This document shows, one piece after another, positions 1 through 64,000 of a stretch of DNA of 64,000 nt. Numbering within the stretch: the first letter of the stretch is position 1; the number at the start of each line of letters is the position of its first letter. Source of the DNA: Alphaproteobacteria bacterium (GTDB lineage Bacteria; Pseudomonadota; Alphaproteobacteria; UBA2966); the NCBI GenBank assembly GCA_965242505.1, contig OZ251449.1, positions 2,803,843-2,867,842 of the forward strand. Reading direction: 5' to 3'. Under the pieces are notes generated by a model. It had not been told where the DNA came from. It made no database searches and worked only from the letters and a program-made list of their open reading frames with translations. The translations under genes were made by a program, and so were the position numbers.

Positions 1-2404
1 GGCGCCGCCACAGCTCCTCGGCGATATGGGGCATCATGGGTCCGATCAGCCGGACCAGGGTCTCCAGGGCCTCCCGGAGCGCGGCGGCGGCGTCCGGCCG
101 TTCCTCTCCGTCCGGCGGCGTCCACGAACCCAGGACGTTGACGAACTCGTGGATCCGCGCCACCGCCTTGTTGAAGCGGAACGCCTCGATGTCGGCGCCG
201 ACCGCCGCGATCGTCCGGTGGGCGGCGCGGCGCAGCTCGCCGTCGGGGCCGTCCCCGGCGGCCGCCGGCCGGCCGCTCCCGGCCTCGCCGGCGTGGACGC
301 CCAGTTCCCGCGCCAGCCGCCACACCCGCTGCGTGAAGCGCCAGGCGCCCGCCACCCCGGCGTCCGTCCATTCCAGGTCGCGCTCCGGCGGACTGTCGGA
401 CAGCACGAACCAGCGGGCCGTATCGGCGCCGTACCGGTCGATGATGGAGCCCGGGTCGACGACGTTCTTCCTGGACTTGCTCATCGACTCCGAGCGGCCG
501 ACCTCGACGGGCGCGCCCGACTCCGCGAGCGCCGCCCGGCCGTCCGGGCTCCGCGCCACCTCCTCGGGATAGCGCCAGTTCCCGTCCCCGTCCCGATAGG
601 TCTCGTGGCAGACCATCCCCTGGGTGAACAGCCCCGCGAAGGGCTCGTCGAACCCGAGGTGGCCGCGGTCCTTCATGGCCCGCATGAAGAACCGGGAATA
701 CAGCAGGTGGAGGATGGCGTGCTCGATCCCGCCGACGTACTGGTCCACCGGCATCCAGTAGCGGATCGCGTCCCGGTCGACGGGGGCGTCGGCGCGCGGG
801 CAGCAGAAGCGGGCGAAGTACCACGACGAGTCCACGAAGGTGTCGAGGGTGTCCGTTTCGCGCAGGGCCGGCTTCCCGCACGCCGGACAGTCCACCCGCC
901 GCCAGGCCATGTGGTCGTCGAGGGGGTTTCCGGGCCTGTCGAAGGTGACGTCCTCCGGCAGGGCGACGGGCAGGTCCTGCTCGGGGACCGGCACGACGCC
1001 GCAGCCGTCGCAGTGGATCATGGGGATCGGGCAGCCCCAGTACCGCTGCCGGGACACTCCCCAGTCGCGGAGGCGGTAGTTGACCGCGCGCCGCCCCCTG
1101 CCCGCCCGTTCGAGCCTTTCGGCGACCGCCTCCTTCGCCGCGTCCACGGAGAGGCCGTCGAGGAACCGGGAATTGGCGAGGACGGCGCCGTCGGTCTCGA
1201 GGAAGGCCTCGCCGCCGACCCGGAACCGGGCGGCGTCCGCATCCTTGGGGACGACGACCGGCAGCACGGGAAGCCCGTACGCGCGCGCGAAGTCCAGGTC
1301 CCGCTGGTCGTGCGCGGGACAGCCGAAGACGGCCCCCGAGCCGTACTCCATCAGCACGAAGTTGGCGATGTAGACGGGCAGCTCCCTGCCTTCGTCGAAG
1401 GGGTGGCGGACCCGGAGGCCGGTGTCGCAGCCCTTCTTCTCGGCGGTCTCGACGGCTTCCTCGCTGGTTCCCATGCGGCGGCACTCGGCGACGAACGCCG
1501 CCGCCTCGGGGTCGCGCTCCGCCGCCTCGGAGGCGAGCGGGTGGTCGGCCGACAGGGCCATGAAGCTGGCGCCGAAGATGGTGTCGTGCCGCGTCGTGTA
1601 GACGTCGAGGACGTCGTCCCGCCCGACGATCTCGAAGGACATGGCGAGGCCCTCGGAACGGCCGATCCAGTTCCGCTGCATGGTCCGCACCCGGGGCGGC
1701 CAGCGGTCGAGCGCGTCGAGGGCCTCCAGGAGCTCGTCGGCGAACGCGGTGATCCTGAAGAACCACTGGCTCAGCCTGCGCTTCTCGACGGGAGCGCCGG
1801 ACCGCCAGCCGCGGCCGTCGATCACCTGCTCGTTCGCCAGCACCGTGCGGTCCGCCGGGTCCCAGTTGACCCACGATTCGCCCCGGTACGCGAGGCCGGC
1901 CTCGTACATGTCGAGGAACAGCTTCTGCTGGTGGGCGTAGTATCCGGGATGGCAGGTGGCCAGCTCCCGCGACCAGTCGAGCGACAGCCCCATCGCCTTG
2001 AGCTCGTCGCGCATGGTGGCGATGTTGCCGTAGGTCCACGCCGCCGGATGGACGTTCTGCTCCCGCGCCGCGTTCTCGGCGGGCAGGCCGAAGGCGTCCC
2101 AGCCCATGGGGTGCAGGACGCTGAACCCCATGGCCCGCTTGTGCCGCGCGACCACGTCCCCCAGCGTGTAGTTGCGGACGTGTCCCATGTGGATGCGCCC
2201 GGAGGGGTACGGAAACATCTCGAGGACGTAGTACTTCGGCTTGCCGGGGTCTTCGCGGGCCTCGAACGTGCGGCGCTCGGCCCAGATCCGTTGCCACTTC
2301 GCCTCCGTCCGCCGGGCGTCGTACCGGTCGCCGCGGGGGGCGGGCGGGTCCGCGGCGCCGGTCGGCGGGGCGTCGGCGGCCGCGGTCTCGGGGAGCGCCG
2401 TCAC
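1..2404 (-). CDS. leuS: Leucyl-tRNA synthetase, N-terminal about 800 aa; gene continues beyond the left window edge
   Basis: Reverse-strand translation gives [56 protein letters not shown] and the (E)SMSKS(R)KN motif, all class I LeuS signatures. It is absent from the ORF track because no stop falls in the window. The GTG start near 2404 gives [28 protein letters not shown]. The 1029-aa plus-strand ORF at 26..3115 is its antisense shadow. Confidence 0.9.
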
Positions 2405-2460
2405 GGGGAGGAGCGTTCCGCGGGCGCCGTCACGCCGGCGTCCTCCGCTCCGCCGTCCGC

Positions 2461-2523
2461 CTCCGGCGAAACCTCCGCCGTTCGCCTCCGGCGAAACCTC
2501 CGCCGTTCGCCTCCGGCGAAACC
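2461..2523. repeat. 25-bp direct tandem repeat (2.5 copies), ctccggcgaaacctccgccgttcgc, between the leuS start and the downstream small gene
   Basis: Read directly in sequence at 2461-2485, 2486-2510 and a partial copy at 2511-2523. Confidence 0.6.
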
Positions 2524-2526
2524 CGT

Positions 2527-2925
2527 TCACGCCGCGTCCTTCCGGCCGGTCACGGCGTCGCGCAGGCCGTCGATCAGGCCTTCGAGCCGGGCCATGCGCT
2601 GCTCGACGCCACCCATGCGCTGTTCGAGGCCGCCCATCCGTTGTTCGAGGCCATCCATGCGCCGCTCGAGACCGTCCATGCGCTGTTCGAGGCCGTCCAT
2701 GCGCCGCTCGAGGCCGTCGATGCGCTGGCCGAGGCCGTCGATGCGTTGCTCAAGGCCGTCGATGCGCTGGCCGAGGCGCTGTTCGAGACCGCCCATGCGC
2801 TGCTCGACGCCGTCGATGCGCTGGCCGAGGCGCTGCTCGATCTTGCCCACGTCCGCCCGCAGCCAGGCGAAGACGGCGACGATCAGGGTCGCCAGACCGA
2901 GGAGGCCGCCCAGTTCCGGGGTCAT
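2527..2925 (-). CDS. Small membrane-anchored protein (132 aa): N-terminal TM helix followed by about 12 degenerate octad repeats (Q/R)R(M/I)DGLEQ
   Basis: ORF starts [22 protein letters not shown] (hydrophobic helix) then runs ([11 protein letters not shown] / LEQRMDG) repeats. GGAG sits about 12 nt upstream of the ATG. An underlying 24-nt DNA periodicity is visible at 2590-2860. It follows the lipoprotein gene on the same strand. Confidence 0.5.
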
Positions 2926-2934
2926 GGCGGTTCC

Positions 2935-3486
2935 CTACTCCGGCGGAACGGCGTTCGCGCGCAGCTCGCGCGCGCGGGTGAGGATCGCGTTCTCCAGGTC
3001 CGTCGCCGTTCCGTCGCCCACGCCGCCGTCGACCCAGCGGTCGCCCGCCGCGAGCCGCTGCCGGAACACCGACACCTTCACGCCGTCCGCGCGCAGCTGG
3101 CGGTCGAGGATGTAGACCGTCATCTTGAAGCGTTCCGAGGGCGTCTCGGGAGGCGAGTACCAGTCGGTGATGATCACGCCGCCGAAGGGGTCGGCGGACG
3201 AGAGCGGCATGAACGAGACGGTGTCGAGCGAGGCCCGCCAGAGGAACGCGTTGACGCCGATGCCCCCGCCGTCCGACGACCGGGCGTCCGGGCCCCCGAA
3301 GAGGGGGATCCCGCCGCCGAACAGCCCGCCACCGTCGTCACCCTCGAACCGGGCCTTCCTGGGATCGTTGTCGACGTCGCCGACCTCCTCGATCGTCGGG
3401 TTCCCGCATCCGGCGGCGAGCAGCAGGACGCCGCCGAGAACGCCGGCCAGCAGGGGCCGCCCGCGCCGGGGTCCGAACGTCTTCAT
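2935..3486 (-). CDS. DUF3576-like lipoprotein (183 aa) with lipobox LAAGC
   Basis: Internal start MKTFGPRRGRPLLAGVLGGVLLLAAGCGNPT is a SPII signal with a Cys lipobox. GGGAGAcgccc-ATG is the RBS. The C-terminal GIGVNAFLWRASLDTVSFMPLSSADPFGGVIITDWY matches the DUF3576 family as I remember it. The longer N-terminal extension of the track ORF is Arg-rich and unlikely to be translated. Confidence 0.7.
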   Translation of the reverse strand: MKTFGPRRGRPLLAGVLGGVLLLAAGCGNPTIEEVGDVDNDPRKARFEGDDGGGLFGGGIPLFGGPDARSSDGGGIGVNAFLWRASLDTVSFMPLSSADPFGGVIITDWYSPPETPSERFKMTVYILDRQLRADGVKVSVFRQRLAAGDRWVDGGVGDGTATDLENAILTRARELRANAVPPE

Positions 3487-3737
3487 GGGCGTCTCCCGTC
3501 CCTGGGGTTCCGAATCCGTATCCGTCCACGGACGGCCTGCGGCGGCCGGAGCGCGCCGACGGCCAGGCCGGCGTCGGCGCGTTCTTCCCCGCGGGGCCCG
3601 ATTGTGCGACGGCCGGCCCCGGCGCGCAACCGGCTTGTCCTCGTTCAGGACATTCGCATCGTTCCCGCCCGACCCCCGCCCCCGACGCGACCCCCCCTTC
3701 CGTAGCGCGCGCGGCCGGCGGGGGGATGGGGCGCGGG

Positions 3738-4199
3738 TCAACCGGCGGCGGGGAGCAGCAGCTTGAGCAGGCCGAAGGTCAAGCCGGCGTTGGCGAGCAC
3801 GATCCCGACGGCGATGCCGACGAAGCGGACCGTCAACCGCGTTTCGAGGTTGGCCACGTCGGTCTTGAGTTCGGCCTTCGCTTCAGCGAGCTCGGCCTTC
3901 ACTTCGGCGAGCTCGGCCTTCGTCGCCATCCTGTTCTCGACGCGGGCGATGTCGGCTTTGACGGCGGCGAGTCCATTGTCCAGGTCGGTCCTGAGCGCGG
4001 TGAGGCCGGTATCGAGGTCCACCTTGGCGGCGGCGAGTCCCTTGTCGAGGTCGTCCTTGGTGGCGACGCCTTCCGCCACGGCGTCGCGGACGGCCTCGGC
4101 GTGCGCTTCGGCCTGGGCCTCGTCCACGCCGGCCGCCTTGAGGCGACGCGCGTAGGACAGCGTGTCGAAGCCGGTGGCGTGCGTGATCTTCATGGCCAT
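3738..4199 (-). CDS. DUF1640-family coiled-coil protein with C-terminal TM anchor (paralog 1, about 153 aa)
   Basis: MAMKITHATGFDTLSYARRLKAAGVDEAQAEAHAEAVRDAV... followed by K/E-rich coiled coil and the C-terminal hydrophobic RFVGIAVGIVLANAGLTFGLLKLL. The start was set at the MAMK motif shared with the paralog. Confidence 0.7.
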   Translation of the reverse strand: MAMKITHATGFDTLSYARRLKAAGVDEAQAEAHAEAVRDAVAEGVATKDDLDKGLAAAKVDLDTGLTALRTDLDNGLAAVKADIARVENRMATKAELAEVKAELAEAKAELKTDVANLETRLTVRFVGIAVGIVLANAGLTFGLLKLLLPAAG

Positions 4200-4615
4200 G
4201 GGGCCGAGGCTACACCGTCGCGGGGCCGTCCGCAAGCGCGCGTCCATGCGGACCCCCCTCCCCCCTCGTGTTTCTCCCTCCCCCCTGCCAGGGGGGAGGA
4301 GTGTGGATGGTCAGGGGGGAGGAGTGCGCGGGGCGAGGGTCGTTCGGCGGGTTCGGCTGGCGGTCCGGGCCTCGCGCGCCGCCATGGCCTCCTCCTGGCG
4401 GCGGAGCCTCTCCTCCTCGTAGCGGCGTTCGTCTCGGCCTCGCGTTTCCGCCTCATGTCTTCGTTGAAGCGGTCCATCCCGCGGAGGTCACGGCAGATGC
4501 CGATGATGATGATGACGTAGACGGCGACGGCGGCGGCCGCGATCCAGACGCCGGCGGTCGAGATCCAGTGGATCGTGTGTTGCGCGGTGAGGATGGCCTG
4601 TTCGGGCTCGGTCAT
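4190..4615 (-). CDS. Small membrane protein (the first 70 aa or so are convincing); the C-terminal tail is read-through of the REP element
   Basis: AAGGGAGAcgccc-ATG RBS. MTEPEQAILTAQHTIHWISTAGVWIAAAAVAVYVIIIIGICRDL is a TM helix. Downstream residues (PPDHPHSSPLAGG) are a typical REP translation, so the true stop and extent are uncertain. Confidence 0.4.
   Translation of the reverse strand: MTEPEQAILTAQHTIHWISTAGVWIAAAAVAVYVIIIIGICRDLRGMDRFNEDMRRKREAETNAATRRRGSAARRRPWRRARPGPPAEPAERPSPRALLPPDHPHSSPLAGGREKHEGGGGSAWTRACGRPRDGVASAPWP
4255..4340. repeat. REP-like palindromic elements (type A core CTCCCCCCTG(C/T)CAGGGGGGAG), 2 copies
   Basis: ctcccccctgccaggggggaggagtgtggatggtcaggggggaggagtgcgcgggg. 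The same family recurs across the window. Confidence 0.7.
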
Positions 4616-4654
4616 GGGCGTCTCCCTTCAGGCCAGGATGCTGCCGGATTGCCG

Positions 4655-4712
4655 CGAAGGCGGGAACCCCCCTCCCGGCCTCCCCCGCCAGGGGGGAGGG
4701 GCGCGTCGGGGC
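4655..4712. repeat. REP-like element (type A) immediately 3' of DUF1640 paralog 2
   Basis: cccctcccggcctcccccgccaggggggaggggcgcgtcggggcgcggg. Confidence 0.65.
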
Positions 4713-4717
4713 GCGGG

Positions 4718-5218
4718 TCAACCGGCGGCGGGGGGCAGCAGCTTGAGCAGGCCGAACGCCAAGCCGGCGTTGGCGAGCACGATCCCGACGGCGATGCCGA
4801 CGAAGCGGACCGTCAACCGCGTTTCGAGATTGGCCACGTCGGTCTTCGTCGCCATCTTGTCCTCGATGCGTTCGACCCTGCCTTCGAGGCGGGCGACGTC
4901 GGCCTTGAGCTCGGCCTTCACTTCGGCGAGCTCGGCCTTCGTCGCCATCCTGTCCTCGACGCGGGCGATATCGGCCCTGGTGGCGGCGAGTCCATTGTCC
5001 AGGTCGGTCCTGAGCGCGGTGAGGCCGGTATCGAGGTCCACCTTGGCGGCGGCGAGTCCCTTGTCGAGGTCGTCCTTGGTGGCGACGCCTTCCGTCACGG
5101 CGTCGCGGACGGCCTCGGCGTGCGCTTCGGCCTGGGCCTCGTCCACGCCGGCCGCCTTGAGGCGGCGCGCGTAGGTCAGCGTATCGAAGCCGGGAACGGG
5201 CGCGATCTTCATGGCCAT
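4718..5218 (-). CDS. DUF1640-family coiled-coil protein with C-terminal TM anchor (paralog 2, about 166 aa)
   Basis: MAMKIAPVPGFDTLTYARRLKAAGVDEAQAEAHAEAVRDAVTEGV... The N-terminal 70 aa and C-terminal 40 aa are almost identical to paralog 1 at both DNA and protein level, and the central coiled coil carries an extra repeat. The upstream part of the track ORF reads into the IS. Confidence 0.7.
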   Translation of the reverse strand: MAMKIAPVPGFDTLTYARRLKAAGVDEAQAEAHAEAVRDAVTEGVATKDDLDKGLAAAKVDLDTGLTALRTDLDNGLAATRADIARVEDRMATKAELAEVKAELKADVARLEGRVERIEDKMATKTDVANLETRLTVRFVGIAVGIVLANAGLAFGLLKLLPPAAG

Positions 5219-5271
5219 GGGGGCGAAGCTACACCGTCGCGGGGCTGTCCGCAAGCGCGCATCCATTGAGC

Positions 5272-6128
5272 AACCGGATAGATGGGTAACACTATAGACC
5301 GGATACATGGGTAACAGTGTTCCCGGTCTGTCCCGCTTCCGTGCGGCCCGGCCGGGCCGCACGGAAGCGGTGTAGCTTCTTCGACCTCCGATCGATGATC
5401 CCGAGGTCGACATCCGCGAAGCGGACGATCCAGTCGCCCCCGTCAGTCTCGGCCACGCCCACAGGCTCACCCCTCAGCGTCTCGCTGACGAAGACCAAGT
5501 CGCCGCCCCACTTGATGGAGCCATCGGTGCGGACCCGGCGCATCGCGTGCTCGGCATCGTACCAGGGCTCCTCCAGGCGCTCGGGATGACGCCGCGACGA
5601 CGACCGGTAGAACGCCGCAGGCGGCCTCTGCCCCAAGGCCTCATGCGGACGATGGACGTTGAAGTCCTGGCGGAAGCGGTCGAAGCGGGCCTGTTGCGCG
5701 TCCGCCGTCGCCGCCGGCGGCGTCGCGGTCTCGGCCTTCAACGTCCGATGCATCCGCTCATGCCTCCCGTTCTGCTGCGGCTGACCCCGCGCAATCCGCT
5801 CCACCGCGATCCCGGCCTTGATCCATTCCACCGACAGACGCGACAGACCCCCAGCCCCCGGACCGGCGAACGGCGCCCCGTTGTCCGAACGGATGGCCTC
5901 GGGAACCCCGTAGCGCCGGAACACCCGCCCCACCGCCGCCCCCACCGCAGCGGTCTGCGGCGGGACGATGACGCACGCCAACAGAAAGCGGCTGTAGGCG
6001 TCGGTGATCGTCAGCGGATCGCAGCGGACGCCGTCGCGGGTGCGAAACCACCCCTTGAAGTCGATGCACCACACGTCGTTGGGAGCCGCCACAGAGCGGA
6101 ACGGACGACACGTGCGTGGCCGAAACAT
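5272..6128 (-). mobile_element. 5'-truncated IS481-family IS copy (one terminal IR plus the C-terminal 278 aa of the transposase), inverted relative to the intact copy at about 14424-15748
   Basis: The ORF 5292..6128(-) product is 95% or more identical to residues about 134-411 of the transposase at 14491..15726 (CIDFKGWFRTRDGVRCDPLTITDAYSRF... DDE/rve domain). The terminal sequence gagcaaccggatagatgggtaacactatagaccggatacatgggtaacag at 5272-5320 is the reverse complement of the intact copy's right end. The N-terminal HTH part is missing. Confidence 0.85.
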
Positions 6129-6849
6129 GGGGCGGGGCCAGTTTCGGAAAATCCAGAACTGGATCGGCGCCCCGGGCTCCCCGATAGGAAAGGCCGATTT
6201 CGTCCCGCCGGCCCCGGAGACCCTGATGCCCGAACTGGATGCGTGGGAGAAGTACTATCACGCGGAATCCCCCGACGGACTCGTCCAAATGGCCGTGGTC
6301 CACGCTCAGTTCGAAATCATCCATCCCTTCCTGGACGGCAACGGGCGTATCGGACGCATTCTGATACCGCTGTTTCTCGCGGAGAAGAAACTCCTTTCGC
6401 GCCCGATGTTCTATCTATCGTCGTACCTTGAACGACACAGGGACGAATACGTCTCGGGGCTGCGCGCCCTCAGCCGACGGAACGATGGCTGGAACCTCTG
6501 GATAGGCTTCTTTCTGCGCGCGGTCGAGGAGGAAGCGCGAGCGAACGCCGACAAGGCGAAAGCGATCATCGACCTCTACGCGGACCTGAAGGAGAGGGTG
6601 CTGGCTCTCACGCACTCACAATACGCCATCCCGCTCCTCGACCAGATGTTCGAGCGCCCGTTGTTCCGGAGCGCGATGCTTCGGTTTCCCGACGGTCTCG
6701 CGCCGAGTCGGCAGGCCGTGTCCCATCTGCTTCGTCAGTTGCGCAGCAGCGGCATCCTGAAGGTCCTGCGAGAAGGTCGGGGAAGACGCGCCCAAATCCT
6801 GGTCCTGGCCGAGCTCGTCAACATCTGCGAGGGCGAGGAGATCGTTTAG
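6129..6849 (+). pseudogene. Fic/DOC family protein (AMPylase-type), 5'-truncated at the junction with the IS fragment
   Basis: Canonical Fic motif HPFLDGNGRIGR in ...AVVHAQFEIIHPFLDGNGRIGRILIPLFL. The homologous reading frame begins abruptly at about 6128 (..QNWIGAPGSPIGKADFVPP..) with no N-terminal about 100 aa and no own start. Upstream residues of the track ORF are antisense IS sequence. Confidence 0.7.
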
Positions 6850-6892
6850 GCCGCATTTCTCATACCGGCAGGGATCGGAGATTGCGCGGCGT

Positions 6893-6960
6893 TGCGGGGC
6901 CGCGGACCCCCCTCCCGACCTCCCCCCTGCCAGGGGGGAGGAGTGCGCGGGGCGGGGGTC
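6893..6960. repeat. REP-like element (type A)
   Basis: cccccctcccgacctcccccctgccaggggggaggagtgcgcggggcggggg. Confidence 0.7.
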
Positions 6961-7010
6961 GTTCGGCGGCGGGGGAGCAGCAGCTTGAGCAGGCCGAACG
7001 CCAAGCCGCC
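6961..7010 (-). pseudogene. About 45-bp remnant of a DUF1640 gene 3' end (third, fragmentary copy)
   Basis: ggcggcgggggagcagcagcttgagcaggccgaacgccaagccg nearly matches the 3' ends of the paralogs at 3738-3790 and 4718-4770 (encoding ..GLAFGLLKLLPPAAG). As with those paralogs, it sits right beside a REP. Confidence 0.55.
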
Positions 7011-7191
7011 TGCGCCGGGTGTGGCGAAAAAGCCACATTCCGTGTCGTTCTCGCCCGCGGCGCGCGGTTCCGCCGCCGAACCCGCGGATTCCCGTTGATT
7101 CGGCGGAACGGCGCGTGCTTACGTTGAAGGGCGCAAAGACGCGTCGTATGGTTTTTGGCCAAACAACCCTGTTGGTTACGGAGGATCACGA

Positions 7192-8289
7192 ATGAAAACG
7201 CACAAGAGCAGGCTTCTCGCCACCAGCGCTCTGGCGGGCGCCGGGATGGCGCTTCCGGGCGTCGCGGCGGCCGAGATGATGAAGCCGGCCCTCTCGGTGG
7301 GCGGCTACCTCTGGCACGACACCCACTTCGCCAGCCAGGACATGGACGAGAACAAGAGCTCCGTCCTGCACCATGTCGACTCCGAGGTCCACTTCAAGCT
7401 GGCCGGCGAGCTCGACAACGGCCTCAAGATCGGCGGGCGCATCGAGCTCGAGAGCCAGACCGGCGGCGACCAGATCGACGAGACCTGGCTCGACCTTTCG
7501 GGCGCGTGGGGGATGCTCAGGTTCGGGAACAAGAACTCCGGGCGCTACGTCCACAGCTGGTCGGCGACGGGCCCGAACGTGTCCCACGGCGTCACCTCGG
7601 GCGTGACGACGGAATGGCTGGTTCTCCCTGAGGGTGTCGGCGCTGGCCTCTTCTTCCGCAAGCCGCTCGGCTCGGCCCACCCCGACGTCTCGAACGACGA
7701 CCCGGCCCTCACCTACTTCACGCCGCGCTTCAACGGCTTCCAGATCTCGGTGACCCACCGCCCCGAAATCCAGAACACGGGCGGCAAGAACATCGGGACG
7801 AGCGGGTCGGACGACACGGCGAACTACACCAACGCGCTCGACGGCTCGGTCCAGTACTCCGGCGACGTGGGCGGCATGAAGGTCGCCCTCGTGCTCGGCG
7901 CGGGCTCGGCCGGCGGTCCGGACGGCGCGGAGGACTACCAGGTCGTCAACGGCGGCGCCAAGGTCACCGCCAGCGGCTTCAGCTTCGGCGGCCACATGGC
8001 CGACGTGGAAGACGACATGAACAACGCCACCGGCACGGCGTACAGCGTCGGCGCGAGCTACGGGCAGGGCCCGTGGGCGGTGAGCGCGACGTTCCACGAT
8101 GGCGAGGTCGACGGCACCGTCGCCGACCCCGACAGCAGCGAGTTGTCGGTGTGGGCCCTGGGCACGAAATACACCCTCGGTCCGGGCGTGCGCCTCCTGG
8201 CGTCGTACCAGAACGCGGAGGTGACCTCGGAGCTCGGCGGCAGCAACGAGGGTTCGGCATTCACCGCGGGCGTCGCGGTCAACTTCTGA
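7192..8289 (+). CDS. Outer-membrane porin (alphaproteobacterial general porin type), 365 aa
   Basis: GGAGG RBS 7 nt upstream. Signal peptide MKTHKSRLLATSALAGAGMALPGVAAA. Gly/Ser/Thr-rich amphipathic beta-strand composition and a C-terminal ...AGVAVNF ending in Phe. The strong hairpin terminator follows. Confidence 0.8.
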   Translation: MKTHKSRLLATSALAGAGMALPGVAAAEMMKPALSVGGYLWHDTHFASQDMDENKSSVLHHVDSEVHFKLAGELDNGLKIGGRIELESQTGGDQIDETWLDLSGAWGMLRFGNKNSGRYVHSWSATGPNVSHGVTSGVTTEWLVLPEGVGAGLFFRKPLGSAHPDVSNDDPALTYFTPRFNGFQISVTHRPEIQNTGGKNIGTSGSDDTANYTNALDGSVQYSGDVGGMKVALVLGAGSAGGPDGAEDYQVVNGGAKVTASGFSFGGHMADVEDDMNNATGTAYSVGASYGQGPWAVSATFHDGEVDGTVADPDSSELSVWALGTKYTLGPGVRLLASYQNAEVTSELGGSNEGSAFTAGVAVNF

Positions 8290-8291
8290 CC

Positions 8292-8347
8292 CGGCTTCCG
8301 GCGGAAGCCGCCAGGGGCGGGGGGCCATCCCCCGCCCCTTTTCTTTG
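8292..8347 (+). terminator. Rho-independent terminator of the porin gene
   Basis: Hairpin cggcttccg-g-cggaagccg, then ggggcgggggg-ccat-cccccgcccc followed by ttttctttg. Confidence 0.65.
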
Positions 8348-8496
8348 CCGCGCCGGCGCGGGCCGCCGTCCGGTCCACCGGCGGGCGCGACCGAATGGCA
8401 CCGTCGTATCCGCGGGGCTTGGCGCGGCGCGCGGGCCGCGGTAGTCTCCGGACCGGTGGAGATGGGCGAGACCTGCATTTCCCGGAAGAGTCCCTG

Positions 8497-8760
8497 ATGC
8501 CGACATATCTCATCGCCTTGAATGCGCCGGATTCCGCGGTGTGGAAACGAGTCGAGTCGGTTTGGCCCGACGACCATTTCCTTCTCACGGATTGCCTGGC
8601 ATTCGTGTCCGAGGATGATCCCAACCTTCTTACGCAGGACATCGCCGAAAACCTGGGGATGACCGCGGAGGGGAACGTTCTCGGCCTGGTGACGGAGGTG
8701 AAAGGCCTGGCGGGACGCAACTCCACGTCGTTTGCCGAGTGGTTGAGTAAACGCTCATGA
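8497..8760 (+). CDS. Small acidic hypothetical protein (87 aa); first gene of a low-GC two-gene cassette
   Basis: MPTYLIALNAPDSAVWKRVESVWPDDHFLL... GGAAGAG lies upstream. Local GC is about 55-58% against about 70% for the flanks. The stop overlaps the next start (ATGA). Confidence 0.5.
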   Translation: MPTYLIALNAPDSAVWKRVESVWPDDHFLLTDCLAFVSEDDPNLLTQDIAENLGMTAEGNVLGLVTEVKGLAGRNSTSFAEWLSKRS

Positions 8761-9071
8761 GCGACCGCAGCGAAAACGTGGTGGATCTGGAAAAGAATCC
8801 CAGGAATCTCCAAGGGTCAGGCAGTGGCGGCGGGAACGGAAACCTCACACGGCACAGGCTGAACGACCTGGAACGCCGCATGGAGAAGCTGGAAAGCAAG
8901 GTGGATGATCTGATCGGTCTTTGCGCCAGGATCGACGAGAAACTGAATGAAGTCGCGAGCAAGAGTTACGTCTTGCGGATCCTGTGCGTAACCGTAGTGG
9001 TAACCATAGGGGGTTCACTCGCGACCGTCATCGTCCATGCCATCATGAGAACCTTGGTCCCTGTTTCCTGA
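8757..9071 (+). CDS. Tail-anchored coiled-coil membrane protein (104 aa; N-terminal coiled coil and C-terminal TM, XhlA/holin-accessory-like architecture)
   Basis: ..LTRHRLNDLERRMEKLESKVDDLIGLCARIDEKLNEVASKSYVLRILCVTVVVTIGGSLATVIVHAIM. Same low-GC islet, translationally coupled to the upstream gene. The family assignment is architectural only. Confidence 0.45.
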   Translation: MSDRSENVVDLEKNPRNLQGSGSGGGNGNLTRHRLNDLERRMEKLESKVDDLIGLCARIDEKLNEVASKSYVLRILCVTVVVTIGGSLATVIVHAIMRTLVPVS

Positions 9072-9258
9072 ACCCGTTCATCCATGAAAGCCCGCCGGGG
9101 TGGAGGATTTTCGCGGCGCTCCCGACCGGAACGTCATGGCGGCGGTTCCCCGGCCGGCGTCGGCGTCGGCGGGCGCGATCATGGTGCCGGCGCGGGCCGA
9201 AACGGCTTCCCGTTCGCGCGGAAATCCGGTAGCGTCCCGGCCTGAAGGGAGAGCCGCC

Positions 9259-9630
9259 ATGGACGAATACCAGGCCGCCACGCTTGCGATCCGGACCTAC
9301 GCCCTCTGGGCCGCCTACGGACAGGTCGCCGCCACCCTCGTGATCGGCAGCGGCCAGATCGCCGTCGTCTTGTACGGCATCCGCGCCATGATCCGCGCCA
9401 ACAGGGAACGCGCCGTCATCCTCGACCAACAGCATCAGGCCGACGACAAGCGCCACGAGGAGGCCATGGCCGAGGGGGCCCGCCGCCACGAGGAGGCCAT
9501 GGCGGCGCTCGCCGAACTGGTCCGGGACGGCCGGCGCCAGACCGCCGCCCTCGACGAATCGATCCGGGCCAGCCAACGCCAGACCGCGGCCCTCGACGAA
9601 CTGCTCCGCCGCTCCGCGCCCGCCGAGTGA
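9259..9630 (+). CDS. Small membrane protein (123 aa): N-terminal TM helix plus a cytoplasmic coiled coil with internal duplications (HEEAMA x2, RQTAALDE x2)
   Basis: AAGGGAGAgccgcc-ATG RBS. MDEYQAATLAIRTYALWAAYGQVAATLVIGSGQIAVVLYGIRAMI... The upstream part of the track ORF has no RBS. Confidence 0.5.
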   Translation: MDEYQAATLAIRTYALWAAYGQVAATLVIGSGQIAVVLYGIRAMIRANRERAVILDQQHQADDKRHEEAMAEGARRHEEAMAALAELVRDGRRQTAALDESIRASQRQTAALDELLRRSAPAE

Positions 9631-9654
9631 CGCTCCGAAGCGAAGGCGGGGGCG

Positions 9655-9720
9655 GTCCGCCCCCCTCCCGACCTCCCCCCTGTTAGGGGGAGGAGTATTG
9701 GGTGGTCAGGGGGGAGAGGC
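9655..9720. repeat. REP-like element (type A variant, ctcccccctgttagggggaggag)
   Basis: cccccctcccgacctcccccctgttagggggaggagtattgggtggtcaggggggagagg. Confidence 0.6.
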
Positions 9721-9746
9721 GTCGGGGAGGAGAGCGCGGGGGGCGT

Positions 9747-11003
9747 TCAGGTGTTCATCGAGTCGAAGAAGTCGGAGTTGTTCTTCGTCTGCTTGAGCTT
9801 GTCGAGCAGGAACTCCATGGCGTCCGTAATTCCCATCGGCATCAGGATGCGCCGCAACACCCACATCTTCGAGAGCGCCGCCTTGTCGACGAGCAGCTCC
9901 TCCTTGCGGGTGCCGGACTTGGTGACGTCCATCGCCGGCCACGTCCGCTTGTCGGAGAGCTTGCGGTCCAGGATGATCTCGGAATTCCCCGTCCCCTTGA
10001 ACTCCTCGAAGATGACCTCGTCCATCCGGCTGCCGGTGTCGACCAGCGCGGTGGCGACGATGGTCAGCGAGCCGCCCTGCTCGATGTTGCGGGCCGCGCC
10101 GAAGAACCGCTTCGGCCGTTGCAGGGCGTTGGCGTCCACGCCGCCGGTCAACACCTTGCCCGACGAGGGAACGACCGTGTTGTAGGCGCGGGCCAGACGG
10201 GTGATCGAATCCAGCAGGATCACCACGTCCCGCTTGTGCTCGACCAGACGCTTGGCCTTGGAGATCACCATCTCCGTGACCTGCACGTGCCGGGACGCCG
10301 GCTCGTCGAAGGTCGAGCTGATCACCTCGCCGTCGACCGACCGCTGCATGTCGGTCACCTCCTCGGGCCGCTCGTCTATCAGGAGGACGATGAGATAGAC
10401 CTCCGGATGGTTGGCGGTGATCGAGTGGGCGATGTTCTGCAACATCATCGTCTTGCCCGTCCGGGGCGGCGCCACGATGAGCGCCCGCTGCCCCTTCCCC
10501 AGCGGCGCGATCAGGTCGATCACCCGCGAGCTCATGTCCTGGCCCGCGGGATCTCCGGTCTCCAGGTTGACCTTCTCCTCCGGATACAGCGGCGTGAGAT
10601 TGTCGAAGTTGACCTTCTGCCGACCCTTCTCCGGGGCCTCGAAGTTGACGTCGTTGACCTTCAGCAGCGCGAAGTAACGCTCGCCGTCCTTCGGAGCCCT
10701 GATGGGCCCCGCCACCGTGTCTCCCGTCCGCAGGGCGAAACGCCGGATCTGGCTGGGCGAGACGTAGATGTCGTCGGGGCCGGGAAGGTAGTTGGCCTCC
10801 GGCGACCGGAGGAACCCGAAACCGTCCTGCAGGATCTCGAGCACCCCGCCTCCCGAGATCTCCTCGTCCTTGTCCGCGAGCTGCTTGAGGATCGCGAACA
10901 TCATGTCCTGCGTCCGCATCGCGCTCGCGTTCTCGACCTCGAGCTCCTCCGCGAACGCGAGGAGATCGGTGGGCGACTTCTTCTTCAGTTCCTGTAGATG
11001 CAT
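9747..11003 (-). CDS. rho: Transcription termination factor Rho (418 aa)
   Basis: [41 protein letters not shown] (N-terminal domain), Walker [13 protein letters not shown], and the C-terminus ...DFFDSMNT. Start was taken at MHLQ; the first 68 aa of the track ORF are upstream read-through. Confidence 0.95.
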
Positions 11004-11239
11004 GGCCAGCCTATTCGGACTCGACGGTCGCGCGCGAGGCCTCGGGTTCGATGACAGGATACGCGTCGATCGATGCCGGGACGGGCGGATGTCTGAGAGA
11101 TTCGGGGCGGGAGCGGATTGCCCAGCCATCCCGCCGAAGATCGGCCCGACAGGGTTAACCGAAGACGACGCGGGAGTCAAAAGGAAAATTCGGCCCGCGT
11201 TTTTCATGTCGGCGCTGGCGGAGAATCGAGGAGCGCGGC

Positions 11240-11440
11240 GTTGCGGGACCCCCCTCCCGACCTCCCCCCTGCCAGGGGGGAGGAGTATCAGTGGGGCTCC
11301 CCCCTGTCATGGGGGAGGAGTATGAATGGCCAGGGGGAGGAGCGCCGACGGCTCCTCCCGTCCTCCTCGTTCTCCCTCTCCCTGGCAGGGGGAGGGTCGG
11401 GGTGGGGGTCGCGCCAGGGGGGAGGAGCATGGATGGCTCC
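11240..11440. repeat. Cluster of REP-like elements (type A x3 and type B ccctccccctgccagggggaggg) in the rho upstream / hemJ downstream spacer
   Basis: ctcccccctgccaggggggaggagtatcagtggggctcccccctgtcatgggggaggagtatgaatggccagggggagg... ccctggcagggggagggtcggggtgggggtcgcgccaggggggagg. Confidence 0.7.
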
Positions 11441-11441
11441 G

Positions 11442-11888
11442 TCACCACGGTTTGACGACGACGACGACGACGGTCGCGATCAGGAGCAGCGTGGGGACCT
11501 CGTTCGCCGCGCGGTAGAAGTTCCGCGAACGGCGGTTGGCGTCGTCCGCGAAGCGCCTCCGCCACCGGGCGAAAAGCCCGTGGACGGCCGTCATGGCGGC
11601 GATCAGCGCCGCCTTCGCCCAGGGCCACGCGTCCGACCAGTCGACGACCCCCGGAGTCACGGCCAGCGCGCCGCCGAACAGGAAAGCGCAGAGCATCGCC
11701 GGGTTCATGACGCCCCGCAGCAGCCTGCGCTCCATCGTCTTGAAGGTCTCCGACTGCGCGGACCCCGCCTCCGCGTCGCAGTGATAGACGTAGAGGCGCG
11801 GCAGGTAGAGCATGCCCGCCATCCACGCGATCACCGAAACGACGTGGAGGGCCTTGATCCACAGGTAGGCGCCGGCGAGCCAGGTCAC
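11442..11888 (-). CDS. hemJ: Protoporphyrinogen IX oxidase HemJ (148 aa)
   Basis: ..AYLWIKALHVVSVIAWMAGMLYLPRLYVYH.. is the HemJ signature. The GTG start overlaps the hemH stop (GTGA). It is the third gene of the hemE-hemH-hemJ unit. Confidence 0.8.
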   Translation of the reverse strand: MTWLAGAYLWIKALHVVSVIAWMAGMLYLPRLYVYHCDAEAGSAQSETFKTMERRLLRGVMNPAMLCAFLFGGALAVTPGVVDWSDAWPWAKAALIAAMTAVHGLFARWRRRFADDANRRSRNFYRAANEVPTLLLIATVVVVVVKPW

Positions 11889-12964
11889 GCGCCGCCCCCC
11901 TCGCCGGCCGCGGCCATGGCGCAGCGGACGAAGGCCCCGGGGCACGTCCGGCCGCCGGTCGCCGACCGGATCCGGCGGACCGGACCGGCCGCGCCGGCGC
12001 CGTCCTCCGGCGGGCCGGCGGCCAGCGCGGCCAGCCCCTCCATGAACTTCGGGTGGGTCCGGACCGCGGCCGCCCGTTCGTAGGCCGGCGCGCCGGCCGA
12101 TTCGGCCAGCCGCCGATACTGGATATCGAGCTCCACGAGAGTCTCCGAATGTTCGGAGACGAACGAGACGGGGACGACGACGATCGGCAGGCCCTCCGCC
12201 CCGGCGCGCTCGGTCTCCGCCGCCGTGTCCGGTCCGATCCATCGCAGCGGACCCACGCGGCTCTGGTAGCACACGACCCAGGACCCCGCCGCGACGTTCG
12301 CCTTCCCGGCCACCGCCGCCGCCGTCCGCTCGACCTGCCACCGGTACGGGTCGCCGCCGGCGACGACCCGCCGCGGCAGGCCGTGCGCCGAGAACAGGAC
12401 GCGCGGTTCCCGCCCGCCGCTCGCCAGGGCGCACCGCGACATCGCTTCCGCAAGGGTCTCCGCCTGGGCCGAGACGAAGCCCTCGTCGGTCGGGTAGCAG
12501 CACACGGCCGTCGTGGGCGCGTCGATCCCCGCGGCCCGCGCGGCCCGCCGCCACGCCTCCAGCGCCGACGCCGTCGTCGTCGTCGAGAACTGCGGGTAGA
12601 GGGGCAGCAGGCGCACCCGGTCGGGCGCGTAGCGGGCCACGTCGCGCGCCGCCTCCTCGCTGAAGGGACGCCAGTGGCGCATCGCGACGAAGACGCGGTA
12701 CTCCCCGCGCCCGTCCAGAACGCCCTGCAACGCCTGCGCCTGCGCCCGGGTCTCCTTGAGGATCGGCGACGCGCCGCCCAGCTCGGCGTAGATCCGGGCC
12801 GCCTCGGGCGCCCTGCGCCTCGCGATCCACCGCGCGAGCGGAACCCGCAGGGGACCCGGCATCCGCAGGATCGCGGGATCCGCGAAGAGGTTGGCCAGGA
12901 AGGGGCGCACGGCCGCAGGACCGTCCGGCCCGCCCAGATTGAACAGGACCACCGCCGTCTTCAA
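11885..12964 (-). CDS. hemH: Ferrochelatase (359 aa)
   Basis: (M)KTAVVLFNLGGPDGPAAVRPFLANLFADPAIL..., ...YQSRVGPLRWIGPDT... The probable TTG start overlaps the hemE stop (TTGA), and there is no in-frame ATG or GTG nearby. Confidence 0.85.
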   Translation of the reverse strand: MKTAVVLFNLGGPDGPAAVRPFLANLFADPAILRMPGPLRVPLARWIARRRAPEAARIYAELGGASPILKETRAQAQALQGVLDGRGEYRVFVAMRHWRPFSEEAARDVARYAPDRVRLLPLYPQFSTTTTASALEAWRRAARAAGIDAPTTAVCCYPTDEGFVSAQAETLAEAMSRCALASGGREPRVLFSAHGLPRRVVAGGDPYRWQVERTAAAVAGKANVAAGSWVVCYQSRVGPLRWIGPDTAAETERAGAEGLPIVVVPVSFVSEHSETLVELDIQYRRLAESAGAPAYERAAAVRTHPKFMEGLAALAAGPPEDGAGAAGPVRRIRSATGGRTCPGAFVRCAMAAAGEGGGA

Positions 12965-14025
12965 GACGCGCGCACCGCCGCCACCAGGTCCGCGACGTGC
13001 CCGGGCGGCGTCGTCTTGAGCACGCCATGCCCCAGGTTGAAGACGAACGGCCCCCGGCCGAGAACGGACACGATCTCCCGGGCGCGCGCGGCCATCGCCT
13101 CCCCGCCCTCCAGCAGCGCAACGGGATCGAGGTTCCCCTGCACGGCGCAGACGCCCTGAAGGACGTCCGCCGCCCAGCACAACGGAACCGAGCCGTCGAT
13201 GCCGACCGCGTCGACGCCCGTCGCCCTGGCATAGGCCTCGTATCCCGTCCCGGCGCCGCGCGGGAACCCGATGACGGGAACTCCGGGGCATCGCCGGCGC
13301 ACGCGCGAAACGATCTCCGCGACCGGCTCCACGCACCAGCGGACGAACTGCGCCGGCGGCAGGACCCCCGCCCAGGTGTCGAATATCTGGAGGACGTCGG
13401 CCCCGGCGTCGGCCTGGGCGGCGAGGTGCTCGGCGGTCGCGTCGACGAGGACGTCGACGAGCTCGCCGAACCCCCCTTCGTCAGAGAAGGCCCAGCCCTT
13501 CACGGCGGCGAAGTCGCGGCTGCTTCCCCCTTCCACCATGTAGGTCGCGACGGTCCACGGAGCGCCGGCGAACCCGATCAACGGGACCGCGTCCGGCAAC
13601 ACGAGGGACACCCGCTCCAGAACGGCGTACACGAACGACAGGCGCTCGCCGAGGCCGTCCCGGTCGAGACTCTTCAACCGTTCGCGCGAGCGGATGGCGT
13701 CCAGGACCGGGCCTCTCTCCTCCTCGAACCTCACGCCCTGCCCCAGGGCGTGGGGGACGACCAGGATGTCGGAGAAGACGATCGCGGCGTCCAGCCCGAA
13801 CCGCCGGACGGGCTGGAGCGTCGCCTCGGTCGCGAGCTCCGGCGAGCGGCACAGCGCGAGAAAGCCGCCGGCCGCCTTCCTGAGCTCCCGGTATTCGGGC
13901 AGATACCGGCCGGCCTGCCGCATCAGCCAGATGGGCGGCGGCGAGACGGCCTCGCCGCCGAGCGCCCTCAGGAGCGGCCCGCCGCGGTTCCCGGCGCGCG
14001 CGTTCGAACGAGCAGGCGTGTTCAT
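12961..14025 (-). CDS. hemE: Uroporphyrinogen decarboxylase (354 aa)
   Basis: MNTPARS...PPIWLMRQAGRYLPEYRELR... Upstream residues of the 836-aa track ORF are REP read-through and antisense IS. Confidence 0.9.
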   Translation of the reverse strand: MNTPARSNARAGNRGGPLLRALGGEAVSPPPIWLMRQAGRYLPEYRELRKAAGGFLALCRSPELATEATLQPVRRFGLDAAIVFSDILVVPHALGQGVRFEEERGPVLDAIRSRERLKSLDRDGLGERLSFVYAVLERVSLVLPDAVPLIGFAGAPWTVATYMVEGGSSRDFAAVKGWAFSDEGGFGELVDVLVDATAEHLAAQADAGADVLQIFDTWAGVLPPAQFVRWCVEPVAEIVSRVRRRCPGVPVIGFPRGAGTGYEAYARATGVDAVGIDGSVPLCWAADVLQGVCAVQGNLDPVALLEGGEAMAARAREIVSVLGRGPFVFNLGHGVLKTTPPGHVADLVAAVRAS

Positions 14026-14039
14026 CCATCGCAGGGTAA

Positions 14040-14410
14040 CGGTCGCGCGCCTGCTCCTCCAGCGGCTTCGTTCGCGCCCCGCTCCGCCGCCGCGACCCCC
14101 ACCCCGACCCTCCCCCTGCAAGGGGGAGGGAAAACGATCAGGGAAGGGAGGGGGAGGAGCCGTTGACGATGACGCCTCTCCCCCCCTGACCATTGATACT
14201 CCTCCCCCCTGACAGGGGGGTCCGCGCGGCCCCGCGACGCCGTTCGCGCTTCGCTCCACCGCCGTGACCCCCACCCCGACCCTCCCCCTGCAAGGGGGAG
14301 GGAGAACGATTGGGGAGGGAAAAGGGAAGGGGCCGTTGACGATGACGCCTCGCCCCCCCCCCTGACCATTCATACTCCTCCCCCCTGACAGGGGGGAGGT
14401 CGGGAGGGGG
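14040..14410. repeat. Cluster of 6 or more REP-like elements (types A and B alternating) between hemE and the IS
   Basis: gacccccaccccgaccctccccctgcaagggggagggaaaacg..., ctcccccctgacaggggggtccgcg..., repeated twice with about 170-bp periodicity. Confidence 0.75.
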
Positions 14411-14423
14411 GTCCGCGGGGTAC

Positions 14424-15748
14424 AGACCGGATAGAAAGGTAACAGTTCAGACCGGATACATGGGTAACAGGTTAGAGGGTTGGTCGGGAGGTGCGGGAGG
14501 TGCGGCCGATGCCTTGGAAGGAGACCTGTCCGATGGACGAGAAGCTGGTTTTCGTTGCCGATTATCTGCGTGGCGAGTGGTCGATGACGGCGCTGTGCGA
14601 GCACTACGGCATCAGTCGCAAGACCGGGTACAAGTGGCTTGGACGGTATCGCGGCGACGGCCCGGAGGGTCTGGTCGAGCGGTCGCGTGCGCCGCGTCGC
14701 CATGGTCGGTCGATGGCGCCGTCGGTGGCCGAGGCGATCGTCGCCTTGCGCCGCACGCGTCCGCACTGGGGTCCGCGCAAGCTGCGGGCGGTGTTGGTGA
14801 GTCAGCGCCCCGAGGTGGCGTGGCCGGCGGCCAGCACGATGGGCGACCTGCTGCGCGCGGAGGGTCTGGTGGCGCGCCGTCGCCGGCGCCGTCGGATGGC
14901 GGCTCCGTGTCGTCCGTTCCGCCCTGTGGCGGCCCCTAACGACGTGTGGTGTATCGACTTCAAGGGGTGGTTTCGCACCCGCGACGGCGTCCGCTGCGAT
15001 CCGCTGACGATCACCGACGCCTACAGCCGCTTTCTGCTGGCGTGCGTCATCGTCCCGCCGCAGACCGCAGCAGTGGGGGCGGCGGTGGGGCGGGTGTTCC
15101 GGCGCTACGGGGTTCCCGAGGCCATCCGTTCGGACAACGGGGCGCCGTTCGCCGGTCCGGGGGCTGGGGGTCTGTCGCGTCTGTCGGTGGAATGGATCAA
15201 GGCCGGGATCGCGGTGGAGCGGATTGCGCGGGGTCAGCCGCAGCAGAACGGGAGGCATGAGCGGATGCATCGGACGTTGAAGGCCGAGACCGCGACGCCG
15301 CCGGCGGCGACGGCGGACGCGCAACAGGCCCGCTTCGACCGCTTCCGCCAGGACTTCAACGCCCATCGTCCGCATGAGGCCTTGGGGCAGAAGCCGCCTG
15401 CGGCGTTCTACCGGTCGTCGGAGCGGCGTCATCCCGAGCGCCTGGAGGAGCCTTGGTACGATGCCGAGCACGCGATGCGCCGGGTCCGCACCGATGGCTC
15501 CATCAAGTGGGGCGGCGACTTGGTCTTCGTCAGCGAGACGCTGAGGGGCGAGCCGGTGGGCGTGGCCGAGACTGACGGGGGCGACTGGATCGTCCGCTTC
15601 GCGGATGTCGACCTCGGGATCATCGATCGGAGGTCGAAGAAGCTACACCGCTTCCGTGCGGCCCGGCCGGGCCGCACGGAAGCGGGACAGACCGGGAACA
15701 CTGTTACCCATGTATCCGGTCTATAGTGTTACCCATCTATCCGGTTGC
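14424..15748 (+). mobile_element. Intact IS481-family insertion sequence (about 1.3 kb) with terminal inverted repeats of about 45-50 bp
   Basis: IRL about 14426-14472 (cagaccggatagaaaggtaacagttcagaccggatacatgggtaacag) and IRR about 15700-15746 (its near-perfect reverse complement). A single transposase ORF lies between them. Confidence 0.85.
14491..15726 (+). CDS. IS481-family transposase (N-terminal HTH plus DDE/rve integrase core), 411 aa
   Basis: ..LCEHYGISRKTGYKWLGRYR (HTH), ..VWCIDFKGWFRTRDGVRCDPLTITDAYSRF..SDNGAPF..MHRTLK (rve). A second start at M7 is possible. Confidence 0.9.
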   Translation: MREVRPMPWKETCPMDEKLVFVADYLRGEWSMTALCEHYGISRKTGYKWLGRYRGDGPEGLVERSRAPRRHGRSMAPSVAEAIVALRRTRPHWGPRKLRAVLVSQRPEVAWPAASTMGDLLRAEGLVARRRRRRRMAAPCRPFRPVAAPNDVWCIDFKGWFRTRDGVRCDPLTITDAYSRFLLACVIVPPQTAAVGAAVGRVFRRYGVPEAIRSDNGAPFAGPGAGGLSRLSVEWIKAGIAVERIARGQPQQNGRHERMHRTLKAETATPPAATADAQQARFDRFRQDFNAHRPHEALGQKPPAAFYRSSERRHPERLEEPWYDAEHAMRRVRTDGSIKWGGDLVFVSETLRGEPVGVAETDGGDWIVRFADVDLGIIDRRSKKLHRFRAARPGRTEAGQTGNTVTHVSGL

Positions 15749-16172
15749 TCACGGCCTCGCGACGCCGTTTGCGCTCCGCTCCTCCGGCATGACCAAAACA
15801 GAATCAGATAGAATAAAAGAGATAGTGGCTGTAGATGCGCGGTGATCCATGGGGATTCTTTTCGGTTCGGGACTTGTCCAGCGGCCGGTCGGGACGCGGT
15901 TCGGGGCGGCGGGCTCCGCGGGAGTCCGCGTGGATATCTTCCGGGAGCCGCGGAACGGGAGGCGGGAGCGGGCGCGTGAAATCCGGTGACAACGTGAACG
16001 CGGTTCGCGGCCCGGCGGGTCGTTCACGTATTCGGATGCGTACGGGACGTTCCGTCCACAGCTTGACGGACCGGGGAGAGGATTCGCGCGTCCGGGGATC
16101 GATTCGCCGGCGGCCCGGCCCGGCGGAGTTGTCCCGATCTTCCGGGCCGGTTGTCCACGGCCCGCGTCTCCC

Positions 16173-17009
16173 ATGCCGAACGGGGCCCGCGCCGCGGTGA
16201 CGACGTTCCATCTGCATCTGGTGTCCGACGCGACCGGCGAGACGCTCATCGGCCTCGCCCAGGCCGTGGTCGCGCAGTTCGACGGCGCGCGGCCGGCGCA
16301 GCACCTGTCGACGCTGGTGCGGAGCGCCGAGCAGGTCGACAAGGTGCTGGCGGAGGTGGACGCCAATCCGGGGATCGTCCTGTTCACCCTGGTCGACGCC
16401 GGGATGCGGGACGCCCTGATCGAGGGCTGCCGGAAGCTCCAGGCGCCGTGCGTCCCGGTCCTGGAGCCGCTGTTCGCGGCGTTCAGCCAGTTTCTCGGCC
16501 AGCAGCCCCGGCACCTGCCGGGCCTTCAGCACGCGCTCGACTCGACCTACTTCGACCGCATCGCGGCGATGGGGTTCTGTCTCGCGCACGACGACGGACA
16601 GTCGCTCGAGACGTTGCGGGAGGCGGACATCGTCCTGGTGGGCGTTTCCCGGACCTCCAAGACGCCCACGTCGGTCTATCTGGCCAACCGGGGCCTGAAG
16701 GTCGCCAACGTTCCCCTGGTTCCCGGCATCCCGGAGCCGCCGGAGCTCGCGGCGCTCGACGGACCCGCCGTCATCGGCCTGACGACCAACCCCGACCGTC
16801 TGGTCCAGCTGCGCCTGAACCGGCTCTCGGTGCTCAACCGCGACGAGGAGACGGACTACGTCGCGCTGGATTCGGTCCGGGAGGAGGTGTCCCGGGCGCG
16901 GAGGATCTTCGCCCGCCACGGCTGGCCGGTCATCGACGTGACGCGGCGGTCCATCGAGGAGACGGCGGCCACGGTCCTGAACATCCACAACGAACGGCGG
17001 CCGGCGTGA
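16173..17009 (+). CDS. ppsR: Pyruvate,phosphate dikinase / PEP synthetase regulatory protein (bifunctional kinase/phosphotransferase, DUF299), 278 aa
   Basis: FHLHLVSDATGETL..., ..VGVSRTSKTPTSVYLANRGLKVANVPLVPG.. (P-loop). Confidence 0.85.
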   Translation: MPNGARAAVTTFHLHLVSDATGETLIGLAQAVVAQFDGARPAQHLSTLVRSAEQVDKVLAEVDANPGIVLFTLVDAGMRDALIEGCRKLQAPCVPVLEPLFAAFSQFLGQQPRHLPGLQHALDSTYFDRIAAMGFCLAHDDGQSLETLREADIVLVGVSRTSKTPTSVYLANRGLKVANVPLVPGIPEPPELAALDGPAVIGLTTNPDRLVQLRLNRLSVLNRDEETDYVALDSVREEVSRARRIFARHGWPVIDVTRRSIEETAATVLNIHNERRPA

Positions 17010-17605
17010 GCGCGCGCCGCGCTCTCGTGCTCGCCAGCGCGAGCGCCGTCAGGCGCCGCCTCCTCGGGAACGCGGGCCTCGCCTTCGAGGTCGACCCCGC
17101 CGGGATCGACGAGTCCGGGATCAAGGCGGAACGCCGCGCCGCGGCCGCGCCGGAGGTCGCGAAGGCGCTCGCCGAAGCCAAGGCGCTGGCCGTGTCGCGC
17201 CGCCGGCCCGAGGCCTGGGTGATCGGCGCCGACCAGGTCCTGGCGTTCCAGGGTGCCTTCCTCGACAAGCCCCGGGACATGGCGGAGGCCGCGTCCCGCC
17301 TGCGCCGCTTCCGGGGCCGGTCCCACGATCTCGTAAGCGCGGTCTGCGTGGCGTCCGGAGGGCGGCCGCGGTGGCTGTATTCGGAGGCCGCCACGCTGCA
17401 CGTCCGGGACTTCTCGGACGCCTTCCTCGATGCGCACATCGCCGACGCCGGCGAGGGCGTCCTCGCCTCGGTCGGCGCCTACCGGCTGGAGGGGCCGGGC
17501 GCGCAGCTGTTCTCCAGGATCGACGGGGACTACTTCACCGTGCTGGGGCTCCCGCTGCTGCCGCTCCTCGGCTTCCTGCGCGGGGCGGGGGCGGTCGCGG
17601 CATGA
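17006..17605 (+). CDS. maf: Maf-like nucleoside-triphosphate pyrophosphatase (199 aa)
   Basis: GTG start overlaps the ppsR stop (GTGA). LVLASASAVRRRLLGNAGLAFEVDPAGIDES..., ..VIGADQVLAF..KP... It is the C-terminal portion of a 484-aa composite track ORF. Confidence 0.8.
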   Translation: MSARRALVLASASAVRRRLLGNAGLAFEVDPAGIDESGIKAERRAAAAPEVAKALAEAKALAVSRRRPEAWVIGADQVLAFQGAFLDKPRDMAEAASRLRRFRGRSHDLVSAVCVASGGRPRWLYSEAATLHVRDFSDAFLDAHIADAGEGVLASVGAYRLEGPGAQLFSRIDGDYFTVLGLPLLPLLGFLRGAGAVAA

Positions 17606-18471
17606 GGAACTCCGCCGCGGGACGGATCGCCGGCATCTTCGGCTGGCCCGTCGCGCACTCGCGCTCGCCGGTCCTTCACGGGTTCTGGCTGGACCTGCAC
17701 GGAATCGACGGCGCCTACGTGCCGCTCGCCGTCGCGCCGGAGCACTTCGAGCAGGCGCTCCGCGTCCTGCCGAAGCTGGGGTTTGCCGGCGCCAACGTCA
17801 CCGTCCCGCACAAGGAAGCGGCCCTGGCGGCGGTGGACGAGGCGGACGAGGCGGCCCGGAGGATCGGCGCCGTCAACACCGTCGTGGTCCGCGGGGACGG
17901 CAGCCTCCGCGGATCGAACACCGACGGCTTCGGGTTCCTCGAGAACCTGCGCGAGTCGGCGCCGGAGTGGACGCCGGCCGGCGGCCCCGCGGTCGTCGTC
18001 GGCGCCGGCGGCGCGGCGCGGGCCATCGCGTTCGCGCTCGCCGACGGCGGCGCGCCCGAGGTCAGGATCGTCAACCGGTCGGCGGCGCGGGCCGACGCCC
18101 TGGCCGGCGAACTGGGACCCGCGGCGCGGGCGTGGCCGTGGGCCGACCGCGCCGGGGCGCTGAACGAAGCCGGGCTGCTGGCCAACGCCACGAAGCTCGG
18201 CATGAAGGGCGAAGCGCCCCTCGACCTGCCGCTCGACGCTCTGCCGCGGGAGGCCGTCGTCACCGACGCCGTCTACGTCCCCCTGCATACCGCTCTTCTC
18301 GCCGGGGCGGCGGCGCGCGGCAACCGCGTCGTCGACGGGCTGGGGATGTTGCTGCACCAGGCGCGGCCGGGATTCGAGGCCTGGTTCGGGGTGGCGCCCG
18401 CGGTCACCGGCGAACTGCGCGCCCGCGTCGAGGCCGACCTGGCCCGCGTTTCTCATGCTCCTTCCCTCTGA
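17602..18471 (+). CDS. aroE: Shikimate dehydrogenase (289 aa)
   Basis: The ATG overlaps the maf stop (ATGA). ..IFGWPVAHSRSPVLHGFW..., ..NVTVPHKEAA.., VVVGAGGAARAIAFAL.. Confidence 0.9.
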   Translation: MRNSAAGRIAGIFGWPVAHSRSPVLHGFWLDLHGIDGAYVPLAVAPEHFEQALRVLPKLGFAGANVTVPHKEAALAAVDEADEAARRIGAVNTVVVRGDGSLRGSNTDGFGFLENLRESAPEWTPAGGPAVVVGAGGAARAIAFALADGGAPEVRIVNRSAARADALAGELGPAARAWPWADRAGALNEAGLLANATKLGMKGEAPLDLPLDALPREAVVTDAVYVPLHTALLAGAAARGNRVVDGLGMLLHQARPGFEAWFGVAPAVTGELRARVEADLARVSHAPSL

Positions 18472-18477
18472 CGCCGC

Positions 18478-18545
18478 GACCCCCACCCCGACCCTCCCCC
18501 TGCAAGGGGGAGGGAGAACGTATGGGAGAGGTCGGGAGGGGGGTG
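18478..18545. repeat. REP-like element (type B)
   Basis: gacccccaccccgaccctccccctgcaagggggagggagaacg. Confidence 0.7.
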
Positions 18546-18582
18546 GGCCGCGGCCGCGCGGCGCCGCGCGATCGTCGATCCC

Positions 18583-19215
18583 GTGATCGTGCTCGGCCTC
18601 ACCGGCTCGATCGGCATGGGCAAGACCGCCGCCGCCGCCGCCTTCCGCCAGGTCGGGGCGCCCGTGTTCGACGCGGACGCGGAGGTCCATCGCCTGCTGG
18701 CCGGGGGCGGCGCCGCGGCGGAGGTGGCGGCCGCGTTCCCGGGCGTCGTTCGCGGCGGCGCCGTCGATCGCGAGGCGCTGGGACGGCGGGTGTTCGGCGA
18801 TGCGGAGGCCCTCGCGAGGCTCGAGGGCATCGTCCATCCGAAGGTCCGCGCGGCGCGGGCCCGGTTCGTCCGTCTGGCCGGGTCCCGCGGCGAACGCCTG
18901 GTCGTGCTCGACGTCCCGTTGCTGTTCGAGACCGGCGGGGAGGCGGAGTGCGACTTCGTCTGCGTGGTGAGCGCCCCGCGGTTCGTGCAGGCGGGCCGCG
19001 TGCTGCGGCGTCCCGGCATGACGCCCGAGAAGTTCGCGGGCGTCCTGGCGCGCCAGACGCCGGACGCCGAGAAGCGGCGGCGCGCCGACTTCGTCGTTCC
19101 GACCGGGAACGGAAAGCGCCACGCCTTGCGGCGGATCGGATCCATCGCCACACTGCTGCGGCGGCGCGCCGGAGCCGGACGCGCGCGGCCGCCGATGCGG
19201 CACCGCCTGGCCTGA
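18583..19215 (+). CDS. coaE: Dephospho-CoA kinase (210 aa)
   Basis: GTG start. (M)[14 protein letters not shown]... is the P-loop. Confidence 0.85.
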
Positions 19216-19219
19216 ACGA

Positions 19220-19885
19220 ATGCGTGAGATCGTCGTCGACACCGAAACCACGGGGCTGAACCCCGAGGCCGGGCACCGGGTCATCGAGATCGGGTGCATC
19301 GAGCTCGTCAACCACGTGCCCACGGGCGCGGTGTTCCACGAGTACCTGAACCCGGAACGGGACGTGCCGGAAGAGGTCGTGCGGATCCACGGCCTCACGG
19401 GCGAGTTCCTGGCCGGGAAGCCGCCGTTCGAGTCGGTCGCCGACGCCTTTCTGGACTTCGTGGGCGACTCCCGGCTGGTCATCCACAACGCCGAGTTCGA
19501 CCTCGGTTTCCTGAACGCCGAGCTGGCGCGCGCGGGCCGGGACGCCCTGCGGAACGGCGTGGTCGACACCGTCGCCCTGGCGCGCAGGAAGTATCCCGGC
19601 GCGCCGGCCAACCTGGACGCGCTGTGCCGGCGGTTCGACGTCGACAACTCGGAACGGGTCCAGCACGGCGCCCTGCTGGACGCCGAGCTGCTGGCGGAAG
19701 TGTATCTGGAGCTGATCGGCGGGCGGCAGCCGGGCCTGACGTTCGGAACCCGCGCGGCCGCCGCGGCGGCCGGCCGCGGCGCCGCGGCGGCGTGGACGCC
19801 GCGCCGCCACGAGCCGACGGCGGCGGAGGCCGAGGCTCACGAGGCGTTCCTGGACACGCTGCCGAACCCGATCTGGCGCCGGTAG
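19220..19885 (+). CDS. dnaQ: DNA polymerase III epsilon subunit (3'-5' exonuclease), 221 aa
   Basis: [15 protein letters not shown] (Exo I), ..[13 protein letters not shown].. (Exo II), ..[14 protein letters not shown] (Exo III). Confidence 0.9.
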
Positions 19886-19904
19886 CCCGCGCGCTCCCCC
19901 CGGC

Positions 19905-20290
19905 GGCGCGACCCCCGCCCCGGTTCTCCCCCTGACGCGATCCACGCTCCTCCCCCTGGCCGTCCATACTCCTCCCCCCTGACAGGGGGGAGGTCGGGAG
20001 GGGGGTCCGCGGCCCCGCGACGCCGTTCGCGCTCGGCTCCACCGGCGTGACCCCCACCCCGACCCTCCCCCTGCAAGGGGGAGGGAGAAGAGAGGGGCGC
20101 CGGAGAGTCCGTCGGCGTTCCTTCCCGCTGACCGTTCATACTCCTCCCCCCTGACAGGGGGGAGGTCGGGAGGGGGGTCCGCGGCCCCGCGACGCCGTTC
20201 GTGATCGGCTCCACCGGCGTGACCCCCACCCCGACCCTCCCCCTGCAAGGGGGAGGGAGAAGAAAGGGGAGGGGGAAGGGGGACGGAGGG
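19905..20290. repeat. Cluster of about 6 REP-like elements (types A and B alternating, 2 composite units)
   Basis: ctcccccctgacaggggggaggtcgggagggggg...gacccccaccccgaccctccccctgcaagggggagggagaag... repeated. Confidence 0.75.
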
Positions 20291-20477
20291 GGGTGGACCG
20301 CGGCGTTCGGCGCGATTCCCGATTCTCCGGATCCGGGGGGTGCGGGAAGCGGAAAACCCGCATAGAGTAGGGCGCTCGATCGGAGCGGTCGGCCATCCGC
20401 CGGAACGACGGCGGGCCGGCGACGTTCATCAACTTACGCCCGGAGTCGTCCGGAGCGCATGGAGGGGAGGAGTACGG

Positions 20478-21647
20478 ATGTCGAAGTTCGAAGGTCTCCG
20501 CAAGGAGAAGAGAAAGGCCGCGGGCGCGGGCGGGGATCGCCGCCGCTTTCTGAAGGGCGGCGCGGCGGCCGCCGCGGCGGCGACCGCGGTCGCGGCGTTC
20601 CCGCAGGTCTCCAGGGCCCAGACGGCGACCCTGAAGATGCAGACGTCGTGGGGCGCGACCAGTCCGTTCCAGGAAATGGCCAAGCAGTACGTCGACCGCG
20701 TCGAGGCGATGGCCGGCGGCCGGCTGAAGATCGACCTGTTGCCGGCGGGCTCCGTCGTCAAGGCGTTCCAGGTGCAGGACGCCTGCCACAGCGGCGTGCT
20801 CGACGCCACCCACACGGTGACGGCCTACTGGTACTCGAAGAACAAGGCCGCGTCCCTGTTCGGCACCGGCCCCGTGTTCGGCGCCAACGCCGCGCAGATC
20901 CTGGCCTGGATCCACTACGGCGGCGGCAAGGAGCTGCTGACGGAGCTGCAACGGGACATCCTCAAGCTCGACATCCTCAGCTTCTTCGCCATGCCCATGC
21001 CGACGCAGCCGCTGGGCTGGTTCAAGGAGCACATCGAGAGCGTCGAGCAGCTCAAGGGCCTCAAGTACCGCACGGTGGGCCTCGCCACCGACATCATGCA
21101 GGGCATGGGCCTCAAGGTGACCCAGCTCCCCGGCGGCGAGATCATGCCGGCCCTGGAGAAGGGCGTGATCGAGGCGTTCGAGTTCAACAACCCGACGGCC
21201 GACAGCCGCTTCGGAGCGCAGGACGTCTCCAAGCACTACCACATGGGCAGCTACCATCAGGCGGCGGAGTTCTTCGAGCTCATCTTCAACAAGACGAAGT
21301 TCGACTCGCTGCCGAAGGAGCACCAGGCGATCCTCGAGTACGGCGCCGAGGCCGCGAACACGGCCAACTACGGCTGGGCCATGGACCAGTACTCCAAGGA
21401 CCTCCAGTGGCTCATGGCCGACCCGCAGAACGTCAACGTCTATCGCACCGACCAGTCGATCATGAACGCCCAGCTCGACTCCTGGGACAAGGTGCTCGGC
21501 AAGCTCATGGAGCAGGACCCCTTCTTCAAGAAGGTGGTCGAGAGCCAGAGGGCGTGGTCGGAACGGGTGGCGTTCTACGACCTCGTGAACTCGGCCGACT
21601 ACAAGCTCGCCTACGAACACTACTTCCCGGGCAAGCTGCCCTTCTAG
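20478..21647 (+). CDS. TRAP transporter solute-binding protein (DctP family) with a Tat-type signal
   Basis: GGAGGAG RBS. MSKFEGL...GGDRRRFLKGGAAAAAAATAVAAFPQVSRA is a twin-arginine signal. ..LKMQTSWGATSPFQEMAKQYVDRVE.. places it in the DctP family. Confidence 0.9.
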   Translation: MSKFEGLRKEKRKAAGAGGDRRRFLKGGAAAAAAATAVAAFPQVSRAQTATLKMQTSWGATSPFQEMAKQYVDRVEAMAGGRLKIDLLPAGSVVKAFQVQDACHSGVLDATHTVTAYWYSKNKAASLFGTGPVFGANAAQILAWIHYGGGKELLTELQRDILKLDILSFFAMPMPTQPLGWFKEHIESVEQLKGLKYRTVGLATDIMQGMGLKVTQLPGGEIMPALEKGVIEAFEFNNPTADSRFGAQDVSKHYHMGSYHQAAEFFELIFNKTKFDSLPKEHQAILEYGAEAANTANYGWAMDQYSKDLQWLMADPQNVNVYRTDQSIMNAQLDSWDKVLGKLMEQDPFFKKVVESQRAWSERVAFYDLVNSADYKLAYEHYFPGKLPF

Positions 21648-21674
21648 GCGGGGGATCGAGGAGCGCGCGGCGGC

Positions 21675-21790
21675 GCGGGACCGCGTTCGCCCCCCTCCCG
21701 GCCTCCCCCCTGTTCAGGGGGGAGGAGCGCGGACGCTCCCTCCCCCTTGCGGGGGAGGGCCGGGGCGGGGGCCGCCGCCCGCCGCGACGG
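21675..21790. repeat. REP-like elements (type A variant and type B variant)
   Basis: cccccctcccggcctcccccctgttcaggggggaggagcgcggacgctccctcccccttgcgggggagggccgggg. Confidence 0.65.
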
Positions 21791-21809
21791 GCGTCTCCGG
21801 GGCTTCGGC

Positions 21810-22418
21810 ATGGACCGGTTCATCCTCTTCGTGGACGGCTTCACCGCCTGGGTGGGCAAGGCCTTCGCCTGGTGCATCCTCATCCTGACGTTCGGCGTCG
21901 CCTACGAGGTCTTCGTGCGCTACGCGCTGCGCGACCCGACGTCGTGGGCGTTCGACCTCAGCTACATGATGTACGGCACCCTGTTCATGATCGGCGGCGC
22001 CTACACGCTGGCGCGCGACGGCCACGTGCGCGGCGACGTCCTGTTCCGGCTGTGGAAGCCGAAGGTCCAGGCGGCCATCGAGCTCGTCCTCTACTTCCTG
22101 TTCTTCTTCCCCGGCATCCTCGCGTTCATCGTCGCCGGCGCCGACTACGCGGCCGAGTCCTGGTCCTACAACTACGGAAGGGGCGAGGTCAGCATCAACA
22201 GCCCGGCCAACGTGCCGATCTCGCAGTTCAAGACGATCATTCCCGTCGCCGGCGCGCTGCTGCTCCTTCAGGGCGTCGCCCAGGTGCTCCGCTGCGTCGT
22301 CTGCCTGCGCACGGGGGCGTGGCCGACCCACCTCGAGGACGTCGAGGAGCTGGAGAAGGTGCTGCGGGAGCGGCGCGAGGAGGAGCTGCGCGAAGCGGCC
22401 GACGGAGGCGCCCGATGA
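21810..22418 (+). CDS. TRAP transporter small permease (DctQ family), 202 aa
   Basis: MDRFILFVDGFTAWVGKAFAWCILILTFGVAYEVFVRY... with 4 predicted TM helices. The stop overlaps the large-permease start (ATGA). Confidence 0.85.
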   Translation: MDRFILFVDGFTAWVGKAFAWCILILTFGVAYEVFVRYALRDPTSWAFDLSYMMYGTLFMIGGAYTLARDGHVRGDVLFRLWKPKVQAAIELVLYFLFFFPGILAFIVAGADYAAESWSYNYGRGEVSINSPANVPISQFKTIIPVAGALLLLQGVAQVLRCVVCLRTGAWPTHLEDVEELEKVLRERREEELREAADGGAR

Positions 22419-24256
22419 GCAATCCCGAAATCGCGGTGGTCATGCTCGGCATCTTCATCCTGACCATCATGCTGGGGTTCCCGATCTGCTTCACCCTGAT
22501 GGCGATGGGCATCTTCTTCGGCTACTACGCCTACTACGATCCGGAACGGATGCAGAGCGTCTTCGACAACCGGGTCTTCGACCTGCTCGTCAACCAGACC
22601 TACTCGGTGATGGCCAACGACGTGCTCGTGGCCGTGCCCCTGTTCCTGTTCATGGGCTACATCGTCGAGCGGGCGAACCTCGTCGACCGCCTGTTCTTCA
22701 CCCTTCAGATCGCCGCCCGCCACATGCCGGGGTCCATGGCGATCGCGGCGCTCGTCACCTGCACGCTGTTCGCCACGGCCTCGGGCATCATCGGCGCGGT
22801 GGTGACGCTGATGGGCCTGCTGGCCTTCCCGGCGATGCTGAAGGCGCGGTACGACACCGGCTTCTCCTCCGGCGTGATCTGCGCCGGCGGCTGCCTCGGC
22901 ATCCTCATCCCGCCGTCGATCATGCTGATCGTCTACGCCGCGGCCGCCAGCATGTCGGTCGTGCGGCTCTACGCGGGCGCCATCCTGCCGGGCCTGCTGC
23001 TGGCCGGACTCTACGTCCTCTACGTCTCGGGCCGGGCCATGCTGAACCCGAAGATCGCCCCGCCGCCGCGCCCGGAGGACGTCGAGGCCATGCGCACCGG
23101 CAACATCGTCGTCATGATGATGACCTCGTTCTTCCCGCTGGCCTTCCTCATCCTCTCGGTGCTCGGCGCCATCCTGTTCGGGCTGGCGACGCCGACCGAG
23201 GCCGCCTCGATGGGGGCGGCCGGCGGGCTGGTCCTGGCGGCCGGATACCGCATCGCCGAGATCCGCGCGGGGAAGGCCAGACCCGAGTGGGTGGACGCCG
23301 ACGGCGCCGCGCGGCCCGAAGACCCGTGGCGCTACGCCATCGGCGCCGGCGGGGTCCTGACCGTCGCCCTGTACGCGGCCTATTTCCTGATCCGGTTCCT
23401 GGCCAACTGGGCCTTCGACGCGCCGCTGCCGGCGGAGCGCACGCTGCCCTTCGCGCCCGGCGTCGCCGTGGGCATCGCCCTCGCCCTCGCCGCGGCGATC
23501 CGCCTCGGCGGCGGGCGCTGGCCCCTGATCGCGGTCCTGCACCCCCGGGTCCCGGCGCTGAAGCCCCTCTACGCCTACGGCGGCGAGGGCGCCCTGTTCG
23601 GCCTCGCGGTGGGCGCGGTCTACCTGTTGATGTTCCCGGTCCTGGGGCTGAACGAGGCCTTCGCCGAGCACGAGCACAGCCATTGGGCCCTGGACGTGGG
23701 CTTCTTCACGGCCCTGCTCGGCCACATGGCCTGGCGCGGCATCGACAAGGAGGCGCTCAAGGAGTCCGTCTACCTGACGGTCCGCACGTCGGCCATGGTG
23801 TGCTGGCTGTTCGTGGGCTCCTGGACCTTCTCCTCGGTGTTCTCGTACCTCGGCGGGCACGCGCTGATCGAGGAGTTCGTGCTCGGGCTGAACCTGTCCC
23901 CGATCACGTTCCTGATCCTCGCCCAGGTCATCATCTTCCTGCTCGGCTGGCCGCTCGAGTGGTCGGAGATCATCATCATCTTCGTGCCCATCTTCCTGCC
24001 CCTGCTGCCCCACTTCGGCATCGACCCGCTGTTCTTCGGCATTCTGGTGGCGCTCAACCTGCAAACGTCGTTCCTGACGCCGCCCATGGCGATGGCGGCG
24101 TACTACCTCAAGGGGGTGGCGCCGCCGCACGTCCAGTTGATCCAGATATTCAAGGGTTGTATGCCGTTCCTGTCGATGGTCTTCCTGGCGATGATCATCC
24201 TCTACGCGTTTCCGGAGATCGCCCTGTGGCTGCCCGAGATCGTCTACGGCAGGTGA
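22415..24256 (+). CDS. TRAP transporter large permease (DctM family), unusually long at 613 aa with a central insertion of about 180 aa
   Basis: MSNPEIAVVMLGIFILTIMLGFPICFTLMAMG..., ..ILIPPSIMLIVYA.. are DctM hallmarks. Residues about 270-450 (..EIRAGKARPEWVDADGAARPEDPWRY.. and extra helices) have no counterpart in canonical DctM of about 430 aa. Confidence 0.85.
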   Translation: MSNPEIAVVMLGIFILTIMLGFPICFTLMAMGIFFGYYAYYDPERMQSVFDNRVFDLLVNQTYSVMANDVLVAVPLFLFMGYIVERANLVDRLFFTLQIAARHMPGSMAIAALVTCTLFATASGIIGAVVTLMGLLAFPAMLKARYDTGFSSGVICAGGCLGILIPPSIMLIVYAAAASMSVVRLYAGAILPGLLLAGLYVLYVSGRAMLNPKIAPPPRPEDVEAMRTGNIVVMMMTSFFPLAFLILSVLGAILFGLATPTEAASMGAAGGLVLAAGYRIAEIRAGKARPEWVDADGAARPEDPWRYAIGAGGVLTVALYAAYFLIRFLANWAFDAPLPAERTLPFAPGVAVGIALALAAAIRLGGGRWPLIAVLHPRVPALKPLYAYGGEGALFGLAVGAVYLLMFPVLGLNEAFAEHEHSHWALDVGFFTALLGHMAWRGIDKEALKESVYLTVRTSAMVCWLFVGSWTFSSVFSYLGGHALIEEFVLGLNLSPITFLILAQVIIFLLGWPLEWSEIIIIFVPIFLPLLPHFGIDPLFFGILVALNLQTSFLTPPMAMAAYYLKGVAPPHVQLIQIFKGCMPFLSMVFLAMIILYAFPEIALWLPEIVYGR

Positions 24257-24305
24257 CCGGAAGGAGCGCCCGGCGGGCCTCGCCGCCGGCGTCGGCGCGG
24301 CCGGC

Positions 24306-25643
24306 GTGAGCCTCGCGGACCTCGCCGCCGAAGAGGCCGCCGCCGGCGCCGCGGCCGGCGCGTTCGGCGCCGTCGAGCTCGTCGAGGCCTGCCTCGAGCG
24401 GGTGGCGGAGCGCGACGGCGACGTCGGGGCGTGGGCGCACCTCGACCCGGACTACGCCCTCGCGCAGGCGCGCGAGCGCGATGCCGACCGCGCCGCCGGC
24501 CGGGCCCTGGGGCCGCTCCACGGGGTTCCCGTCGGCGTCAAGGACGTCGTCGACACCCGCGATCTGCCGACGGAGAACGGCACCGTCCTCGACGCCGGGC
24601 GCCGCCCGCCGCGCGACGCCCGCGTCGTCGCCCTGCTCAGGGAGGCCGGCGCCGTGATCATGGGCAAGACCGTGACCACCGAGCTCGCCGCCCTGGCGCC
24701 GGGCAAGACCCGCAACCCCCACGACCGGGAGCGCACGCCGGGCGGCTCGTCCAGCGGCTCGGCGGCGGCGGTGGCCGCCGGCATGGTCCCGCTCGCCGTC
24801 GGCACGCAGACGAACGGCTCCATCGTCCGTCCGTCCGCCTATTGCGGCGTCGTCGGGTTCAAGCCCACCCACGGGACGATATCCCGCCGCGGCGTGCTGG
24901 CCCAGTCGCGCCCGCTCGACACCGTCGGCGTCATGGCGCGCACGGTGGCGGACGCGGCGCTCATCGCCGACGCGCTCGCGGTCTACGACGACGGCGACCC
25001 CGACATGACCGTCCGCGCGCGTCCGCGGCTGGCCGGGACGGCCGCCGCGGACCCGCCGCTGCCGCCCACGTTCGCCTTCGTCCGCACCCCCGTCTGGGAC
25101 GAGGCCGACGAGGAGACCCGCGCCGCCTTCGAGGAGCTCGCCGCGTTCCTGGGAGAGGCCTGCGACGAGGCGCCCCTGCCCGAGCCGTTCGACCGCGCCG
25201 TCGGCTGGCATCGCGCGGTGATGTGCGCGGACCAGGCGAAGAACTACGCCGCCTACTACGAACGCGGCAAGGCGGAGTTGAGCGGCGTCCTGCGCGGCAT
25301 GATCGAGGAGGGGCGGGAGACGACGGCGGTCGACTACAACCGCGCCGTCGAATGGCGCGACGTGCTGAACGCGGGCCTCGACAGGATCTTCGACCGCTAC
25401 GACGCGATCCTGACGCCGGCCGCGACCGGCGTCGCGCCCGCCGGCCTCGACTCGACGGGAAGCCCCGTCTTCTGCACGCTCTGGACCTTCTGCGGCGCGC
25501 CGGCGGTCTCGCTGCCGCTCCTCGAGGGGCGCGACGGGCTGCCGCTCGGCGTCCAGCTCGCGGGACGCCGCGGCGACGACGCCAGGCTGTTGCGGACTGC
25601 CCGCTGGCTGGCCGATCGAGTCGCCGGGGAGGCGGACGGATGA
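24306..25643 (+). CDS. Amidase-signature family amidase (445 aa)
   Basis: GTG start. ..GGSSSGSAAAVAAGMVPLAVGTQTNGSIVRPSAYCGVVGFKPT.. is the AS signature with the Ser-cisSer-Lys triad context. Confidence 0.85.
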   Translation: MSLADLAAEEAAAGAAAGAFGAVELVEACLERVAERDGDVGAWAHLDPDYALAQARERDADRAAGRALGPLHGVPVGVKDVVDTRDLPTENGTVLDAGRRPPRDARVVALLREAGAVIMGKTVTTELAALAPGKTRNPHDRERTPGGSSSGSAAAVAAGMVPLAVGTQTNGSIVRPSAYCGVVGFKPTHGTISRRGVLAQSRPLDTVGVMARTVADAALIADALAVYDDGDPDMTVRARPRLAGTAAADPPLPPTFAFVRTPVWDEADEETRAAFEELAAFLGEACDEAPLPEPFDRAVGWHRAVMCADQAKNYAAYYERGKAELSGVLRGMIEEGRETTAVDYNRAVEWRDVLNAGLDRIFDRYDAILTPAATGVAPAGLDSTGSPVFCTLWTFCGAPAVSLPLLEGRDGLPLGVQLAGRRGDDARLLRTARWLADRVAGEADG

Positions 25644-25673
25644 GGAGTCTCGCGGACGGCGACGGAGGCTGAC

Positions 25674-25874
25674 GTGCTGGACAGGATATTCGCCGCGGCC
25701 GGGATGCTGGGCCTCGCCGCCTTCATGGGCATCGTCGCCGTCTACGTGATGGAGCCGGCCCTCTGGCTCGTCGTCTTCGTCGGGGTGTCCATCGCCGTCT
25801 TCTTCGTCTGGCGCGACGCCGCGGCGGCGGGGAACGGACCCGGCGGGCCGCGCGGGGACGGGGACGGCGCATGA
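25674..25874 (+). CDS. Small two-TM membrane protein (66 aa)
   Basis: GGAGG-N5-GTG. (M)LDRIFAAAGMLGLAAFMGIVAVYVMEPALWLVVFVGVSIAVFFVW. The stop overlaps the next ATG (ATGA). Confidence 0.5.
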   Translation: MLDRIFAAAGMLGLAAFMGIVAVYVMEPALWLVVFVGVSIAVFFVWRDAAAAGNGPGGPRGDGDGA

Positions 25875-26809
25875 GCGTCGGAATCGGAGTCGGCCTGAGC
25901 GAGTTTCCGTTCGAGACGGCGCGGGGGTTCTGGCGCTGGATCGAGGCGTGCGAGGACTCGGCCGTCGATTCGGTCTGGCAGACCGACCGGCTGATCACCG
26001 ACGCCCCGATGCTGGAGAGCCTGACCACGATGGCCGCCGTCGCCGGCGCGACCAGGCGCCTCAAGTTCGGCATGAACGTCGTCGCGCTCGGCTGGCGCGA
26101 CCCGCTGGTCGTCGCCAAGCAGTGCGCCTCGATCGACTTCCTCAGCGGGGGCCGCCTGTTGCCCGCCTTCGGGATCGGCGCCTCCCGCGGCGAGGAGTGG
26201 CGGGCGACGGGCCGCGACGCCGGGAGGCGCGGCGCGCGGACCGACGAGGCGCTCGACGTCATCGCCCGCCTGTGGGCCGGGGAGAGCGTGGATCACGACG
26301 GCGAGCACTTCCGCTACTGCGGGGTCCGGATCTCGCCGTTGCCGGTCCAGAAGCGCCTGCCGCTGTGGATCGGCGGCGGCAGCAAGGCCGCCGTCCGCCG
26401 CGCCGCCCGCGTCGGCACCGGCTGGCTGGGCGGCTTCCAGTCCCCGGACGAGGCGGCGCCGGTGGTGGCCGCCATCAAGGCCGCCGCCAGGGAGGCGGGA
26501 CGGCGCATCCCCGACGACCATTACGGCGCCGGCTTCCACTTCCGCTTCGGCTCCTGGGACGACGCTCCCGTGGCGCCGCGGGCGGAGGCCGTCGCCAGGC
26601 GCAACGCGCGGAAACCCGAGGACTGCATGGTCGTCGGCGGGGCCGCCGACGTGGTGGAGAGGCTCCGGCGGTTCATCGCCGGCGGGGTCTCGAAGTTCGT
26701 GCTCCAGCCGATCGCGGCCGGCGACGAGGACACCCTCGACCAGACCCGACGCCTGATCGGCGAAGTGCTGCCCGAGACGCCGAGCCTCGACGAACTGGCG
26801 CGGGGCTGA
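25871..26809 (+). CDS. LLM-class (luciferase-like) flavin-dependent oxidoreductase, 312 aa
   Basis: MSVGIGVGLSEFPFETARGFWRWIEACEDSAVDSVWQTDRL..., ..LWIGGGSKAAVRRAARVGTGW.. is the TIM-barrel LLM pattern. Confidence 0.8.
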   Translation: MSVGIGVGLSEFPFETARGFWRWIEACEDSAVDSVWQTDRLITDAPMLESLTTMAAVAGATRRLKFGMNVVALGWRDPLVVAKQCASIDFLSGGRLLPAFGIGASRGEEWRATGRDAGRRGARTDEALDVIARLWAGESVDHDGEHFRYCGVRISPLPVQKRLPLWIGGGSKAAVRRAARVGTGWLGGFQSPDEAAPVVAAIKAAAREAGRRIPDDHYGAGFHFRFGSWDDAPVAPRAEAVARRNARKPEDCMVVGGAADVVERLRRFIAGGVSKFVLQPIAAGDEDTLDQTRRLIGEVLPETPSLDELARG

Positions 26810-26849
26810 CCGCGGTGCCGGAGCGTCGGCGCGGCGTTGCGGGACCGCG

Positions 26850-26925
26850 GTCCGCCCCCCTCTTCTCCCTCTCCCTTGCAGGGGGAGGGTCGGGGTGGGG
26901 GTCGCGTCGAGGGGAAGGAGCATGA
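26850..26925. repeat. REP-like element (type B variant) between the LLM gene and tRNA-Gly
   Basis: cccctcttctccctctcccttgcagggggagggtcggggtgggggtcgcg. Confidence 0.65.
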
Positions 26926-26947
26926 ACGGGGCCGGCTGTCCCGTCGC

Positions 26948-27022
26948 TGGAGCGGGCGAAGGGATTCGAACCCTCGACTTCGACCTTGGCAAGGTCGCGC
27001 TCTACCCCTGAGCTACGCCCGC
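26948..27022 (-). tRNA. tRNA-Gly (anticodon GCC), 75 nt including the encoded CCA
   Basis: Reverse complement is GCGGGCGTAGCTCAGGGGTAGAGCGCGACCTTGCCAAGGTCGAAGTCGAGGGTTCGAATCCCTTCGCCCGCTCCA. The cloverleaf is complete, the anticodon loop is TTGCCAA, and the T-loop is TTCGAAT. Confidence 0.9.
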
Positions 27023-27299
27023 GTTCCGGCGACGACGGCCGCCATGGCGTCGGCGGCGCGCGACCGCAACCATACCCGGGCGCGGCGCAAGCGGCAAGGG
27101 ACGCGGGTGGTGTCTCAATCTGAAAGCCTCGTTCCTGCGGTAGCGGCGGGAGTGCGCGCCGGCCCCGGCCGCCACCCGGGAAGAGGCGGCGTTGACGGCG
27201 ACGGTCGTTTTCGACTATGGGTCAAGGGGTTCGGGCGCACGGCGAGAGGAAGCGGCGCGCCCCGGCCCGGACGCGCACTCACCCGGAGGACTCGAGCCC

Positions 27300-27779
27300 G
27301 TGAACGCGCGCGACTTGATGGCGGCCGCCTGCGCCTTGGCCGAATCCGGCCGCGGGAACCCTTCGCAGGCGCGGCTCCGCCGCGCCGTCAGCACCGTCTA
27401 CTACGCGATGTTCCACTGCCTGGCGGCGACGGCGGCCGACCTGTTGATCGGCCCGGCGCGCGGCCCGGCATGGCATCGGGTGTACCGCGCATTGGAGCAC
27501 GGCAGGGCCAGGGGCGCGTGTCGGCAAGGACAGACGATGCGGGAGTTTCCGGCGGAGGTCCGCAACTTCGCCGAGACGTTCGTCGTGTTGCAGAAGGTGC
27601 GGCAGCAGGCCGACTATGCGCTGGACGTGGAGGCTTACCGGACGTCCGACGTTCTGGAATACATTGCCTCCGCAGAGCGCGCCATCGACCGGTTCGAGCA
27701 GGTGGACGCCGCGGCCAGGCGCGCCTTCGCCGCTCATGCGCTGTTCAGGCAACGATCGCCCCAGGAGATTCCGGGATGA
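27300..27779 (+). CDS. Hypothetical all-alpha protein (about 159 aa), first gene of a tRNA-adjacent two-gene module
   Basis: GGAGG-N10-GTG. (M)NARDLMAAACALAESGRGNPSQARLRRAVSTVYYAMFHCLAATAADLL... Conserved-looking R..x..YYAxFH and RN..E motifs faintly resemble HEPN-type toxin folds. No confident family assignment. Confidence 0.5.
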   Translation: MNARDLMAAACALAESGRGNPSQARLRRAVSTVYYAMFHCLAATAADLLIGPARGPAWHRVYRALEHGRARGACRQGQTMREFPAEVRNFAETFVVLQKVRQQADYALDVEAYRTSDVLEYIASAERAIDRFEQVDAAARRAFAAHALFRQRSPQEIPG

Positions 27780-28075
27780 ACGAGCAGCAGGTTCGCGAGA
27801 TCGCGGAGGCGGCCTTCAAGGCCCGCTTCGCCGACATCCCCATCGTCAGCGTCGACGTCGAGCCCGGCTTCGACCACTACGACGACCCCATGCTGGACGT
27901 GAAGATCGTCTACGACGGCGAGGTCGAGCAGTTGATCGGCCGAGGGCGCTCGATGGAGGTGCGCTCGGAGATCATCGAGAAGGTGTGGTGGAAAGCCGAG
28001 GATTCCCCTGTCTGGCCGTTTGTCCACTTCATCGCCAGATCCGACCTCGAGCAACCCGACCCGGCCGCCGCCTGA
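27777..28075 (+). CDS. Hypothetical protein (99 aa), second gene of the module, with ATGA overlap onto the upstream gene
   Basis: MNEQQVREIAEAAFKARFADIPIVSVDVEPGFDHYDDPMLDVKIVYDGEVEQLIGRGRSMEVRSEIIEKVWWKAEDSPVWPFVHFIARSDLEQPDPAAA. It is the C-terminal part of a composite 412-aa track ORF. Confidence 0.5.
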
Positions 28076-28206
28076 TCCCCATCCCTGCGGAGGCGGGCGC
28101 CGCGCGCCTGCGCCGCCGTTACCGGGACGCGACTCGCGACGCTTGGCCGCCCCCTCCGCGTCGGCTATCGTCGCGCCTGCACCGGCCGCCTGCCGACGAT
28201 GGGACC

Positions 28207-28719
28207 ATGCCCGCGACCGAGCGCGACCTGTACGACCGCCTTGCGGAACTCGACATCGCATGCGCGACGCGCCGCCATCCCGCGTTGCGGACGGTCGAGG
28301 AGAGCAGGCGTCTGCGCGGCGACCTGCCCGGCGGTCACTGCAAGAGCCTGTTCCTGAAGGACAAGAAGGGCGCGGCGTACCTCCTGGTCGCCCTGGAGGA
28401 CCGCGGGATCGACCTGAAGCGTCTGCGCCGGGCGATCGGAGCGGCGCCGCTTTCGTTCGGACGGCCCGAACTGCTGATGGAGCTCCTCGGCGTGATCCCC
28501 GGAGCGGTCACGCCGTTCGGGCTGATCAACGACGCGGACGCCCGGGTGCGCGTGGTTCTCGACAGGGAGATGCTGGAACGGGACCCGCTCAACTACCACC
28601 CGTTGACCAACGAGGCGACGACGGCCATCGCGCCGGGCGACCTGTTGAAGTTCATCCGCGCCTGCGGCCACGAGCCGCGAATACTGGATTTCGGGACGCT
28701 GGACGACTCCGGCGGCTGA
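28207..28719 (+). CDS. YbaK/ProX-type aminoacyl-tRNA deacylase (prolyl-tRNA synthetase-associated editing domain protein), 170 aa
   Basis: ..GGHCKSLFLKDKKGAAYLLVALEDRGIDLKRL...PGAVTPFGLINDADARVRVVLD.. is the ProX/PrdX family pattern. Confidence 0.8.
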   Translation: MPATERDLYDRLAELDIACATRRHPALRTVEESRRLRGDLPGGHCKSLFLKDKKGAAYLLVALEDRGIDLKRLRRAIGAAPLSFGRPELLMELLGVIPGAVTPFGLINDADARVRVVLDREMLERDPLNYHPLTNEATTAIAPGDLLKFIRACGHEPRILDFGTLDDSGG

Positions 28720-28810
28720 GATTCCGACTCCGCCCGCGCCGGGCGTGCTATCATGCCCGGCGAGCCGCGGCTTCGGGGGCCGCGCGCCGACGACGAGCCG
28801 AAGGGACATC

Positions 28811-29728
28811 ATGGAACAGATCATCGGGGGCGAAGGACCGCCCGGTCCGGGCGGCAACGGGTCGCTGGTCAAGGACGGCGACGCCGCGTCCTTCGGCGAG
28901 GACGTCATCCAGGCCTCAATGGCGGCGCCCGTCGTCGTCGACTTCTGGGCGCCCTGGTGCGGCCCCTGCAAGCAGCTCGGGCCGGCGATCGAAAAGGTGG
29001 TGAAGGCCGCCGCGGGCGCCGTGAAGCTCGTCAAGATCAACGTCGACGAGAACCAGCAACTCGCCGCGCAACTGCGCGTGCAGTCCATTCCGGCGGTGTT
29101 CGCCTTCAAGGACGGAAGGCCGGTCGACGGCTTCGTCGGCGCCCTGCCCGAGAGCCAGATCAAGGCGTTCGTCGAGCGCCTCGCCGGCAAGATCGGCCCG
29201 TCCCCCGTGGAAGAGGCGATCGCCCAGGCGCGGGCGCTTCTCGAGGGCGGCGATGCCGCGTCCGCGGCGGGGCTGTTCGGCGAGGCGCTGAAGGCCGAAC
29301 CCGGAAATCCCGACGCGGCGGCCGGACTGGCCAGGTGCCATCTGGAGAACGGCGACCCCGAACGGGCGCGCCAGACCCTGTCGGTGGTGGCGCCGGAGCA
29401 TCGCAACCATGCCGAGGTCCGCGGCGTCGAGGCGGCGCTGAAACTGGCGGAGAACGCCGGGGATACGGGTGACGTCCAGGATCTGCGCGCCCGGCTCGCC
29501 GCCGACCCGGCGGACCATCGGGCGCGCTTCGAGCTGTCGGAGGCGCTGATCGCGGCGGGGCGGCGCGAAGAGGCGGTGAACGAACTCCTCGAGATCGTTC
29601 GCCGGGACCGCAACTGGAACGACGAGGCGGCCAGGAAGCAGCTCGTCACGCTCTTCGAGGCCTTCGGGCCGACGGACGAGCTCACCGTCGGCGGTCGCCG
29701 CCGGCTGTCGTCCCTCCTGTTCTCGTGA
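28811..29728 (+). CDS. Thioredoxin-domain protein with C-terminal TPR repeats (YbbN/CnoX-like chaperedoxin), 305 aa
   Basis: GAAGGGA RBS. MEQIIGGEG..VVVDFWAPWCGPCKQLGPAIE.. is the CGPC thioredoxin motif, followed by a TPR-like helical C-terminus. Confidence 0.85.
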   Translation: MEQIIGGEGPPGPGGNGSLVKDGDAASFGEDVIQASMAAPVVVDFWAPWCGPCKQLGPAIEKVVKAAAGAVKLVKINVDENQQLAAQLRVQSIPAVFAFKDGRPVDGFVGALPESQIKAFVERLAGKIGPSPVEEAIAQARALLEGGDAASAAGLFGEALKAEPGNPDAAAGLARCHLENGDPERARQTLSVVAPEHRNHAEVRGVEAALKLAENAGDTGDVQDLRARLAADPADHRARFELSEALIAAGRREEAVNELLEIVRRDRNWNDEAARKQLVTLFEAFGPTDELTVGGRRRLSSLLFS

Positions 29729-30387
29729 ACACGCCGCCGGCGACCGCGCCGGACACGCTGTCACCCACCATCCCGGTGTTTCCGTTGCCCGGCGCGCTGC
29801 TGTTGCCGCGCGGCGAGCTCCCCCTCCACATCTTCGAGCAACGCTATCGCGACATGGTGCGTGACAGCGCCTCCAGCCACGGCCTCATCGGCATGATCCA
29901 GCCGACGCGGCCCGAATCGACGGCGGACCGCTCCGACCTCTACGGGACCGGCTGCGTGGGCCGCATGTCCGGCCTGCGCCGAACGGACGACGGCCGGTAC
30001 TACCTGACGCTGGTCGGGCTGTGCCGGTACGACGTCGCGGAAGAGCTTCCGATGACGCACGCCTATCGCGAGGTCGTCGCGGACTATCGGCGATATCTCT
30101 CCGACATCGACCCGGCCGAGCCGGCCGCGACGGACCGCGAGAGGCTTCTGTCCGCCCTGCGGAGCTACCTCGACGCGCGGGACATGGAAACGGACTGGGA
30201 CCGGTTGCACCGGGTCGACGAGGAAACGCTCGTCAATGCGCTGGCCATGATGTGCCCGTTCGATCCCCGCGAGAAGCAGGCGCTTCTGGAGGCGGCGGAC
30301 GTCCGCGAGCGTTCCGAGATCCTGACGTCCCTGTTCACGATGGGCGGTCTCGCCGCGCGCGGAACGGCGCCGTCCTCCATGCAGTAA
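29725..30387 (+). CDS. LON N-terminal (substrate-binding) domain protein, 220 aa
   Basis: GTG overlaps the upstream stop (GTGA). ..[30 protein letters not shown].. is the LON N-domain signature. Pairing with the Trx-TPR gene is conserved in alphaproteobacteria. Confidence 0.8.
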
Positions 30388-30439
30388 CCCGCGTCGGGAC
30401 GCATGGCCGAGCCACGCCCGCGGGACGCCGGAGCGCGCG

Positions 30440-30661
30440 ATGGACGATAGCGAAGGCGCGATCGACCCCAAGCTCCTGGAGATCCTGGTCTGTCCGCTGA
30501 CCAAGGGGCCCCTGCGTTACGACCACGCGGCGCAGGAGCTCGTCAGCGAGCAGGCGGGGCTGGCCTATCCCGTTCGCGACGGCATTCCCATCATGCTCGT
30601 CGACGAGGCCCGGCGGCTCGACGACGGGGAGGACGTCCGAAACCCGTCCCGCGAACGATGA
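30440..30661 (+). CDS. Trm112-family (UPF0434) small protein, 73 aa
   Basis: ..[47 protein letters not shown]. Confidence 0.8.
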
Positions 30662-31032
30662 GCGAGCGGTCGAGGCCGGTTCCGAGACCCACCGAGGTCC
30701 GGCTCAGGAAGGAGGAGAAGGCGCTCGAGATCGATTTCGACGACGGGAGTTCGTTCCGCTATCCGGCGGAGTTCCTTCGCGTCGAAAGCCCGTCGGCGGA
30801 AGTCCAGGGGCATGGCCCCGACGGGAAGGTCGTCGTCTCCGGCCGCCGGAAGGTGGGGATACTCGAGCTGGAGCCGGTCGGCCGCTACGCGCTGAGAATA
30901 AGGTTCGACGACCTCCACGATACCGGCATCTATTCGTGGGAATACCTCTACGGCCTGGGCCGCGACCGGGACGAGATCTGGCGGCGTTACCTGGACGCCC
31001 TGGAATCCCGGGGCCTCGACCGCGACCCGTGA
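30658..31032 (+). CDS. DUF971 (gamma-butyrobetaine hydroxylase-like N-terminal domain) protein, 124 aa
   Basis: ATGA overlap. ..[21 protein letters not shown]...[24 protein letters not shown]. Confidence 0.75.
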
Positions 31033-31060
31033 ACCGGGGATCCGGTCCCGCGAAGGGGTC

Positions 31061-32296
31061 TCACGGCGCCGCCCCGCGCAGCATCCGCGGCAGCTTGCCC
31101 ACCGTGCCCCGCGCGTGGCGCATGAAGAACCTCTTCAGCGGCGGCATCCGGTTCACGGCGGCCAGGCCCGCGTCCCGCGCCATCCTGACGGCGCCGACGT
31201 CGTTGGAGAACAGGCGGTTGAGTCCGTCGGTGACGGCGAGGAGCGTCATGGAGTCGAACCGCCGCCAGGCCTCGTAACGGGAGAGGACGTCCGGGCCGCC
31301 GACGTCGAGGCCGAGACGCGCGGCGTCGACGACGACTTCCGCCAGCGCCGCGACGTCGCGAAACCCGAGATTGAGGCCCTGTCCGGCAATGGGGTGCATC
31401 GCGTGCGCGGCGTCTCCGACGAGCGCCAATCGTCGGCCGCGGTACGTTTCGGCGTTGTGCAGCGCGAGCGGATAGCTCCAGCGCGGGCCGACGCTCGCGA
31501 CGCGTCCGAGGAAGTCTCCGAACCTGTCCCGCATCTCGTCGTCGAAGGCGGGCTTGTCCAGCCCGAGCAGTCGGGCGGCCGCGGCCGGGGGTTCGGTCCA
31601 CACGAGCGACGAACGGTTGCCGGCCAGGGGCAGGATGGCGAACGGCCCGGCGGGGAAGAACCGTTCGTGGGCGATGCCGCGGTGGGGACGTTCGTGGGCC
31701 ACCGTGCAGACGATCCCGGACTGCGCGTAGGACCAGCCATGGACGCGGATGCCCGCCGCCTGGCGGAGCGGCGAGGCGCGGCCGTCGGCCGCGGCCGCCA
31801 GACGGCCGCGCAGGACCTCGCCGCCGGCGAGGCGGGCGACCGCGGTCGTCCCGGACCGGTCCAGGGCGCTCAGTTCGACGGGCGCGAACAGCTCGACGTT
31901 CGCGGTCGCCGATATCGCGGCGCCCAGTCCCCGCCGCAGGTGGCGGTTCTCCAGCATGAACCCCAGGGGGCCATCGCCCAGCTCGCGGTGGTCGTAATGC
32001 AGGAACAGGGGCGAGTCGCCCTCGCTGACCCGAATGCCGAGAATGGGTTGCGCGTCGTCCGCCAGATGCTTCCAGACTCCGATCGCGTCCAGGGCGCGGC
32101 GGCTCGCATGGGAAACGGCCGATGCCCGCCCGTCGAACGGCTCGTCGGCCATGGCGGACGGATCCAGCCGGTCCATCAGCGCCACGCGGAGCCCGGCCCC
32201 GCCCAGCGCCACGGCGAGCGTGGACCCGATCAACCCGCTCCCGACGATGACGACGTCGAAGTCCCGTTCGATCGCGTTGCGCTTCGCCGCGGCCAT
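31061..32296 (-). CDS. UbiH/UbiF/VisC/COQ6-family FAD-dependent ubiquinone-biosynthesis hydroxylase, 411 aa
   Basis: MAAAKRNAIERDFDVVIVGSGLIGSTLAVAL (FAD GxGxxG), ..LALVGDAAHAMHPIAGQGLNLGFRDVAAL.. (conserved DAAH/GxGxN motif). Confidence 0.85.
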   Translation of the reverse strand: MAAAKRNAIERDFDVVIVGSGLIGSTLAVALGGAGLRVALMDRLDPSAMADEPFDGRASAVSHASRRALDAIGVWKHLADDAQPILGIRVSEGDSPLFLHYDHRELGDGPLGFMLENRHLRRGLGAAISATANVELFAPVELSALDRSGTTAVARLAGGEVLRGRLAAAADGRASPLRQAAGIRVHGWSYAQSGIVCTVAHERPHRGIAHERFFPAGPFAILPLAGNRSSLVWTEPPAAAARLLGLDKPAFDDEMRDRFGDFLGRVASVGPRWSYPLALHNAETYRGRRLALVGDAAHAMHPIAGQGLNLGFRDVAALAEVVVDAARLGLDVGGPDVLSRYEAWRRFDSMTLLAVTDGLNRLFSNDVGAVRMARDAGLAAVNRMPPLKRFFMRHARGTVGKLPRMLRGAAP

Positions 32297-32339
32297 GGAC
32301 CCAACGTCGCGCTTCCGGCGCGCGGTGTCCAGCCCGGAC

Positions 32340-32515
32340 GAGTCGCGCGCGCCCCCCTCCCGACCTCCCCCCTGTCAGGGGGGAGGAGCGTGGATGACTC
32401 CCTCCGGGACAGGGGGGGGGGAGCGCGCGGGGCAGCGCGTCCCCCTCGTTCTCCCTCCCCCTTGCAGGGGGAGGGTCGGGGTGGGGGTCGCGCCAGGGGG
32501 GGGGATATGAGAAAC
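32340..32515. repeat. Cluster of REP-like elements (type A x2, type B x1)
   Basis: ctcccccctgtcaggggggaggagcgtggatgactccctccgggacagggggggggag...ccctcccccttgcagggggagggtcggggtgggggtcgcg. Confidence 0.7.
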
Positions 32516-32556
32516 GCGGGTCGATCTGCAAGGATGATCCGCGGGCCGGGGAACGG

Positions 32557-33342
32557 ATGCCGTCCCGTGGAGCCCGTCGGAGCGACATGCAGGATCCACC
32601 CGTTGCCGGCTTCGCGCGGCATCCCGGAATCGCGGCGGAAGACGAGGCGCTGCTGGCCGGCGTTCCGCTGTTCTCGGGGATCCCGCGCGACTCCCTGCGG
32701 GCGCTGCTCGCCGACGCCCGGGTCTGCCGCCGTCCGCGCCACGCCGTGCTGTTCCTGCAAGGGGAGCCCGCCGGGCGCTTCTACGTCGTGCTGGACGGGT
32801 GGGTGAAGTTGTTCCGCTCGACGCCGGACGGACAGGAGACGGTCATCGCCGCGATCGCGCGCGGCGAATCCTTCGCCGAAGCCGCGAGTTTCGCCGAAGG
32901 GGTCTTCCCCGTCGGGGCGCAGGTCGCCGAGGCGGCGCGCCTGCTGGTCGTTCCCGCGCTCTCGTTCACCGACCAGTTGAAGCGAAACCCGGCGTTGGCG
33001 ATCAACATGCTGGCCGGGATGTCCCGCCATCTGCGCGGCCTGGTGGAGGAAATCGAACAGCGGACCGTCAAGTCCGCCGCGCAGCGGCTCGGCGCGTTCC
33101 TGCTGAAACGGTGCCCCGACGGACGCGAGGCGGCCGTGATCGACCTTCCCACCGACAAGAGTCTGGTCGCGGCGCGTCTGGGAATGCGTCCGGAAACGCT
33201 CTCGCGCGCGCTCGGGAAACTCCGGGCGGTCGGAGTGTCCACCCGCGACCGCCGGGTCGCGGTCTCCGACGTCGGCGCGCTGCGCCGCTACGCCGAAGAC
33301 GGGCCCGACGGCGCCGACCGACCGCGCTCCCTCCCGTCTTGA
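32557..33342 (+). CDS. Crp/Fnr-family transcriptional regulator (NnrR/Dnr-like; cNMP-binding fold plus C-terminal HTH), about 250-261 aa
   Basis: ..LFLQGEPAGRFYVVLDGWVKLFRSTPDGQETVIAAIARGESFAEAA.. is the effector domain. ..LPTDKSLVAARLGMRPETLSRALGKLRAVGV.. is the HTH. It sits directly upstream of the NO reductase. An alternative start is at M11. Confidence 0.8.
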   Translation: MPSRGARRSDMQDPPVAGFARHPGIAAEDEALLAGVPLFSGIPRDSLRALLADARVCRRPRHAVLFLQGEPAGRFYVVLDGWVKLFRSTPDGQETVIAAIARGESFAEAASFAEGVFPVGAQVAEAARLLVVPALSFTDQLKRNPALAINMLAGMSRHLRGLVEEIEQRTVKSAAQRLGAFLLKRCPDGREAAVIDLPTDKSLVAARLGMRPETLSRALGKLRAVGVSTRDRRVAVSDVGALRRYAEDGPDGADRPRSLPS

Positions 33343-33352
33343 CCACGATCAA
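33339..33352 (+). promoter_or_regulatory. FNR/NnrR-type box TTGAC-N4-ATCAA upstream of the NO reductase gene
   Basis: ttgaccacgatcaa is a near-perfect dyad matching the FNR/Dnr/NnrR consensus TTGAT-N4-ATCAA. It lies about 55-70 bp upstream of the norZ ATG and overlaps the regulator's stop codon. Confidence 0.6.
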
Positions 33353-33407
33353 GGCGAGGACGCGACCGCGGGTCTACGAAACCGGGACGGACCCAGGGAG
33401 GCGCGTC

Positions 33408-35699
33408 ATGACCTACCGCGAAGTCTTCACGCTCAAGAGGCTCTGGATTTCGTTCGGCGCCTTGCTCGCCGTGACGTTCGGAGTCCTGCTGCTGGTCGGC
33501 GGACGAGCGTTCCAGGAAGCGCCGCCCCTGCCGGCGACGGTGGCGGTGGTGGACGGCGGGACGTCCTCCACGCTGTTCGACGCCGACGACATCCACGACG
33601 GGCGCGACGTCTGGCGCCGCCTGGGCGGCATGCAGCTGGGGTCGGTGTGGGGGCACGGAGGCTATCTGGCGCCCGACTGGACGGCCGACGCGCTGCATCG
33701 CGAAGCGCTGGCCATGCTCGACGCGGACGGCGACTTCGCCGCGCTCTCTCCCCCGGACCGGGCGGCGCGGATCGCGGCCCTCGCCGCGCGCATCCGCGTC
33801 AACACCTACGACGCCGAGAGCGGGCGGATCGCGATCTCGCCGGATCGCGCGCGGGCCATCGAAGCGGTCGTGGCCCATTACACGGCGTTGTTCGGCGGAA
33901 CCGGCGACGGCCCCGAGGCGGCGGCCCTGCGCGAGGCCTACGCGATTCCGGAACGGCCGCTCGGCCCCCGGCCCGACGCCGAGATTCGCAAGCTCGTCGC
34001 CTGGTGGTGGTGGACGGCCTGGGCGGCGGTGACGCTGCGTCCCGACGACGGCGTCACCTACACCAACAACTGGCCGCACGAGCCGCTGGTCGGCAACCGG
34101 CCGAGCGCCGCGACGTTCGTCTGGACGTTCGTGTCGGTGGTCCTGCTGATCGCCGCGACGGGCGCGCTGTGCTGGTTCTTCCTGCGCGAACGCGACGAAT
34201 GGCGAAAGGACACCGAGCCTCCGGCGGGCTATCCGGAGGCCAACCCGATCGACGCGGCGCGCCCCACCGCTTCGATGCGGGGCGTGATCAAGTACATCTG
34301 GATCGTCGCCGTTCTGCTCACCCTCCAGATCGCCTGCGGAGCGGCGACCGCGCACTTCGCCGTCGAAGGCCAGGACTTCTACGGCCTGCCGTTGTCCGAG
34401 ATCGCCCCCTACGCGCTGACCCGCACGTGGCACGTGCAGCTCGCGGTGCTGTGGATCGCGACCGCGTGGCTCGGCGCGGGGCTCTATCTCGCGCCGATGA
34501 TCGCGGGGTTCGAACCGCGCTGGCAGCGGCTCGGCGTGGACGCGCTGTGGGCGGCGCTCGTCATCGCCGTTCTGGGCTCCCTGTCCGGCGAGTGGCTCGT
34601 CCTGACCGGACGCATGACCGATCCGACGCTGGTCTACTGGTTCGGGCATCAGGGCTACGAGTTCCTCGACATGGGACGCTTCTGGCAGGCGCTGATCTTC
34701 GTCGGCCTGCTCTTCTGGCTGGTCCTGATGACGCGCTGCCTCGCGCCCGCCATCCGCAAGGCGGGCGAGGATCGGCACCTGCTCATCCTGCTTCTGCTTT
34801 CCTCGGCCGGCATCGCCGTGCTGTTCGGAGCCGGGTTCCTCTACGAAAGGGACACCCACCTCACGATCGCCGAATACTGGCGGTGGTGGGTCGTGCATCT
34901 GTGGGTGGAGGGCGTGTTCGAGGTGTTCGCGACCGCGTGGGTGGCGTGGGCCTTCGTGCACATGCGGCTGCTGCGGCCCTCGGCGGCCGCGGTCTACACC
35001 ATGTTCTCGGCGATGATCTTCCTCGGCGGCGGAGTTCTCGGAACCTTCCACCACCTGTATTTCGCCGGAATGCCGGAATCGGTGCTGGCGCTCGGCGCGG
35101 TGTTTTCGGCCCTCGAGGTCGTGCCGCTGGCGCTGATCGCCTTCGAGGCTCACGACCATTGGCGGGCGGAACGAAAGGCGCCCTGGACGCGCCGCTACCA
35201 CATGCCGCTGATGTTCTTCCTGGCGGTCGCGTTCTGGAACCTGGTCGGCGCGGGGGTGCTCGGTTTCCTGATCAACCCGCCGTTGTCGCTCTACTACCTG
35301 CAGGGGCTGCTGACCACCCCGGCGCACGGCCATGCGGCGCTGTTCGGGGTGTACGGCATGCTCGGCATCGGCCTCCTCCTGCTGTGCCGCCGCGACCTGC
35401 CGCAGGCCGCGGGGGCATGGTCCGACCGGACCCTGCGGTGGGTGTTCTGGCTGTTCAACGGCGGGCTCGCCCTGATGGTCTTCGGTTCGCTGCTGCCGCA
35501 GGGCATCATCCAGGCGCTGGTCTCGTTCGACCGGGGTTACTGGCACGCGCGCGCGCCCGACCTCCTGCATTCGCCGCTCATGGAGACGCTGGTCTGGCTG
35601 CGCGTGCCGGGCGACGTCGTGTTCGCGCTCGGAGCGCTGCTGCTGCTCGTCTTCCTGGCGCGGATCGAGTTCGGGCCGCGCGCGGCGCGCGACTCCTGA
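33408..35699 (+). CDS. norZ: Nitric-oxide reductase, quinol-dependent single-subunit type (qNOR large subunit with N-terminal extension), 763 aa
   Basis: AGGGAGG RBS. ..GSVWGHGGYLAPDWTAD.. is the N-terminal periplasmic extension typical of qNOR. 12 or more TM helices with conserved His ligands (..WVVHLWVEGVFEVFA.., ..GTFHHLYFAG.., ..HGHAALFGVYG..). The symbol follows common usage for qNOR genes (norZ/norB). Confidence 0.9.
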   Translation: MTYREVFTLKRLWISFGALLAVTFGVLLLVGGRAFQEAPPLPATVAVVDGGTSSTLFDADDIHDGRDVWRRLGGMQLGSVWGHGGYLAPDWTADALHREALAMLDADGDFAALSPPDRAARIAALAARIRVNTYDAESGRIAISPDRARAIEAVVAHYTALFGGTGDGPEAAALREAYAIPERPLGPRPDAEIRKLVAWWWWTAWAAVTLRPDDGVTYTNNWPHEPLVGNRPSAATFVWTFVSVVLLIAATGALCWFFLRERDEWRKDTEPPAGYPEANPIDAARPTASMRGVIKYIWIVAVLLTLQIACGAATAHFAVEGQDFYGLPLSEIAPYALTRTWHVQLAVLWIATAWLGAGLYLAPMIAGFEPRWQRLGVDALWAALVIAVLGSLSGEWLVLTGRMTDPTLVYWFGHQGYEFLDMGRFWQALIFVGLLFWLVLMTRCLAPAIRKAGEDRHLLILLLLSSAGIAVLFGAGFLYERDTHLTIAEYWRWWVVHLWVEGVFEVFATAWVAWAFVHMRLLRPSAAAVYTMFSAMIFLGGGVLGTFHHLYFAGMPESVLALGAVFSALEVVPLALIAFEAHDHWRAERKAPWTRRYHMPLMFFLAVAFWNLVGAGVLGFLINPPLSLYYLQGLLTTPAHGHAALFGVYGMLGIGLLLLCRRDLPQAAGAWSDRTLRWVFWLFNGGLALMVFGSLLPQGIIQALVSFDRGYWHARAPDLLHSPLMETLVWLRVPGDVVFALGALLLLVFLARIEFGPRAARDS

Positions 35700-35787
35700 G
35701 GGTCGTCCGCGCGACGCGGACGCCGGGGCCGGACCGCAGGGGCGCGCCGTTGTCGGCGCCGGGCCGGCCGGGTACGCTCGCGGCGTT

Positions 35788-37146
35788 ATGAGCGCATGGC
35801 GCGAAATGACCGCCCTGGAACTGGGGGCCGGTATCGCGGACGGCGGGATCGACGCGGTCGAACTCGCCGAGCACTTCCTCGACAGGATCGAGCGGGAGGA
35901 CGCGGACCGCGACGTCTACATCCGGGCGACCCGCGAGCGGGCGGTCGCGGAGGCGACCGCGGCCCGGAGCCGCGCGAGGGCCGGGCTGCGCCGGGGTCCG
36001 CTCGACGGGGTCCCCATGTCCTGGAAGGACCTGGTCGCCATGGCGGGCGAACCCACGACCGGCGGATCGCCCCTGTTCGCGCAACGGCCGCCGGCGGCCC
36101 GGGACGCGCCGCTCCTGGCGCGCGCCGCCCGCGCGGGGATGGTGTGCCTGGGGCGGACCAACCTGCCCGAGTTCGCGTTCTCCGCCATGGGAATCAACCC
36201 CCATTTCGGAACGCCCCCGAACCCCTTCGATCCGGATATTCCCCGCCTGCCCGGCGGTTCGTCTTCCGGCGCGGCCGTCTCGGTCTCGCGCGGGTTGGCG
36301 CCGGCCGCGATCGGGTCCGACACCGGCGGTTCGGTGCGCGTTCCCGCCGCCTGGAACGGTCTGGTCGGCCTCAAGACGACCGCCGGCGTCCTGCCGAACG
36401 ACGGCGTGTTGCCGCTGGTCCGACATCTCGACACCGTCGGCCCCCTGACTAGGGACGTCGCCGACGCCGCGGCGATCTTCGCGGTTCTCGCGGCGGAGGA
36501 TCCGGTCGATCTTCGGGGCGCCTCCGTCCGGAACGCGCGCTTTCTGCTCCCGGAGATGCTGTGGCGCGACGTCGCCGACGACGTCGCCGGGGTCATGGCG
36601 CGGGCGCTCGAGCGCCTCGAGGCCGCCGGCGCCCGGATCGTCCGCGAGGAAGTCCCGGAGCTCGACGAGGCGACGGAGATATTCCTCTCTTTCGGCGACC
36701 TGTTCAGCGCGAGCGCCTACGCCGAGCTCCGGGAGGAGGTCGATGCCCGGCCCGATCTGGTCTACGAACAGATACTCCGGCGCCTCCGTCTGTCCGCCGG
36801 CGCGGCGGCCGTCGACGTCCTTCACGCCTGGTCGGAGATCGACCGCCTCGCCGCGGCGTATCACGCCCGGACGGCCCCCTACACCGCGGCGCTGTGCCCG
36901 ACCAGCGCGATCTCTCCGCCGGCCATCTCCGAGGTGGAGAACGACGCCGAGGCCTACGCCGACGCGCAGCGGCGGATCCCCGTCAACACCAGAATCGGAA
37001 ACCTGCTGCGGCTGTGCGCGGTGACGACGCCGGCCGGCCTCGCGAACGGCCTCCCCGCGGGCCTGATGATCTACGGCCCGCCCAACCGGGACCGCTACGT
37101 CCTGCGGGTGGCGAAGGGGGTGGAAGAGGCGCTTCGCGCCGCCTGA
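35788..37146 (+). CDS. Amidase-signature family amidase (second paralog), 452 aa
   Basis: ..GGSSSGAAVSVSRGLAPAAIGSDTGGSVRVPAAWNGLVGLKTT.. Confidence 0.85.
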   Translation: MSAWREMTALELGAGIADGGIDAVELAEHFLDRIEREDADRDVYIRATRERAVAEATAARSRARAGLRRGPLDGVPMSWKDLVAMAGEPTTGGSPLFAQRPPAARDAPLLARAARAGMVCLGRTNLPEFAFSAMGINPHFGTPPNPFDPDIPRLPGGSSSGAAVSVSRGLAPAAIGSDTGGSVRVPAAWNGLVGLKTTAGVLPNDGVLPLVRHLDTVGPLTRDVADAAAIFAVLAAEDPVDLRGASVRNARFLLPEMLWRDVADDVAGVMARALERLEAAGARIVREEVPELDEATEIFLSFGDLFSASAYAELREEVDARPDLVYEQILRRLRLSAGAAAVDVLHAWSEIDRLAAAYHARTAPYTAALCPTSAISPPAISEVENDAEAYADAQRRIPVNTRIGNLLRLCAVTTPAGLANGLPAGLMIYGPPNRDRYVLRVAKGVEEALRAA

Positions 37147-37209
37147 CTTTTGGGCGATTTCCCCGCATTTCCCATGCTGGCGGGGATCGAGGAGCGCGCG
37201 GCGTCGTGG

Positions 37210-37335
37210 GGCCGCGGCCCACCCCCCTCCCGACCTCCCCCCTGTCAGGGGGGAGGAGTGTGGATGGCGCCCTCCGTCCTCCTCGTTCTCCCTCTCCCTT
37301 GCAGGGGGAGGGTCGGGGTGGGGGTCGCGCCAGGG
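37210..37335. repeat. REP-like elements (type A and type B)
   Basis: cccccctcccgacctcccccctgtcaggggggaggagtgtggatgg...ccctctcccttgcagggggagggtcggggtgggggtcgcgccagggggg. Confidence 0.7.
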
Positions 37336-37391
37336 GGGATACGAGACGCGCGGTCCATGTCTCCCTTTTCGAGGGCCGACGCGCGGCTTGA

Positions 37392-37814
<423 letters not shown>

Positions 37815-37823
37815 GAGCCGGAC

Positions 37824-39113
37824 ATGACAAGACTCGTACGAAGCGTTTCCACCTTGGCGGCCGCTGTCGGCGCGGCGGCGACGGCCGGTCCGGCATTCGC
37901 CCAGGACGACGGGCTCAGCTCGGGCGATACGGCCTGGATGCTGACGTCGACGGTCATCGTCCTGATGATGACCATTCCCGGCGTCGCCCTTTTCTACGGC
38001 GGCATGGTGCGCAAGAAGAACGTGCTCGGCACCGTGATGCACAGCTTCGCGGCGGCCTGCCTGATCACGGTGGTGTGGATGATCGCCGGATACAGCCTCG
38101 CGTTCGCGGAGGGCGCCGCCTACGTCGGAGGGCTGGGCAGACTGTTCCTTCACGGCATGGCCGTGGACTCCATGAACGGCTCGATCCCGGAATCGGTCTT
38201 CATGACCTTTCAGATGACCTTCGCGATCATCACGGCGGCATTGATCGCGGGCGCGGTCGCCGAACGGATGAAGTTCTCGGCCCTGCTGTTGTTCCTCGGC
38301 CTGTGGTCGATTCTCGTCTACTCGCCCATCTGCTATTGGGTGTGGGGCGGCGGATTTCTGGGCGACGCGGGCGTCCTGGATTTCGCGGGCGGCACCGTCG
38401 TGCACATCAACTCCGGCGTCGCGGCGTTGGTCGCCGCCATCGTGCTGGGCAAACGGGTGGGCTACGGCCGCGAGAATCTCGCTCCGCACAACGTCGTGCT
38501 GACGGTGGTCGGCGCATCGTTCCTGTGGGTCGGATGGTTCGGATTCAACGGCGGTTCGGCCGTCGCCGCGAACGGCGCGGCCGGCATGGCGATGGCGGTC
38601 ACGCAGATCGCGGCGGCGGCGGCGGCGCTCGCCTGGATGTCCGCCGAATGGTTGACGCGCGGAAAGCCGAGCGTCCTCGGGATCGCGTCCGGCGCCGTCG
38701 CGGGCCTCGTCGCGATCACGCCGGCCTCGGGATTCGTCGGACCCGGCGGCGCCCTCGCGATCGGCCTGGTCGCGGGCGTGGCGTGTTTCTGGGGCGCGAC
38801 GTGGCTGAAACGCAGGATCGGCTACGACGATTCCCTCGACGTCTTCGCCGTTCACGGCCTCGGCGGCATCGTCGGGGCGATCCTGACGGGCGTCTTCGCC
38901 GTCGAGGCGATCGGCGGCGCAGCGGGAGCGCTCGAAGGCAACGTCGCGCAGATCGGCGCGCAGATATATGGAATCGCCGTGACGATCGTCTATTGCGCCG
39001 TGGTCTCCTTGGTCCTGCTCAAGGTCATCGACGCGACGATCGGTCTCCGCGTCAACGAGGAACAGGAACGGGAGGGCCTGGATATCGCCCTCCACGGCGA
39101 AAGCGTCTCGTAA
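37824..39113 (+). CDS. amtB: Ammonium transporter AmtB (429 aa) with signal peptide
   Basis: ..DTAWMLTSTVIVLMMTIPGVALFYGGMVRKKNVL.., ..FAGGTVVHINSGVAALV.., ..FAVHGLGGIVGAILTGVFA.. are Amt/MEP signatures. Confidence 0.95.
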   Translation: MTRLVRSVSTLAAAVGAAATAGPAFAQDDGLSSGDTAWMLTSTVIVLMMTIPGVALFYGGMVRKKNVLGTVMHSFAAACLITVVWMIAGYSLAFAEGAAYVGGLGRLFLHGMAVDSMNGSIPESVFMTFQMTFAIITAALIAGAVAERMKFSALLLFLGLWSILVYSPICYWVWGGGFLGDAGVLDFAGGTVVHINSGVAALVAAIVLGKRVGYGRENLAPHNVVLTVVGASFLWVGWFGFNGGSAVAANGAAGMAMAVTQIAAAAAALAWMSAEWLTRGKPSVLGIASGAVAGLVAITPASGFVGPGGALAIGLVAGVACFWGATWLKRRIGYDDSLDVFAVHGLGGIVGAILTGVFAVEAIGGAAGALEGNVAQIGAQIYGIAVTIVYCAVVSLVLLKVIDATIGLRVNEEQEREGLDIALHGESVS

Positions 39114-39417
39114 GGTCCGGGTTTTTCCGAGCCTTCCCCGCGCCCGGGGCGGCCTCGCGCCGCCTCGGGCGCGTTCTCGTTCGACCGCCCCGGCGGCCGG
39201 GGCCGCGCTCTCCGAATTTCTCCGGGAATGGATCGGCCCGGGCTATTGCGCCTGTAATCTCGTTTCAATATCCTGTAGGTTCAGGAGAATTCGGAACCAG
39301 ACCTTGCGCCCGCGCGCCTCCGATCCGTCATGACGCGCCAACGCGTGCGCCTGTCGGAGACCATGACCGAAACATCCGGGCGCGTCGTCGATGCCCGGTC
39401 GCCGACGTGATTCGACC

Positions 39418-41811
39418 ATGACGCAGACATCCAACGTCCACGGCAAGGCCCCGATCCTGCCTCGGGGGTTGGCCGACGTCGTCTGGCGGCGCGCCGTGGA
39501 GGCCGCCGGCCTGGGCCTGTTGATCGTCGCCGTCGGCTTCGCGTTGTCGTTGCTTTCCTATGCGCCCGAAGACCCGAACTTCAACCACGCGACGGCGAGG
39601 CCCCCCGAGAACCTTCTCGGTCTTCCCGGCGCCCACGTGGCCGACTTCTCGTTGCAGACGCTCGGCGTCATGGGCGGATTGGCGGCGCTCGTCCTCGCCT
39701 GCTGGTCGTGGCGCCTCGTTTCCGATCACCGGGTTCCCCGGTTCTGGTTGCGTCTGACCTTGCTGCCCGTCGTGCTGGTCTTTTCCGCGATCGCGGCCGC
39801 CAACGTCGAGCCGCCCGGCGCCTGGCCGCTCTCGACCGGTCTGGGCGGAGTGATCGGAGAGGAAATCGACAGCCGGATCGCGGAGGCCGGACGCGCGTAT
39901 CTTCCGGCCCTGCCGTCGGGTTTCCATGCGATCGCGTTCGGGCTTCTGGCGCTGTTCTCGCTCGTCTTCGTCATGGGTCTGACCGTCGCCGAGTGGCGCG
40001 CGATGTGGCGTCGGGGGGCGCTCGTCGCGATGGGCGCGCTGCGGGCGGTCGGCGCCCTCGGACGCGCCGGAGAGTGGCTGAGCTTCCGGCGCCGGTCGCG
40101 CGGGGCGCGGAACGACCCGCTCGAACGAAGCGAGCCGGCCTTGGAGCGCGGGGCCGCGGACGCCGCGGACGATACGCGGTCCGGAGACGGCGATCGGGAA
40201 GACGACGACGCCGCAGCGCCGCAGCGCGTGCGCAAGCGGATGGCCAAACCCAGGCAAGGCAAGCGCACCGGCGCCGAACGCCAGCCGACGCTGGATCTGG
40301 TCCCGACGAACGAATATCAGTTGCCCGCCCTGTCGCTGCTGTCCTCGCCGCCGGCGGGCGGGTCTTCCCGCGCCGTGAGTGACGAGGCGCTCGAACAGAA
40401 CGCGCGCCTGCTCGAGTCCGTTCTGGAGGAATTCGGGGTCAAGGGACAGATCAGCGAGGTTCGGCCGGGGCCGGTCGTGACGCTTTACGAGCTCGAGCCG
40501 GCGCCGGGCACGAAGACCTCGCGCGTCATCGGCCTCGCCGACGACATTGCGCGATCCATGAGCGCCGTGTCGGCCCGGATCGCCGTGGTCCAGGGCAAGA
40601 ACGCCATCGGGATCGAGCTCCCGAACAGCGACCGGGAGACCGTTCACCTTCGCGAGCTTCTCTCCTCGGCGGCCTACGAGAGCACGGCGGCGCACCTGAC
40701 CCTCGCCCTGGGAAAGGACATCGCCGGCGCCCCGGTGACCGTCGATCTGGCGCGCATGCCGCACCTGCTGGTCGCCGGCACGACCGGGTCCGGCAAATCG
40801 GTCGGGATCAACTCGATGATCCTGTCGTTGCTGTATCGCCTCCCTCCGGACCGGTGCAAGCTGATCCTGATCGATCCGAAGATGCTCGAGCTCTCCGTTT
40901 ACGACGACATCCCGCATCTGCTGACGCCCGTCGTCACGGAACCCGGAAAGGCCGTCGTCGCCCTGAAGTGGGCCGTGCGCGAGATGGAGAACCGCTACCG
41001 CGCCATGTCCCAGCTCGGGGTCCGGAACATCACGGGATACAACCAGCGCATGACGGAGATCCTCGCCAAGGGCGACGGGCTCAAGCGCACCGTGCAGACC
41101 GGTTTCGACACCGAGAGCGGCGAGCCGGTGTTCGAGGACCAGGAACTCGACCTCCAGCCGTTCCCCTACGTCGTGGTCGTGGTCGACGAGATGGCCGATC
41201 TCATGCTGGTGGCGGGGAAGGAGATCGAAGGAGCGATCCGCCGTCTGGCGCAGATGGCGCGCGCCGCGGGAATCCACCTGATCATGGCCACGCAGCGGCC
41301 ATCGGTGGACGTCATCACCGGAACGATCAAGGCGAACTTCCCCTCGCGGATCAGTTTCCAGGTCACCTCGAAGATCGACAGCCGGACGATTCTCGACGAG
41401 CAGGGCGCCGAGCAACTGCTGGGCGCCGGCGACATGCTCTACCAGGCGAGCGGCGGCCGCGTGCAACGGGTGCACGGACCTTTCGTTTCCGACGGAGAGG
41501 TCGAGAACATCGCCGCGGCGTTGAAAAAACAAGGCAGTCCCGAGTACCTCGACGCCGTGACGGAGGACGTCGAGGCGGGCTTCGAGTCGCAGGAAGGCGA
41601 CGCGAACGGCGACGAGCTCTACGACCAGGCCGTGGCGCTCGTGAAGCGGGAACACCGCGCCTCCACCAGCTTCATCCAGCGCCATTTGCAGATCGGCTAC
41701 AACCGGGCGGCGCGCATCATCGAACAGATGGAGGCGCAAGGCGTCGTGTCGCCGGCGGACCGCGTGGGCAAACGCGAGGTTCTGACGCCCGACGGCGGCG
41801 GCTTCGAATAG
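39418..41811 (+). CDS. ftsK: DNA translocase FtsK (about 797 aa; the alternative upstream start at 39391 gives 806 aa)
   Basis: N-terminal 4-TM domain. ..LLVAGTTGSGKSVGINSMILSLLYRL.. is the Walker A. The C-terminal gamma domain is ..SFIQRHLQIGYNRAARIIEQMEAQGVVSPADRVGKREVL. Confidence 0.9.
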   Translation: MTQTSNVHGKAPILPRGLADVVWRRAVEAAGLGLLIVAVGFALSLLSYAPEDPNFNHATARPPENLLGLPGAHVADFSLQTLGVMGGLAALVLACWSWRLVSDHRVPRFWLRLTLLPVVLVFSAIAAANVEPPGAWPLSTGLGGVIGEEIDSRIAEAGRAYLPALPSGFHAIAFGLLALFSLVFVMGLTVAEWRAMWRRGALVAMGALRAVGALGRAGEWLSFRRRSRGARNDPLERSEPALERGAADAADDTRSGDGDREDDDAAAPQRVRKRMAKPRQGKRTGAERQPTLDLVPTNEYQLPALSLLSSPPAGGSSRAVSDEALEQNARLLESVLEEFGVKGQISEVRPGPVVTLYELEPAPGTKTSRVIGLADDIARSMSAVSARIAVVQGKNAIGIELPNSDRETVHLRELLSSAAYESTAAHLTLALGKDIAGAPVTVDLARMPHLLVAGTTGSGKSVGINSMILSLLYRLPPDRCKLILIDPKMLELSVYDDIPHLLTPVVTEPGKAVVALKWAVREMENRYRAMSQLGVRNITGYNQRMTEILAKGDGLKRTVQTGFDTESGEPVFEDQELDLQPFPYVVVVVDEMADLMLVAGKEIEGAIRRLAQMARAAGIHLIMATQRPSVDVITGTIKANFPSRISFQVTSKIDSRTILDEQGAEQLLGAGDMLYQASGGRVQRVHGPFVSDGEVENIAAALKKQGSPEYLDAVTEDVEAGFESQEGDANGDELYDQAVALVKREHRASTSFIQRHLQIGYNRAARIIEQMEAQGVVSPADRVGKREVLTPDGGGFE

Positions 41812-41855
41812 CCCCGGGTCCCCCGGCGAACCGCCCCTCCGTCGCCCGGAACCCG

Positions 41856-42491
41856 ATGGCCGCAGGACTCCGCTTGCCCCTCGCGGTTGCCGTACTGGCC
41901 GCCGCCGTTTGCGCGCGCGACGCCGGGGCGGCGGAGCTCTCGTCCCAGGACCGGCGGGACATCCGCCGGATCGAGGCGCACCTCAACGACATTCGCACGC
42001 TCTCCGCCGACTTCATCCAGATCGCTCCGGACGGTTCCATCGCCCGCGGGCGCTTCTATCTCAAGCGCCCCGGCCGTCTGCGTTTCGAATACGAGCCGCC
42101 TGCGCCCGTCCTGGTCGTCGCCGACGGAACCTACGTGAACTACTTCGACGCCGAACTGGGCCAACTCAGCCAGATCGGGGTCTATTCCACCCCGCTCGGC
42201 GCGGTCGTCGCCCGGGAAGTCCGGTTGAGCGGCAGGATCGCGGTCACCTCGGTCGAACGCGGGTCCGCAGTCGTCTCGCTGCGGACCATCGACACCGAGG
42301 AACCGGACCGCGGAACGCTGACCCTGATATTCGGCGAACGTCCTCTCGAACTCAGGAAATGGGAGGTGACCGACTCCCAGGGACTGACGACCACGATCGC
42401 CCTCGACGACCTGTTGATCAATCCCGACCTCGATCCGGAACTGTTCGTCTTCCGGCAACCCGGCGTCGAGGACGGCTTGGGCGGCGATTGA
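41856..42491 (+). CDS. lolA: Outer-membrane lipoprotein carrier protein LolA (211 aa)
   Basis: Signal MAAGLRLPLAVAVLAAAVCARDAGA. ..LNDIRTLSADFIQ...GRFYLKRPGRLRFEYEPP.. are LolA family motifs. The ftsK-lolA pairing is conserved. Confidence 0.8.
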   Translation: MAAGLRLPLAVAVLAAAVCARDAGAAELSSQDRRDIRRIEAHLNDIRTLSADFIQIAPDGSIARGRFYLKRPGRLRFEYEPPAPVLVVADGTYVNYFDAELGQLSQIGVYSTPLGAVVAREVRLSGRIAVTSVERGSAVVSLRTIDTEEPDRGTLTLIFGERPLELRKWEVTDSQGLTTTIALDDLLINPDLDPELFVFRQPGVEDGLGGD

Positions 42492-42623
42492 GCGTCGGCC
42501 CGGAGCGCGTCGCCTCGCGATCGAACTGGACGGGAGCGAACGGCGCGTCTAAACAACGTGTCGTCGATCGCCGGCGTCCGGGAGATTCGGGGGCCGGAGA
42601 GGCAAGGCGAGGCATAGCGACGG

Positions 42624-43388
42624 ATGGCGCGAAAGAGCCGGCCCGCGGTCGTGGGCATTCCCGCGAGCGTCAGGCGCGTGAACGGAAACGAGTTTCACGC
42701 GGTCGCGACCCGCTATATCGAGACGGTCGCCCGCACTACGGGGGCGGAACCGGTCCTCGTTCCCGCCATCGGGGACCGTCTCGACTTCACGGATCTGACG
42801 CGGCGGGTCGACGGCCTCCTCTTCACCGGGTGTCCGTCCAACGTCGAGCCCCGTCACTACGACGAACCCGTCAACCTCACTCCCGACAAGCGCGACCCCG
42901 ACCGCGACGCCACGACCCTGCCGTTGATCCGGGCTGCGCTCGCCGACGCGGTCCCCCTGTTCGCCATCTGCCGGGGCTTCCAGGAGTTGAACGTCGCGCT
43001 CGGCGGCAGCCTCCACCAGCTTCTGCACGAGGTTCCCGGGAAATGGGACCACCGGGGCGGCGGCGACAAGCCGCTGGCCGAGCGGTTCGCCCCCCGGCAT
43101 CACGTTTCCCTGACTCCGGGGGGCCGGCTCGCCGACCTCGCGGGGTCGTCGCGGATCGTGGTGAACTCGCTCCACGGTCAAGGCGTCGATCGCCTGGGAT
43201 GCGGTCTGCGCGTCGAGGCCATCGCCGACGACGGCACCGTCGAGGGGTTCCGGGTGGACGGGGCGGAAGCGTTCGCGCTGGGCGTCCAGTGGCATCCGGA
43301 GTGGCGCACGGAAGAAACGCCCCACTACGGTGCCCTGTTCGGCGCCTTCGGCGCCGCCGTCAGGGAACGGGCCCTCGCCCGTCGATGA
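42624..43388 (+). CDS. Class I glutamine amidotransferase-like hydrolase (gamma-glutamyl-GABA hydrolase PuuD / peptidase C26 family), 254 aa
   Basis: ..LLFTGCPSNVEPRHY.., ..LFAICRGFQELNVALGGSL.. has the catalytic Cys in the CRG context, and ..GVQWHPEW.. provides the His. Confidence 0.8.
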   Translation: MARKSRPAVVGIPASVRRVNGNEFHAVATRYIETVARTTGAEPVLVPAIGDRLDFTDLTRRVDGLLFTGCPSNVEPRHYDEPVNLTPDKRDPDRDATTLPLIRAALADAVPLFAICRGFQELNVALGGSLHQLLHEVPGKWDHRGGGDKPLAERFAPRHHVSLTPGGRLADLAGSSRIVVNSLHGQGVDRLGCGLRVEAIADDGTVEGFRVDGAEAFALGVQWHPEWRTEETPHYGALFGAFGAAVRERALARR

Positions 43389-43984
43389 GCGCCGCCGTCA
43401 GGGACCTTGGCGACCTCGGGTCTTCGCACCCCGACGACTTTCCCACGCTTCGGGCGGTGGCGCGGTTCGCGCGAGCGGCGCCGCACGTGTCCTGGTTCCT
43501 GCGCCTCGGCGAGCCGTTGACGGAAGAGGTCCGCCGGACCGGCGATTCCTACGTCCACGCCCTGGGATTTCCCAGTTGCGCGGTCGCCGCCATCGGCGAC
43601 TGGGAAGAGGCCGCGGCCGCGGCCGAGGATTCCGGCTTCGACGAGCCCTCGTGGGACGCCGAGGAGCAGCTCACCGCGGGGCTCATGGACGAAGCCCTCG
43701 CCGTCGTCGAGCGGGAGGAGCTGGCGGCCGCGCTGGCGCACGTCTCGGCGGCCGCGGGCGTCGCCGCGAAGCTGGCGATAGAGGAGGCGGCCGCGCGCGC
43801 CGGGCATTCCGACCCCGCGCTTCTCGACGCGGCTGCGGGCGCCGCGACGAAAGCCTGTTATCAGGCGGCCCTGCTGCTGGCCGGCGGCGGAGACGAGGAT
43901 CACGCCGTGGCTTTCAAGTACCGGCTGTTCGAGAGCGGCCGCTGGCCCCTCGGCGTCATCGGCGGCACCTTCAACATATTCTGA
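43385..43984 (+). CDS. Hypothetical protein (199 aa), translationally coupled (ATGA) to the upstream GATase gene
   Basis: MSAAVRDLGDLGSSHPDDFPTLRAVARFARAAPHVSWFLRLGEPL.. No motif recognised. Codon usage is consistent with its neighbours. Confidence 0.5.
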   Translation: MSAAVRDLGDLGSSHPDDFPTLRAVARFARAAPHVSWFLRLGEPLTEEVRRTGDSYVHALGFPSCAVAAIGDWEEAAAAAEDSGFDEPSWDAEEQLTAGLMDEALAVVEREELAAALAHVSAAAGVAAKLAIEEAAARAGHSDPALLDAAAGAATKACYQAALLLAGGGDEDHAVAFKYRLFESGRWPLGVIGGTFNIF

Positions 43985-44031
43985 TTCCGGGCCGCCCTCT
44001 CCGGGCGCTTGGTGGAGAGAGGCCCAGGGGC

Positions 44032-44478
44032 TCAGGAACCGAGCGTCCGGGTCAACTGGCCGGTCGTCCTCTCGAGGCGGGTCGCGAGCTCGCGCATGAT
44101 TTCGACCGCCATCCGCGGGAATTCCTCCACCATGCGGAAGAACAGTTCCTTGGAAATCTTCAGGACCTCGACGTCCCGGTCCGCGACCACCGTGGCCGTC
44201 CGCGGGACGTCGCAGAGAATGGCGATCTCGCCCACGATGTCGTTCTCCCGCGCCTCGGCGACCCTCGCGTCGCCGTTGGGCGTCGAGACCATGATCCCGA
44301 CGGAACCCTCGATGATGATGTAGGCGGAATCGCCCACGTCGCCCTGGCGGCAAAGCTCGGCGCCCTTCCTGAAGGTCAGGCGTTCGCTCGCGAAAGCCAG
44401 GAGCTTGAGCTTCGACGGCTCGATGTTCGAGAACAGCGGAATCCGCCGCAGAAGATCGACCTCCTCGTTCAGGCTCAT
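44032..44478 (-). CDS. Stand-alone cyclic-nucleotide-binding domain protein (148 aa)
   Basis: ..IPLFSNIEPSKLKLLAFASERLTFRKGAELCRQGDVGDSAYIIIEGSVGI.. is the cNMP-binding beta-roll with the GE..FGEIAIL-type phosphate-binding cassette (..VGEIAILCDVPRTATVVA..). It is 17 bp downstream of, and co-oriented with, the ABC gene. Confidence 0.75.
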   Translation of the reverse strand: MSLNEEVDLLRRIPLFSNIEPSKLKLLAFASERLTFRKGAELCRQGDVGDSAYIIIEGSVGIMVSTPNGDARVAEARENDIVGEIAILCDVPRTATVVADRDVEVLKISKELFFRMVEEFPRMAVEIMRELATRLERTTGQLTRTLGS

Positions 44479-44495
44479 CGTTTCCGTCCCGTCGG

Positions 44496-47153
44496 CTATC
44501 GAGCGCTGTCGAGCAGCCGCCTGAAATGCGACCCGTCCCGGTCGAGCTCCTCGAACGCGCCCTCCTCCACGATCCTTCCCGACCGCATCACGAGCACGCG
44601 ATCGAACCCCTTCGCCAGATCCGCCTTGTGCAGCGCCCAGATCAACCCGCGACCGGCGAACTCTTCAAGCAGGTTGCCCATTATCAGCCCCTGACTCGCG
44701 GTGTCCAGCGCGGCCGTCGCCTCCGCGAGGAACAGTATGTCGGGCCGCTTCAGAACGCTGCGCGCGATCGCGAGTTTCTGCCGCTGTCCCGATGACAGCC
44801 GCGAACCGGATACGCCGACGTCATACCCCAATCCGACCTCGACGATCGTGTTCCTGAGGCCGAGTTCCGAGATGACCTCCGTGATCAGCGCGCCGACGCG
44901 GTCCGCGGCCTCGGGCCGTCCGTAGGCGATCTTCCCGAAAAGGATGTTGTCCTGAATGCTCGCCGTGCTCGCGTAGGCGTCGGGGTCCAGGAATTCGACG
45001 GAGGTTCCGATTTCCTCGGGAAGGTTCCTGGCGAACGCCTCGCGGGCGTCCAGCAGCCTGGCCTGAACGTCGTCGTCGATCATGCCCAGGCGGTGCCGCG
45101 CGGGAACGAGCTTGAACGGCAGCGACATGATCGGGGCGCGCTCCTCGACCGACAGGTCCTCCAGCCTCTCTCGGTCGACTCGCGTGAGCCACTGCTGGAG
45201 CTCGCCCAGCTCCTCCGCCGATACGAAGCTGTACCGCTGGAACAGTTCGTGGTCGGGTGGCACGTCGGCGAAAATTTCGACCATGGTGGCGGCCGTGTCG
45301 TACCCGATCCGCAGGATGGCCTCCGTCAGGCCGACCCTTTTCAGAATTTCCAGGACGTACGGATCCTCGCCGAGCCGGTTCATGTCGAAGGCGTCTCCGA
45401 CGACGTTGCCGAACAGAAGGTTCTCCCCGACGGTCGCGTTGGCGTTGTAGGCGGACCGGTCGAACGCTTCGACCAGGTCCGCCATGCCCTCCTCGTCGAC
45501 CAGGCGTTCACGGAATGCCGCGCGGGCGCGAAGAATCGCGTCCGCCGTGTCGCCGTGCGTCTCGGGATCGATGGTTCCCCGGAGTCCCAGCCGGTACACC
45601 TCGTCGTCCAGACCCACCATTTCGAGGACGCGAAGCCCCTGCGCCCGGAGGGCTTCGGGCGTGTCGGCGCCGGCGGACTCCATGTCCATCCAGTCCGCCT
45701 TGACGTCGAGGGTCGTGTTGCCGGCGGCCCGCGCCTCGTTCTCGTGCCAGCGGCGTTGGCGCATGGCGTCGTCGTCGTACTCGAACTCGCGCACGGGACG
45801 GTGCTTCAGGCCGTAGAACAGGTTGGAGCCCAGAGAACCGGCGAAGACGTACCCCTGCTGGCCTACGTAGGCGAGCCGACGCCCCGTGATCGCCTCCGGC
45901 AGACCCGCGAGCTCCAGTCCGCCGATCGAGACGCCTCCTCGCGTCGGATACAGGAGCCGGCTCAGCAGCTGCGCCAGATCGGTCGCGCCGCTTCCGGACT
46001 CGCCGACGACGGCGACTCGCGACGGCATCGACAGCCTCAGCGAAACACGGTCGACGACGTTCTCCCCGACTTCGTCGGTCAGCGTCAGGTTGGCGGTCGC
46101 CAGGTCGCCGGTCAGCGGATCGATGGACTCCGGTTCCTCCGTCTGCACGCTCTCGTCCGGCATCCCGACCGGGTCGAACTGACTGACGACCTGTTCGTAC
46201 TTGATCTTCGCGTCCTCCCGCCTCTGGTAGAACGCGAGGAGTTCCTTCCAGGGCGCCCCCAGGTCCTTGTGCGCCGCGATCGCGGCGACCAGCGTCCCCA
46301 TTTCCAGAGATCCGACGATGACGAGGTAACCGCCCAACGAATAGAAGAAGAACGGTCCGAGCTGCTGGATGAAGTTGTTGATGAACTTGATGACGAACTT
46401 CTGGCGGTAGATGCGATACCGCACATGGAAGATTCGTCCCAGCCGATCGGAGAAATCGGCCAGCGCGAACCGCGACGTGTCGTGGATGTGGACCTCGGGA
46501 GCTCCCTGGACCGTCTCGCCGATACGGTCCGACAGGCGGCGCACCAGACGCACCCTTTCCTTGCCCAAGGCGTTCACGCGCTTTTGCATGCGCGGGATCA
46601 GGTACAGCTGGATGGGGTAGAGCGCGACGGCCGCCGCCGCCATGATCCAGTTCTGGTAGAACAGGAACGCCAGGATGACGATGAGCGTGCCTCCCTGGAA
46701 CACCGGCAGCGCGAAGGCCTCGCCGATGAATCCGCCCAGAGGCTCCACCTCCGAGGTGATCATCGGAATGATCTCGCCCTGGGACACGTTCCTGAAGGTC
46801 GGCTGCGGGAAGCGGAGCACCCGGCCGAACAGTTGATACCGCAGCCGACGCAGCATCCGCTCGCCGGTCAGGCCCTGGTAGACGTTGATGTAGTATTTGA
46901 ATGCCTGGTTTATCAGGACGAGGATCAGAAAGACCGCGCACAGGAGGAACAGGTAGCCGGTCCGGTCGAACTCGACCCCCAGAAGGCCGACGGGGAAGTC
47001 TTCCGGGTTCCCCTGGATCGCGCCGTTTATGATGCGCTTCGGCAGCTCGTAGAAGGCGTACAGGAAGGGGAACGACAGGGCGGCGAGGGCGGTGAGCCAG
47101 ACCTGTTGCCGCAGACTGTGGCGAATCAGGTATCTGTAGACGGTTTTTTCCAT
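44496..47153 (-). CDS. ABC-type protein with N-terminal 6-TM permease domain and a long, non-canonical nucleotide-binding domain (885 aa)
   Basis: TMD about residues 1-330. The Walker A-like VAVVGESGSGATDL lacks the invariant Lys (GSGAT rather than GKS/T). The signature LSSGQRQKLAIARSV is present. The Walker B-like ILFLAEATAALD has Asp replaced by Ala. About 400 aa are inserted between Walker A and the signature motif. The start was taken at MEKTVYRYLIRH; the first 40 aa of the track ORF are Arg-rich. Confidence 0.75.
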   Translation of the reverse strand: MEKTVYRYLIRHSLRQQVWLTALAALSFPFLYAFYELPKRIINGAIQGNPEDFPVGLLGVEFDRTGYLFLLCAVFLILVLINQAFKYYINVYQGLTGERMLRRLRYQLFGRVLRFPQPTFRNVSQGEIIPMITSEVEPLGGFIGEAFALPVFQGGTLIVILAFLFYQNWIMAAAAVALYPIQLYLIPRMQKRVNALGKERVRLVRRLSDRIGETVQGAPEVHIHDTSRFALADFSDRLGRIFHVRYRIYRQKFVIKFINNFIQQLGPFFFYSLGGYLVIVGSLEMGTLVAAIAAHKDLGAPWKELLAFYQRREDAKIKYEQVVSQFDPVGMPDESVQTEEPESIDPLTGDLATANLTLTDEVGENVVDRVSLRLSMPSRVAVVGESGSGATDLAQLLSRLLYPTRGGVSIGGLELAGLPEAITGRRLAYVGQQGYVFAGSLGSNLFYGLKHRPVREFEYDDDAMRQRRWHENEARAAGNTTLDVKADWMDMESAGADTPEALRAQGLRVLEMVGLDDEVYRLGLRGTIDPETHGDTADAILRARAAFRERLVDEEGMADLVEAFDRSAYNANATVGENLLFGNVVGDAFDMNRLGEDPYVLEILKRVGLTEAILRIGYDTAATMVEIFADVPPDHELFQRYSFVSAEELGELQQWLTRVDRERLEDLSVEERAPIMSLPFKLVPARHRLGMIDDDVQARLLDAREAFARNLPEEIGTSVEFLDPDAYASTASIQDNILFGKIAYGRPEAADRVGALITEVISELGLRNTIVEVGLGYDVGVSGSRLSSGQRQKLAIARSVLKRPDILFLAEATAALDTASQGLIMGNLLEEFAGRGLIWALHKADLAKGFDRVLVMRSGRIVEEGAFEELDRDGSHFRRLLDSAR

Positions 47154-47341
47154 GTGACCCGCACGTCGCCGGATAGCGAACCGGAGGACGATCCCGGACG
47201 CCGGAATCGCCGGCCCGGGAGTTTTCGGCGCTCCCCGCCTTCGACCGTGCCGGAAAACGCGGGGCCAAGGCAACCCGGAAAGTTGGCGCGCGGCGCAATC
47301 CGCGCTTTCTCGCCGGCGATCCGTATGCGAGAGTCGCCGCC

Positions 47342-48604
47342 ATGTCGCGGGGAACCCACGATCCCGTGATGGCTTCGCGAGCCGGTCGTGGCGCCCGGGT
47401 GTTGATTTACAGCCACGACACCTTCGGGCTGGGCCATCTACGCCGCTGTCGGACGATCGCCCACTCGCTGGTCGAGACCCGCGAGGATCTGTCCGTACTG
47501 ATATTGTCCGGTTCGCCCATCCTCGGCAGTTTCGATTTCCGGCGCCGCGTGGATTTCGTTCGCGTGCCGGGCGTCATCAAGCTGCGCAACGGAGAATACA
47601 CGTCGCTCAATCTCCAGTTGCAACTGGAGGAGACCCTCTCGATGCGGTCCTCCATCATCAAGCACACCGCCGACATTTTCGATCCCGACGTGCTCATCGT
47701 GGACAAGGAGCCGTTGGGGCTGCGCGGAGAGATGCAGGGCGCCCTGGAAATGCTGCGCGCCCGAGGGAAGCGCCTCGTGCTCGGATTGCGGGACGTGCTT
47801 GACGACCCGGACACCCTGTCCGTCGAGTGGGAACGCAAGAACGCCCTTCCCGCGCTCGAGGAGTTCTACGACGAGATCTGGGTCTACGGCTTGCCGCAGA
47901 TGTGCGAGCCCCTGGAGGGTCTGCCGCTGACCGAGGACATGCGGCGCAAGGTCACCTATACGGGCTACCTGCCGATCGTCGTTCCCGAGACCGCGTTCCC
48001 CGCCGAGGTCCCGGAGATCACCAACCGTCCGTTCCTGCTGGTCACGACGGGCGGCGGCGGAGACGGAGACGTCCTGATCGAGTGGGTGTTGCGCGCCTAC
48101 GAGTCGGAACGGATGCTGCCCTATCCGGCGCTGCTCGTCCTGGGACCGTTCCTTCAGCCGGAAAAGCAATTGCAGTTCATGGCGCGCGCCGCCAGGCTCG
48201 ATGCCGTCGAGGCGATCGTCTTCAACCCGTGTATCGAGCGGCTCGAAGAAAATGCGGCGGGGATCGTCGCCATGGGAGGATACAACACCTTCTGCGAGAT
48301 CCTGTCGCTCGACAAGCGGGCGGTCGTCGTTCCCCGGACGGCGCCGCGTCGGGAACAGTCGATCCGAACGTCCCGGGCGCAGGAACTCGGCCTCGTGCGC
48401 ATGCTCGAGGACGACGGTCGCATGGACCCGGAGGAGATGGCCCAAGCGTTGCGGGACCTGCCGCGCCAGCCGAAGCCTTCGGAAACGATCGTGCCCGGTT
48501 TGCTGGAAGGACTGATCAACGTGAACCGGTTGATCGGTCCCTGGCTCGATCGCCGGCCGACGCCCGAAATGGGGAATATCGTTACGGCGCTTCGCCCCAC
48601 CTGA
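47342..48604 (+). CDS. Glycosyltransferase (GT-B fold, MGT/UDP-glycosyltransferase-like), 420 aa, divergent from the ABC gene
   Basis: ..RVLIYSHDTFGLGHLRRCRTIAHSL.. (N-terminal GT-B domain), ..LLVTTGGGGDGDVL.., ..VAMGGYNTFCEILSLDKRAVVVPR.. (nucleotide-sugar binding C-domain). Confidence 0.75.
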   Translation: MSRGTHDPVMASRAGRGARVLIYSHDTFGLGHLRRCRTIAHSLVETREDLSVLILSGSPILGSFDFRRRVDFVRVPGVIKLRNGEYTSLNLQLQLEETLSMRSSIIKHTADIFDPDVLIVDKEPLGLRGEMQGALEMLRARGKRLVLGLRDVLDDPDTLSVEWERKNALPALEEFYDEIWVYGLPQMCEPLEGLPLTEDMRRKVTYTGYLPIVVPETAFPAEVPEITNRPFLLVTTGGGGDGDVLIEWVLRAYESERMLPYPALLVLGPFLQPEKQLQFMARAARLDAVEAIVFNPCIERLEENAAGIVAMGGYNTFCEILSLDKRAVVVPRTAPRREQSIRTSRAQELGLVRMLEDDGRMDPEEMAQALRDLPRQPKPSETIVPGLLEGLINVNRLIGPWLDRRPTPEMGNIVTALRPT

Positions 48605-48664
48605 GCCAGACCCGTTCCCGCTTGTCCGCAGGACTCGTCCAGAGACGGGGGCGCCGCAGGGTCC

Positions 48665-48730
48665 GTTCGCGCTCCTCTCCCCTGGCCCGGCCCCCACCCC
48701 GACCCTCCCCCTGCCAGGGGGAGGGAGAAC
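48665..48730. repeat. REP-like element (type B variant)
   Basis: cccccaccccgaccctccccctgccagggggagggagaacgtaggggg. Confidence 0.65.
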
Positions 48731-49019
48731 GTAGGGGGACGGCTAACCCTGCCGCGCCTTGAATCGCCGGTTCGTCTTGTTGATCACGTACACGCGGCCG
48801 CGGCGGCGCACCACCCGGCAGTTGCGGTGCCGCTTCTTCGCGGTCTTCAGCGACTTGAGAACCTTCATGCGCTCACGGGGTCCCGGCGGCGTCCAAGTGG
48901 GCGCGATACATAGGCCGGGACGGCGGGGCCTGTCAAGTTCACGTCCTCGTTCGATACGTCATGAGGCGCCGCGCGCCCCGAGGGGAACGCGGCGGACCAT
49001 TCCGCCCGGACGGGCGGCT

Positions 49020-51602
49020 TCAGTTCGACGGCGCCGTCACGCGGCACTCCTCCGCCTGGCAGGCGCCGAAGCTGCCGAACGCGGCCACACGCCGGTTCTG
49101 GTGGGTGGAGTCCGTCTCGATGCGCCACCAGCCGGCGGTTTCGAGCTTGTCCGCGGGACCGTAGAGGGCGCCGCCGTACTCGCCCTTGTTCCACGACGTA
49201 TCCCACGGGTCCGCATGGCCCGTGTAGCTGCCGTCGGCTGCGATGTCGCCCTCCGCCAACAGGATCGCGAACCCTTCATGGGAATGGCCATCCCCTCCGT
49301 TTCTGAGGAACTGGTTCTTCTGCCAGATGCCGTTTTCGAGCGCTTGCAGGTTGGCGACGTTACCCATGATCTTGTTGGCGCCGGTGGGAATGCCTTCGCC
49401 CGTGCAGGCGCCGGCGCCGATGCAGGCGTTGAGGGTCACGTCGCCCCGCAGGCGGGCGAAGTGGAGGACGTGCGGCGCGCTTTCGCTGCCCACCGAATTG
49501 CTCCTGGGATGCAGGATCATCCCCATGGTCCTGCCCCGGAACGTGGCCTCGATCGAGGTCGCGCGGTCGGTCGTCTTCGCGTCGTCCGCGTCGCGGAAGG
49601 CGTCGTAGCCGAAGTGGAAGCCCTGCAAGAGGCCCGGCCGGGGATACTCGTCGATGTAGTCGGTGTACATGAACAGGCCGTAGGCCGCATAGGACAGGTA
49701 ACGGTCGGCGTCGTCGCCCGCATCGTCCGCATCCGCGCCCGCGTCGAGGCCGCCATGGTTCGACAGCCAGACCCGGAGGTCGCCCAGCGCGCCATGGGCG
49801 GCGAGGCGGCGGCCGTCGCTGTCTTCGGGGTCGGGCTGGGGCTGGTTTCCGCTCAACCCGTAGCGCGAGGCCCAGTAGTAGTTGGGTTCGCCGTCGGGGT
49901 CGGCGTAGGGCGCGCCCCAGGAGATCTCCGCGTCGCTGCGGTTGAAGTCGTAGCAATACGCCGGATAGGCCCCGCTGCAATCGTCCGACATCACGTTGTT
50001 CCCGGAGTCCTGCGTCCCCCAGGCGCCCGGCGAGTTGATCCCGTCCCGGCCCCGGCTCGACGACCTGTCGAGGTCGTGCTTGAAGAGGCTCATGACGGCG
50101 CCTTCCCCGCCGGTCCTGAAGACCATGCCGTCGGGCGTGAAGCGGACCGAGCTGGTCACCGGATTCAGGTAATGGCGTTGGTAGCTACCCGACGGGGTGA
50201 TGGCGTTGCCGTCGGTGTCGGTCGTCGCGCCCTGGACGACCGGGATCTTCGGCGTGGCGCCGCCTTCGTCGTCGGTGGCGCCTTCGGGGCTGGGCCTGAT
50301 GTCGCCGCGCATGGAGACCGCCCGCAGCGGGAAGTGATCGCTCTCGCCCGTCGCGGCGGGCGAGAGCACCGTCTTGCCGGCGGCCCAGGCGACCGCCTCC
50401 GTCTGGATGTCCAGTCCGTTCGGGTTCGGGCAGGGCATGTTCACGGTGCAGTCGGCGAACGCCGCCTCCCTGGGCGTGAGCGTGACCCGCGCGGTGAAGG
50501 GCGCGCCCCCCGTCTGTCCGGGGGGGACCTGGTTCAGGATCGAGGGAGGGGCCGCCAACCCGGGGTCGGCGGCGATGCGGGTGGCGGCCCAGGCGCGCGT
50601 CGCGGTCTCGGCCGCCATCGCCGCCGCCGCCCCTGCGTCGGCCTCCGTCCGCTGGTCGTCCGTGGCCGCCGCGGCCAGAGCCGAGGCGGCAGCCGTTGCG
50701 AGCGCCGCCGCGGCCGTCCTCTCCGCCTCGCGCGCATTCACGAAGGCCGTCTGCGCGGCCGCCAGCGCCGTCTGCGCCGCCTGTCTCCGCGTCTGGGCGG
50801 CCTCGCGGTCCGCCGTTTTCCGTTCGTCCGTGGTGTCGCCGTCCCAGGCCGCGGCGGTCGCCTGGAAGTCCGCCTCCGCCTTCTCCAGGGCCGCCTGGGC
50901 CGCCGCCAGCGCCGTCCCGGCCTGCCCGGTCGCGGCCTGCGCCGCCGTCAAACCGGTCTGCGCCGAACGCAACGCCTCCTCCTCCGCTGTCGGAGTCGGC
51001 GGCTCCGGCGCCGCCGGCGGTCGCGCTCGCGCTTCGGCCAGTTCCTCGCGCAGCAGCGGCACCAGGGAGACTTGAGCGGTGGTCAGCAAGCCCTGGGCCT
51101 GCAACAGCACGGTTTCGACCGCGTCGGTGGGGTTGGCCTCCAGCGCCGCGGTTATCTGGGTCTGGGCGGCGTCCAGCGCCGCCTGCGCCTGGTCCAGCGA
51201 CGTGTGCGCGCTGTCGAAGGAAACGGTCCCCCCCGACCCGAACGCCGTATTGGTCGTATCCAGGGCCGCGATGACCGCCCCCAAGGCGTTGTCGACCACC
51301 ATCAGCACCGTGCGGACATTCTCCGGCAGCTGCGGCAGATTATCCCGGAGATTATCCCGGCCCTCGTTCAGCTTCTCGCGGGCTTCCGGGCGCCGTTCGG
51401 GGTTGGTGGCCGCCGCCAGCGAGTCGCGAAGGTCCGCCAGCGCGGTTTCGGCGGCTGCCGTCTTCTGCCTCTCGGCCTCGAGGGTGTCCTCGCCGATGCG
51501 CACCGTCCTGGTTTCGGTGCAGGCGCCCAGCGCCAGAGCCATGCCGCAAATCAACACCGCCGTAAGTCTGGAGATCGTCATCGAACGGGAACCCCCCCTC
51601 AT
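49020..51602 (-). CDS. Large surface-type lipoprotein (about 853-860 aa): signal/lipobox, Ala-rich coiled-coil N-terminal half, C-terminal TbpB/fHbp-like beta-barrel domain
   Basis: (MRGGSRS)MTISRLTAVLICGMALALGAC has the lipobox LGAC. Residues about 30-330 are Ala/Gln/Thr-rich helical repeats. The C-terminal about 250 aa (..GFAILLAEGDIAADGSYTGHADPW..YGGALYGPADKLETAGWWRIE..AAFGSFGA) resemble the 8-strand barrel or handle of TbpB/HpuA/fHbp-type surface lipoproteins (family recalled from memory). A 958-aa antisense shadow ORF lies opposite. Confidence 0.7.
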   Translation of the reverse strand: MRGGSRSMTISRLTAVLICGMALALGACTETRTVRIGEDTLEAERQKTAAAETALADLRDSLAAATNPERRPEAREKLNEGRDNLRDNLPQLPENVRTVLMVVDNALGAVIAALDTTNTAFGSGGTVSFDSAHTSLDQAQAALDAAQTQITAALEANPTDAVETVLLQAQGLLTTAQVSLVPLLREELAEARARPPAAPEPPTPTAEEEALRSAQTGLTAAQAATGQAGTALAAAQAALEKAEADFQATAAAWDGDTTDERKTADREAAQTRRQAAQTALAAAQTAFVNAREAERTAAAALATAAASALAAAATDDQRTEADAGAAAAMAAETATRAWAATRIAADPGLAAPPSILNQVPPGQTGGAPFTARVTLTPREAAFADCTVNMPCPNPNGLDIQTEAVAWAAGKTVLSPAATGESDHFPLRAVSMRGDIRPSPEGATDDEGGATPKIPVVQGATTDTDGNAITPSGSYQRHYLNPVTSSVRFTPDGMVFRTGGEGAVMSLFKHDLDRSSSRGRDGINSPGAWGTQDSGNNVMSDDCSGAYPAYCYDFNRSDAEISWGAPYADPDGEPNYYWASRYGLSGNQPQPDPEDSDGRRLAAHGALGDLRVWLSNHGGLDAGADADDAGDDADRYLSYAAYGLFMYTDYIDEYPRPGLLQGFHFGYDAFRDADDAKTTDRATSIEATFRGRTMGMILHPRSNSVGSESAPHVLHFARLRGDVTLNACIGAGACTGEGIPTGANKIMGNVANLQALENGIWQKNQFLRNGGDGHSHEGFAILLAEGDIAADGSYTGHADPWDTSWNKGEYGGALYGPADKLETAGWWRIETDSTHQNRRVAAFGSFGACQAEECRVTAPSN

Positions 51603-51605
51603 TAC

Positions 51606-51886
51606 GTGAAGAGGCCCCGTGAAGAGGCCCCGTGAAGAGGCCCCGTGAAGAGGCCCCGTGAAGAGGCCCCGTGAAGAGGCCCCGTGAAGAGGCCCCGTGA
51701 AGAGGCCCCGTGAAGAGGCCCCGTGAAGAGGCCCCGTGAAGAGGCCCCGTGAAGAGGCCCCGTGAAGAGGCCCCGTGAAGAGGCCCCGTGAAGAGGCCCC
51801 GTGAAGAGGCCCCGTGAAGAGGCCCCGTGAAGAGGCCCCGTGAGGCCCCGTGAAGAGAGGCCCCGTGAAGAGGCCCCGTGAAGAGT
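51606..51886. repeat. 13-bp perfect tandem repeat gtgaagaggcccc, about 18 perfect copies plus about 3 degenerate copies, immediately 5' of the lipoprotein gene start
   Basis: Read directly in sequence. Perfect copies run from 51606 to about 51842, then the variants gtgaggcccc / gtgaagagaggcccc / gtgaagaggcccc / gtgaagag. The unit length is not a multiple of 3. Confidence 0.95.
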
Positions 51887-52029
51887 ATGACCCTATCCTA
51901 TCACGAACGACGCCGCAAGGTCAAGATTCGTCCCGGTTCAATACATAAACATACGAACATATGAGACGCCGCGCAGGCCGCATTGTCTCATGCCGGGGGT
52001 GGGCCGAGGATCGCGCGGCGTTGCGGGGC

Positions 52030-52100
52030 GACGGAGACCCCCCTCCCGACCTCCCCCCTGTCAGGGGGGAGGAGTGTGGATGGTCAGGGGGGAGGAACGC
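52030..52100. repeat. REP-like element (type A)
   Basis: cccccctcccgacctcccccctgtcaggggggaggagtgtggatggtcaggggggagg. Confidence 0.7.
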
Positions 52101-52169
52101 CGCTGGACCCCCGCGGGCCGGTCCGGCATTATCGACCGCGAACGGACTGCGCAGGGAGGACTGGCGGCC

Positions 52170-52943
52170 ATGGCGAGGCTGGACGGAAAGGTCGCGCTGA
52201 TCACCGGCGCGGGGGCGGGCATCGCGCGCGAGGCGTGCCGCCTCTTCGCGAACGAGGGCGCCGGGGTCGGCGTCGTCGAGATCGACCCGGAGACGGGCGG
52301 ACGGACCGCCGACGCGATCAGGGCGGACGGCGGCAGGGCGGTGGCCATCCAGGCCGACGTCACCCTGCCCGACGACGTCGAGCGCGCCGTCGCGCGGACC
52401 GTCGAGGCCTTCGGCAGGCTCGACGTCCTCTACAACTGCGCCGGCGGCTCCGCGCCCCCCGACGACTCCGTGACCGAGATGCCGATCGAGGCCTGGGACC
52501 GCAGCATCAGGCTGGACCTCTACGGCACGTTCCTCGGCTGCCGCTTCGGCATCCCGGAACTGAGGAAGGTCGGCGGCGGCTCGATCATCAACATGAGCTC
52601 GGTGATGAACTTCCTCGGCGAGATGCGCGGCTTCCCGCCGCGGCATTCCTATTCCGCCGCCAAGGGCGGCGTTTCGGCGCTCACCCGCTGCGTCGCGGCC
52701 GAGTACGCCAGGGACAACATCCGCTGCAACGCCATCGCGCCCTGTTTCGTGGAGACCGACCGCAACGTCGCGGTGAAGGCGGGCTGGACCAACGAGACGA
52801 CCGCCACCGTTCTCCGCCAGCACCCCCTGGGCGCCGGCCGGCCGATCGACATCGCCAACGCGGCGCTGTACCTGGCCTCCGACGAGTCGCGTCTGGTCAA
52901 CGGCGTCATCCTTTCCGTCGACGGCGGCATGGTGGTGACCTGA
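52170..52943 (+). CDS. SDR-family oxidoreductase (257 aa)
   Basis: GGGAGG RBS. MARLDGKVALITGAGAGIAREA.. is the TGxxxGxG motif. ..NCAG.. and ..YSAAKGGV.. form the YxxxK catalytic pair. ..PCFVETD.. Confidence 0.85.
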   Translation: MARLDGKVALITGAGAGIAREACRLFANEGAGVGVVEIDPETGGRTADAIRADGGRAVAIQADVTLPDDVERAVARTVEAFGRLDVLYNCAGGSAPPDDSVTEMPIEAWDRSIRLDLYGTFLGCRFGIPELRKVGGGSIINMSSVMNFLGEMRGFPPRHSYSAAKGGVSALTRCVAAEYARDNIRCNAIAPCFVETDRNVAVKAGWTNETTATVLRQHPLGAGRPIDIANAALYLASDESRLVNGVILSVDGGMVVT

Positions 52944-53006
52944 AACGTTCCCGTCGGGACCGACGGTCCAAAGGGTGAGGTCGTGAAACGCCTCGCCGCC
53001 GCCGCA

Positions 53007-53639
53007 TCACCGTGAAACAGCCTCCCGCACGGGCCGGAACGAACGCCGGTGGTGAGGGGTCGGCCCGAGGGCGTCGAGCGCCCGGGCGTGTTCCGGCGCG
53101 CCGTAGCCGGCGTTGCGTTCCCAGCCGTAGCCGGGATACAGCCGCGCCAGCCGCCGCATGATCCGGTCGCGGGTCTCCTTGGCGACGATCGACGCCGCCG
53201 CGATGGAGAGCGAGCGTGAATCGCCGCCGACGACCGCCCGGGCGGGGCAGGCGAGAACCGGCAGGCGGTTGCCGTCCACCAGGGCGTAGGAGGGCGGCGT
53301 CGCGAGCGCCTCGACGGCCCGCCGCATGGCCAGCATCGTGGCCTGGAGGACGTTCAGGGAGTCGATCTCGCCGACGCTGGCCTCGCCGACGCCGACGGTC
53401 GCCGACGCCCGGATTCGCTCGCACAACTCGGCCCGGCGTTCGCGCGACAGGCGTTTGGAATCGTCGATCCCGTCCGGCGCGCGGTCCGCGGGAAGGATCA
53501 CGGCGGCGGCGACGACCGGTCCGGCCCAGGGGCCCCGTCCGGCCTCGTCGATGCCGGCGACGGGCGGCGGCAGGGAAGCCTCCAGGGAGAGATCGGGCGC
53601 GGCGCGCGGCGGGGGCGCATCCACCGTCGCCGTGACCAT
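53007..53639 (-). CDS. rnhB: Ribonuclease HII (about 210 aa)
   Basis: ..[35 protein letters not shown]...[18 protein letters not shown]... are RNase HII catalytic DEDD-context motifs. The start was taken at MVTATV; the ORF is continuous in frame with the upstream domain. Confidence 0.8.
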
Positions 53640-54194
53640 CGCCGCCGCGTCCGGGGCGCGCGCCGCGATGGCCACCGTCGCCGTCACCGCTCCGGGCGCG
53701 GCGTCCGTCACCGTCATCGTCTCCATCGCCGGGGCCGGGGCCGCGAGAGGCCCCCGCTCCGCCTCGCCGCGGAACCTCCGGGCCGCAGCCGGGAACATGT
53801 CCGCCGCAGCGGCCTCCGGAGCCGGGGTCGGCGCCGGAGGCCGGTAGTTGTCGCGGTAGCGTTCCGGGCGGTGGGCCTTGAGCAGGAACATGGCCAGGGC
53901 GTCCGAATAGTGGCGCGTCGTCCCCACCTGCTCCCCCTTATGCCAGACCGGCTTCTCCACCCCCTCGAAGGCGCGGCGGTGGAGCATGGCCTCCAGCAGG
54001 TCGATGCCGTCGTCGAGGGCGTCGTTCCACCTGCGGGCGAAGTCGGGGTCGGCGTCGCGCCAGTCGTAGACGGTGCGTCTGGGGACGCCGGCGTCGCGGC
54101 AGGCGGCGGCGACGTTGACGGTGTCGGCGAGGGCGTGGAGGAAGGCGCGTTTGCGGCGCGGGCGTTTGTCGGCGGCGGCGGTGTCGTCGTGCAT
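53640..54194 (-). CDS. Terminase-small-subunit-like HTH domain protein, in frame with rnhB (no intervening stop) through a Pro/Ala-rich linker
   Basis: The RBS GGGAGAcgacccc-ATG is the motif shared by other genes here. [91 protein letters not shown].. resembles phage small-terminase / homeodomain-like HTH proteins. It is not clear whether this is a real fusion or an independent gene. Confidence 0.4.
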
Positions 54195-54299
54195 GGGGTC
54201 GTCTCCCGTTCCGGTGTGGAAACAATATGGGAACATACGCGATGCGAGTCAAGAGGAAAATTCCGATATGGAGAAAAAATCTCTACGGCCGTGATTCGT

Positions 54300-54770
54300 C
54301 TCCGTTGGGGGGCGGGTTCGGCGCGCCGATCCGCACACTTCGCACACCTTCCGGGACCTCGTTCTCCCTCTCCTGTTCTCCCTCTCCCTTCCAATCCGCA
54401 CACCTCGCACACCGGCAGGGACCCCCCTCCCGACCTCCCCCCTGCCAGGGGGGAGGAGTTTGAAAGGGGATCCGCACACTCCGCACACCCTCCCGTCCTT
54501 TTTATTTCTCCCTCTCCCTTGCAGGGGGAGGGTCGGGGTGGGGGTCACCGGCGTTGCGGCGGGGCGCGTCCATCCGGACCCCCCTCCCGACCTCCCCCCT
54601 GTCAGGGGGGAGGAGTATGGATGGGCAGGGGGAGAAGTGTGGATGGGCAGGGGGGAGGAGTTTGAAAGGGGATCCGCACACTCCGCACACCCTCCCGTCC
54701 CTTTTATTTCTCCCTCCCCCTGGCAGGGGGAGGGTCGGGGTGGGGGTCGCGCCGATCCGCACACTCCGCA
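54300..54770. repeat. Cluster of 7 or more REP-like elements (types A and B), including a duplicated block of about 170 bp
   Basis: tctccctctcccttcc..., cccctcccgacctcccccctgccaggggggaggagtttgaaaggggatccgcacactccgcacaccctcccgtcc...ccctctcccttgcagggggagggtcggggtgggggtc; the block at 54400-54560 recurs at 54590-54760. Confidence 0.75.
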
Positions 54771-54854
54771 CACCGTCGGGGCGCCTCGCGGATTGCGGCG
54801 CGTCCCGGGTCCGTGGTATACGTCGCGGACGACGCCATCAAGGAGGAAGAGGAC

Positions 54855-55259
54855 ATGCCGTTCGTCAGAGTCGACGTTCCCGAGGGCCTGAGCCGGGAGA
54901 GCAAGGCGCGGATCCGCGAGGGTCTCCACGACGCCATCGCCAGGAGCTGGTTCAAGGAACACATCTGGATCGCCATCCGCGACATGTACGCCGAACCCGG
55001 CGACAAGACCGTGCTGCTGTCCTGCGGCGTGCGTCCCGGGCGCGGCCAGGAGGCCGAACGGACCAAGGCCCTCTTCGACTACGCCCACAAGGTCATGGAG
55101 AAGGAGATCGGCACCTCGCCCGAGGAAATGATCTGCATGACGCACGAGTTCGAGCAGCACATGTGCATCTCCGGCGGCGGCCAGCTGCCGCCGCTCGGCG
55201 AAGGAACGCCGGCGCTCGAAAGAGCCTCCGAACCCGAAAGGGTCCTCGAACCCGCGTGA
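54855..55259 (+). CDS. Tautomerase-superfamily protein (4-oxalocrotonate tautomerase-like, N-terminal Pro1), 134 aa
   Basis: GGAGGAAGAGGAC-ATG. MPFVRVDVPEGLSRESKARIREGLHDAIARSW.. gives Pro1 after Met removal and the beta-alpha-beta tautomerase fold pattern. Confidence 0.7.
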   Translation: MPFVRVDVPEGLSRESKARIREGLHDAIARSWFKEHIWIAIRDMYAEPGDKTVLLSCGVRPGRGQEAERTKALFDYAHKVMEKEIGTSPEEMICMTHEFEQHMCISGGGQLPPLGEGTPALERASEPERVLEPA

Positions 55260-55309
55260 CCGCGAGGCGCGGCGCCGCCGCCCGCGCGAAGGCGGAAGGG
55301 GCGCCCGCT

Positions 55310-56167
55310 TCAGGCGGCGGCGACGACCGCGTCCCCGGTCACCTGGGTCCGGTGCATCGTCCGGCGCGACTCCGCGGGAAAGGCGTTGCGGCGGTGCATG
55401 ACGCAGCGGTTGTCCCAGACGATCAGGTCGCCGACCCGCCATTCGTGGGTCCACACGTACTTCCGCTGGGTGGCGTGCGCCCACAGCGCGTCGAGCAGCG
55501 CCTCGCCGTCCTCCTCGTCCATGCCGACGACGTACTGCCCGGGCCGGCGCCCCAGATAGAGCACCGGCCGGCCCGCGCCGGGGTGAAGGCGCATCAGCGG
55601 GTGCCGCGCGTGCGGCGGCTCCGTCCGCGCGCCCGCCACTTCCACCGCGCGCTGAGGGGCGCCGGCGCTGTCGCAGGAGCCGTCGTGGTGCGCCCACGCG
55701 CCCGCGACCGCCGAGCGCAGGCGCGCGGGCAGGTCCGCCGTGGCCGCGTGCATGTTGCAGAATTCGGTCTCGCCGCCCTCCGACGATACCTCCAGGGCAT
55801 GGAGGATGCTGGCCTTGGGCGGCGTCGGGTGGTTGGACATGTCCGTGTGCCAGCGCAGCTCGCCGTCGCCCAGGCTGCCCAGCGGCTCGCCGTCGACGAC
55901 GACGTTGGAAACGACGACGAGTTCCGGGTGCTCCGCCGAATACTGCTTCCCCGTCGCGTTGGGAGGGCAGAGGTCGAGATCGCCGAAATGGCGGCTGAAC
56001 GCGATCAGTTCCGGATCGGAGACTGACTGGCCGCGAAAGAGCAGAACGAGATGCTCGGACCAGGCGTCCAGCATCGCCCCGACGTCCGCCGGGTCGAGCG
56101 CCCGCGAGAGGTCCGCGCCGCGAATCTCGGCCCCCAGCGCCTTGCCGGTGGGAACGACTTCGATCAT
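55310..56167 (-). CDS. TauD/TfdA-family Fe(II)/2-oxoglutarate-dependent dioxygenase (285 aa)
   Basis: ..LRWHTDMSNHPTPPKASILHALEV.. holds the HxD iron ligands, and ..VWDNRCVMHRR.. holds the distal His/Arg. This is the TauD family. Confidence 0.85.
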   Translation of the reverse strand: MIEVVPTGKALGAEIRGADLSRALDPADVGAMLDAWSEHLVLLFRGQSVSDPELIAFSRHFGDLDLCPPNATGKQYSAEHPELVVVSNVVVDGEPLGSLGDGELRWHTDMSNHPTPPKASILHALEVSSEGGETEFCNMHAATADLPARLRSAVAGAWAHHDGSCDSAGAPQRAVEVAGARTEPPHARHPLMRLHPGAGRPVLYLGRRPGQYVVGMDEEDGEALLDALWAHATQRKYVWTHEWRVGDLIVWDNRCVMHRRNAFPAESRRTMHRTQVTGDAVVAAA

Positions 56168-56284
56168 GACCCTGCCCCGTGACGGTCGCGGCGGCCGGCG
56201 CGCGACGCTCGACCCGCACCCTACCCGAACCCGGCGGTCGGGGGAAGGGATCGCGCGCCGGAGCGGCGGACGGCGCCCTCAGTC

Positions 56285-56440
56285 GTCCAGGGTCCGTTCG
56301 CGCTCCTCTCCCCCGGCGCGACCCCCACCCCGACCCTCCCCCTGCAAGGGGGAGGGAGAACGAGGGGGACGGGGGGCCGTTGACGCTCCTCCCCCCTGAC
56401 AGGGGGGAGGTCGGGACGGGGGTGGATCGCGATCCCGCAA
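56285..56440. repeat. REP-like elements (type B, type A)
   Basis: gacccccaccccgaccctccccctgcaagggggagggagaacgagggggacgg...cctcccccctgacaggggggaggtcgggacggggg. Confidence 0.7.
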
Positions 56441-56482
56441 CACCGCGCAATCCTCGATCCCTGCCGGCATGAGAAATGCGGG

Positions 56483-58009
56483 TCAGTCGTCCAAGGTCCG
56501 CGCGACGCGGAACCCGAAGTTGTCGTTGCGGTACTCCAGCGGGAACCGGACCCGCTTGGCGGAGCGGACGTCCTTCGGATGGCTCCTCCAGGAACCGCCG
56601 CGCATGACGCGATGCCCGCAGTTTCCGCTCAACCTCGGCGATCCGTCGGCGGGCGCGCCCCGGTAGCTGTCGTTCCAGCAGTCCTCGACCCACTCCCAGG
56701 CGTTTCCGTGAACGTCGTGCAGTCCGAAGGCGTTCGGCGGGAACCCGCCGACGGGCAGCGTCCGCTTCCGGTACGCGCCCGTCCCGCCCTCTCCATACGA
56801 CGACGTCCCGTTGTAGTTCGCCTGGTCCGGCGTGATCGTCGAACCCGTGTGGAACGGCGATCGACCGCCCGCCCGGGCGGCGTATTCCCATTCCGCTTCG
56901 CTGGGCAGGCGATAGGCCCGGCCCGTCTTCTCGCCGAGCCACGCGGCGTAGGCCCGCGCCGTGTTCCAGTCGACGCAGACGGCGGGATCGTCCTCGCCCT
57001 GCGGATATCCGGGATCGCGCCAGCTCTTCGAGGAGTCCCGGCGTCCGCCCGAGCCGGTTCGCACGTAGCAGGAATCTCCCGCGTCGTGCCCCGTCTCCTC
57101 GACGAAGGCCGTGAACTCCCTTCGCGTCACCTCGAACCGGCCGATGGCGAACGCGGCCACGGCGACCTCGCGCGCCGGTCCCTCCGCGGCGTCGCGGGCC
57201 GATTCGCCCGGCGGCGAACCCATGACGAACGCGCCGCCCGGCGCCGTCACCATCTCCGGACACGTCTCGCAGTCCCTGAACGCCGCGCCCGGCGGCCGGT
57301 CCGGCAACGACAGCATCAGGAAGGCCGCGAGGCCGCCGAGGGCCAGGAGCGACGCGCCCGACCATGCGAGCCGCCACCCGGGGATACGGACGGGTCCCGC
57401 GGCCAGGGGGACGAGGTCCCGCGCGCCGGCGGCCGGGACGGCCGCGGGCTCCAGCCCCACGTGGCGCAGGACCTCGTTGGCGTCGCGGACGCCCAGGACC
57501 TCGCCGATGCCGGACGCGCCGTGATCGGCGGCGTCTTCCAGGTTCGCCGCGGGAACGACCAGCGTCACGGGAGCGGAGCCTTCCGCGGCGCGGCCGGCGA
57601 AACGCTCCCGCGTCGCGCGGAGCTTCTCCCCGACGAAATCCACCTCCCCCACCCGCAGATCGACGTCGACGGTCCCCGTGGCCCACAGGACCGCGTCCGC
57701 GCTTTCGCCGGGCCCCGCCAGGCGCCCCGCCCGGTCCAGCGCGTGCGCGACCAGTACGGACAGCTGCCAGGAGTGGCCGTCGCCGATCTCGCCGGAGGCG
57801 TCCAGCCGGAAGCCGCCGGGCCCGAAGGGGCCCAGGGCCCGCTCGATCACGCCCGAGGGCTGGCGCACGAACGCGTCGTAGTCGGCGCTGATGGGCAGGA
57901 CCGACGTCGTCCGGCCCAGGCAGATCTGCGAGACGGGCGCCGCCTCGCGCGTGATCCGCTCGATCTGAACGGGTCCCCTGGTGGTCGCGGCGAAGACGTG
58001 GACCTTCAT
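56483..58009 (-). CDS. Membrane protein: cytoplasmic N-terminal domain of unknown type (about 250 aa), single TM helix, and a periplasmic FGE-sulfatase (SUMF1/EgtB/PvdO-type) domain; 508 aa; third gene of an uncharacterized operon
   Basis: MKVHVFAATTRGPVQIERIT..GDGHSWQLSVLVAHAL.. is the N-domain, with no family recognised. WSGASLLALGGLAAFLMLSL is the TM helix. ..FVMGSPPGE...FAIGRFEVTRREFTAFV..AVCVDWNTARAYAAWL..YRLPSEAEWEYAARAG..GNAWEWVEDCW..RVMRGGSW.. is the FGE-sulfatase fold. The ATG overlaps the upstream stop (ATGA). Confidence 0.7.
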   Translation of the reverse strand: MKVHVFAATTRGPVQIERITREAAPVSQICLGRTTSVLPISADYDAFVRQPSGVIERALGPFGPGGFRLDASGEIGDGHSWQLSVLVAHALDRAGRLAGPGESADAVLWATGTVDVDLRVGEVDFVGEKLRATRERFAGRAAEGSAPVTLVVPAANLEDAADHGASGIGEVLGVRDANEVLRHVGLEPAAVPAAGARDLVPLAAGPVRIPGWRLAWSGASLLALGGLAAFLMLSLPDRPPGAAFRDCETCPEMVTAPGGAFVMGSPPGESARDAAEGPAREVAVAAFAIGRFEVTRREFTAFVEETGHDAGDSCYVRTGSGGRRDSSKSWRDPGYPQGEDDPAVCVDWNTARAYAAWLGEKTGRAYRLPSEAEWEYAARAGGRSPFHTGSTITPDQANYNGTSSYGEGGTGAYRKRTLPVGGFPPNAFGLHDVHGNAWEWVEDCWNDSYRGAPADGSPRLSGNCGHRVMRGGSWRSHPKDVRSAKRVRFPLEYRNDNFGFRVARTLDD

Positions 58010-58557
58010 CCGTCGATGAATATCTCGCTTCCGGGGTCGCGAAGCGCCGCCAGCACGTCCGACCCGTTCTCGACGAGGATCTGGATCGTTCCGGCATGGG
58101 GCTCCGGCAGCGCGATCCGGCGGCACGTGTCGTCGCCGACGAACACCGCCAGCCATCTCGGATGACGGCCCGGCTCGTCCAGGGAGATGACGACGTAGGT
58201 CTGCGCCGGTTCGGCGCGCGACTGCTCGAAGCGGATGCGGCAGCCGGGGGCGGCGCGGCGCGCGACGGTCCCCGCCGCCGCCGCCGCGAGCTCGGGGATG
58301 CGATAGCCGGCGATCTTTCCGGTGAGGCGCCGCAGTTCGGCGCGAAGCGCGGGACTCTCGCGCAGCGCGGCCTCGAGGCCCGGGTCTTCGGCGCGCGCGC
58401 CGGTGACGTAGAGGTACAGGCGCCGCGGGGTGACGCGCCCGCCGGGCGCCGCGCCGGCGGCGGGGCTGCCCAGCGACGCTTCCGCCACGAGCGCGTCGAA
58501 CACGCGTTCCGCGACCGCGAGGGCGTCGTCTCCGGGCGTCTCGATCCGTTCGTTCAT
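58006..58557 (-). CDS. Hypothetical protein (183 aa), middle gene of the operon
   Basis: MNERIETPGDDALAVAERVFDALVAEASLG..RLYLYVTGARAEDPGLEAALRESPALRAELRRLTG..YVVISLDEPGRHPRWLAVFVGDDTCRRIALPEPHAGTIQILVENGSDVLAALRDPGSEIFIDG. It is the C-terminal part of a 690-aa, otherwise Arg-rich, track ORF. ATGA overlaps at both ends. Confidence 0.5.
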   Translation of the reverse strand: MNERIETPGDDALAVAERVFDALVAEASLGSPAAGAAPGGRVTPRRLYLYVTGARAEDPGLEAALRESPALRAELRRLTGKIAGYRIPELAAAAAGTVARRAAPGCRIRFEQSRAEPAQTYVVISLDEPGRHPRWLAVFVGDDTCRRIALPEPHAGTIQILVENGSDVLAALRDPGSEIFIDG

Positions 58558-60065
58558 CGCGCGACTCCGTAGATGCGGGCGAACTGTTCGCTGAACACGC
58601 CGCGGTCGCGGGCGAACCGGCCGTCGAGACCGGCCTCGTCCTCCTCCGCCCGTTCGGATACCCGCAGGAATGCGCGGATCTGGTCGCTGATCGTCGCCAG
58701 CGCCCCGGCGCCGGCCTCGTACAGGGCGTCCGATCCGGGCCGGCCCACGACCGTGTTCTCGAATCCCTTGCGCGAGAGTCCCGCGAAGGCGCGCTTCGCG
58801 AGGTCGCGCGCGACCCGCGACCGCTCGTCCCCGGGAACCCGTTCCGCGTCCTCGTCCGCCCGCAGCGCCACGTGCAGCGCCGCGCGCAGCGCGTCGTTGA
58901 CGCGCGCGTCCAGCGCGGCGAGCCGCTGGCGCCATTCCCGGTACGTCTCGGCGCCGGCGCAGGCGACGAGCTCGTTCAGGGCGTCGCCGGCGTCCCGCCG
59001 CCTCGCGGCCTGCGACAGCCGGGCCTGGACGTCTCCGAAGACCTCGGCGCGCATCAGGGACCACGGCAGCCGGCGCGCCCGCGGGCCGTGCTCCATCAGA
59101 CGGTCCAGGGCGGCCAGGTCCACCTTGTTCAGGAACCGGACGCCATCGAGAGGCTGCTCCCGCAGGAGCGAAAGCGGGGACGCCCACGCGGCGGTCGTCT
59201 CCGCGTCGTCCAGGAGCCGGGCGACGTCGACCTCGCCCGCCTCGCGGTCGGGGCCGACCGGACGGGCGCGTTCGACGGCCTCGCGGTCCATCGCGACGTC
59301 GAGGGCCGAAAGGAACGCCATGTAGGCGTCGAACACGCTTCGGAACAGACGGAAGTTCCTCGCCTCGTCGTCCACGGACTTCTCCCGCCAGAACGCCAGG
59401 ACCGTGGCGTCCTCGACGACCAGCGTCGCCGCCCCGGACCTCGCGTAGTCGAGCAGCTCCCGGAACTTGCCCTGCGTCTGGATGCTCGGCAGGTGCTCCC
59501 TCAGGTACGCGTACAGGCGCCGTTCGATCCCGTTCGCCGCGTCCCGGACACCGCTGCCCGTCACCGGCGGCTTCAGCATGGCCTGGAACTCGTCGTCGAC
59601 GGCGGCGTAGCCGACGGCGCCGCAGAGGAACTCGAACAGGGCGGCGAGGACCGGCATCCCGGAGAAGCCGACGTTGAAGACGCCGTCGTCGTAGCGCGCG
59701 GCGACCCCCTCCGCCGTCAGCTCGCATCCGGGACGCCGCCAGCCCGAGGCGGCCACGGCGTTCTCTATCCAGCCCCGGAACCCGGGACCGGTGGCGCGTT
59801 CCGGCCCCAGCAGCAGATGTTCGTAGGAACCGCGGCGCGGCGCGCACGAGTCGGCCACGTTGACCAGGTGGCACAGTTGCAGGACGGGCGCGGCGTAGGA
59901 CCGGCAGACGATCAGCCGGTTGAGGCGGCGGCACGCCCTGGCGGAATAATGGGCGGCGCCGTCCGGGGTCGTGGAGTCCGCCACCGCGCGGAGGGCGGCG
60001 CGCAACTCGCCGCTCTGTCCCGCCTCCAGGACGAGGCTCGCCGCGCGTTTCACTTCGAGCGACAT
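58554..60065 (-). CDS. Hypothetical protein (503 aa), first gene of the operon
   Basis: MSLEVKRAASLVLEAGQSGELRAALRAV... Composition and codon usage are normal (not an Arg/Pro shadow). No Walker or other motif was recognised. The stop overlaps the next ATG. Confidence 0.6.
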   Translation of the reverse strand: MSLEVKRAASLVLEAGQSGELRAALRAVADSTTPDGAAHYSARACRRLNRLIVCRSYAAPVLQLCHLVNVADSCAPRRGSYEHLLLGPERATGPGFRGWIENAVAASGWRRPGCELTAEGVAARYDDGVFNVGFSGMPVLAALFEFLCGAVGYAAVDDEFQAMLKPPVTGSGVRDAANGIERRLYAYLREHLPSIQTQGKFRELLDYARSGAATLVVEDATVLAFWREKSVDDEARNFRLFRSVFDAYMAFLSALDVAMDREAVERARPVGPDREAGEVDVARLLDDAETTAAWASPLSLLREQPLDGVRFLNKVDLAALDRLMEHGPRARRLPWSLMRAEVFGDVQARLSQAARRRDAGDALNELVACAGAETYREWRQRLAALDARVNDALRAALHVALRADEDAERVPGDERSRVARDLAKRAFAGLSRKGFENTVVGRPGSDALYEAGAGALATISDQIRAFLRVSERAEEDEAGLDGRFARDRGVFSEQFARIYGVAR

Positions 60066-60249
60066 GTCCGCGTTTCACCTCGGCGCTCTCGATACCGACG
60101 GGACCGCAGAGTACAGGAACCGGGCGGACGTGTGGCGTCGAAGATCGGAAACCCGCGCGCCTGGCGCGACCGCCGCCGGTGGGTTAACTTCGGCGCCCGG
60201 GGCGCGGCCCGCGCCGCGTCCGGGCCGGAAGGCCCCGGAGGGAGCATCC

Positions 60250-60498
60250 ATGCCGTTCTACAAACCGGACCTCGGCGCCAACCCCGACGACCCGTTCGCC
60301 CGCGACGCCGACGGCAGGCTGGTCAGGCGGACGTTCTGGCTCGACATGAGCGACCGCTCCCTGGCGCTCGCCATGACCCGGGGGGTCGGCGCCGCTCTGA
60401 CCGCGGCGGAGAAGCGCGCCCATCTCGAGGACGTCGGCCGTTCCCACCTGATCGACGAGGTCTGCGCGCCGGAGATCCTGCCGCCCGAGCGCGGCTGA
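60250..60498 (+). CDS. Small hypothetical protein (82 aa), divergent from the operon
   Basis: GGAGGGAGCATCC-ATG. MPFYKPDLGANPDDPFARDADGRLVRRTFWLDMSDRSLALAMTRGVGAALTAAEKRAHLEDVGRSHLIDEVCAPEILPPERG. Confidence 0.45.
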   Translation: MPFYKPDLGANPDDPFARDADGRLVRRTFWLDMSDRSLALAMTRGVGAALTAAEKRAHLEDVGRSHLIDEVCAPEILPPERG

Positions 60499-60519
60499 CG
60501 CGGCGCGGCGGGCCGGGGC

Positions 60520-61660
60520 CGTATGCGCTCCTCTCCCCTGCCGTGACCCCCACCCCGACCCTCCCCCTGCAAGGGAGAGGGAGAACAAGAGGGGACGGGA
60601 AAGGGCCATTGACGCTCCTCCCCCCCTGACCATCCATACTCCTCCCCCCTGACAGGGGGGAGGTCGGGAGGGGGGTCCGCGGCCCCGCAACGCCGTTCGC
60701 GCTCCGCTCCCCTGGCGTGACCCCCACCCCGACCCTCCCCCTGCAAGGGGGAGGGAGAAGAAGGGGGGACGCGGAGGGAGCCGTCGACGCTCCTCCCCCC
60801 TGACAGGGGGGAGGTCGGGAGGGGGGTCCGCGGCCCCGCAACGCCGTTCGCGCTCCGCTCCCCTGGCGCGACCCCCACCCCGACCCTCCCCCTGCAAGGG
60901 GGAGGGAGAACGTAAGGGGACGCGGAGGGAGCCGTCGACGCTCCTCCCCCCTGACCATCCATGCTCCATCCCCCCCTGCCCCCCTGACCATCCATACTCC
61001 TCCCCCCTGACAGGGGGGAGGTCGGGAGGGGGGTCCGCGGCCCCGCAACGCCGCCGTTCGCGCTCCGCTCCTCTGGCGTGACCCCCACCCCGACCCTCCC
61101 CCTGCAAGGGAGAGGGAGAACAAGAGGGGACGGGAAAGGGCCATTGACGCTCCTCCCCCCTGACCATCCATGCTCCATCCCCCCTGACCATCCATACTCC
61201 TCCCCCCTGACAGGGGGGAGGTCGGGAGGGGGGTCCGCGGCCCCGCAACGCCGCCGTTCGCGCTCCGCTCCCCTGGCGCGACCCCCACCCCGACCCTCCC
61301 CCTGCAAGGGAGAGGGAGAACAAGAGGGGACGGGAGGAGGGCGGACCGCGGCCCCGCAACGCCGTTCGCGCTCCGCTCCCCTGGCGGGACCCCCACCCCG
61401 GCCCTCCCCCTGCAAGGGAGAGGGAGAACAAGAGGGGACGGGAGGGGGGTGGACGCGGCCCGCAACGCCGTTCGCGCTCCGCTCCTCTGGCGTGACCCCC
61501 ACCCCGGCCCTCCCCCTGCAAGGGAGAGGGAGAAGAAGGGGGGAGGTCGGGAGGGGGGTGGACGCGATCCTGCAACGCCGTTCGCGCTCCGCTCCCCTGG
61601 CGTGACCCCCACCCCGACCCTCCCCCTGCAAGGGGGAGGGAGAACGTAAGGGGATGGAGG
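60520..61660. repeat. About 1.1-kb tandem array of 7 or more composite REP/BIME-like units (each about 110-210 bp, holding one type B and one type A palindrome plus a conserved linker ccgcggccccgcaacgccgttcgcgctccgctcccctggcg)
   Basis: The units start at about 60523, 60675, 60826, 61039, 61237, 61348, 61448 and 61570. Some carry an extra insert, ctgaccatccatgctccatcccccctgaccatccatactcc. No unique spacers are present. Confidence 0.85.
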
Positions 61661-61694
61661 GGTGGACCGCGGTTCTGCGACGCCGCGCGGTCGC

Positions 61695-64000
61695 CTACCG
61701 CGCGGCGGCGAGCAGGATGCCGGTGGCTTCCGCGGTGGCGATGGTGATGGAGCGCAGGTCCTCGGGCTCGATGTTGTGGACGTTCGTCTTGCCGGCGCAG
61801 CGCGCCATCATCGAGCACTCGCTGTTGGACGCCTTGAGGTAGTTGGCGGCGCCCGCGCGCAGCTCCTCGCGCGTCAGGTCGGGCGGGAAGACGATGGCCT
61901 GGCGGTTTCCCGACGGCGCGATCTCGCCGCCGAGCGCGAGCCCCATCGAGACGCCGACGATGCCGACGCGGCAGCCGAGCCCGAGCAGCTTGGCGAGGTC
62001 GGTCCCCGACCGGATGCCGCCGAAACAGGCGATCTCGATGTCGCCCTCGCGCTTCAGGGCGCGCAGCCTGCGCACCGTGTCGCGCACCGCCGACAGGTCG
62101 GGAGCGCCTTCGAGCTCGGGCCACTCGCTCTCGATTCCGATCGTCGAGTCGACGACCAGAAGATCGAAGCCGTTGTCGAGGGCGAACGGGACCGCCGCGT
62201 CGACGTTGGATGCGCGGACCACGAGCCCGAGGGCCTGTCCCTCCCGCGCCCGCACCGCCGGCGGCGGGCGGAAGGCCTCGCCGGTCACGTGGACGACGGC
62301 GGCGGCGTCCGGGTCCGGCGCGCTCTCGCCGGGCGCGGCGAGCTGCAACCAGGGGACGTCCCGATGCAGGCGGCGGAAGCCCACGTAGGCGACGCCGGAG
62401 TCCACCATGCCGGCGGCCAGTCCCTCGCGGACCTCGTCGGGGGCGCCGTCGAAGCCGGTCGCCATCAGGGGGTACTTCATCGTCAGGGACCCGCCCGCGA
62501 CGCCGGTTTCCGTGACGCACGAGTCGCGGTAGGGGTCGATCACGAGGCGCGACAGGTTGGCCGAGAGGAACACCAGGTCGTCGATCGTCGGCGGGCGGTC
62601 CTCCGGGAACGGGTTCTCGCGGTTCTGCATGCGCTTGAACAGCATGGCCCGCTGTCCGGCCTCGTCGGACGGCTCCATGCGCGCCATGGCGAAGATGTCC
62701 TCGCGGTTCCACACCGTGTAGTCGGCCGAGCCGTTCTCCGCGTCGCAGCGGTAGCAGCGCGCCGCCTCGTCGCGCGCCGTCCGGGCGTCGTAGCGCGACT
62801 CGATCTCCGGGAACGCCGCCGGGTTCTCGCCGAGGCCGTGGAACTCCTGCTCCTGGCGCGGAAAGAGCTCCCACTTGGGATCCTGGGCGACGGGCGCGCG
62901 CCGCGTGCGATAGGGGGTGCGGTAGGGCGCGGGGTTCTCGTCGCCTTCCAGATACGCCTTGACGTAGTAGGCCGCGCGATGGCCGTGGTTCATGGCCATG
63001 ACGATGGTCGAGCCCCCGAAGGCGCCGTCCCCGGCCGCGAAGACGCCGGCGTCCGCCGTGCGCATCGAATCGAAGTCGGCGCGGACGCGGTCCCGGTCCA
63101 TGAGGCCGAGGCGGTCGAGGTGGCCGCTCTCCGCCTGCTGGCCGACCGCGGAGATCACCATGCCGCAGGGGATGTCGCGCTCCGTCCCCGCCACGGGGAT
63201 GGCCCGGCGGCGGCCGTCCTCCTCCGGGTCTCCCATCCTGGTGATGACGCACCGCAGCGCGATCTCGTTGCCGCTTTTCACCACGGCGACCTGCTGGGTG
63301 TTGTAGACGAACTCGACGCCTTCCTTGACGGCGCCGTGGAGCTCGTCCTTGCGGGCGGGGATCTGCTCCGGTCCCCGGCGATAGACGACCTTGACGCGCT
63401 TGCAGCCGGGCAGGCGCCTGGCCACGCGGCAGGCGTCCATGGCGACGTCGCCGCCGCCGACGACCACGACGGTCTCGGGCAGCTCCGGCCGCTCGCCCCC
63501 GTTGACGCGCCGCAGGAAGGACACGCCGTCGACGACGCGCGGGTCGTCGTCGCCGGGCACGCCCATGGTCTTGCCCCACCAGGAGCCGATGCAGAGCAGC
63601 ACCGCGTCGTGCCGTTCCTTGAGCTGGTCGAGGGTCACGTCGCGTCCGAGCGCGGCGCCGAGGTGGACCTTGACCCCTGGACAGCGGTCGAGGATCCGGT
63701 CCATGTCCTCCTGGATGATCCCCGCCGGAAGCCGGAAGGCCGGGATGCCCCAGACCATCATGCCGCCGAGGCGGTCGGTCATCTCGTAGAGGTGGACTTC
63801 GTAGCCCGCCTCGGCCAGGTCCTGCGCGGCGGTCATGCCGGCCGGTCCCGAACCGACGATGCCCACGGTCTCGTCCCTGGTGACGGCGACGGGGGGCTGG
63901 CGGCGGTCCCTTCCGAGCTGGTCCATGACGAAACGCTTGAGGTTGCGGATGGCCAGGGGGCCGTCGGAGTCGGCGCGGCGGCAGGCCGGCTCGCACGGGG
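61695..64000 (-). CDS. Fused GltD-like (Fe-S/FAD/NAD(P)H) oxidoreductase plus glutamate-synthase FMN-domain-like protein; the N-terminus continues beyond the right window edge
   Basis: ..VGIVGSGPAGMTAAQDLAEAGYEVHLYE.. (FAD), ..VVVVGGGDVAMDACRVA.. (NAD(P)H), and the C-terminal ..GFDLLVVDSTIGIESEW...IACFGGIRSGTDLAKLLGLGCRVGIVG.. (glutamate-synthase FMN/TIM-barrel family). The in-frame sequence upstream of the listed Met (..PCEPACRRADSDGPLAIRNLKRFV) has no stop and Cys spacing typical of an Fe-S region, so the real start is off-window. Confidence 0.8.
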   Translation of the reverse strand, partial: PCEPACRRADSDGPLAIRNLKRFVMDQLGRDRRQPPVAVTRDETVGIVGSGPAGMTAAQDLAEAGYEVHLYEMTDRLGGMMVWGIPAFRLPAGIIQEDMDRILDRCPGVKVHLGAALGRDVTLDQLKERHDAVLLCIGSWWGKTMGVPGDDDPRVVDGVSFLRRVNGGERPELPETVVVVGGGDVAMDACRVARRLPGCKRVKVVYRRGPEQIPARKDELHGAVKEGVEFVYNTQQVAVVKSGNEIALRCVITRMGDPEEDGRRRAIPVAGTERDIPCGMVISAVGQQAESGHLDRLGLMDRDRVRADFDSMRTADAGVFAAGDGAFGGSTIVMAMNHGHRAAYYVKAYLEGDENPAPYRTPYRTRRAPVAQDPKWELFPRQEQEFHGLGENPAAFPEIESRYDARTARDEAARCYRCDAENGSADYTVWNREDIFAMARMEPSDEAGQRAMLFKRMQNRENPFPEDRPPTIDDLVFLSANLSRLVIDPYRDSCVTETGVAGGSLTMKYPLMATGFDGAPDEVREGLAAGMVDSGVAYVGFRRLHRDVPWLQLAAPGESAPDPDAAAVVHVTGEAFRPPPAVRAREGQALGLVVRASNVDAAVPFALDNGFDLLVVDSTIGIESEWPELEGAPDLSAVRDTVRRLRALKREGDIEIACFGGIRSGTDLAKLLGLGCRVGIVGVSMGLALGGEIAPSGNRQAIVFPPDLTREELRAGAANYLKASNSECSMMARCAGKTNVHNIEPEDLRSITIATAEATGILLAAAR

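What the first reader, a model, noticed from the sequence alone, without database searches (positions are those of the whole stretch)
3700..7010. Tandem DUF1640 paralogs plus a third 45-bp 3' fragment, each directly followed by a REP element
Two DUF1640 coiled-coil, tail-anchored proteins (3738-4199 and 4718-5218) share near-identical 5' and 3' ends at the DNA level but differ in the number of central K/E-rich heptad segments. A third remnant of the 3' end occurs at 6961-7010.

In all three places a type A REP abuts the gene's 3' end. This suggests either REP-mediated recombination driving duplication and repeat-number change, or co-mobility of the REP with the gene tail. The variable central coiled coil is a classic target for length variation.
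Basis: seen in the sequence. Interest (0 to 1): 0.5.

Follow-up and report, generated by a model that had tools for sequence, protein, structure and literature searches.

The report
Duplicated coiled-coil membrane genes among REPs
Two near-identical copies and one 12-codon remnant of a small membrane-anchored coiled-coil gene sit in a stretch crowded with short palindromic repeats; this is ordinary gain, loss and length change in a multi-copy gene family, and the repeats are more likely bystanders than the cause.

Summary
Both genes lie on the minus strand: A at 3738-4199 (153 aa) and B at 4718-5218 (166 aa). They are 95-97% identical in DNA at both ends, and the match runs 48 nt upstream of the start. 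They differ by a replaced central segment (21 nt in A, 60 nt in B). 6972-7008 is a real 37-nt remnant of a third copy's 3' end, not REP consensus.

A REP starts at the stop codon of B and of remnant C. Behind A there is only a degenerate relic; the strong REP cluster at 4248-4349 lies upstream of A.

The proteins are DUF1640/CCDC90-like: a conserved head, beta-layer motifs (VATKDD, MATKAE, MATKTD), a variable stalk and a C-terminal membrane anchor. Their Pfam scores fall just under the curated cut-off.

In REP-free relatives the same family forms tandem arrays of 5-7 copies, shows headless 3' remnants, and has stalks of 14-109 residues. About half of this genome's mid-sized spacers carry a REP.

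The best reading is unequal recombination and decay in a cassette-like multigene family. A REP was copied along with the gene tail at least once (B and C share 104 nt at 89%). REP-driven duplication is possible but neither needed nor shown. This is a new member of a known kind, of modest interest.

The parts
3738..4199 (-). DUF1640/CCDC90-like gene A, 153 aa. It has a conserved head (res 10-44), beta-layer motifs VATKDD (45-50) and MATKAE (91-96), three DLDxGL 11-residue units, heptads, and a C-terminal membrane anchor (about 124-146).
4200..4247 (-). Conserved 48-nt block upstream of gene A (CTTGCGGACGG...GGTGTAGCCT-N7-ATG). It is shared with B (4 differences) and with paralogs in L007, L010, L011 and L014. 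It may be a promoter for a leaderless mRNA; this is inference.
   Evidence: the consensus promoter scan found nothing
3655..3737 (.). 3' flank of A: a degenerate REP relic made of C-runs and G-runs, with no intact core. The first 14 nt (TGACCCGCGCCCC) are shared with B and L007.
   Evidence: fold no better than shuffles, z +0.41
4248..4349 (.). REP type-A cluster (full core at 4277-4299 plus a half unit at 4312-4334). It lies between the small ORF and gene A, upstream of A. 4312-4350 is 97% identical to 6931-6969.
4350..4615 (-). Small N-terminally anchored coiled-coil ORF, apparently frameshifted and lacking its stop. It has a paralog at 9100-9630(+). The same family's 3' end precedes the DUF1640 gene in L007.
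4660..4717 (.). Diverged REP directly behind gene B. The TGA stop forms the first 3 nt of the REP outer-stem flank.
4718..5218 (-). DUF1640/CCDC90-like gene B, 166 aa. It matches A but carries an extra beta-layer module (MATKTD at 122-127) in the replaced centre.
5219..5266 (-). Conserved upstream block of gene B. Homology with A ends exactly where the IS fragment begins.
5267..6112 (-). Truncated IS copy (rve-type transposase, C-terminal two thirds), 98.3% identical to 14906-15751 of the full copy.
6113..6849 (+). Fic (protein adenylyltransferase) gene lacking about its first 150 codons. It converges on remnant C.
6851..6971 (.). Long-form REP type A with a perfect core at 6919-6941. It fills the space between the Fic stop and remnant C. 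Its outer stem pairs GACCCCCGCCCCG with CGGGAGGGGGGTC.
   Evidence: (-51.9 kcal/mol, z -2.4)
6972..7009 (-). Remnant C: the last 12 codons (GLAFGLLKLLLP) of a third DUF1640 copy. It is cut off at 7009/7010, where the upstream region of the gene at 7192-8289(+) begins.

Best explanation
The locus is a decaying cluster of a lineage-specific multigene family of DUF1640/CCDC90-like proteins.

Each gene is a compact cassette with four parts:
- a conserved block of about 48 nt upstream of the start;
- a strongly conserved head of about 45 residues;
- a modular stalk;
- a C-terminal membrane anchor.

The stalk is built from 11-residue DLDxGL units, heptads and beta-layer modules of the MATKxD kind. 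By analogy with solved MATKDD constructs it would form a trimeric alpha/beta coiled coil.

Because the ends are nearly identical among copies and the stalk is internally repetitive, homologous recombination does three things:
- it duplicates cassettes (A and B);
- it swaps or resizes the stalk (21 nt vs 60 nt);
- it deletes copies down to 3' stubs (C).

IS activity has further scrambled this locus, leaving a truncated IS fused to a truncated Fic gene.

The palindromic REP elements are a very abundant genome-wide population. They fill most sizeable spacers of this lineage, often starting at the stop codon. They were carried along when B and C were copied, but they are not required for the process.

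What is shown: the sequence relationships, the family behaviour in relatives, and the REP abundance. What is inferred: the recombination mechanism, trimer formation, and the promoter/leaderless reading.
For: - A and B share 95-97% DNA identity at both ends, including the upstream block, and have a replaced centre.
- The remnant's tail is unique to the three sites.
- Six or more paralogs occur in the same 3.67-Mb genome. Among 108 of the top 120 homologs, stalks run from 14 to 109 residues; those 120 proteins are 84-180 aa long.
- Tandem arrays occur in L003 (5 heads) and L008 (7 heads). Headless TM-tail remnants lie behind full genes in L001, L002, L008 and L012/13. None of these loci carries these REPs.
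- L007 has the same neighbour and the same upstream block as gene A, but a B-like stalk lacking two 11-residue units. Stalk content therefore differs at what looks like the same position in a related strain.
- The beta-layer motif [aliphatic]-A-T-K-x-[DE] is reported for DUF1640 (PMC4786415). The AF2 monomer model is low-confidence (pLDDT 59), but its helix breaks fall at both ATK motifs.
- REP background: 18 type-A and 21 type-B copies in 64 kb, and 12 of 23 spacers of 60-700 nt are occupied.
Against: - In REP-bearing relatives, 12 of 14 scorable cassette flanks carry a REP. This is above the roughly 50% background. It is biased, however, by short contigs that end in repeats and by shared ancestry.
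- Three of the four A/B homology boundaries coincide with a REP or REP relic, so a REP role in the exchange cannot be excluded.
- The source genome outside the window could not be retrieved, so its other paralogs were not inspected.
- A and B differ at 11 nonsynonymous vs 4 synonymous codons. There is no clear sign that both copies are under purifying selection.
Confidence: 0.62

Rival explanations
1. REP-mediated ectopic recombination is the driver. Dispersed identical REP hairpins flanking each cassette act as portable homology, so cassettes are duplicated, deleted and moved by REP-to-REP exchange. This is the process classically described for tandem duplications joined at REPs in Salmonella (from my own knowledge, not checked here).
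For: - REPs or REP relics lie at both ends of the cassettes in the window and in L007, L010, L011, L014 and L017.
- A/B homology ends at or next to REP sequence on three of four sides.
- 4312-4350 and 6931-6969 share a 39-nt REP-plus-flank stretch at 97%, although they lie behind different genes. This hints at exchange between REP sites.
Against: - The same duplications, remnants and length changes occur in relatives without these REPs.
- REP type and orientation differ between paralog flanks.
- About half of comparable spacers have REPs anyway.
- The stalk change lies inside the gene, far from any REP.
- No hybrid join-point REP was demonstrated.
Confidence: 0.2
2. Co-mobility: the last codons of the gene belong to a mobile REP-type element (REPIN-like), so the fragment at 6972-7008 was deposited by transposition rather than left by deletion.
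For: - The TGA stop of A and B is the first triplet of the REP outer-stem flank (TGACCCnnnCCCCG).
- B and C share a colinear 104-nt REP-plus-tail block.
Against: - Of the 18 type-A flank sites, none outside the DUF1640 locus carries the tail motif.
- Paralogs with other tails (…KLIP, …KLLP) end in TAG, 7-10 nt before their REPs.
- No REP-associated transposase was seen in the window (weak test).
Confidence: 0.05
3. Programmed variation: silent partial copies serve as donors for gene conversion that changes the stalk length of an expressed copy.
For: - Modular stalks and several anchor classes are shuffled among paralogs.
- Partial copies recur next to full genes.
- Nonsynonymous changes outnumber synonymous ones between A and B.
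Against: - Remnant C holds only 12 anchor codons and no stalk modules, so it could not donate stalk variation.
- The proteins lack a signal peptide, so the head would face the cytoplasm, where host- or phage-driven variation is not expected (inference).
- No recombinase or other dedicated machinery is adjacent.
Confidence: 0.08
4. Assembly artefact: repeats were collapsed or mis-joined in a metagenome-assembled genome, creating the apparent remnant and truncated genes.
For: - The closest genomes found are metagenome-assembled chromosomes, so the source probably is too.
- The region contains repeats, a frameshifted small ORF and truncated genes.
Against: - A and B differ at 19 positions plus the centre, so they are distinct loci.
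- Independent assemblies from other samples show the same kinds of remnants and REP flanks.
Confidence: 0.05

Closest known systems
DUF1640 / CCDC90-like family (Pfam PF07798; mitochondrial MCUR1 and CCDC90B; prokaryotic membrane proteins with a beta-layer at the start of the stalk, Hartmann et al. 2016, PMC4786415)
   Same: - Head plus coiled-coil stalk plus single C-terminal membrane helix.
- The [aliphatic]-A-T-K-x-[DE] motif sits exactly at the head/stalk junction (VATKDD).
- The HMM match covers head and proximal stalk (E 1.7e-7).
- The 169-aa database entry identical to A over A's full length carries a precomputed PF07798 annotation.
   Different: - Scores are 31.7 and 30.1 bits, under the 33.5-bit gathering score.
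- The proteins are much shorter than the eukaryotic ones.
- Extra internal beta-layer modules and 11-residue DLDxGL units are present.
- There are many paralogs per genome, with stalks of 14-109 residues.
- Function in bacteria is unknown.
Thermosinus Tcar0761-type alpha/beta coiled coils (repeated MATKDDIAN nonads; PMC4786415)
   Same: Repeated MATKxD/E modules lie within a coiled-coil stalk: A has 2, B has 3, and P0002 has 3.
   Different: Here the modules are separated by long heptad and 11-residue segments rather than forming consecutive nonads. No structure is available, and the AF2 monomer model is low-confidence.
REP / BIME / REPIN elements of Enterobacteria and Pseudomonas (PMC2817692, PMC3116915)
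   Same: - Short G+C-rich imperfect palindromes, extragenic and in very high copy number.
- They occur in alternating arrays (60553-61644) and often right behind stop codons.
- An IS is inserted into one of them (14426-15745), as reported for ISPpu9 in P. putida REPs (PMC12288879).
   Different: - The sequences differ (CCTCCCCCCTGNCAGGGGGGAGG and CCCTCCCCCTGCAAGGGGGAGGG, with C-rich and G-rich outer stems).
- No GTAG-type head was recognised.
- No RAYT transposase was found in the window.
- The host is an uncultured alphaproteobacterium.
Tandem duplications joined at REP sequences in Salmonella (classical genetics; recalled from my own knowledge, not checked here)
   Same: Duplicated segments are bounded by REP elements.
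   Different: No hybrid REP at a join-point is shown. The duplicates are separated by another ORF, and REP-free relatives duplicate the same genes.

Membership tests
DUF1640 / CCDC90-like (PF07798) | Profile match at or above Pfam's gathering score | tested here: not met
   31.7 bits (A) and 30.1 bits (B) against a cut-off of 33.5. E-values are 1.7e-7 and 5.4e-7, over model positions 1-106 of 175. The 169-aa database version, and most homologs, carry a precomputed PF07798 hit. Homology is therefore likely, but strict membership by score is marginal.
DUF1640 / CCDC90-like (PF07798) | Beta-layer motif [aliphatic]-A-T-K-[polar]-[DE] at the beginning of the stalk (PMC4786415) | tested here: met
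   VATKDD at residues 45-50 of A and B. 106 of the 120 top homologs carry at least one such motif.
DUF1640 / CCDC90-like (PF07798) | Single C-terminal transmembrane helix (integral membrane protein) | tested here: met
   A hydrophobic stretch, RFVGIAVGIVLANAGLTFGLLKLL, is followed by 4-5 residues. There is no N-terminal hydrophobic segment. This rests on sequence only; no topology predictor was run.
DUF1640 / CCDC90-like (PF07798) | Trimeric coiled-coil stalk | not testable with these tools
   The monomer AF2 model has pLDDT 59 and shows long helices broken at both ATK motifs. No related solved structure was found by sequence.
REP / REPIN elements | Short G+C-rich imperfect palindrome able to form a stable hairpin | tested here: met
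   Core CCTCCCCCCTGNCAGGGGGGAGG. The copy behind remnant C folds at -51.9 kcal/mol, z -2.4. The copies behind B and A fold no better than shuffles.
REP / REPIN elements | High copy number, confined to extragenic space, often in alternating arrays | tested here: met
   18 type-A and 21 type-B copies in 64 kb against 0 expected. 12 of 23 spacers of 60-700 nt are occupied, and none of the 9 spacers under 60 nt. There is a 1.1-kb array at 60553-61644. Gene calls were crude.
REP / REPIN elements | Cognate RAYT (Y1 transposase) and a conserved GTAG-like head recognised by it | tested here: inconclusive
   tblastn with a RAYT sequence recalled from memory found nothing in the window. RAYTs are usually single-copy, so 64 kb is uninformative. 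No GTAG head is evident in the consensus.
REP-joined tandem duplication | Hybrid REP at the duplication join-point, with the duplicated segment running from REP to REP | tested here: inconclusive
   The A/B block runs from 14 nt past the stop to 48 nt before the start. Its neighbours are a REP cluster, a diverged REP, a REP relic and an IS end. No hybrid could be recognised because the REP copies are too alike or too decayed.

The most novel reading that the evidence does not exclude
These cassettes could be a natural set of membrane-anchored rulers. In this reading, a clade of uncultured Alphaproteobacteria keeps many self-promoted, possibly leaderless genes. Each has one invariant head and a trimeric alpha/beta coiled-coil stalk whose length is tuned from 14 to 109 residues by module shuffling. 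REP hairpins overlapping the stop codons would serve both as transcript ends and as recombination hot spots that spread the cassettes. Because the family is the bacterial counterpart of mitochondrial MCUR1/CCDC90B, it could also bear on where that scaffold came from.
Probability: 0.1. Interest if true: 0.55.

Novelty: new member of a known kind. Interest (0 to 1): 0.27.

Why it matters
If the main reading is right, this is a clean small example of birth and death in a bacterial multigene family. It shows duplication, stalk resizing by module exchange, and decay to a 12-codon stub, all within 3.3 kb.

It also documents a very dense REP population of two related types in an uncultured alphaproteobacterium. 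In that population an IS has inserted into a REP, and stop codons are embedded in REP stems.

The family's natural series of stalk lengths and beta-layer counts could interest people who study coiled-coil design or the bacterial relatives of MCUR1/CCDC90B. It opens no new question by itself.

Tried and rejected
- **Source genome not retrievable.** Exact-sequence look-ups of A, B, the 169-aa annotated form (P0001) and paralog P0009 found no contig on record. The other paralogs of the same genome (P0009, P0016, P0021, P0053) could therefore not be inspected for REP flanks.
- **Rfam.** No match on 2400-7400 at E <= 1.
- **Promoter and terminator scan.** No promoter was found, and terminator-like sites were at the chance level. 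The promoter/leaderless idea therefore rests only on conservation of the upstream block.
- **PDB sequence search.** Only spurious haemoglobin and fusion-tag hits.
- **Structure prediction.** The monomer model had low confidence (pLDDT 59), so no fold search was run on it.
- **NCBIfam.** Nothing meaningful for A or B.
- **PHROGs.** Only families of unknown function.
- **RAYT search.** Negative, but a weak test.
- **Rejected: the 6961-7010 match is REP consensus.** The tail motif is absent from all other REP copies.
- **Rejected: a REP abuts the 3' end of A.** Only a relic is there.


Full report
**What is in the sequence**

The window is about 70% G+C. The genes of the finding lie on the minus strand. 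Gene A is 3738-4199 (153 aa from MAMKITH…). Gene B is 4718-5218 (166 aa). A six-frame search found no other full copy in the 64 kb. It found one short match at 6972-7007 encoding GLAFGLLKLLLP.

At the DNA level, A and B match in two blocks:
- 97% over 139 nt (3728-3866 vs 4708-4846);
- 94.7% over 360 nt (3888-4247 vs 4907-5266).

The second block runs 48 nt beyond the start codon. The first runs 10 nt past the stop codon (14 nt counted from its T). Between the blocks the sequence is replaced rather than merely lengthened. A has 21 nt (AEAKAEL) and B has 60 nt (KADVARLEGRVERIEDKMAT). In the colinear parts, 11 codons differ nonsynonymously and 4 synonymously.

**The third fragment**

6972-7008 is 97% identical to B's last codons. 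A 23-nt tail motif occurs exactly three times in the window, with none expected. The window holds 18 type-A and 21 type-B REP copies, and none outside the DUF1640 locus is followed by this motif.

BLAST joins REP and tail into one colinear block shared by B and C (6906-7008 vs 4666-4766, 89% over 104 nt). The remnant stops at 7009/7010, where the upstream region of the gene at 7192-8289 begins.

**The REPs**

Two related elements populate the window:
- type A: GGACCCCCCTCCCGA | CCTCCCCCCTGNCAGGGGGGAGG | AGTRT;
- type B: TGACCCCCACCCCGA | CCCTCCCCCTGCAAGGGGGAGGG | AGAAC.

In the copy behind remnant C, the C-rich flank pairs with a G-rich flank (CGGGAGGGGGGTC) around the core. This gives a long hairpin (-51.9 kcal/mol, z -2.4).

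The TGA stop of A and B is the first triplet of such a flank (TGACCCGCGCCCCG). A REP thus starts at the stop codon of B (a diverged copy whose fold is no better than shuffles) and of C (perfect core).

Behind A there is only a relic of C-runs and G-runs (3655-3737). No core is found there within 3-4 mismatches, and the fold is no better than shuffles. The conspicuous cluster at 4248-4349 lies upstream of A and behind a small ORF. So 'a REP abuts the 3' end in all three places' is true for two places and only vestigially for the third.

**Is the REP adjacency special?**

I made crude gene calls based on third-position G+C. By these, 12 of 23 spacers of 60-700 nt carry at least one REP, and none of the 9 spacers under 60 nt does. 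Against a background of about one half, REPs in three of the four or five spacers of this locus are unremarkable.

I then looked at contigs from other samples that carry the same REP types (L007, L010, L011, L014, L017). There, DUF1640 cassettes at different genomic positions are almost always REP-flanked. Together with the window, 12 of 14 scorable flanks have one.

That is above background, but three things weaken it:
- most of these contigs are short and end in repeats;
- several flanks are clearly co-inherited;
- in L014 every spacer above 100 nt has a REP, whichever genes flank it.

REP type and orientation behind the stop also differ from paralog to paralog: A-type minus, B-type minus, A-type plus, or half-A plus B. 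This fits repeated colonisation better than one tail-plus-REP unit moving about.

**What the proteins are**

Pfam PF07798 (CCDC90-like, formerly DUF1640) matches head and proximal stalk at E 1.7e-7 and 5.4e-7. The scores (31.7 and 30.1 bits) are just under the 33.5-bit cut-off. The 169-aa database protein that is identical to A over A's full length (it starts at an upstream ATG), and most homologs, carry a precomputed PF07798 annotation.

Hartmann et al. (PMC4786415) reported that DUF1640 membrane proteins carry a beta-layer motif, [aliphatic]-A-T-K-[polar]-[DE], at the start of their stalk. In solved constructs, MATKDD-type elements interrupt trimeric coiled coils with a three-residue beta layer.
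- A has VATKDD (45-50) and MATKAE (91-96).
- B has these plus MATKTD (122-127) inside its B-specific segment.

A low-confidence AlphaFold monomer model (pLDDT 59) shows two short head helices and two long helices. The breaks fall at both ATK motifs.

The stalk also contains three 11-residue DLDxGL units and heptads (21-nt periodicity). The C-terminus is a single hydrophobic helix followed by 4-5 residues, and there is no N-terminal signal. 'Tail-anchored' is therefore a fair description from sequence.

No solved relative was found by sequence. NCBIfam has no model, and PHROGs gives only unknown-function families.

**The family elsewhere**

The homolog search returned 531 proteins. The closest genomes are complete metagenome-assembled chromosomes of uncultured Alphaproteobacteria. 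At least six paralogs belong to the same 3.67-Mb genome.

Among the top 120:
- the head (GFDTLxYARRLKxAGVDExQAEAHAEAVRDA) is nearly invariant;
- length runs from 84 to 180 aa;
- the head-to-anchor distance runs from 14 to 109 residues (median 33.5, measurable in 108 proteins), with A at 78 and B at 91;
- several distinct anchor classes are combined with different stalks.

In relatives that lack these REPs:
- L003 carries five tandem copies;
- L008 carries seven heads in a row with spacers of 50-70 nt;
- headless anchor-only remnants sit directly behind full genes in L001, L002, L008 and L012/13.

Tandem duplication, stalk resizing and decay to 3' stubs are therefore traits of the family itself.

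L007 has the same upstream neighbour (the 3' end of a small N-anchored coiled-coil gene), the same REP position and the same upstream block as gene A. Its stalk, however, is B-like and lacks two 11-residue units.

**Local history**

Between B and C lie two truncated elements:
- a truncated IS (5267-6112), 98.3% identical to part of the full copy at 14426-15745;
- fused to it, a Fic gene lacking about its first 150 codons (6113-6849).

A/B homology ends exactly at the IS end (5266/5267). The small ORF between A and B (4350-4615) appears frameshifted and has lost its stop. Its paralog at 9100-9630 is intact. The locus is thus a rearranged, partly decayed stretch.

One detail remains open. 4312-4350 (behind the small ORF) and 6931-6969 (behind remnant C) share 39 nt at 97%, including 14 nt outside the REP proper. 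This could reflect exchange between REP sites or a further lost copy. I could not decide between these.

**Mechanism and verdict**

The best-supported account is unequal homologous recombination and deletion within a cassette-like multigene family. Its nearly identical ends and internally repetitive stalk make it prone to copy-number and length change. A genome-wide REP population occupies the spacers and is sometimes copied along (confidence about 0.6).

REP-to-REP recombination as the driver remains possible (about 0.2) but is neither necessary nor demonstrated. Co-mobility of tail and REP, programmed variation, and assembly error are each unlikely.

A conserved block lies upstream of the genes (CTTGCGGACGG…GGTGTAGSCT, then 6-7 nt, then ATG). 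It is shared by paralogs at unrelated loci. This suggests each cassette has its own promoter and possibly a leaderless mRNA. The consensus scan did not call a promoter there, so this is inference only.

The finding is a new member of a known kind: real, tidy and of modest interest.

Noticed in passing
2527-2925 (-), and 2448-2523: A 132-aa protein with an N-terminal membrane helix, followed by about ten tandem 21-nt (7-aa, GLEQRMD-like) units. Pfam DUF7310 matches at E 5e-13. Just beside it are three direct repeats of 25 nt (CTCCGCCGTYCGCCTCCGGCGAAACC).
   Followed up: partly
whole window; e.g. 60553-61644, 54419-54740, 19971-20261, 14102-14414: Two related REP types (18 A-type and 21 B-type copies in 64 kb) form alternating arrays of up to 1.1 kb. 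About half of all 60-700-nt spacers carry one. A long form of type A (about 95 nt) recurs at 6851-6945, 37163-37260, 51975-52076 and 56386-56481.
   Followed up: partly
14426-15745 and 5267-6112: An IS of about 1.3 kb has an rve-type transposase and doubled 19-nt end motifs (ACCGGATAnATGGGTAACA). It is inserted inside the linker next to a type-A REP (GGGGGGTCCGCGG | IS | GGCCTCGCGACGCCGTT). The second copy is truncated and 98.3% identical. REP-targeting ISs are known in Pseudomonas (PMC12288879).
   Followed up: partly
6113-6849 (+): A Fic-type protein adenylyltransferase gene lacks roughly its first 150 codons (it matches NCBIfam model positions 150-354 of 361). It is fused to the truncated IS and is probably a pseudogene.
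   Followed up: partly
4350-4615 (-), 9100-9630 (+); L007 1-60; L014 3790-3880: A second small family has an N-terminal membrane helix plus a coiled coil and ends …RQTAxL…PAE. It lies next to DUF1640 genes in the window, in L007 and, as a remnant, in L014. The window copy at 4350-4615 looks frameshifted and stop-less. The two small families may be linked.
   Followed up: partly
8757-9071 (+): Another small ORF (104 aa) has a coiled-coil segment and a C-terminal hydrophobic helix. No NCBIfam match. It adds to a local concentration of small membrane-anchored coiled-coil proteins.
   Followed up: no
4200-4247 and 5219-5266 (-); L007 127-175; L010 1745-1782; L011 1355-1390; L014 3480-3520: A conserved block (CTTGCGGACGG…GGTGTAG[C/G]CT, then 6-7 nt, then ATG) lies upstream of DUF1640 paralogs at unrelated loci. 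REP-free relatives have TTGACG-N17/18-TAGCGT-N6-ATG instead. There is no Shine-Dalgarno-like sequence. This suggests own promoters and leaderless mRNAs, but the consensus scan did not call a promoter.
   Followed up: partly
3735-3740, 4715-4720; L007 625-640: The TGA stop codon of genes A, B and the L007 gene is the first triplet of the REP outer-stem flank (TGACCCnnnCCCCG). Paralogs with other tails stop at TAG 7-10 nt before their REP. In L002 a TAG-to-CAG change extends the tail by four codons (LLKLLPQAAP).
   Followed up: partly
L015 3480-3800: In a REP-free relative, a DUF1640 gene is preceded by the last codons of an earlier copy (…CTGCTTCCGTAG, ending 12 nt before the ATG). Its TGA stop overlaps a GTG that opens the next copy (MTATTFDAYAAA…). 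A terminase-like gene and an SSB gene are nearby, so a prophage context is possible.
   Followed up: no

Follow-up and report, generated by a model that had tools for sequence, protein, structure and literature searches.

The locus studied here lies within a 64-kb window (by which we mean the whole stretch of DNA analyzed) and is framed by two copies of the same IS481-family insertion sequence (IS), one intact and one 5′-truncated, which face in opposite directions around about 8 kb, just as the sequence-only reading of this DNA had claimed. The genes leuS and DUF3576, which are co-oriented with rho, are followed by an array of DUF1640-like genes that holds the truncated IS copy and the remnant of a Fic gene, and then by a porin, rho, hemJ, hemH and hemE, with the complete IS copy placed between hemE and a ppsR-like gene (Table 1). 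The 1.33-kb element is present in many copies in this genome, and the window holds none besides these two. Upon alignment, the arms of the inverted repeat (5267–6112 and 14906–15751) share 846 nt with 14 mismatches and a longest perfect run of 289 nt, corresponding to 98.3% identity where more than 95% had been estimated. We note that, while both copies are present as described, their limits had to be corrected: the intact element, first placed at 14424–15748, spans 14419–15751, and the partial copy, first placed at 5272–6128, spans 5267–6112, its homology to the intact element ending at 6112.

Table 1. Features of the IS/Fic locus, in window coordinates, with the evidence or remarks for each.
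Feature	Position	Strand	Evidence or remarks
Block B, REP-rich DUF1640 array with IS and Fic remnants	3635..7010	.	between DUF3576 and porin; replaces porin2 and an orf9100-like gene of relatives
DUF1640-like paralog 1	3738..4247	-	ORF and Pfam search
DUF1640-like (CCDC90-like) paralog 2	4718..5266	-	5′ end abuts IS right end; weak PF07798 match below gathering score
5′-truncated IS copy, right 846 nt with intact right end	5267..6112	-	left 487 nt missing; 98.3% identical to 14906–15751
Truncated transposase ORF, rve catalytic part only	5292..6092	-	Pfam rve and rve_3 only; no DNA-binding domain
IS/Fic junction, 3-nt microhomology ACG	6110..6112	.	three-way comparison of window, intact IS and intact Fic DNA of L081/L082
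Fic remnant, codons 127–371 and stop of a 371-aa SoFic-type (class II) Fic gene	6112..6849	+	100% protein identity to P0001 residues 127–371
Fic active-site motif HPFLDGNGRIGR, retained	6322..6357	+	translation of 6004–6849
Native Fic 3′ flank, then REP unit (6906–6944)	6850..6971	+	right-hand junction of Fic-derived segment within this REP
Short 3′-end remnant of a third DUF1640-like gene	6972..7008	-	97% identical to 4730–4766
Porin (7192–8289, Porin_4 family) and three small ORFs	7009..9703	+	missing between Fic and rho in related strain
REP-like unit CAGGGGGGAGGTCGGGAGGGGGGT	14389..14412	+	ends 6 nt before IS left end; folds as hairpin
3-bp direct repeat CGG (target-site duplication)	14416..14418 and 15752..15754	.	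left and right flanks of intact IS
Intact IS481-family insertion sequence, 1,333 bp	14419..15751	+	ends set by comparison of five copies in different contexts (window, L083, L084, L085, L086)
Left terminal inverted repeat region	14426..14470	+	two subterminal ACCGGATA-N-GGTAACAG motifs; 45-nt inverted repeat with 15701–15745, 89% complementary
Transposase ORF, 397 aa	14533..15726	+	single ORF of element; 411 aa from alternative GTG start at 14491
Right terminal inverted repeat including TGCTCA tip	15701..15751	+	inverted-repeat search and copy comparison

The ends of the element, as defined by the five copies, read (G/T)GTACAGACCGG on the left and CCGGTTGCTCA on the right, where the final 6 nt (TGCTCA) are counted as part of the element because they are common to all copies despite the different contexts. 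As is typical of the IS481 family, with its elements of about 1–1.3 kb, a DDE (rve) transposase with an N-terminal leucine-zipper/HTH region is encoded by a single long ORF without programmed frameshift (397–411 aa in 1,333 bp), and all of its Pfam domains, PF13011 LZ_Tnp_IS481 (E = 1e-11), HTH_28/32, rve and rve_3, score above their cut-offs. NCBIfam IS481 is by far the best IS model for this protein, at 218.8 bits just under its cut-off of 224, and a 66%-identical homolog is named IS481 family transposase by NCBI. In this family, as defined in ISfinder, the terminal inverted repeats begin with 5′-TGT and target-site duplications are 4–15 bp long. The right tip of our element reads TGAGCAACCGG inward, and GGTACAGACCGG forms the left tip of four copies (window, L084, L085 and L086); L083 has TGTACAG, as do most of the related ends seen in other metagenomes. 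The target-site duplication sought at the intact copy is found in the form of a 3-bp CGG, and the same kind of perfect 3-bp direct repeat surrounds three of the four close copies in all (with CCG in L083 and GAT in L085); the flanks of the L084 copy do not match in this way, and no direct repeat longer than 3 bp is present. The duplication is thus shorter than the family range, which we read as a deviation in length only, and the transposase-based assignment to IS481 stands.

The same comparison bears on how the element chooses its sites. The REP-like 24-mer CAGGGGGGAGGTCGGGAGGGGGGT occurs 19 times in the window, compared to an expectation of 0, and all four close full copies (window, L083, L084 and L085), which have different right flanks and hence represent independent insertions, all start exactly 6 nt after it; with 19 REP units per 64 kb, chance coincidence of this spacing is negligible. 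The element thus inserts at a fixed point 6 nt after the REP-like hairpin, making a 3-bp duplication.

The pair does not form a composite transposon, which would need two usable outer IS ends and a target-site duplication around the whole unit. We rejected this possibility on three counts: each of the two outer ends is an intact right end (5267 and 15751), the outer 3 nt differ (CAT at 5264–5266 and CGG at 15752–15754), and the interior holds the core genes rho, hemJ, hemH and hemE, whose order beside the ppsR-like gene and maf is conserved. The pair had also been expected to permit inversion of the intervening segment, for which 846 nt at 98% identity is indeed a sufficient RecA substrate; however, we found no evidence that an inversion between the two copies has happened, and their present inverted orientation may itself come from a larger inversion. 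As had been stated, the IS fragment sits directly upstream of DUF1640 paralog 2, the 5′ end of which (5266) abuts the IS right end (5267), and it had been proposed that the fragment may supply an outward promoter. A scan for sigma-70-like promoters gave no site on either strand of 5100–6300, although such a scan is weak for an alphaproteobacterium of 70% GC. Paralogs 1 and 2 are 95% identical over 360 nt, and the stretch 6906–7008 is 89% identical to 4666–4766. In the relative L084, a full IS lies 9 nt upstream of the ortholog of paralog 2; orthology of the truncated copy with this IS is not supported, since the two are 97.9% identical, which does not exceed the identity to other copies, and they differ by 9 nt in their point of insertion.

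At its broken end, the truncated copy is joined to a Fic gene that lacks its 5′ part, and the two truncations coincide, as the sequence-only reading had supposed, with the join at 6110–6112. By translation alignment, 6112–6846 corresponds to residues 127–371 of P0001, a Fic protein of 371 aa, with 100% identity over 245 residues, and at the nucleotide level the remnant is 94–95% identical to L081/L082. The active-site motif is kept as claimed, while the estimated N-terminal loss of about 100 aa is in fact 126 residues. There is no in-frame Fic N-terminus upstream that could have been overlooked, the codons at 6004–6111 being antisense transposase sequence. Pfam Fic (E = 2e-17) and SoFic-like_C domains are recognized in the remnant, and HPFLDGNGRIGR conforms to the class II motif HxFx(D/E)GNGRxxR; however, the N-terminal inhibitory helix (S/T)xxxE(G/N), which class II proteins carry in the same polypeptide, falls in the missing 126 residues, and the window Fic is therefore a fragment rather than a complete member of the class. 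Its first in-frame ATG, at 6127, gives a 240-aa protein that is annotated in the source genome (P0122). On the other side, homology of the Fic 3′ flank to L082 extends to about 6913, and the right-hand junction falls within a REP; L081 has REPs of this type downstream of its Fic gene. We also considered whether this junction is the original IS insertion point (REP plus 6 nt, CCGCGG), and rejected this because L081/L082 have the same REP type and CCGCGG natively downstream.

While the 64-kb window holds no full-length Fic gene, a Fic cluster of three members contains both P0001 and P0122 (the latter identical to window 6127–6849), each recorded on a contig of 3,666,911 bp. The porin, the exact 397-aa transposase and the annotated 266-aa protein that matches the truncated transposase (P0246) are recorded on a contig of this same length, from which we infer that P0001 resides in the same chromosome as the window. 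As an identical full-length protein is recorded in this chromosome, the Fic remnant, together with its native 3′ flank and REP, is most likely a recent partial duplicate of an intact gene, and not the wreck of the only copy. The absence of any amino acid change from P0001 in 245 codons (compared to 3 changes and 5% nucleotide divergence from the related strain), together with the fact that both remnant ORFs are still open, would make the event recent. Like SoFic of Shewanella oneidensis, a class II Fic protein adenylyltransferase (PDB 3EQX, 3ZCN and others), P0001 has Fic_N, Fic and SoFic-like C-terminal domains and both the active-site motif (HPFxDGNGRxGR) and an N-terminal inhibitory motif (S58-S-R-I-E62-G63, of the form SxxxEG), the latter aligned with SSEIEN of SoFic in an alignment over residues 29–350 (E = 1.6e-38). 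Its score of 179 bits against the NCBIfam SoFic equivalog is far below the cut-off of 550, which makes it a SoFic relative and not an ortholog; the best Fic match in the contig collection scanned is 81% identical. Unlike SoFic, the window copy lacks residues 1–126, and thus a start, the Fic_N domain and the inhibitory motif.

In the sequence-only reading, the junction is the footprint of a deletion that took away the left end of the IS and, with it, the 5′ part of Fic. In such a scenario, a single deletion beside the genome's Fic would also have taken any intervening DNA, or, in a variant, a full second Fic copy would have landed first and then been trimmed. The geometry agrees with this scenario, in that the losses from the IS and from the 5′ side of Fic meet at a single junction with 3 nt of microhomology, as does the fact that deletions adjoining ISs are common, as shown in the Lenski long-term evolution lines (PMC11708052). 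However, the break lies inside the IS and away from its tip, and so is not a transposase-made adjacent deletion, and the genome retains an intact Fic that is identical over the 245 shared residues. Comparison with relatives provides further difficulties. In L081/L082, the order is gidB-gidA-trmE-...-DsbH-like-ADH-Fic-REP-rho, and yet these native upstream neighbors of Fic (ADH, DsbH-like, trmE, gidA and gidB, at least 8.9 kb) are absent from the window. In L082, Fic is followed by REPs and then directly by rho, where homology to the window resumes at 9704, such that the porin and small ORFs (about 6914–9703) are not between Fic and rho in the related strain. Finally, DUF1640, DUF3576 and leuS, which lie to the left of the junction, have the opposite orientation to rho from that seen in relatives, an order that a deletion cannot give. 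A single deletion is thus unlikely to be the whole story, although the variant in which a full second copy landed first is still conceivable.

The inverted order is seen most clearly in L087/L088, where porin-...-DUF3576-leuS-lptE-holA converges on parB-parA-gidA-trmE. The L087 porin is 82% identical to the window porin at the nucleotide level, upstream region included, and the homologs of the window porin segment in relatives lie beside DUF3576; the window loses homology to L091/L089 after 3634 and matches the L087 porin region from 7019 onward. The whole leuS-DUF3576-porin block, with the scar in it, is thus inverted, and placed next to rho, relative to the relatives. The window has no parAB, gidAB or trmE, and the intact Fic was probably carried with these genes by inversion to the far end of the inverted block, a location that is a prediction. 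A reciprocal inversion by illegitimate recombination, inside the IS and inside Fic, would account in one event for the inverted DUF1640, DUF3576 and leuS abutting the 3′ part of a Fic gene with its ancestral orientation to rho, and would have created a partner junction of the left 487 bp of the IS and Fic codons 1–126, with P0001 as a pre-existing second copy. It nevertheless requires that earlier second copy to be protein-identical over 245 residues, and leaves unexplained the porin segment on the rho side of the Fic remnant, which is natively DUF3576-linked in L087. The three-member Fic cluster also includes no 126-aa N-terminal fragment, a weak objection as such a fragment might escape gene calling. 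Taking these points into account, we consider this inversion doubtful, about on a par with the single deletion. Reciprocal two-inversion paths, worked by hand, were rejected, as they did not reproduce the observed order and left Fic split.

More distant Fic loci (L012, L011, L036 and L008) show no synteny with the window or with the related strain, and Fic is an accessory gene found in differing contexts. A scan for DnaA boxes, made with a possible origin between hemE and the ppsR-like gene in mind, yielded 3 hits compared to 1.65 expected, which is not significant, with none in that interval. tRNA and Rfam scans of 1–22000 found nothing, and therefore no integration-site RNA gene is involved.

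The best explanation, to which we assign a probability of roughly one half, is that some 0.8 kb of Fic DNA was copied ectopically and non-reciprocally, with ends at a REP and at microhomology. Mechanistically, the repair of a break in or beside the IS would have drawn on the Fic locus, acting as ectopic template or partner, one end of the Fic patch being set by homology between REP units and the other closed by microhomology-mediated joining inside the IS, such that the IS left end was replaced by the Fic DNA. The position of the right junction, inside a REP whose type L081 also has downstream of Fic, is in favor of this explanation. Against ectopic copying, only 2.9 kb separate the Fic remnant from rho and its ancestral orientation to rho is kept, which is a coincidence under this model, and the related strains differ from the window genome in this variable region, where they lack a DUF1640 array beside DUF3576 and so do not show the immediate ancestor. 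The source is, furthermore, probably a metagenome-assembled genome, for which a mis-join is conceivable: strain variants mis-assembled into a metagenome-derived long contig could have given rise to the 6112 join or to the second Fic copy. The source proteins occur only in MAG-like records of NCBI/ENA, REP and IS repeats are dense here, and closely related strains co-occur in the same sample series. However, the junction joins two unrelated unique sequences that share 3 nt, a kind of join for which assemblers need spanning reads, and the flanking sequence on either side, which differs from the related-strain contigs by a consistent 5% or so, argues against a chimera of those strains, making an artefact very unlikely.

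On the preferred reading, the locus is an ordinary recombination scar, and both remnants are most likely dead, as the transposase fragment is without a DNA-binding domain and the Fic fragment is without a start, Fic_N and the inhibitory helix. In the source record, the coding sequences for the 240-aa Fic protein and the 266-aa transposase are remnants and should be marked as pseudogenes, with Fic function credited to the intact copy elsewhere in the genome. Rearrangement at REP and IS elements has reshuffled the region near the origin in this alphaproteobacterium, and the canonical rho-trmE-gidA-gidB-parA-parB string is broken. The practical value of these observations is in annotation and genome history, and they will not surprise a mobile-element specialist. 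Two more far-reaching readings can be put forward, which, taken together, are improbable. In the first, the Fic patch would be the footprint of REP-primed ectopic break repair, with strand invasion at a 40–60-bp REP unit, copying of a distant locus and microhomology-mediated closure; if true, dispersed REP units would be entry points for templated patch insertions, and not for reciprocal rearrangements alone. In the second, the 240-aa remnant, with its catalytic motif kept and its auto-inhibitory helix lost, might be an expressed, deregulated adenylyltransferase.

Among known systems, IS481 of Bordetella pertussis, the founding member of the family, encodes its DDE transposase in one ORF, with a leucine-zipper/HTH region at the N-terminus and an rve catalytic core, is present in many copies per genome, and is a known driver of rearrangements through homologous recombination. 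It is about 1.05 kb long, has TGT tips and makes 6-bp duplications at NCTAGN sites. The window element shares its single-ORF DDE architecture (leucine-zipper/HTH and rve), but differs in its 1.33-kb length, in its 3-bp duplications beside REP hairpins, and in its left tip of GGT (TGT in relatives). Its fixed position in or beside repetitive extragenic palindromes recalls the REP-targeting elements IS1397/ISKpn1 (IS3), IS621/ISPpu9/ISPpu10 (IS110) and ISRm22 (IS4) (Tobes and Pareja 2006, PMC1525189), although the transposase families differ and IS481 is not among the five families of the 2006 list. REP targeting by an IS481-family element is nevertheless not new, as it is already known in Pseudomonas fluorescens SBW25, where an element of about 1.3 kb with one transposase gene and terminal inverted repeats of roughly 49 bp has a REP at the 5′ end of every copy, at the same insertion position, is tied to large rearrangements at REP clusters, and shows an apparent 4-bp repeat that turned out to move along with it (Ngan et al. 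2024, mBio, PMC11708052). The window element resembles it in its length of 1,333 bp, its imperfect inverted repeats of 45–50 bp and the placement of four out of four copies 6 nt after the same REP unit. In contrast to the SBW25 case, the host is a high-GC alphaproteobacterium, the REP and IS sequences differ, the direct repeat is 3 bp and varies between copies (CGG, CCG and GAT), and the copy at the rearrangement is truncated and not newly inserted. The window element is thus a second, phylogenetically distant IS481-family element with a fixed insertion point beside REP hairpins.

The window holds a single long inverted repeat, in which 5267-6112 pairs with 14906-15751 over 846 nt with 14 mismatches (98.3% identity by both a repeat finder and pairwise alignment; longest perfect run 289 nt), and no third IS copy was found within the 64 kb. 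The domains of the 397-aa transposase (LZ_Tnp_IS481, HTH_28/32, rve and rve_3) and its top NCBIfam transposase model, by far IS481 at 218.8 bits and slightly below the 224-bit cut-off, agree with this repeat in upholding the sequence-only reading that both copies are one IS481-family element, one of them truncated. Aligning the two copies places the truncation point at 6112, where the element is fused to Fic. The truncated copy's ORF keeps only the catalytic part, the HTH and leucine-zipper domain being gone, and because this domain and the left end are missing, the copy cannot mobilize by itself. The element is multicopy in the source genome; according to cluster records, a 3,666,911-bp contig encodes 397-aa transposases in at least eight distinct variants.

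The ends of the element were defined by comparing the window copy with three copies from related-strain metagenomes (L083, L084 and L085, 93-98% identical) and with an 80% identical relative (L086). All compared copies share the left end (G/T)GTACAGACCGG and the right end ...CCGGTTGCTCA, after which the sequence diverges, so that the six bases past the inverted repeat that are common to both window copies belong to the element. From these shared ends, the right-hand copy is a complete element of 1,333 bp (14419-15751), and position 5267 is the end of the partial copy. The terminal inverted repeats of the complete element are 45 nt long and imperfect, and each consists of two ACCGGATA-N-GGTAACAG motifs. 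Three of the four close copies lie between perfect 3-bp direct repeats (CGG in the window, CCG in L083 and GAT in L085), with L084 giving no such fit; because these repeats vary among copies, they are target duplications that lie outside the element. The target-site duplication anticipated for the intact copy is thus present, as 3-bp CGG, at the corrected ends. When metagenome contigs were scanned for the 15-mer of the left end, related elements were represented by 14 genuine ends, most of which start with TGTACAG; a TGT tip is typical of the IS481 family, and the left-tip G of the window lineage is a variant of it.

A database search with 6115-6846 returned the 371-aa Fic protein P0001 at 100% identity across the full query. 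The fusion to a 5'-truncated Fic gene therefore stands, while the missing N-terminus, previously put at about 100 aa, comes to 126 residues, as tblastn with P0001 aligns residues 127-371 to 6112-6846. An intact in-frame N-terminus upstream is not present, the in-frame codons there being antisense transposase sequence. P0001, which has Fic_N and Fic domains, is a class II Fic protein of the SoFic type (SoFic structures matched at E = 1.6e-38), and its SxxxEG inhibitory motif (S58...E62-G63) falls within the part absent from the remnant. Having no start, Fic_N domain or inhibitory helix, the remnant is most likely a pseudogene; a 240-aa ORF from the ATG at 6127 is annotated in the source genome. 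Fic is also comparatively low in GC (60.5% at 6200-6599), consistent with acquisition of the gene. At the IS/Fic junction, ACG (6110-6112) is common to both parents when the window is compared with the intact IS and with related-strain Fic DNA, the signature of illegitimate, microhomology-mediated joining. A transposase cut is ruled out by the position of this junction, 487 nt inside the element.

Three proteins make up the 90% cluster of P0001: P0001 itself, a 371-aa variant from related-strain metagenomes, and a 240-aa protein identical to window 6127-6849. Cluster records place P0001 and the 240-aa protein each on one 3,666,911-bp contig, and the contig recorded for the window porin, for the 397-aa transposase and for its 266-aa truncated form has exactly this length; tblastn found no full-length Fic in the window. 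The simplest reading, resting on these shared records, is that an intact Fic gene lies elsewhere on the source chromosome, the window copy being a partial duplicate of it; mis-assembly of this metagenome-derived contig remains as an alternative. The remnant shows 3 amino-acid changes and about 5% nucleotide divergence from the related strain. Since it shows no amino-acid change from P0001 in 245 codons, and since both remnant ORFs (Fic and transposase) are still open, the duplication appears recent, and we consider a scar with a partial duplicate likely.

The scar sits in a 3.4-kb block without counterpart at the same place in relatives, DUF3576-side homology ending at 3634 and porin-upstream homology starting at 7019. 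The orthologue of the second DUF1640-like gene in the related-strain contig L084 has a complete IS upstream of it in the same orientation, and the DNA past this IS has no counterpart in the window. The repetitive extragenic palindrome (REP) downstream of the Fic remnant is of the type natively 3' of Fic in L081, a related-strain contig with intact Fic, which puts the right-hand limit of the Fic-derived DNA inside a REP unit. The IS right end directly adjoins the first ATG of the second DUF1640-like gene; a search of both strands of 5100-6300 for sigma-70-like promoters found none, which leaves the suggested outward promoter unsupported. The wider region also contains members of the orf9100-like family, small predicted membrane proteins that are multicopy, match no Pfam or NCBIfam family and cluster around porin and DUF3576 in this lineage (five in L087, a 749-kb contig from a related species, and two in the window). 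Two small ORFs without family match (121 and 104 aa) occupy 8395-9071, the region's lowest-GC stretch (57.5% at 8600-8999 vs about 70% elsewhere).

Features of the IS copies, the Fic remnant, the 3.4-kb block and the orf9100-like family
Feature	Position	Strand	Remarks
Transposase ORF of intact IS	14533-15726	+	Sole ORF, 397 aa; GTG at 14491 would give 411 aa
CGG direct repeat of intact IS	14416-18 and 15752-54		3 bp
Truncated IS copy	5267-6112	-	Right-hand 846 nt of element
Catalytic motif HPFLDGNGRIGR	6322-6357		Kept in Fic remnant
3.4-kb block, order 1-5			DUF1640-like gene 1, REPs, short orf9100-like gene, REPs, DUF1640-like gene 2
3.4-kb block, order 6-7			Truncated IS, then Fic remnant with ~55 nt of native 3' flank
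3.4-kb block, order 8-9			REP unit, then ~40-nt remnant of a third DUF1640 3' end
orf9100-like copy, window	9100-9630	+	
orf9100-like copy, window	4370-4615	-	
orf9100-like copies, L087	4369-6350, 9367-9750		
orf9100-like copy, L091	47-493		

In L081 and L082, the related-strain contigs with intact Fic, the order is gidB, gidA, trmE, two small genes, a DsbH-like gene, an alcohol dehydrogenase gene (ADH), Fic, REPs and rho, with rho convergent with Fic. Matches between them and the window are confined to two stretches, one running from Fic codon 127 to about 6913 and the other starting at 9704 and entering rho, and no homologues of the genes upstream of Fic were found in it. The other side of the region is covered by L087 and four related-strain contigs (L088-L091), where orf9100-like genes, two porins, an orf9100-like gene, DUF3576, leuS, lptE and holA follow one another and converge on parB, parA, gidA and trmE, the usual alphaproteobacterial arrangement. 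The window porin (7192-8289) has 82% nucleotide identity to that of L087, upstream region included. The leuS-DUF3576-...-porin-orf9100 block is inverted and set against rho, because leuS (2-2749) and DUF3576 lie on the rho strand about 6 kb from rho, the divergent linkage of porin to DUF3576 is preserved, and no parAB, gidAB or trmE lies between leuS/DUF3576 and rho. The inversion would also have moved parAB-gidAB-trmE-ADH and the intact Fic to the far end of the block. The parB-parA-gidB-gidA-trmE string, which lies between leuS and rho in relatives, is absent from the window; together with the inverted block (1-3634 and 7019-9703), this implies an inversion of at least about 20 kb beside the replication origin region. 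Upstream of its porins, L087 has a variable region (693-4193) with a RES/Xre toxin-antitoxin pair and two tyrosine integrases, which suggests an integrated island there. Between DUF3576 and leuS, 2581-2840 consists of degenerate tandem repeats in a ~63-nt register (79-80% identity), where a 133-161-aa ORF is called in relatives.

Two novel joints flank the ~0.8-kb Fic segment: on one side it meets the IS interior at a 3-nt microhomology, and on the other it ends within a REP unit. A single deletion, as originally proposed, cannot give this arrangement, because the donor Fic is, going by the contig records, intact and the genes on the flank are inverted. When chains of reciprocal inversions were worked through, they split Fic and failed to yield the observed gene order; alternatives that remain are Fic duplication followed by deletion, and a reciprocal inversion between IS and Fic in a genome that already had a second Fic copy. 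The most economical account combines inversion with non-reciprocal repair: in addition to a large inversion beside the origin, a break within the IS or just outside it would have been repaired using the Fic locus as partner, such that about 0.8 kb of Fic DNA would be copied or transferred, one end of the patch being set by REP homology and the other closed by microhomology, with the left 487 bp of the IS replaced. This specific repair route is no more than plausible, and for the overall explanation, scar and partial duplicate plus repair route, we put the odds at about even (roughly 0.5).

Recombination between the two IS copies could in principle invert 6113-14418, which would turn rho and hemJ-hemH-hemE head-on to replication; such an inversion, raised as a possibility from the sequence, is unsupported. 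The intact IS itself lies in the hemE/ppsR-like (DUF299) intergenic region (14030-16172), followed by maf, coaE and dnaQ, and this intergenic region is the usual site of alphaproteobacterial origins. Gene orientation switches here, with a local cumulative GC-skew minimum near 14,200 and an AT-richer stretch at 15790-15860; a DnaA-box scan was not significant.

Each of the four close full copies has its left end exactly 6 nt past the hairpin-forming REP-like unit CAGGGGGGAGGTCGGGAGGGGGGT, which occurs 19 times in the 64-kb window vs 0 expected; the element targets REP units, the probability of chance coincidence being negligible. This very abundant REP-like family, whose core is CCCCCCTG-N-CAGGGGGGAGGTCGGGAGGGGGGT, builds arrays as long as about 1.2 kb at 14046-14420, 19928-20284, 54419-54748 and 60518-61693, alongside scattered units, and REP units are found at or close by the synteny breaks observed here. 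In metagenome contigs from other organisms (L108, L183, L093 and L170), related IS481-family ends lie a few nt past a GC-rich hairpin, two of these hairpins resembling intrinsic terminators followed by a T-run, and hairpin-adjacent insertion may be general in this IS481 subgroup. In the more distant L086 (2428-3747 and 5230-5386), the IS481-family element has Mu-type transposition genes and a second, inverted IS end fragment beside it. REP targeting has been described in other IS families (PMC1525189), and in Pseudomonas fluorescens SBW25 an IS481-family element is invariably found with a REP at its 5' end (PMC11708052). The locus is thus an IS-associated rearrangement scar with a Fic pseudogene, of a known kind, and its element is a further REP-targeting member of the IS481 family, sharing with that of SBW25 a behavior that was already known (PMC11708052).

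Follow-up and report, generated by a model that had tools for sequence, protein, structure and literature searches.

In the window, by which we mean the whole 64-kb stretch of DNA analysed, two small overlapping genes (A and B) have a porin gene, a third small gene (C) and rho as their neighbours. The features of the locus are the following:

7192..8289, + strand: Porin_4 outer-membrane porin gene (PF13609, E 2.7e-39), the native syntenic anchor, outside the low-GC islet
8313..8350, + strand: intrinsic terminator of the porin gene, a 12-bp GC-rich stem (8313-8339) followed by TTTTCTTT
8374..8389, - strand: 3'-tail remnant (last codons and stop) of a C-family gene, at the left edge of the inserted block
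8391..9134, + strand: low-GC segment with A and B (GC 0.55-0.64 vs 0.70)
8419..8447, + strand: candidate promoter TTGGCG-N17-TAGTCT, read by eye (TATTCT or TACTCT in relatives)
8497..8760, + strand: gene A, an 87-aa acidic cytoplasmic protein
8757..9071, + strand: gene B, a 104-aa tail-anchored protein, its start overlapping the stop of A (ATGA, 8757-8760)
9135..9151, - strand: head remnant (RBS and ATG) of a C-family gene, at the right edge of the block
9163..9178, - strand: second C-tail-like fragment (repeat families D8 and I6)
9204..9252, + strand: leader of gene C, including the GGGAGA RBS
9259..9630, + strand: gene C, 123 aa, native and outside the low-GC islet
9657..9697, no strand assigned: REP-like palindromic element between C and rho (repeat families D4 and D5)

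An earlier note on this DNA had described a low-GC islet encoding three small proteins directly after the porin terminator. The dip is genuine and sharp, with GC in 200-nt windows falling from 0.755 (8300-8499) to 0.55-0.59 (8500-9099) and returning to 0.67-0.71 (from 9000). The sliding-window check that the note proposed bears out the drop: among the 650-bp windows of the 64 kb (mean 0.704, sd 0.036), the minimum of 0.577 starts at 8476, and only 0.08% are as GC-poor as 8450-9100. All three ORFs are as described, but the islet consists of two genes. The GC-poor patch (about 0.58 vs 0.70 in the window) spans A (GC 0.583, GC3 0.727) and B (GC 0.556, GC3 0.705) only, while C (GC 0.718, GC3 0.911) has host composition and resembles the porin gene (GC3 0.945). 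With host genes at a GC3 of 0.91-0.95 vs 0.73 in A and 0.71 in B, both codon usage and composition of the pair are deviant. The note had allowed that a structural RNA might account for the dip. That a structural RNA or a regulatory region, and not protein-coding genes, lies here has a negligible probability: Rfam gave no match at E<=1 over 6800-11500, and the patch encodes two proteins having distant homologues.

The porin gene is orthologous to those of three related contigs (L008, L017 and L005; 81-86% nucleotide identity), and a tyrosine integrase is encoded nearby in L017. Its terminator is strong (fold energy -35.4 kcal/mol, z -3.2) and conserved in L017 and L008. The hexamer pair at 8419..8447 may be a promoter; a consensus promoter scan did not call it. 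Downstream of B, a terminator at 9087-9115 was considered and rejected, its folding being no better than that of shuffled sequence in the window; the hairpin at this 3' position is degenerate in the window (z +1.75) and strong in L005 (z -3.75).

The product of gene A has a pI of 4.3 and a net charge of -7. With a word-indexed homology search both A and B looked like orphans (two and four clusters), an appearance overturned for A by exhaustive HMMER, which gave at least 131 clusters, defined at 50% identity, of proteins of about 87 aa, mostly full-length (82-95 aa). This family has no model or name in Pfam, NCBIfam, PADLOC or PHROGs; A itself yielded nothing significant in any of the four, nor did 61 family members in Pfam, PHROGs or PADLOC. 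Two A relatives found no match by tblastn in 72,556 plasmids, and a metagenome collection scanned with one A subgroup returned only a spurious 17-residue match (L041). AlphaFold2 prediction from the single sequence reached a pLDDT of 48; with the 61-sequence alignment the fold was predicted with confidence, and it resembles that of Cas2, VapD and BPSL1038. The dN/dS of A is 0.18-0.35 (porin 0.78), which marks purifying selection.

Gene B encodes a Gly/Asn-rich N-terminus, a short coiled coil with a heptad-like stretch at residues 32-67, an ASKSYVL motif and, at the C-terminus, a TM helix. The hydropathy maximum (2.47) falls at residues 75-93 of 104, and the protein is therefore taken to be tail-anchored. 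B found nothing significant in Pfam, NCBIfam, PADLOC or PHROGs. An in-frame 12-nt indel in the TM helix separates B relatives. The dN/dS of 0.50-0.57 vs 0.78 for the porin marks purifying selection on B as well, although the constraint is modest, since third codon positions are not enriched for change (13, 9 and 12 variable sites at the three positions among close relatives).

Gene C is a native, locally expanded family member unrelated to the insert that carries A and B. As the earlier note had it, the ORF encodes a 123-aa protein with an N-terminal TM helix (hydrophobic segment at about residues 23-41), internal repeats (20 nt and 42 nt, two copies each) and a GGGAGA RBS (GAAGGGAGAG 6 nt before the ATG). 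The TM helix is followed by a GIRAM motif and by RHEEAM repeats, and the protein ends in a conserved tail (ERTAP or LRR+AP). In the family alignment (A1), positions G40, I41, R42, M44, R65, H66 and E68 (C numbering) are invariant, and an HMM built from this alignment scores C at E 5e-48. Its homologues number 136, none with a Pfam domain on record, and at least seven lie on the source contig; the family occupies 33 loci, forms tandem arrays of up to eight copies beside the porin and has expanded to some two dozen copies in a 3.5-Mb genome. These small membrane-anchored coiled-coil proteins are lineage-specific, and the organism that carries them is an important one in wastewater. A 49-nt stretch of the C leader is 82% complementary to 4621-4669, the leader of a degraded C-like gene (4190-4615, - strand; repeat family I1).

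The segment at about 8391-9134, roughly 0.75 kb long, is foreign DNA that entered the present Defluviicoccus-like lineage just after the porin gene. The surrounding block (8371-9180) is 89-92% identical in six related contigs (L001-L006), with sharp and identical edges, and profiles of A and B found no match anywhere in L007-L040 (about 400 kb of related genomes). In two related Defluviicoccus-like genomes (L017 and L008) the synteny LeuS-LptE-DUF3576-[C array]-porin is retained and A-B is absent 3' of the orthologous porin; homology to L017 ends at 8368. The site is rearrangement-prone. About 40 nt past the porin terminator L017 has two minus-strand C genes, and L008 has a DUF1902-like gene and an IS630 element after the terminator. 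No mobility gene lies within the insert. One native C-family gene copy lost its interior to it; the 3' tail of this copy survives on the left and the RBS and ATG head on the right. The left fragment (8374..8389) matches the motif CGCGCCCGCCGGGTGA (coding ...APAG*) with two mismatches; L001, L005 and L006 have the exact motif at the corresponding place, and the array genes of L007 end with it. On the right, GGGGAACCGCCGCCATG occurs once in the window, at 9135..9151, and is followed by the codons for MTF and then by divergence; with at most two mismatches it precedes seven of the eight array genes of L007. The second tail-like fragment (9163..9178) is repeated directly, over 12 nt, at 8379-8390 and in inverted orientation at the 3' end of C (9615-9626). 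The direct repeat (8379 and 9167) derives from C-gene tails and is not a clear target duplication. The stretch 9178-9614, which lies between the repeats at 9166-9177 and 9615-9626, might invert within a population, as in phase variation, or the window and contigs L001/L002 may be set apart by a fixed rearrangement. Whatever the function of A-B, the locus is a clean example of a foreign cassette that replaced the interior of a native gene and left both gene ends as scars.

Horizontal acquisition, which the note had suggested for all three genes, is supported for A-B: their composition is deviant, the orthologous site in two relatives lacks them, fragments of a native gene bracket them and their distant homologues lie in transposon-rich regions of unrelated genomes. 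It is not supported for C, whose composition is native and whose family is arrayed next to this porin in relatives as well. De novo birth of A and B is excluded by the existence of distant homologues. Nor are they antisense derivatives of a C gene, as tblastn of C found nothing in 8400-9100 on either strand.

A-B is a conserved, translationally coupled pair that recurs in unrelated genomes. A B-type tail-anchored protein is encoded directly after A in all seven independent contexts examined, with B homologues immediately after A in L042, L043, L044, L045/46, L047 and L048-50. L048-L050, examined as possible separate mobile copies, represent a single locus whose variants are set apart by a 1.8-kb insertion, and they say nothing about mobility. 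The start of B overlaps the stop of A in six of the seven contexts, a frameshifted copy in L043 included; the overlap reads ATGA or GTGA in L042, L043, L045, L047 and L048, whereas the 4-nt overlap in L044 is taken from called coordinates and not from the nucleotides. There are also three apparent A-B fusion proteins (P0221, P0268 and P0220), which could be assembly or frameshift artefacts. The module is GC-poor in every host (A homologues 0.40-0.51 in loci of 0.52-0.63) and usually lies among transposases (DDE, IS1595, IS240, Mu-type and Y1), with Fic and PIN/MazE genes nearby. In L045 a tRNA gene lies immediately upstream of the pair. In L047 the neighbours are ordinary genes (TonB-dependent receptors, arginase, Fur), and no mobile element lies closer than 4 kb.

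Our best guess, based on genomic context, is that A-B may be a mobile addiction- or defence-type membrane module, and we give this explanation as a whole, including the insertion, the coupled pair and the proposed function, about an even chance. In the hypothetical model that we propose, (i) A would bind the cytoplasmic part of B to give one membrane-tethered complex; (ii) B would oligomerise via its coiled coil and disturb the inner membrane; (iii) A, the acidic product of the first gene, to which B is translationally coupled, would restrain or gate B; and (iv) the pair would behave as a selfish addiction- or defence-type module. The genes are small, adjacent, co-directional and coupled, as in type II-like toxin-antitoxin pairs, and like membrane-toxin and abortive-infection modules they place an acidic protein first and a hydrophobic one second, are patchy and low in GC, and occur among transposases, Fic and PIN/MazE genes. 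They differ from such modules in that Pfam, NCBIfam and PADLOC link neither A nor B to a known family of toxins, antitoxins or defence proteins, and A has no recognisable DNA-binding antitoxin domain. The 'small toxin/immunity set' offered in the note is kept as the most plausible functional guess by genomic context. Against the proposal, an A-B fusion would be unusual for a toxin-antitoxin pair and fits equally well two subunits of a benign membrane complex, the L047 pair sits among ordinary genes, and the picture is drawn from seven contexts, with fusions that are possibly artefacts. If the guess is true, a so far unannotated family joins the catalogue of small membrane-acting addiction and defence modules, and the Cas2/VapD-like fold gains a non-nuclease role.

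A more specific version, which we offer tentatively and regard as rather unlikely, is that A-B is a new widespread two-component module borne on mobile DNA, in which a non-catalytic A of Cas2/VapD/BPSL1038 fold would sense for or gate a tail-anchored coiled-coil pore-former or membrane disruptor; the same estimate covers the pair as an abortive-infection or addiction system that has so far gone unrecognised, in which the Cas2-like fold would serve as a regulator and not a nuclease. Less likely still, A could be an active small nuclease of the BPSL1038, Cas2 or VapD kind, toxic or effector in action, with B as its membrane partner (anchor, immunity or regulator). The predicted fold is shared with BPSL1038 of Burkholderia pseudomallei (PDB 7vxr), of the Cas2/VapD-like nuclease subfamily, but this fold is ferredoxin-like and very common, A has no detectable sequence similarity to BPSL1038 and no sequence-level match to any PDB chain, and its strong negative charge also speaks against a nuclease. 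Hallmarks of the subfamily are a catalytic aspartate after beta-1 and a D11(X20)SST motif (PMC10491678). The A family conserves neither this motif nor the Cas2 aspartate at the end of beta-1: of the 61 members, 52% have N and only 15% have D at position 9, 43% have N and 25% have D at position 12, and no SST-like conserved turn is found, correspondence being judged by position in the fold. The invariant residues of the family, Trp and Gly, are structural. A term search of the BPSL1038 paper brought up no membrane-protein partner; A, by contrast, has a tail-anchored membrane protein as its partner in every context examined.

Two further readings dispense with a selfish or defensive role. The pair might be a normal accessory of the envelope or of membrane stress, with a functional link to genes for outer-membrane proteins, for it follows the porin gene in the window and two TonB-dependent receptor genes in L047, the fusions suggest a stable complex, and purifying selection acts on both genes. 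We consider this improbable in view of the patchy distribution, with absence from sister species, the deviant GC in every host and the other five contexts, which are transposase-rich or tRNA-adjacent and have no outer-membrane genes. A decaying, non-functional passenger whose ORFs persist only through recent insertion would account for non-coding flanks in the block that are no less variable than the genes (0.10-0.12 variable sites per nt), for the missing third-position excess in B and for the degenerate hairpin after B in the window. Both ORFs are, however, intact in all seven related contigs, the sole coding-region indel being in frame; dN/dS is below 1 and below that of the neighbouring porin, and the pair is conserved across distant genomes, so that we hold this reading to be quite improbable.

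The earlier note had also seen in B the architecture of XhlA/holin-accessory proteins and in the islet a possible remnant of a phage lysis cassette. The layout is indeed alike: as in XhlA (PF10779/phrog_1193; xhlA-xhlB-xlyA of PBSX), B is small, in the class of about 70-100 aa, with a cytoplasmic coiled coil at the N-terminus and one TM helix at the C-terminus, and weak sub-threshold profile matches recur across its relatives. These comprise phrog_1193 'hemolysin' (E 4.5e-4 for B; 0.025 and 0.61 for relatives), phrog_689 'holin' (E 5.8e-4 for the L047 relative) and PF10779 (12.4 and 13.3 bits for the L042 and L044 relatives). However, every match lies below curated thresholds (for PF10779, the Pfam gathering threshold of 34.7 bits), B itself gives no match to PF10779 at E<=1, and an unrelated plain heptad-repeat protein of the window (2530-2934, - strand) reaches 30 bits on the same profile; the PF10779 matches are therefore coiled-coil noise, and B resembles XhlA in architecture only. 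XhlA is encoded in a prophage, where it shares a lysis cassette with the holin XhlB and the endolysin XlyA (PMC6834076). In contrast, neither here nor in the seven contexts does A-B have a holin, an endolysin or a phage structural gene as its neighbour, and the partner of B is a cytoplasmic alpha/beta protein unknown in lysis cassettes. Searches of A and B by tblastn in 50,697 phage genomes returned chance matches only (E>=5), the A family has no relatives in PHROGs, INPHARED phage genomes or BFVD (predicted viral structures), and the single A subgroup scanned against IMG/VR viral contigs found nothing. A lysis remnant with B as an XhlA-type holin accessory protein is thus very improbable and largely refuted. 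Literature searches on XhlA with toxin-antitoxin, and on Defluviicoccus with porin, brought up nothing relevant.

The tail-anchored coiled-coil layout of B is shared with CCDC90-like/DUF1640 proteins (PF07798), and several B relatives have an 'ATK..' motif just before the TM helix. Nevertheless, BLASTP of B against the DUF1640-like protein of the window shows no similarity (E 0.67), and only one B relative touches PF07798, at E 0.64. Two genes of the DUF1640 type lie 3.5-5 kb upstream in the same window, and an rve fragment is found nearby at 5292-6128. Copies of the D4/D5 repeats, to which the REP-like element between C and rho belongs, occur at 4262, 4664, 6904, 9657, 11246 and 11297.

Over 200-nt windows, GC content falls from 0.755 at 8300–8499 to 0.55–0.59 at 8500–9099 and is 0.67–0.71 from 9000 on, with a value of 0.705 for the window as a whole. 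The drop reported in the earlier note is confirmed with 650-bp windows (mean 0.704, sd 0.036): the minimum of all 64 kb is 0.577 (start at 8476), and values as low as that of 8450–9100 occur in only 0.08% of such windows. Positions of about 46000–46500 and 5500–6000 are likewise among the lowest. Rfam returned no family at E ≤ 1 for 6800–11500, which argues against a structural RNA as the source of the dip. The three ORFs behind the porin gene (PF13609), which ends in a strong terminator, are as previously described; the region has the following features:

8374–8389, minus strand: 3′ end fragment of a gene of the C family, CGCGCCCGCCGGGTGA (…APAG, stop); two mismatches in the window, exact in contigs L001, L005 and L006
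8497–8760: A, 87 aa, pI 4.3, net charge −7
8757–9071: B, 104 aa, ATG overlapping the TGA of A, hydropathy maximum at residues 75–93
9135–9151, minus strand: ribosome-binding site and ATG motif GGGGAACCGCCGCCATG, single occurrence in the window, followed by MTF and then divergence
6 nt upstream of the C start: GAAGGGAGAG
9259–9630: C, 123 aa, hydrophobic segment around residues 23–41

The proposed low-GC islet of three small genes holds for A and B (GC 0.583 and 0.556; GC3 0.727 and 0.705), but not for C, which is host-like (GC 0.718) and resembles the porin gene in GC3 (0.911 and 0.945, respectively). C is native and lies outside the islet; it has two internal repeats, one of 20 nt and perfect (9451 and 9484), the other of 42 nt (9502 and 9544).

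The gene order LeuS–LptE–DUF3576–variable region–porin is common to the window (bases 4–8368), L007/L008 and L017, with 81–92% nucleotide identity, the related loci coming from alphaproteobacterial MAGs of 3.3–3.9 Mb. Homology between the window and L017 ends at 8368, and block 8371–9180 is present in the metagenome contigs L001–L006 (89–92% identity) with sharp and identical edges. A and B profiles gave zero matches in L007–L040 (about 400 kb from related genomes). At the orthologous site in L017, a minus-strand C-family gene has its stop codon about 40 nt past the porin terminator; another C gene comes next, and then a tyrosine integrase (10919–12106 (−)); in L007, a DUF1902-like 96-aa gene and an IS630 element follow the porin (9986–11427). 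A further C-tail fragment at 9163–9178 forms a 12-nt direct repeat with 8379–8390, and the GGGGAACCGCCGCCATG motif (≤2 mismatches) precedes seven of the eight array genes in L007. The insert is flanked by minus-strand C-family gene fragments, and the simplest reading of the sequence is that about 0.75 kb of foreign DNA took the place of the interior of one C-family copy. The pair A-B is a lineage-specific insertion of foreign origin into a C-family gene; the earlier proposal of horizontal acquisition therefore stands for A-B, which deviates in GC and is absent from the orthologous site in L017 and L007/L008, but does not extend to the native C.

The post-porin site is a hotspot: besides the L017 integrase beyond two C genes and the L007 genes, it has a variant in L005 (1592–1882 and 2054–2163), where the same 96-aa gene lies between the duplicated porin 3′ end/terminator, ahead of A-B. 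Upstream of the porin, an rve-type integrase/transposase fragment (5292–6128 (−)) overlaps the start of a Fic-domain gene (6004–6849 (+); PF02661, E 2e-17), and both sit where related genomes carry a C-family array, which suggests another replacement. REP-like GC-rich palindromes, CCCCTCCCGACCTCCCCCCTGCCAGGGGGGAGGAG, occur in intergenic positions of the window (4262, 4664, 6904, 9657, 11246, 11297 and 11365–11414); in L001–L006, such elements border the A-B block on either side and also lie around C.

By word-indexed search, A and B are seemingly orphans; exhaustive HMMER searches with A retrieved 131 representative clusters at E ≤ 1e-3 (29 at ≤1e-10), nearly all of 82–95 aa with full-length matches and the consensus MxxYxIxLNxPxxxxWxxxxxxWPxxHxIxxDxxAFV...LT..IA...G...GxV...G.....LxEWLxK. 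For 61 aligned members there was no consistent match in Pfam, PHROGs or PADLOC and none among PDB sequences. Seven independent contexts were inspected (the window lineage, L042, L043, L044, L045/46, L047 and L048–50), and a B-type protein directly follows A in all of them. Six of the seven show an overlapping ATGA/GTGA start at the nucleotide level, among them L043, whose B copy carries a frameshift on a contig at 4x coverage; in L044, the overlap is 4 nt by called coordinates. B relatives share an MSD start, a Gly/Asn-rich stretch, RHRLNDLERRM or similar, a short coiled coil, an A(S/T)K motif and a single C-terminal TM helix. Values of dN/dS against close relatives are 0.18–0.35 for A, 0.50–0.57 for B and 0.78 for the porin, and the sole coding-region indel, 12 nt and in frame, lies inside the TM helix of B. 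A and B are genuine genes, and the coupled pair is conserved across distant hosts; it represents an unannotated family of moderate breadth, which we rate among small mobile two-gene membrane modules. A third small ORF (60–65 aa, PE(E/D)(I/V)A(Q/R)AL; protein P0203) lies upstream of A in L042 (5793–5990), stopping 10 nt short of it, and in L043 (782–964), overlapping its start; neither the window nor the remaining contexts have it, and Pfam gave no match for it.

The pair is low in GC in every host, as A homologues have 0.40–0.51 in loci of 0.52–0.63, and it is associated with mobile elements: its neighbours elsewhere include DDE, IS1595, IS240, Mu-type and IS21 transposases. L045/46 has Fic and PIN/MazE genes close by, and in L045 A comes straight after a tRNA gene. 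In L042, the 3′ end of the B homologue carries an inserted Y1/IS200-like transposase of the REP-associated type (6258–6926), and the gene caller therefore merged both into a 222-aa product. Among 72,556 plasmids, two A relatives had zero matches.

The earlier note had also likened the architecture of B to XhlA and named a phage lysis remnant as one example of what had been acquired; this phage/XhlA reading does not hold. B matches phrog_1193 'hemolysin' at E 4.5e-4, and its relatives weakly match phrog_1193, phrog_6136, phrog_6324, phrog_689 'holin' and PF10779, the latter with 12–13 bits against a cutoff of 34.7. An unrelated heptad-repeat protein of the window (2530–2934 (−)), used as control, reaches 30 bits against PF10779, along with matches to dozens of coiled-coil families, which places the B matches within compositional noise. 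The likeness to XhlA is architectural; what defines XhlA is its position within the xhlA-xhlB-xlyA lysis cassette (PMC6834076), and nothing comparable surrounds A-B. The searches gave no link to phages: in tblastn, all hits of A and B among 50,697 phage genomes had E ≥ 5, IMG/VR had zero matches for one A subgroup, and the best BFVD match of A had E 0.048.

A has the fold of BPSL1038, a Cas2/VapD-like, metal-independent dsDNA endonuclease with a D11(X20)SST site (PMC10491678). While this fold would leave some room for a nuclease role, the motif is not conserved in the A family, where beta-1 is followed by N in 52% of members and by D in 15%, and membership of the nuclease subfamily is therefore not supported. 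The invariant positions are W16, W23, W82, G54, G63 and G73, and among polar residues conservation is highest at H27 (82%), D32 (70%), T46 (77%) and E81 (89%). We hypothesise that A would bind the cytoplasmic region of B to form one membrane-tethered complex, in which B would perturb the membrane and A would gate B, the pair acting as an addiction- or defence-type module. There is room for a benign membrane complex, with which two observations are consistent: the neighbourhood in L047, exceptional in consisting of TonB-dependent receptors, arginase and Fur, and three A-family hits that resemble A-B fusions, namely P0221 (A 1–72, then coiled coil, ATKADL and TM helix), P0268 (A 1–55, then B-like coiled coil and TM, ending GHLLIRTLSP) and P0220 (A, then TM helix and coiled-coil repeats).

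C has 136 homologues without a Pfam domain on record, at least seven of which lie on the same 3.67-Mb contig; a member of the C family is named 'hypothetical protein [Defluviicoccus sp.]' at NCBI. The family is marked by an N-terminal TM helix, an invariant G-I-R-x-M, RHE(E/T)xM modules in varying number and a conserved tail; in C, positive residues after the helix suggest an N-out, C-in topology. Across GTDB species representatives the family occupies 33 loci, commonly as tandem arrays (8 copies in L007/L008, at L007 5165–8465, upstream of the orthologous porin, 7 in L009, 7 in L014, 6 in L017 and 5 in L030), and about 23 copies are spread over six loci in a single MAG of 3.55 Mb. Paralogues in these arrays are about 70 nt apart and vary in how many RHEEAM-type modules they carry; an array adjoins the same porin gene in at least five species. 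By eye, GCTATAAT precedes each array gene in L017 and L007, suggesting that each may have its own promoter. Members in a few Gammaproteobacteria MAGs (L019, L026, L029, L035, L038 and L039) suggest possible transfer between classes; gammaproteobacterial carriers include three complete chromosomes of 5.1–5.4 Mb. In L001 and L002, C is oriented opposite to A-B, with REP-like elements on its flanks, and is possibly duplicated, seemingly as a tandem [REP + C] duplication in L001 (1075–1701 and 1837–1878). In the window, 12-nt inverted repeats derived from the C-gene tail (9166–9177/9615–9626) bracket the leader and most of C, and the segment may be invertible, as the reading frame would stay intact in either orientation.

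A second, degraded C-like gene (4190–4615 (−)) encodes a TM helix followed by basic, frameshift-like sequence; it has a 40-nt RHEEAMAA-coding stretch (88% match), a weak DUF6732 match (E 0.0033) and a 49-nt leader (4621–4669) 82% complementary to the C leader (9204–9252). Two paralogous tail-anchored coiled-coil proteins are encoded at 3738–4247 (−) and 4718–5230 (−), amid direct repeats about 1 kb apart (3728–3866/4708–4846, 97%; 3888–4187/4907–5206, 95%), and score 31.7 and 30.1 bits against CCDC90-like/DUF1640 (cutoff 33.5). The 2530–2934 (−) protein, encoded between leuS and the DUF3576 gene, is N-terminally anchored, carries about a dozen EQRMDGL-type heptad repeats and matches DUF7310 with 49.8 bits (cutoff 40) as well as many coiled-coil families; with this gene and the others, at least six small membrane-anchored coiled-coil genes lie within 7 kb.
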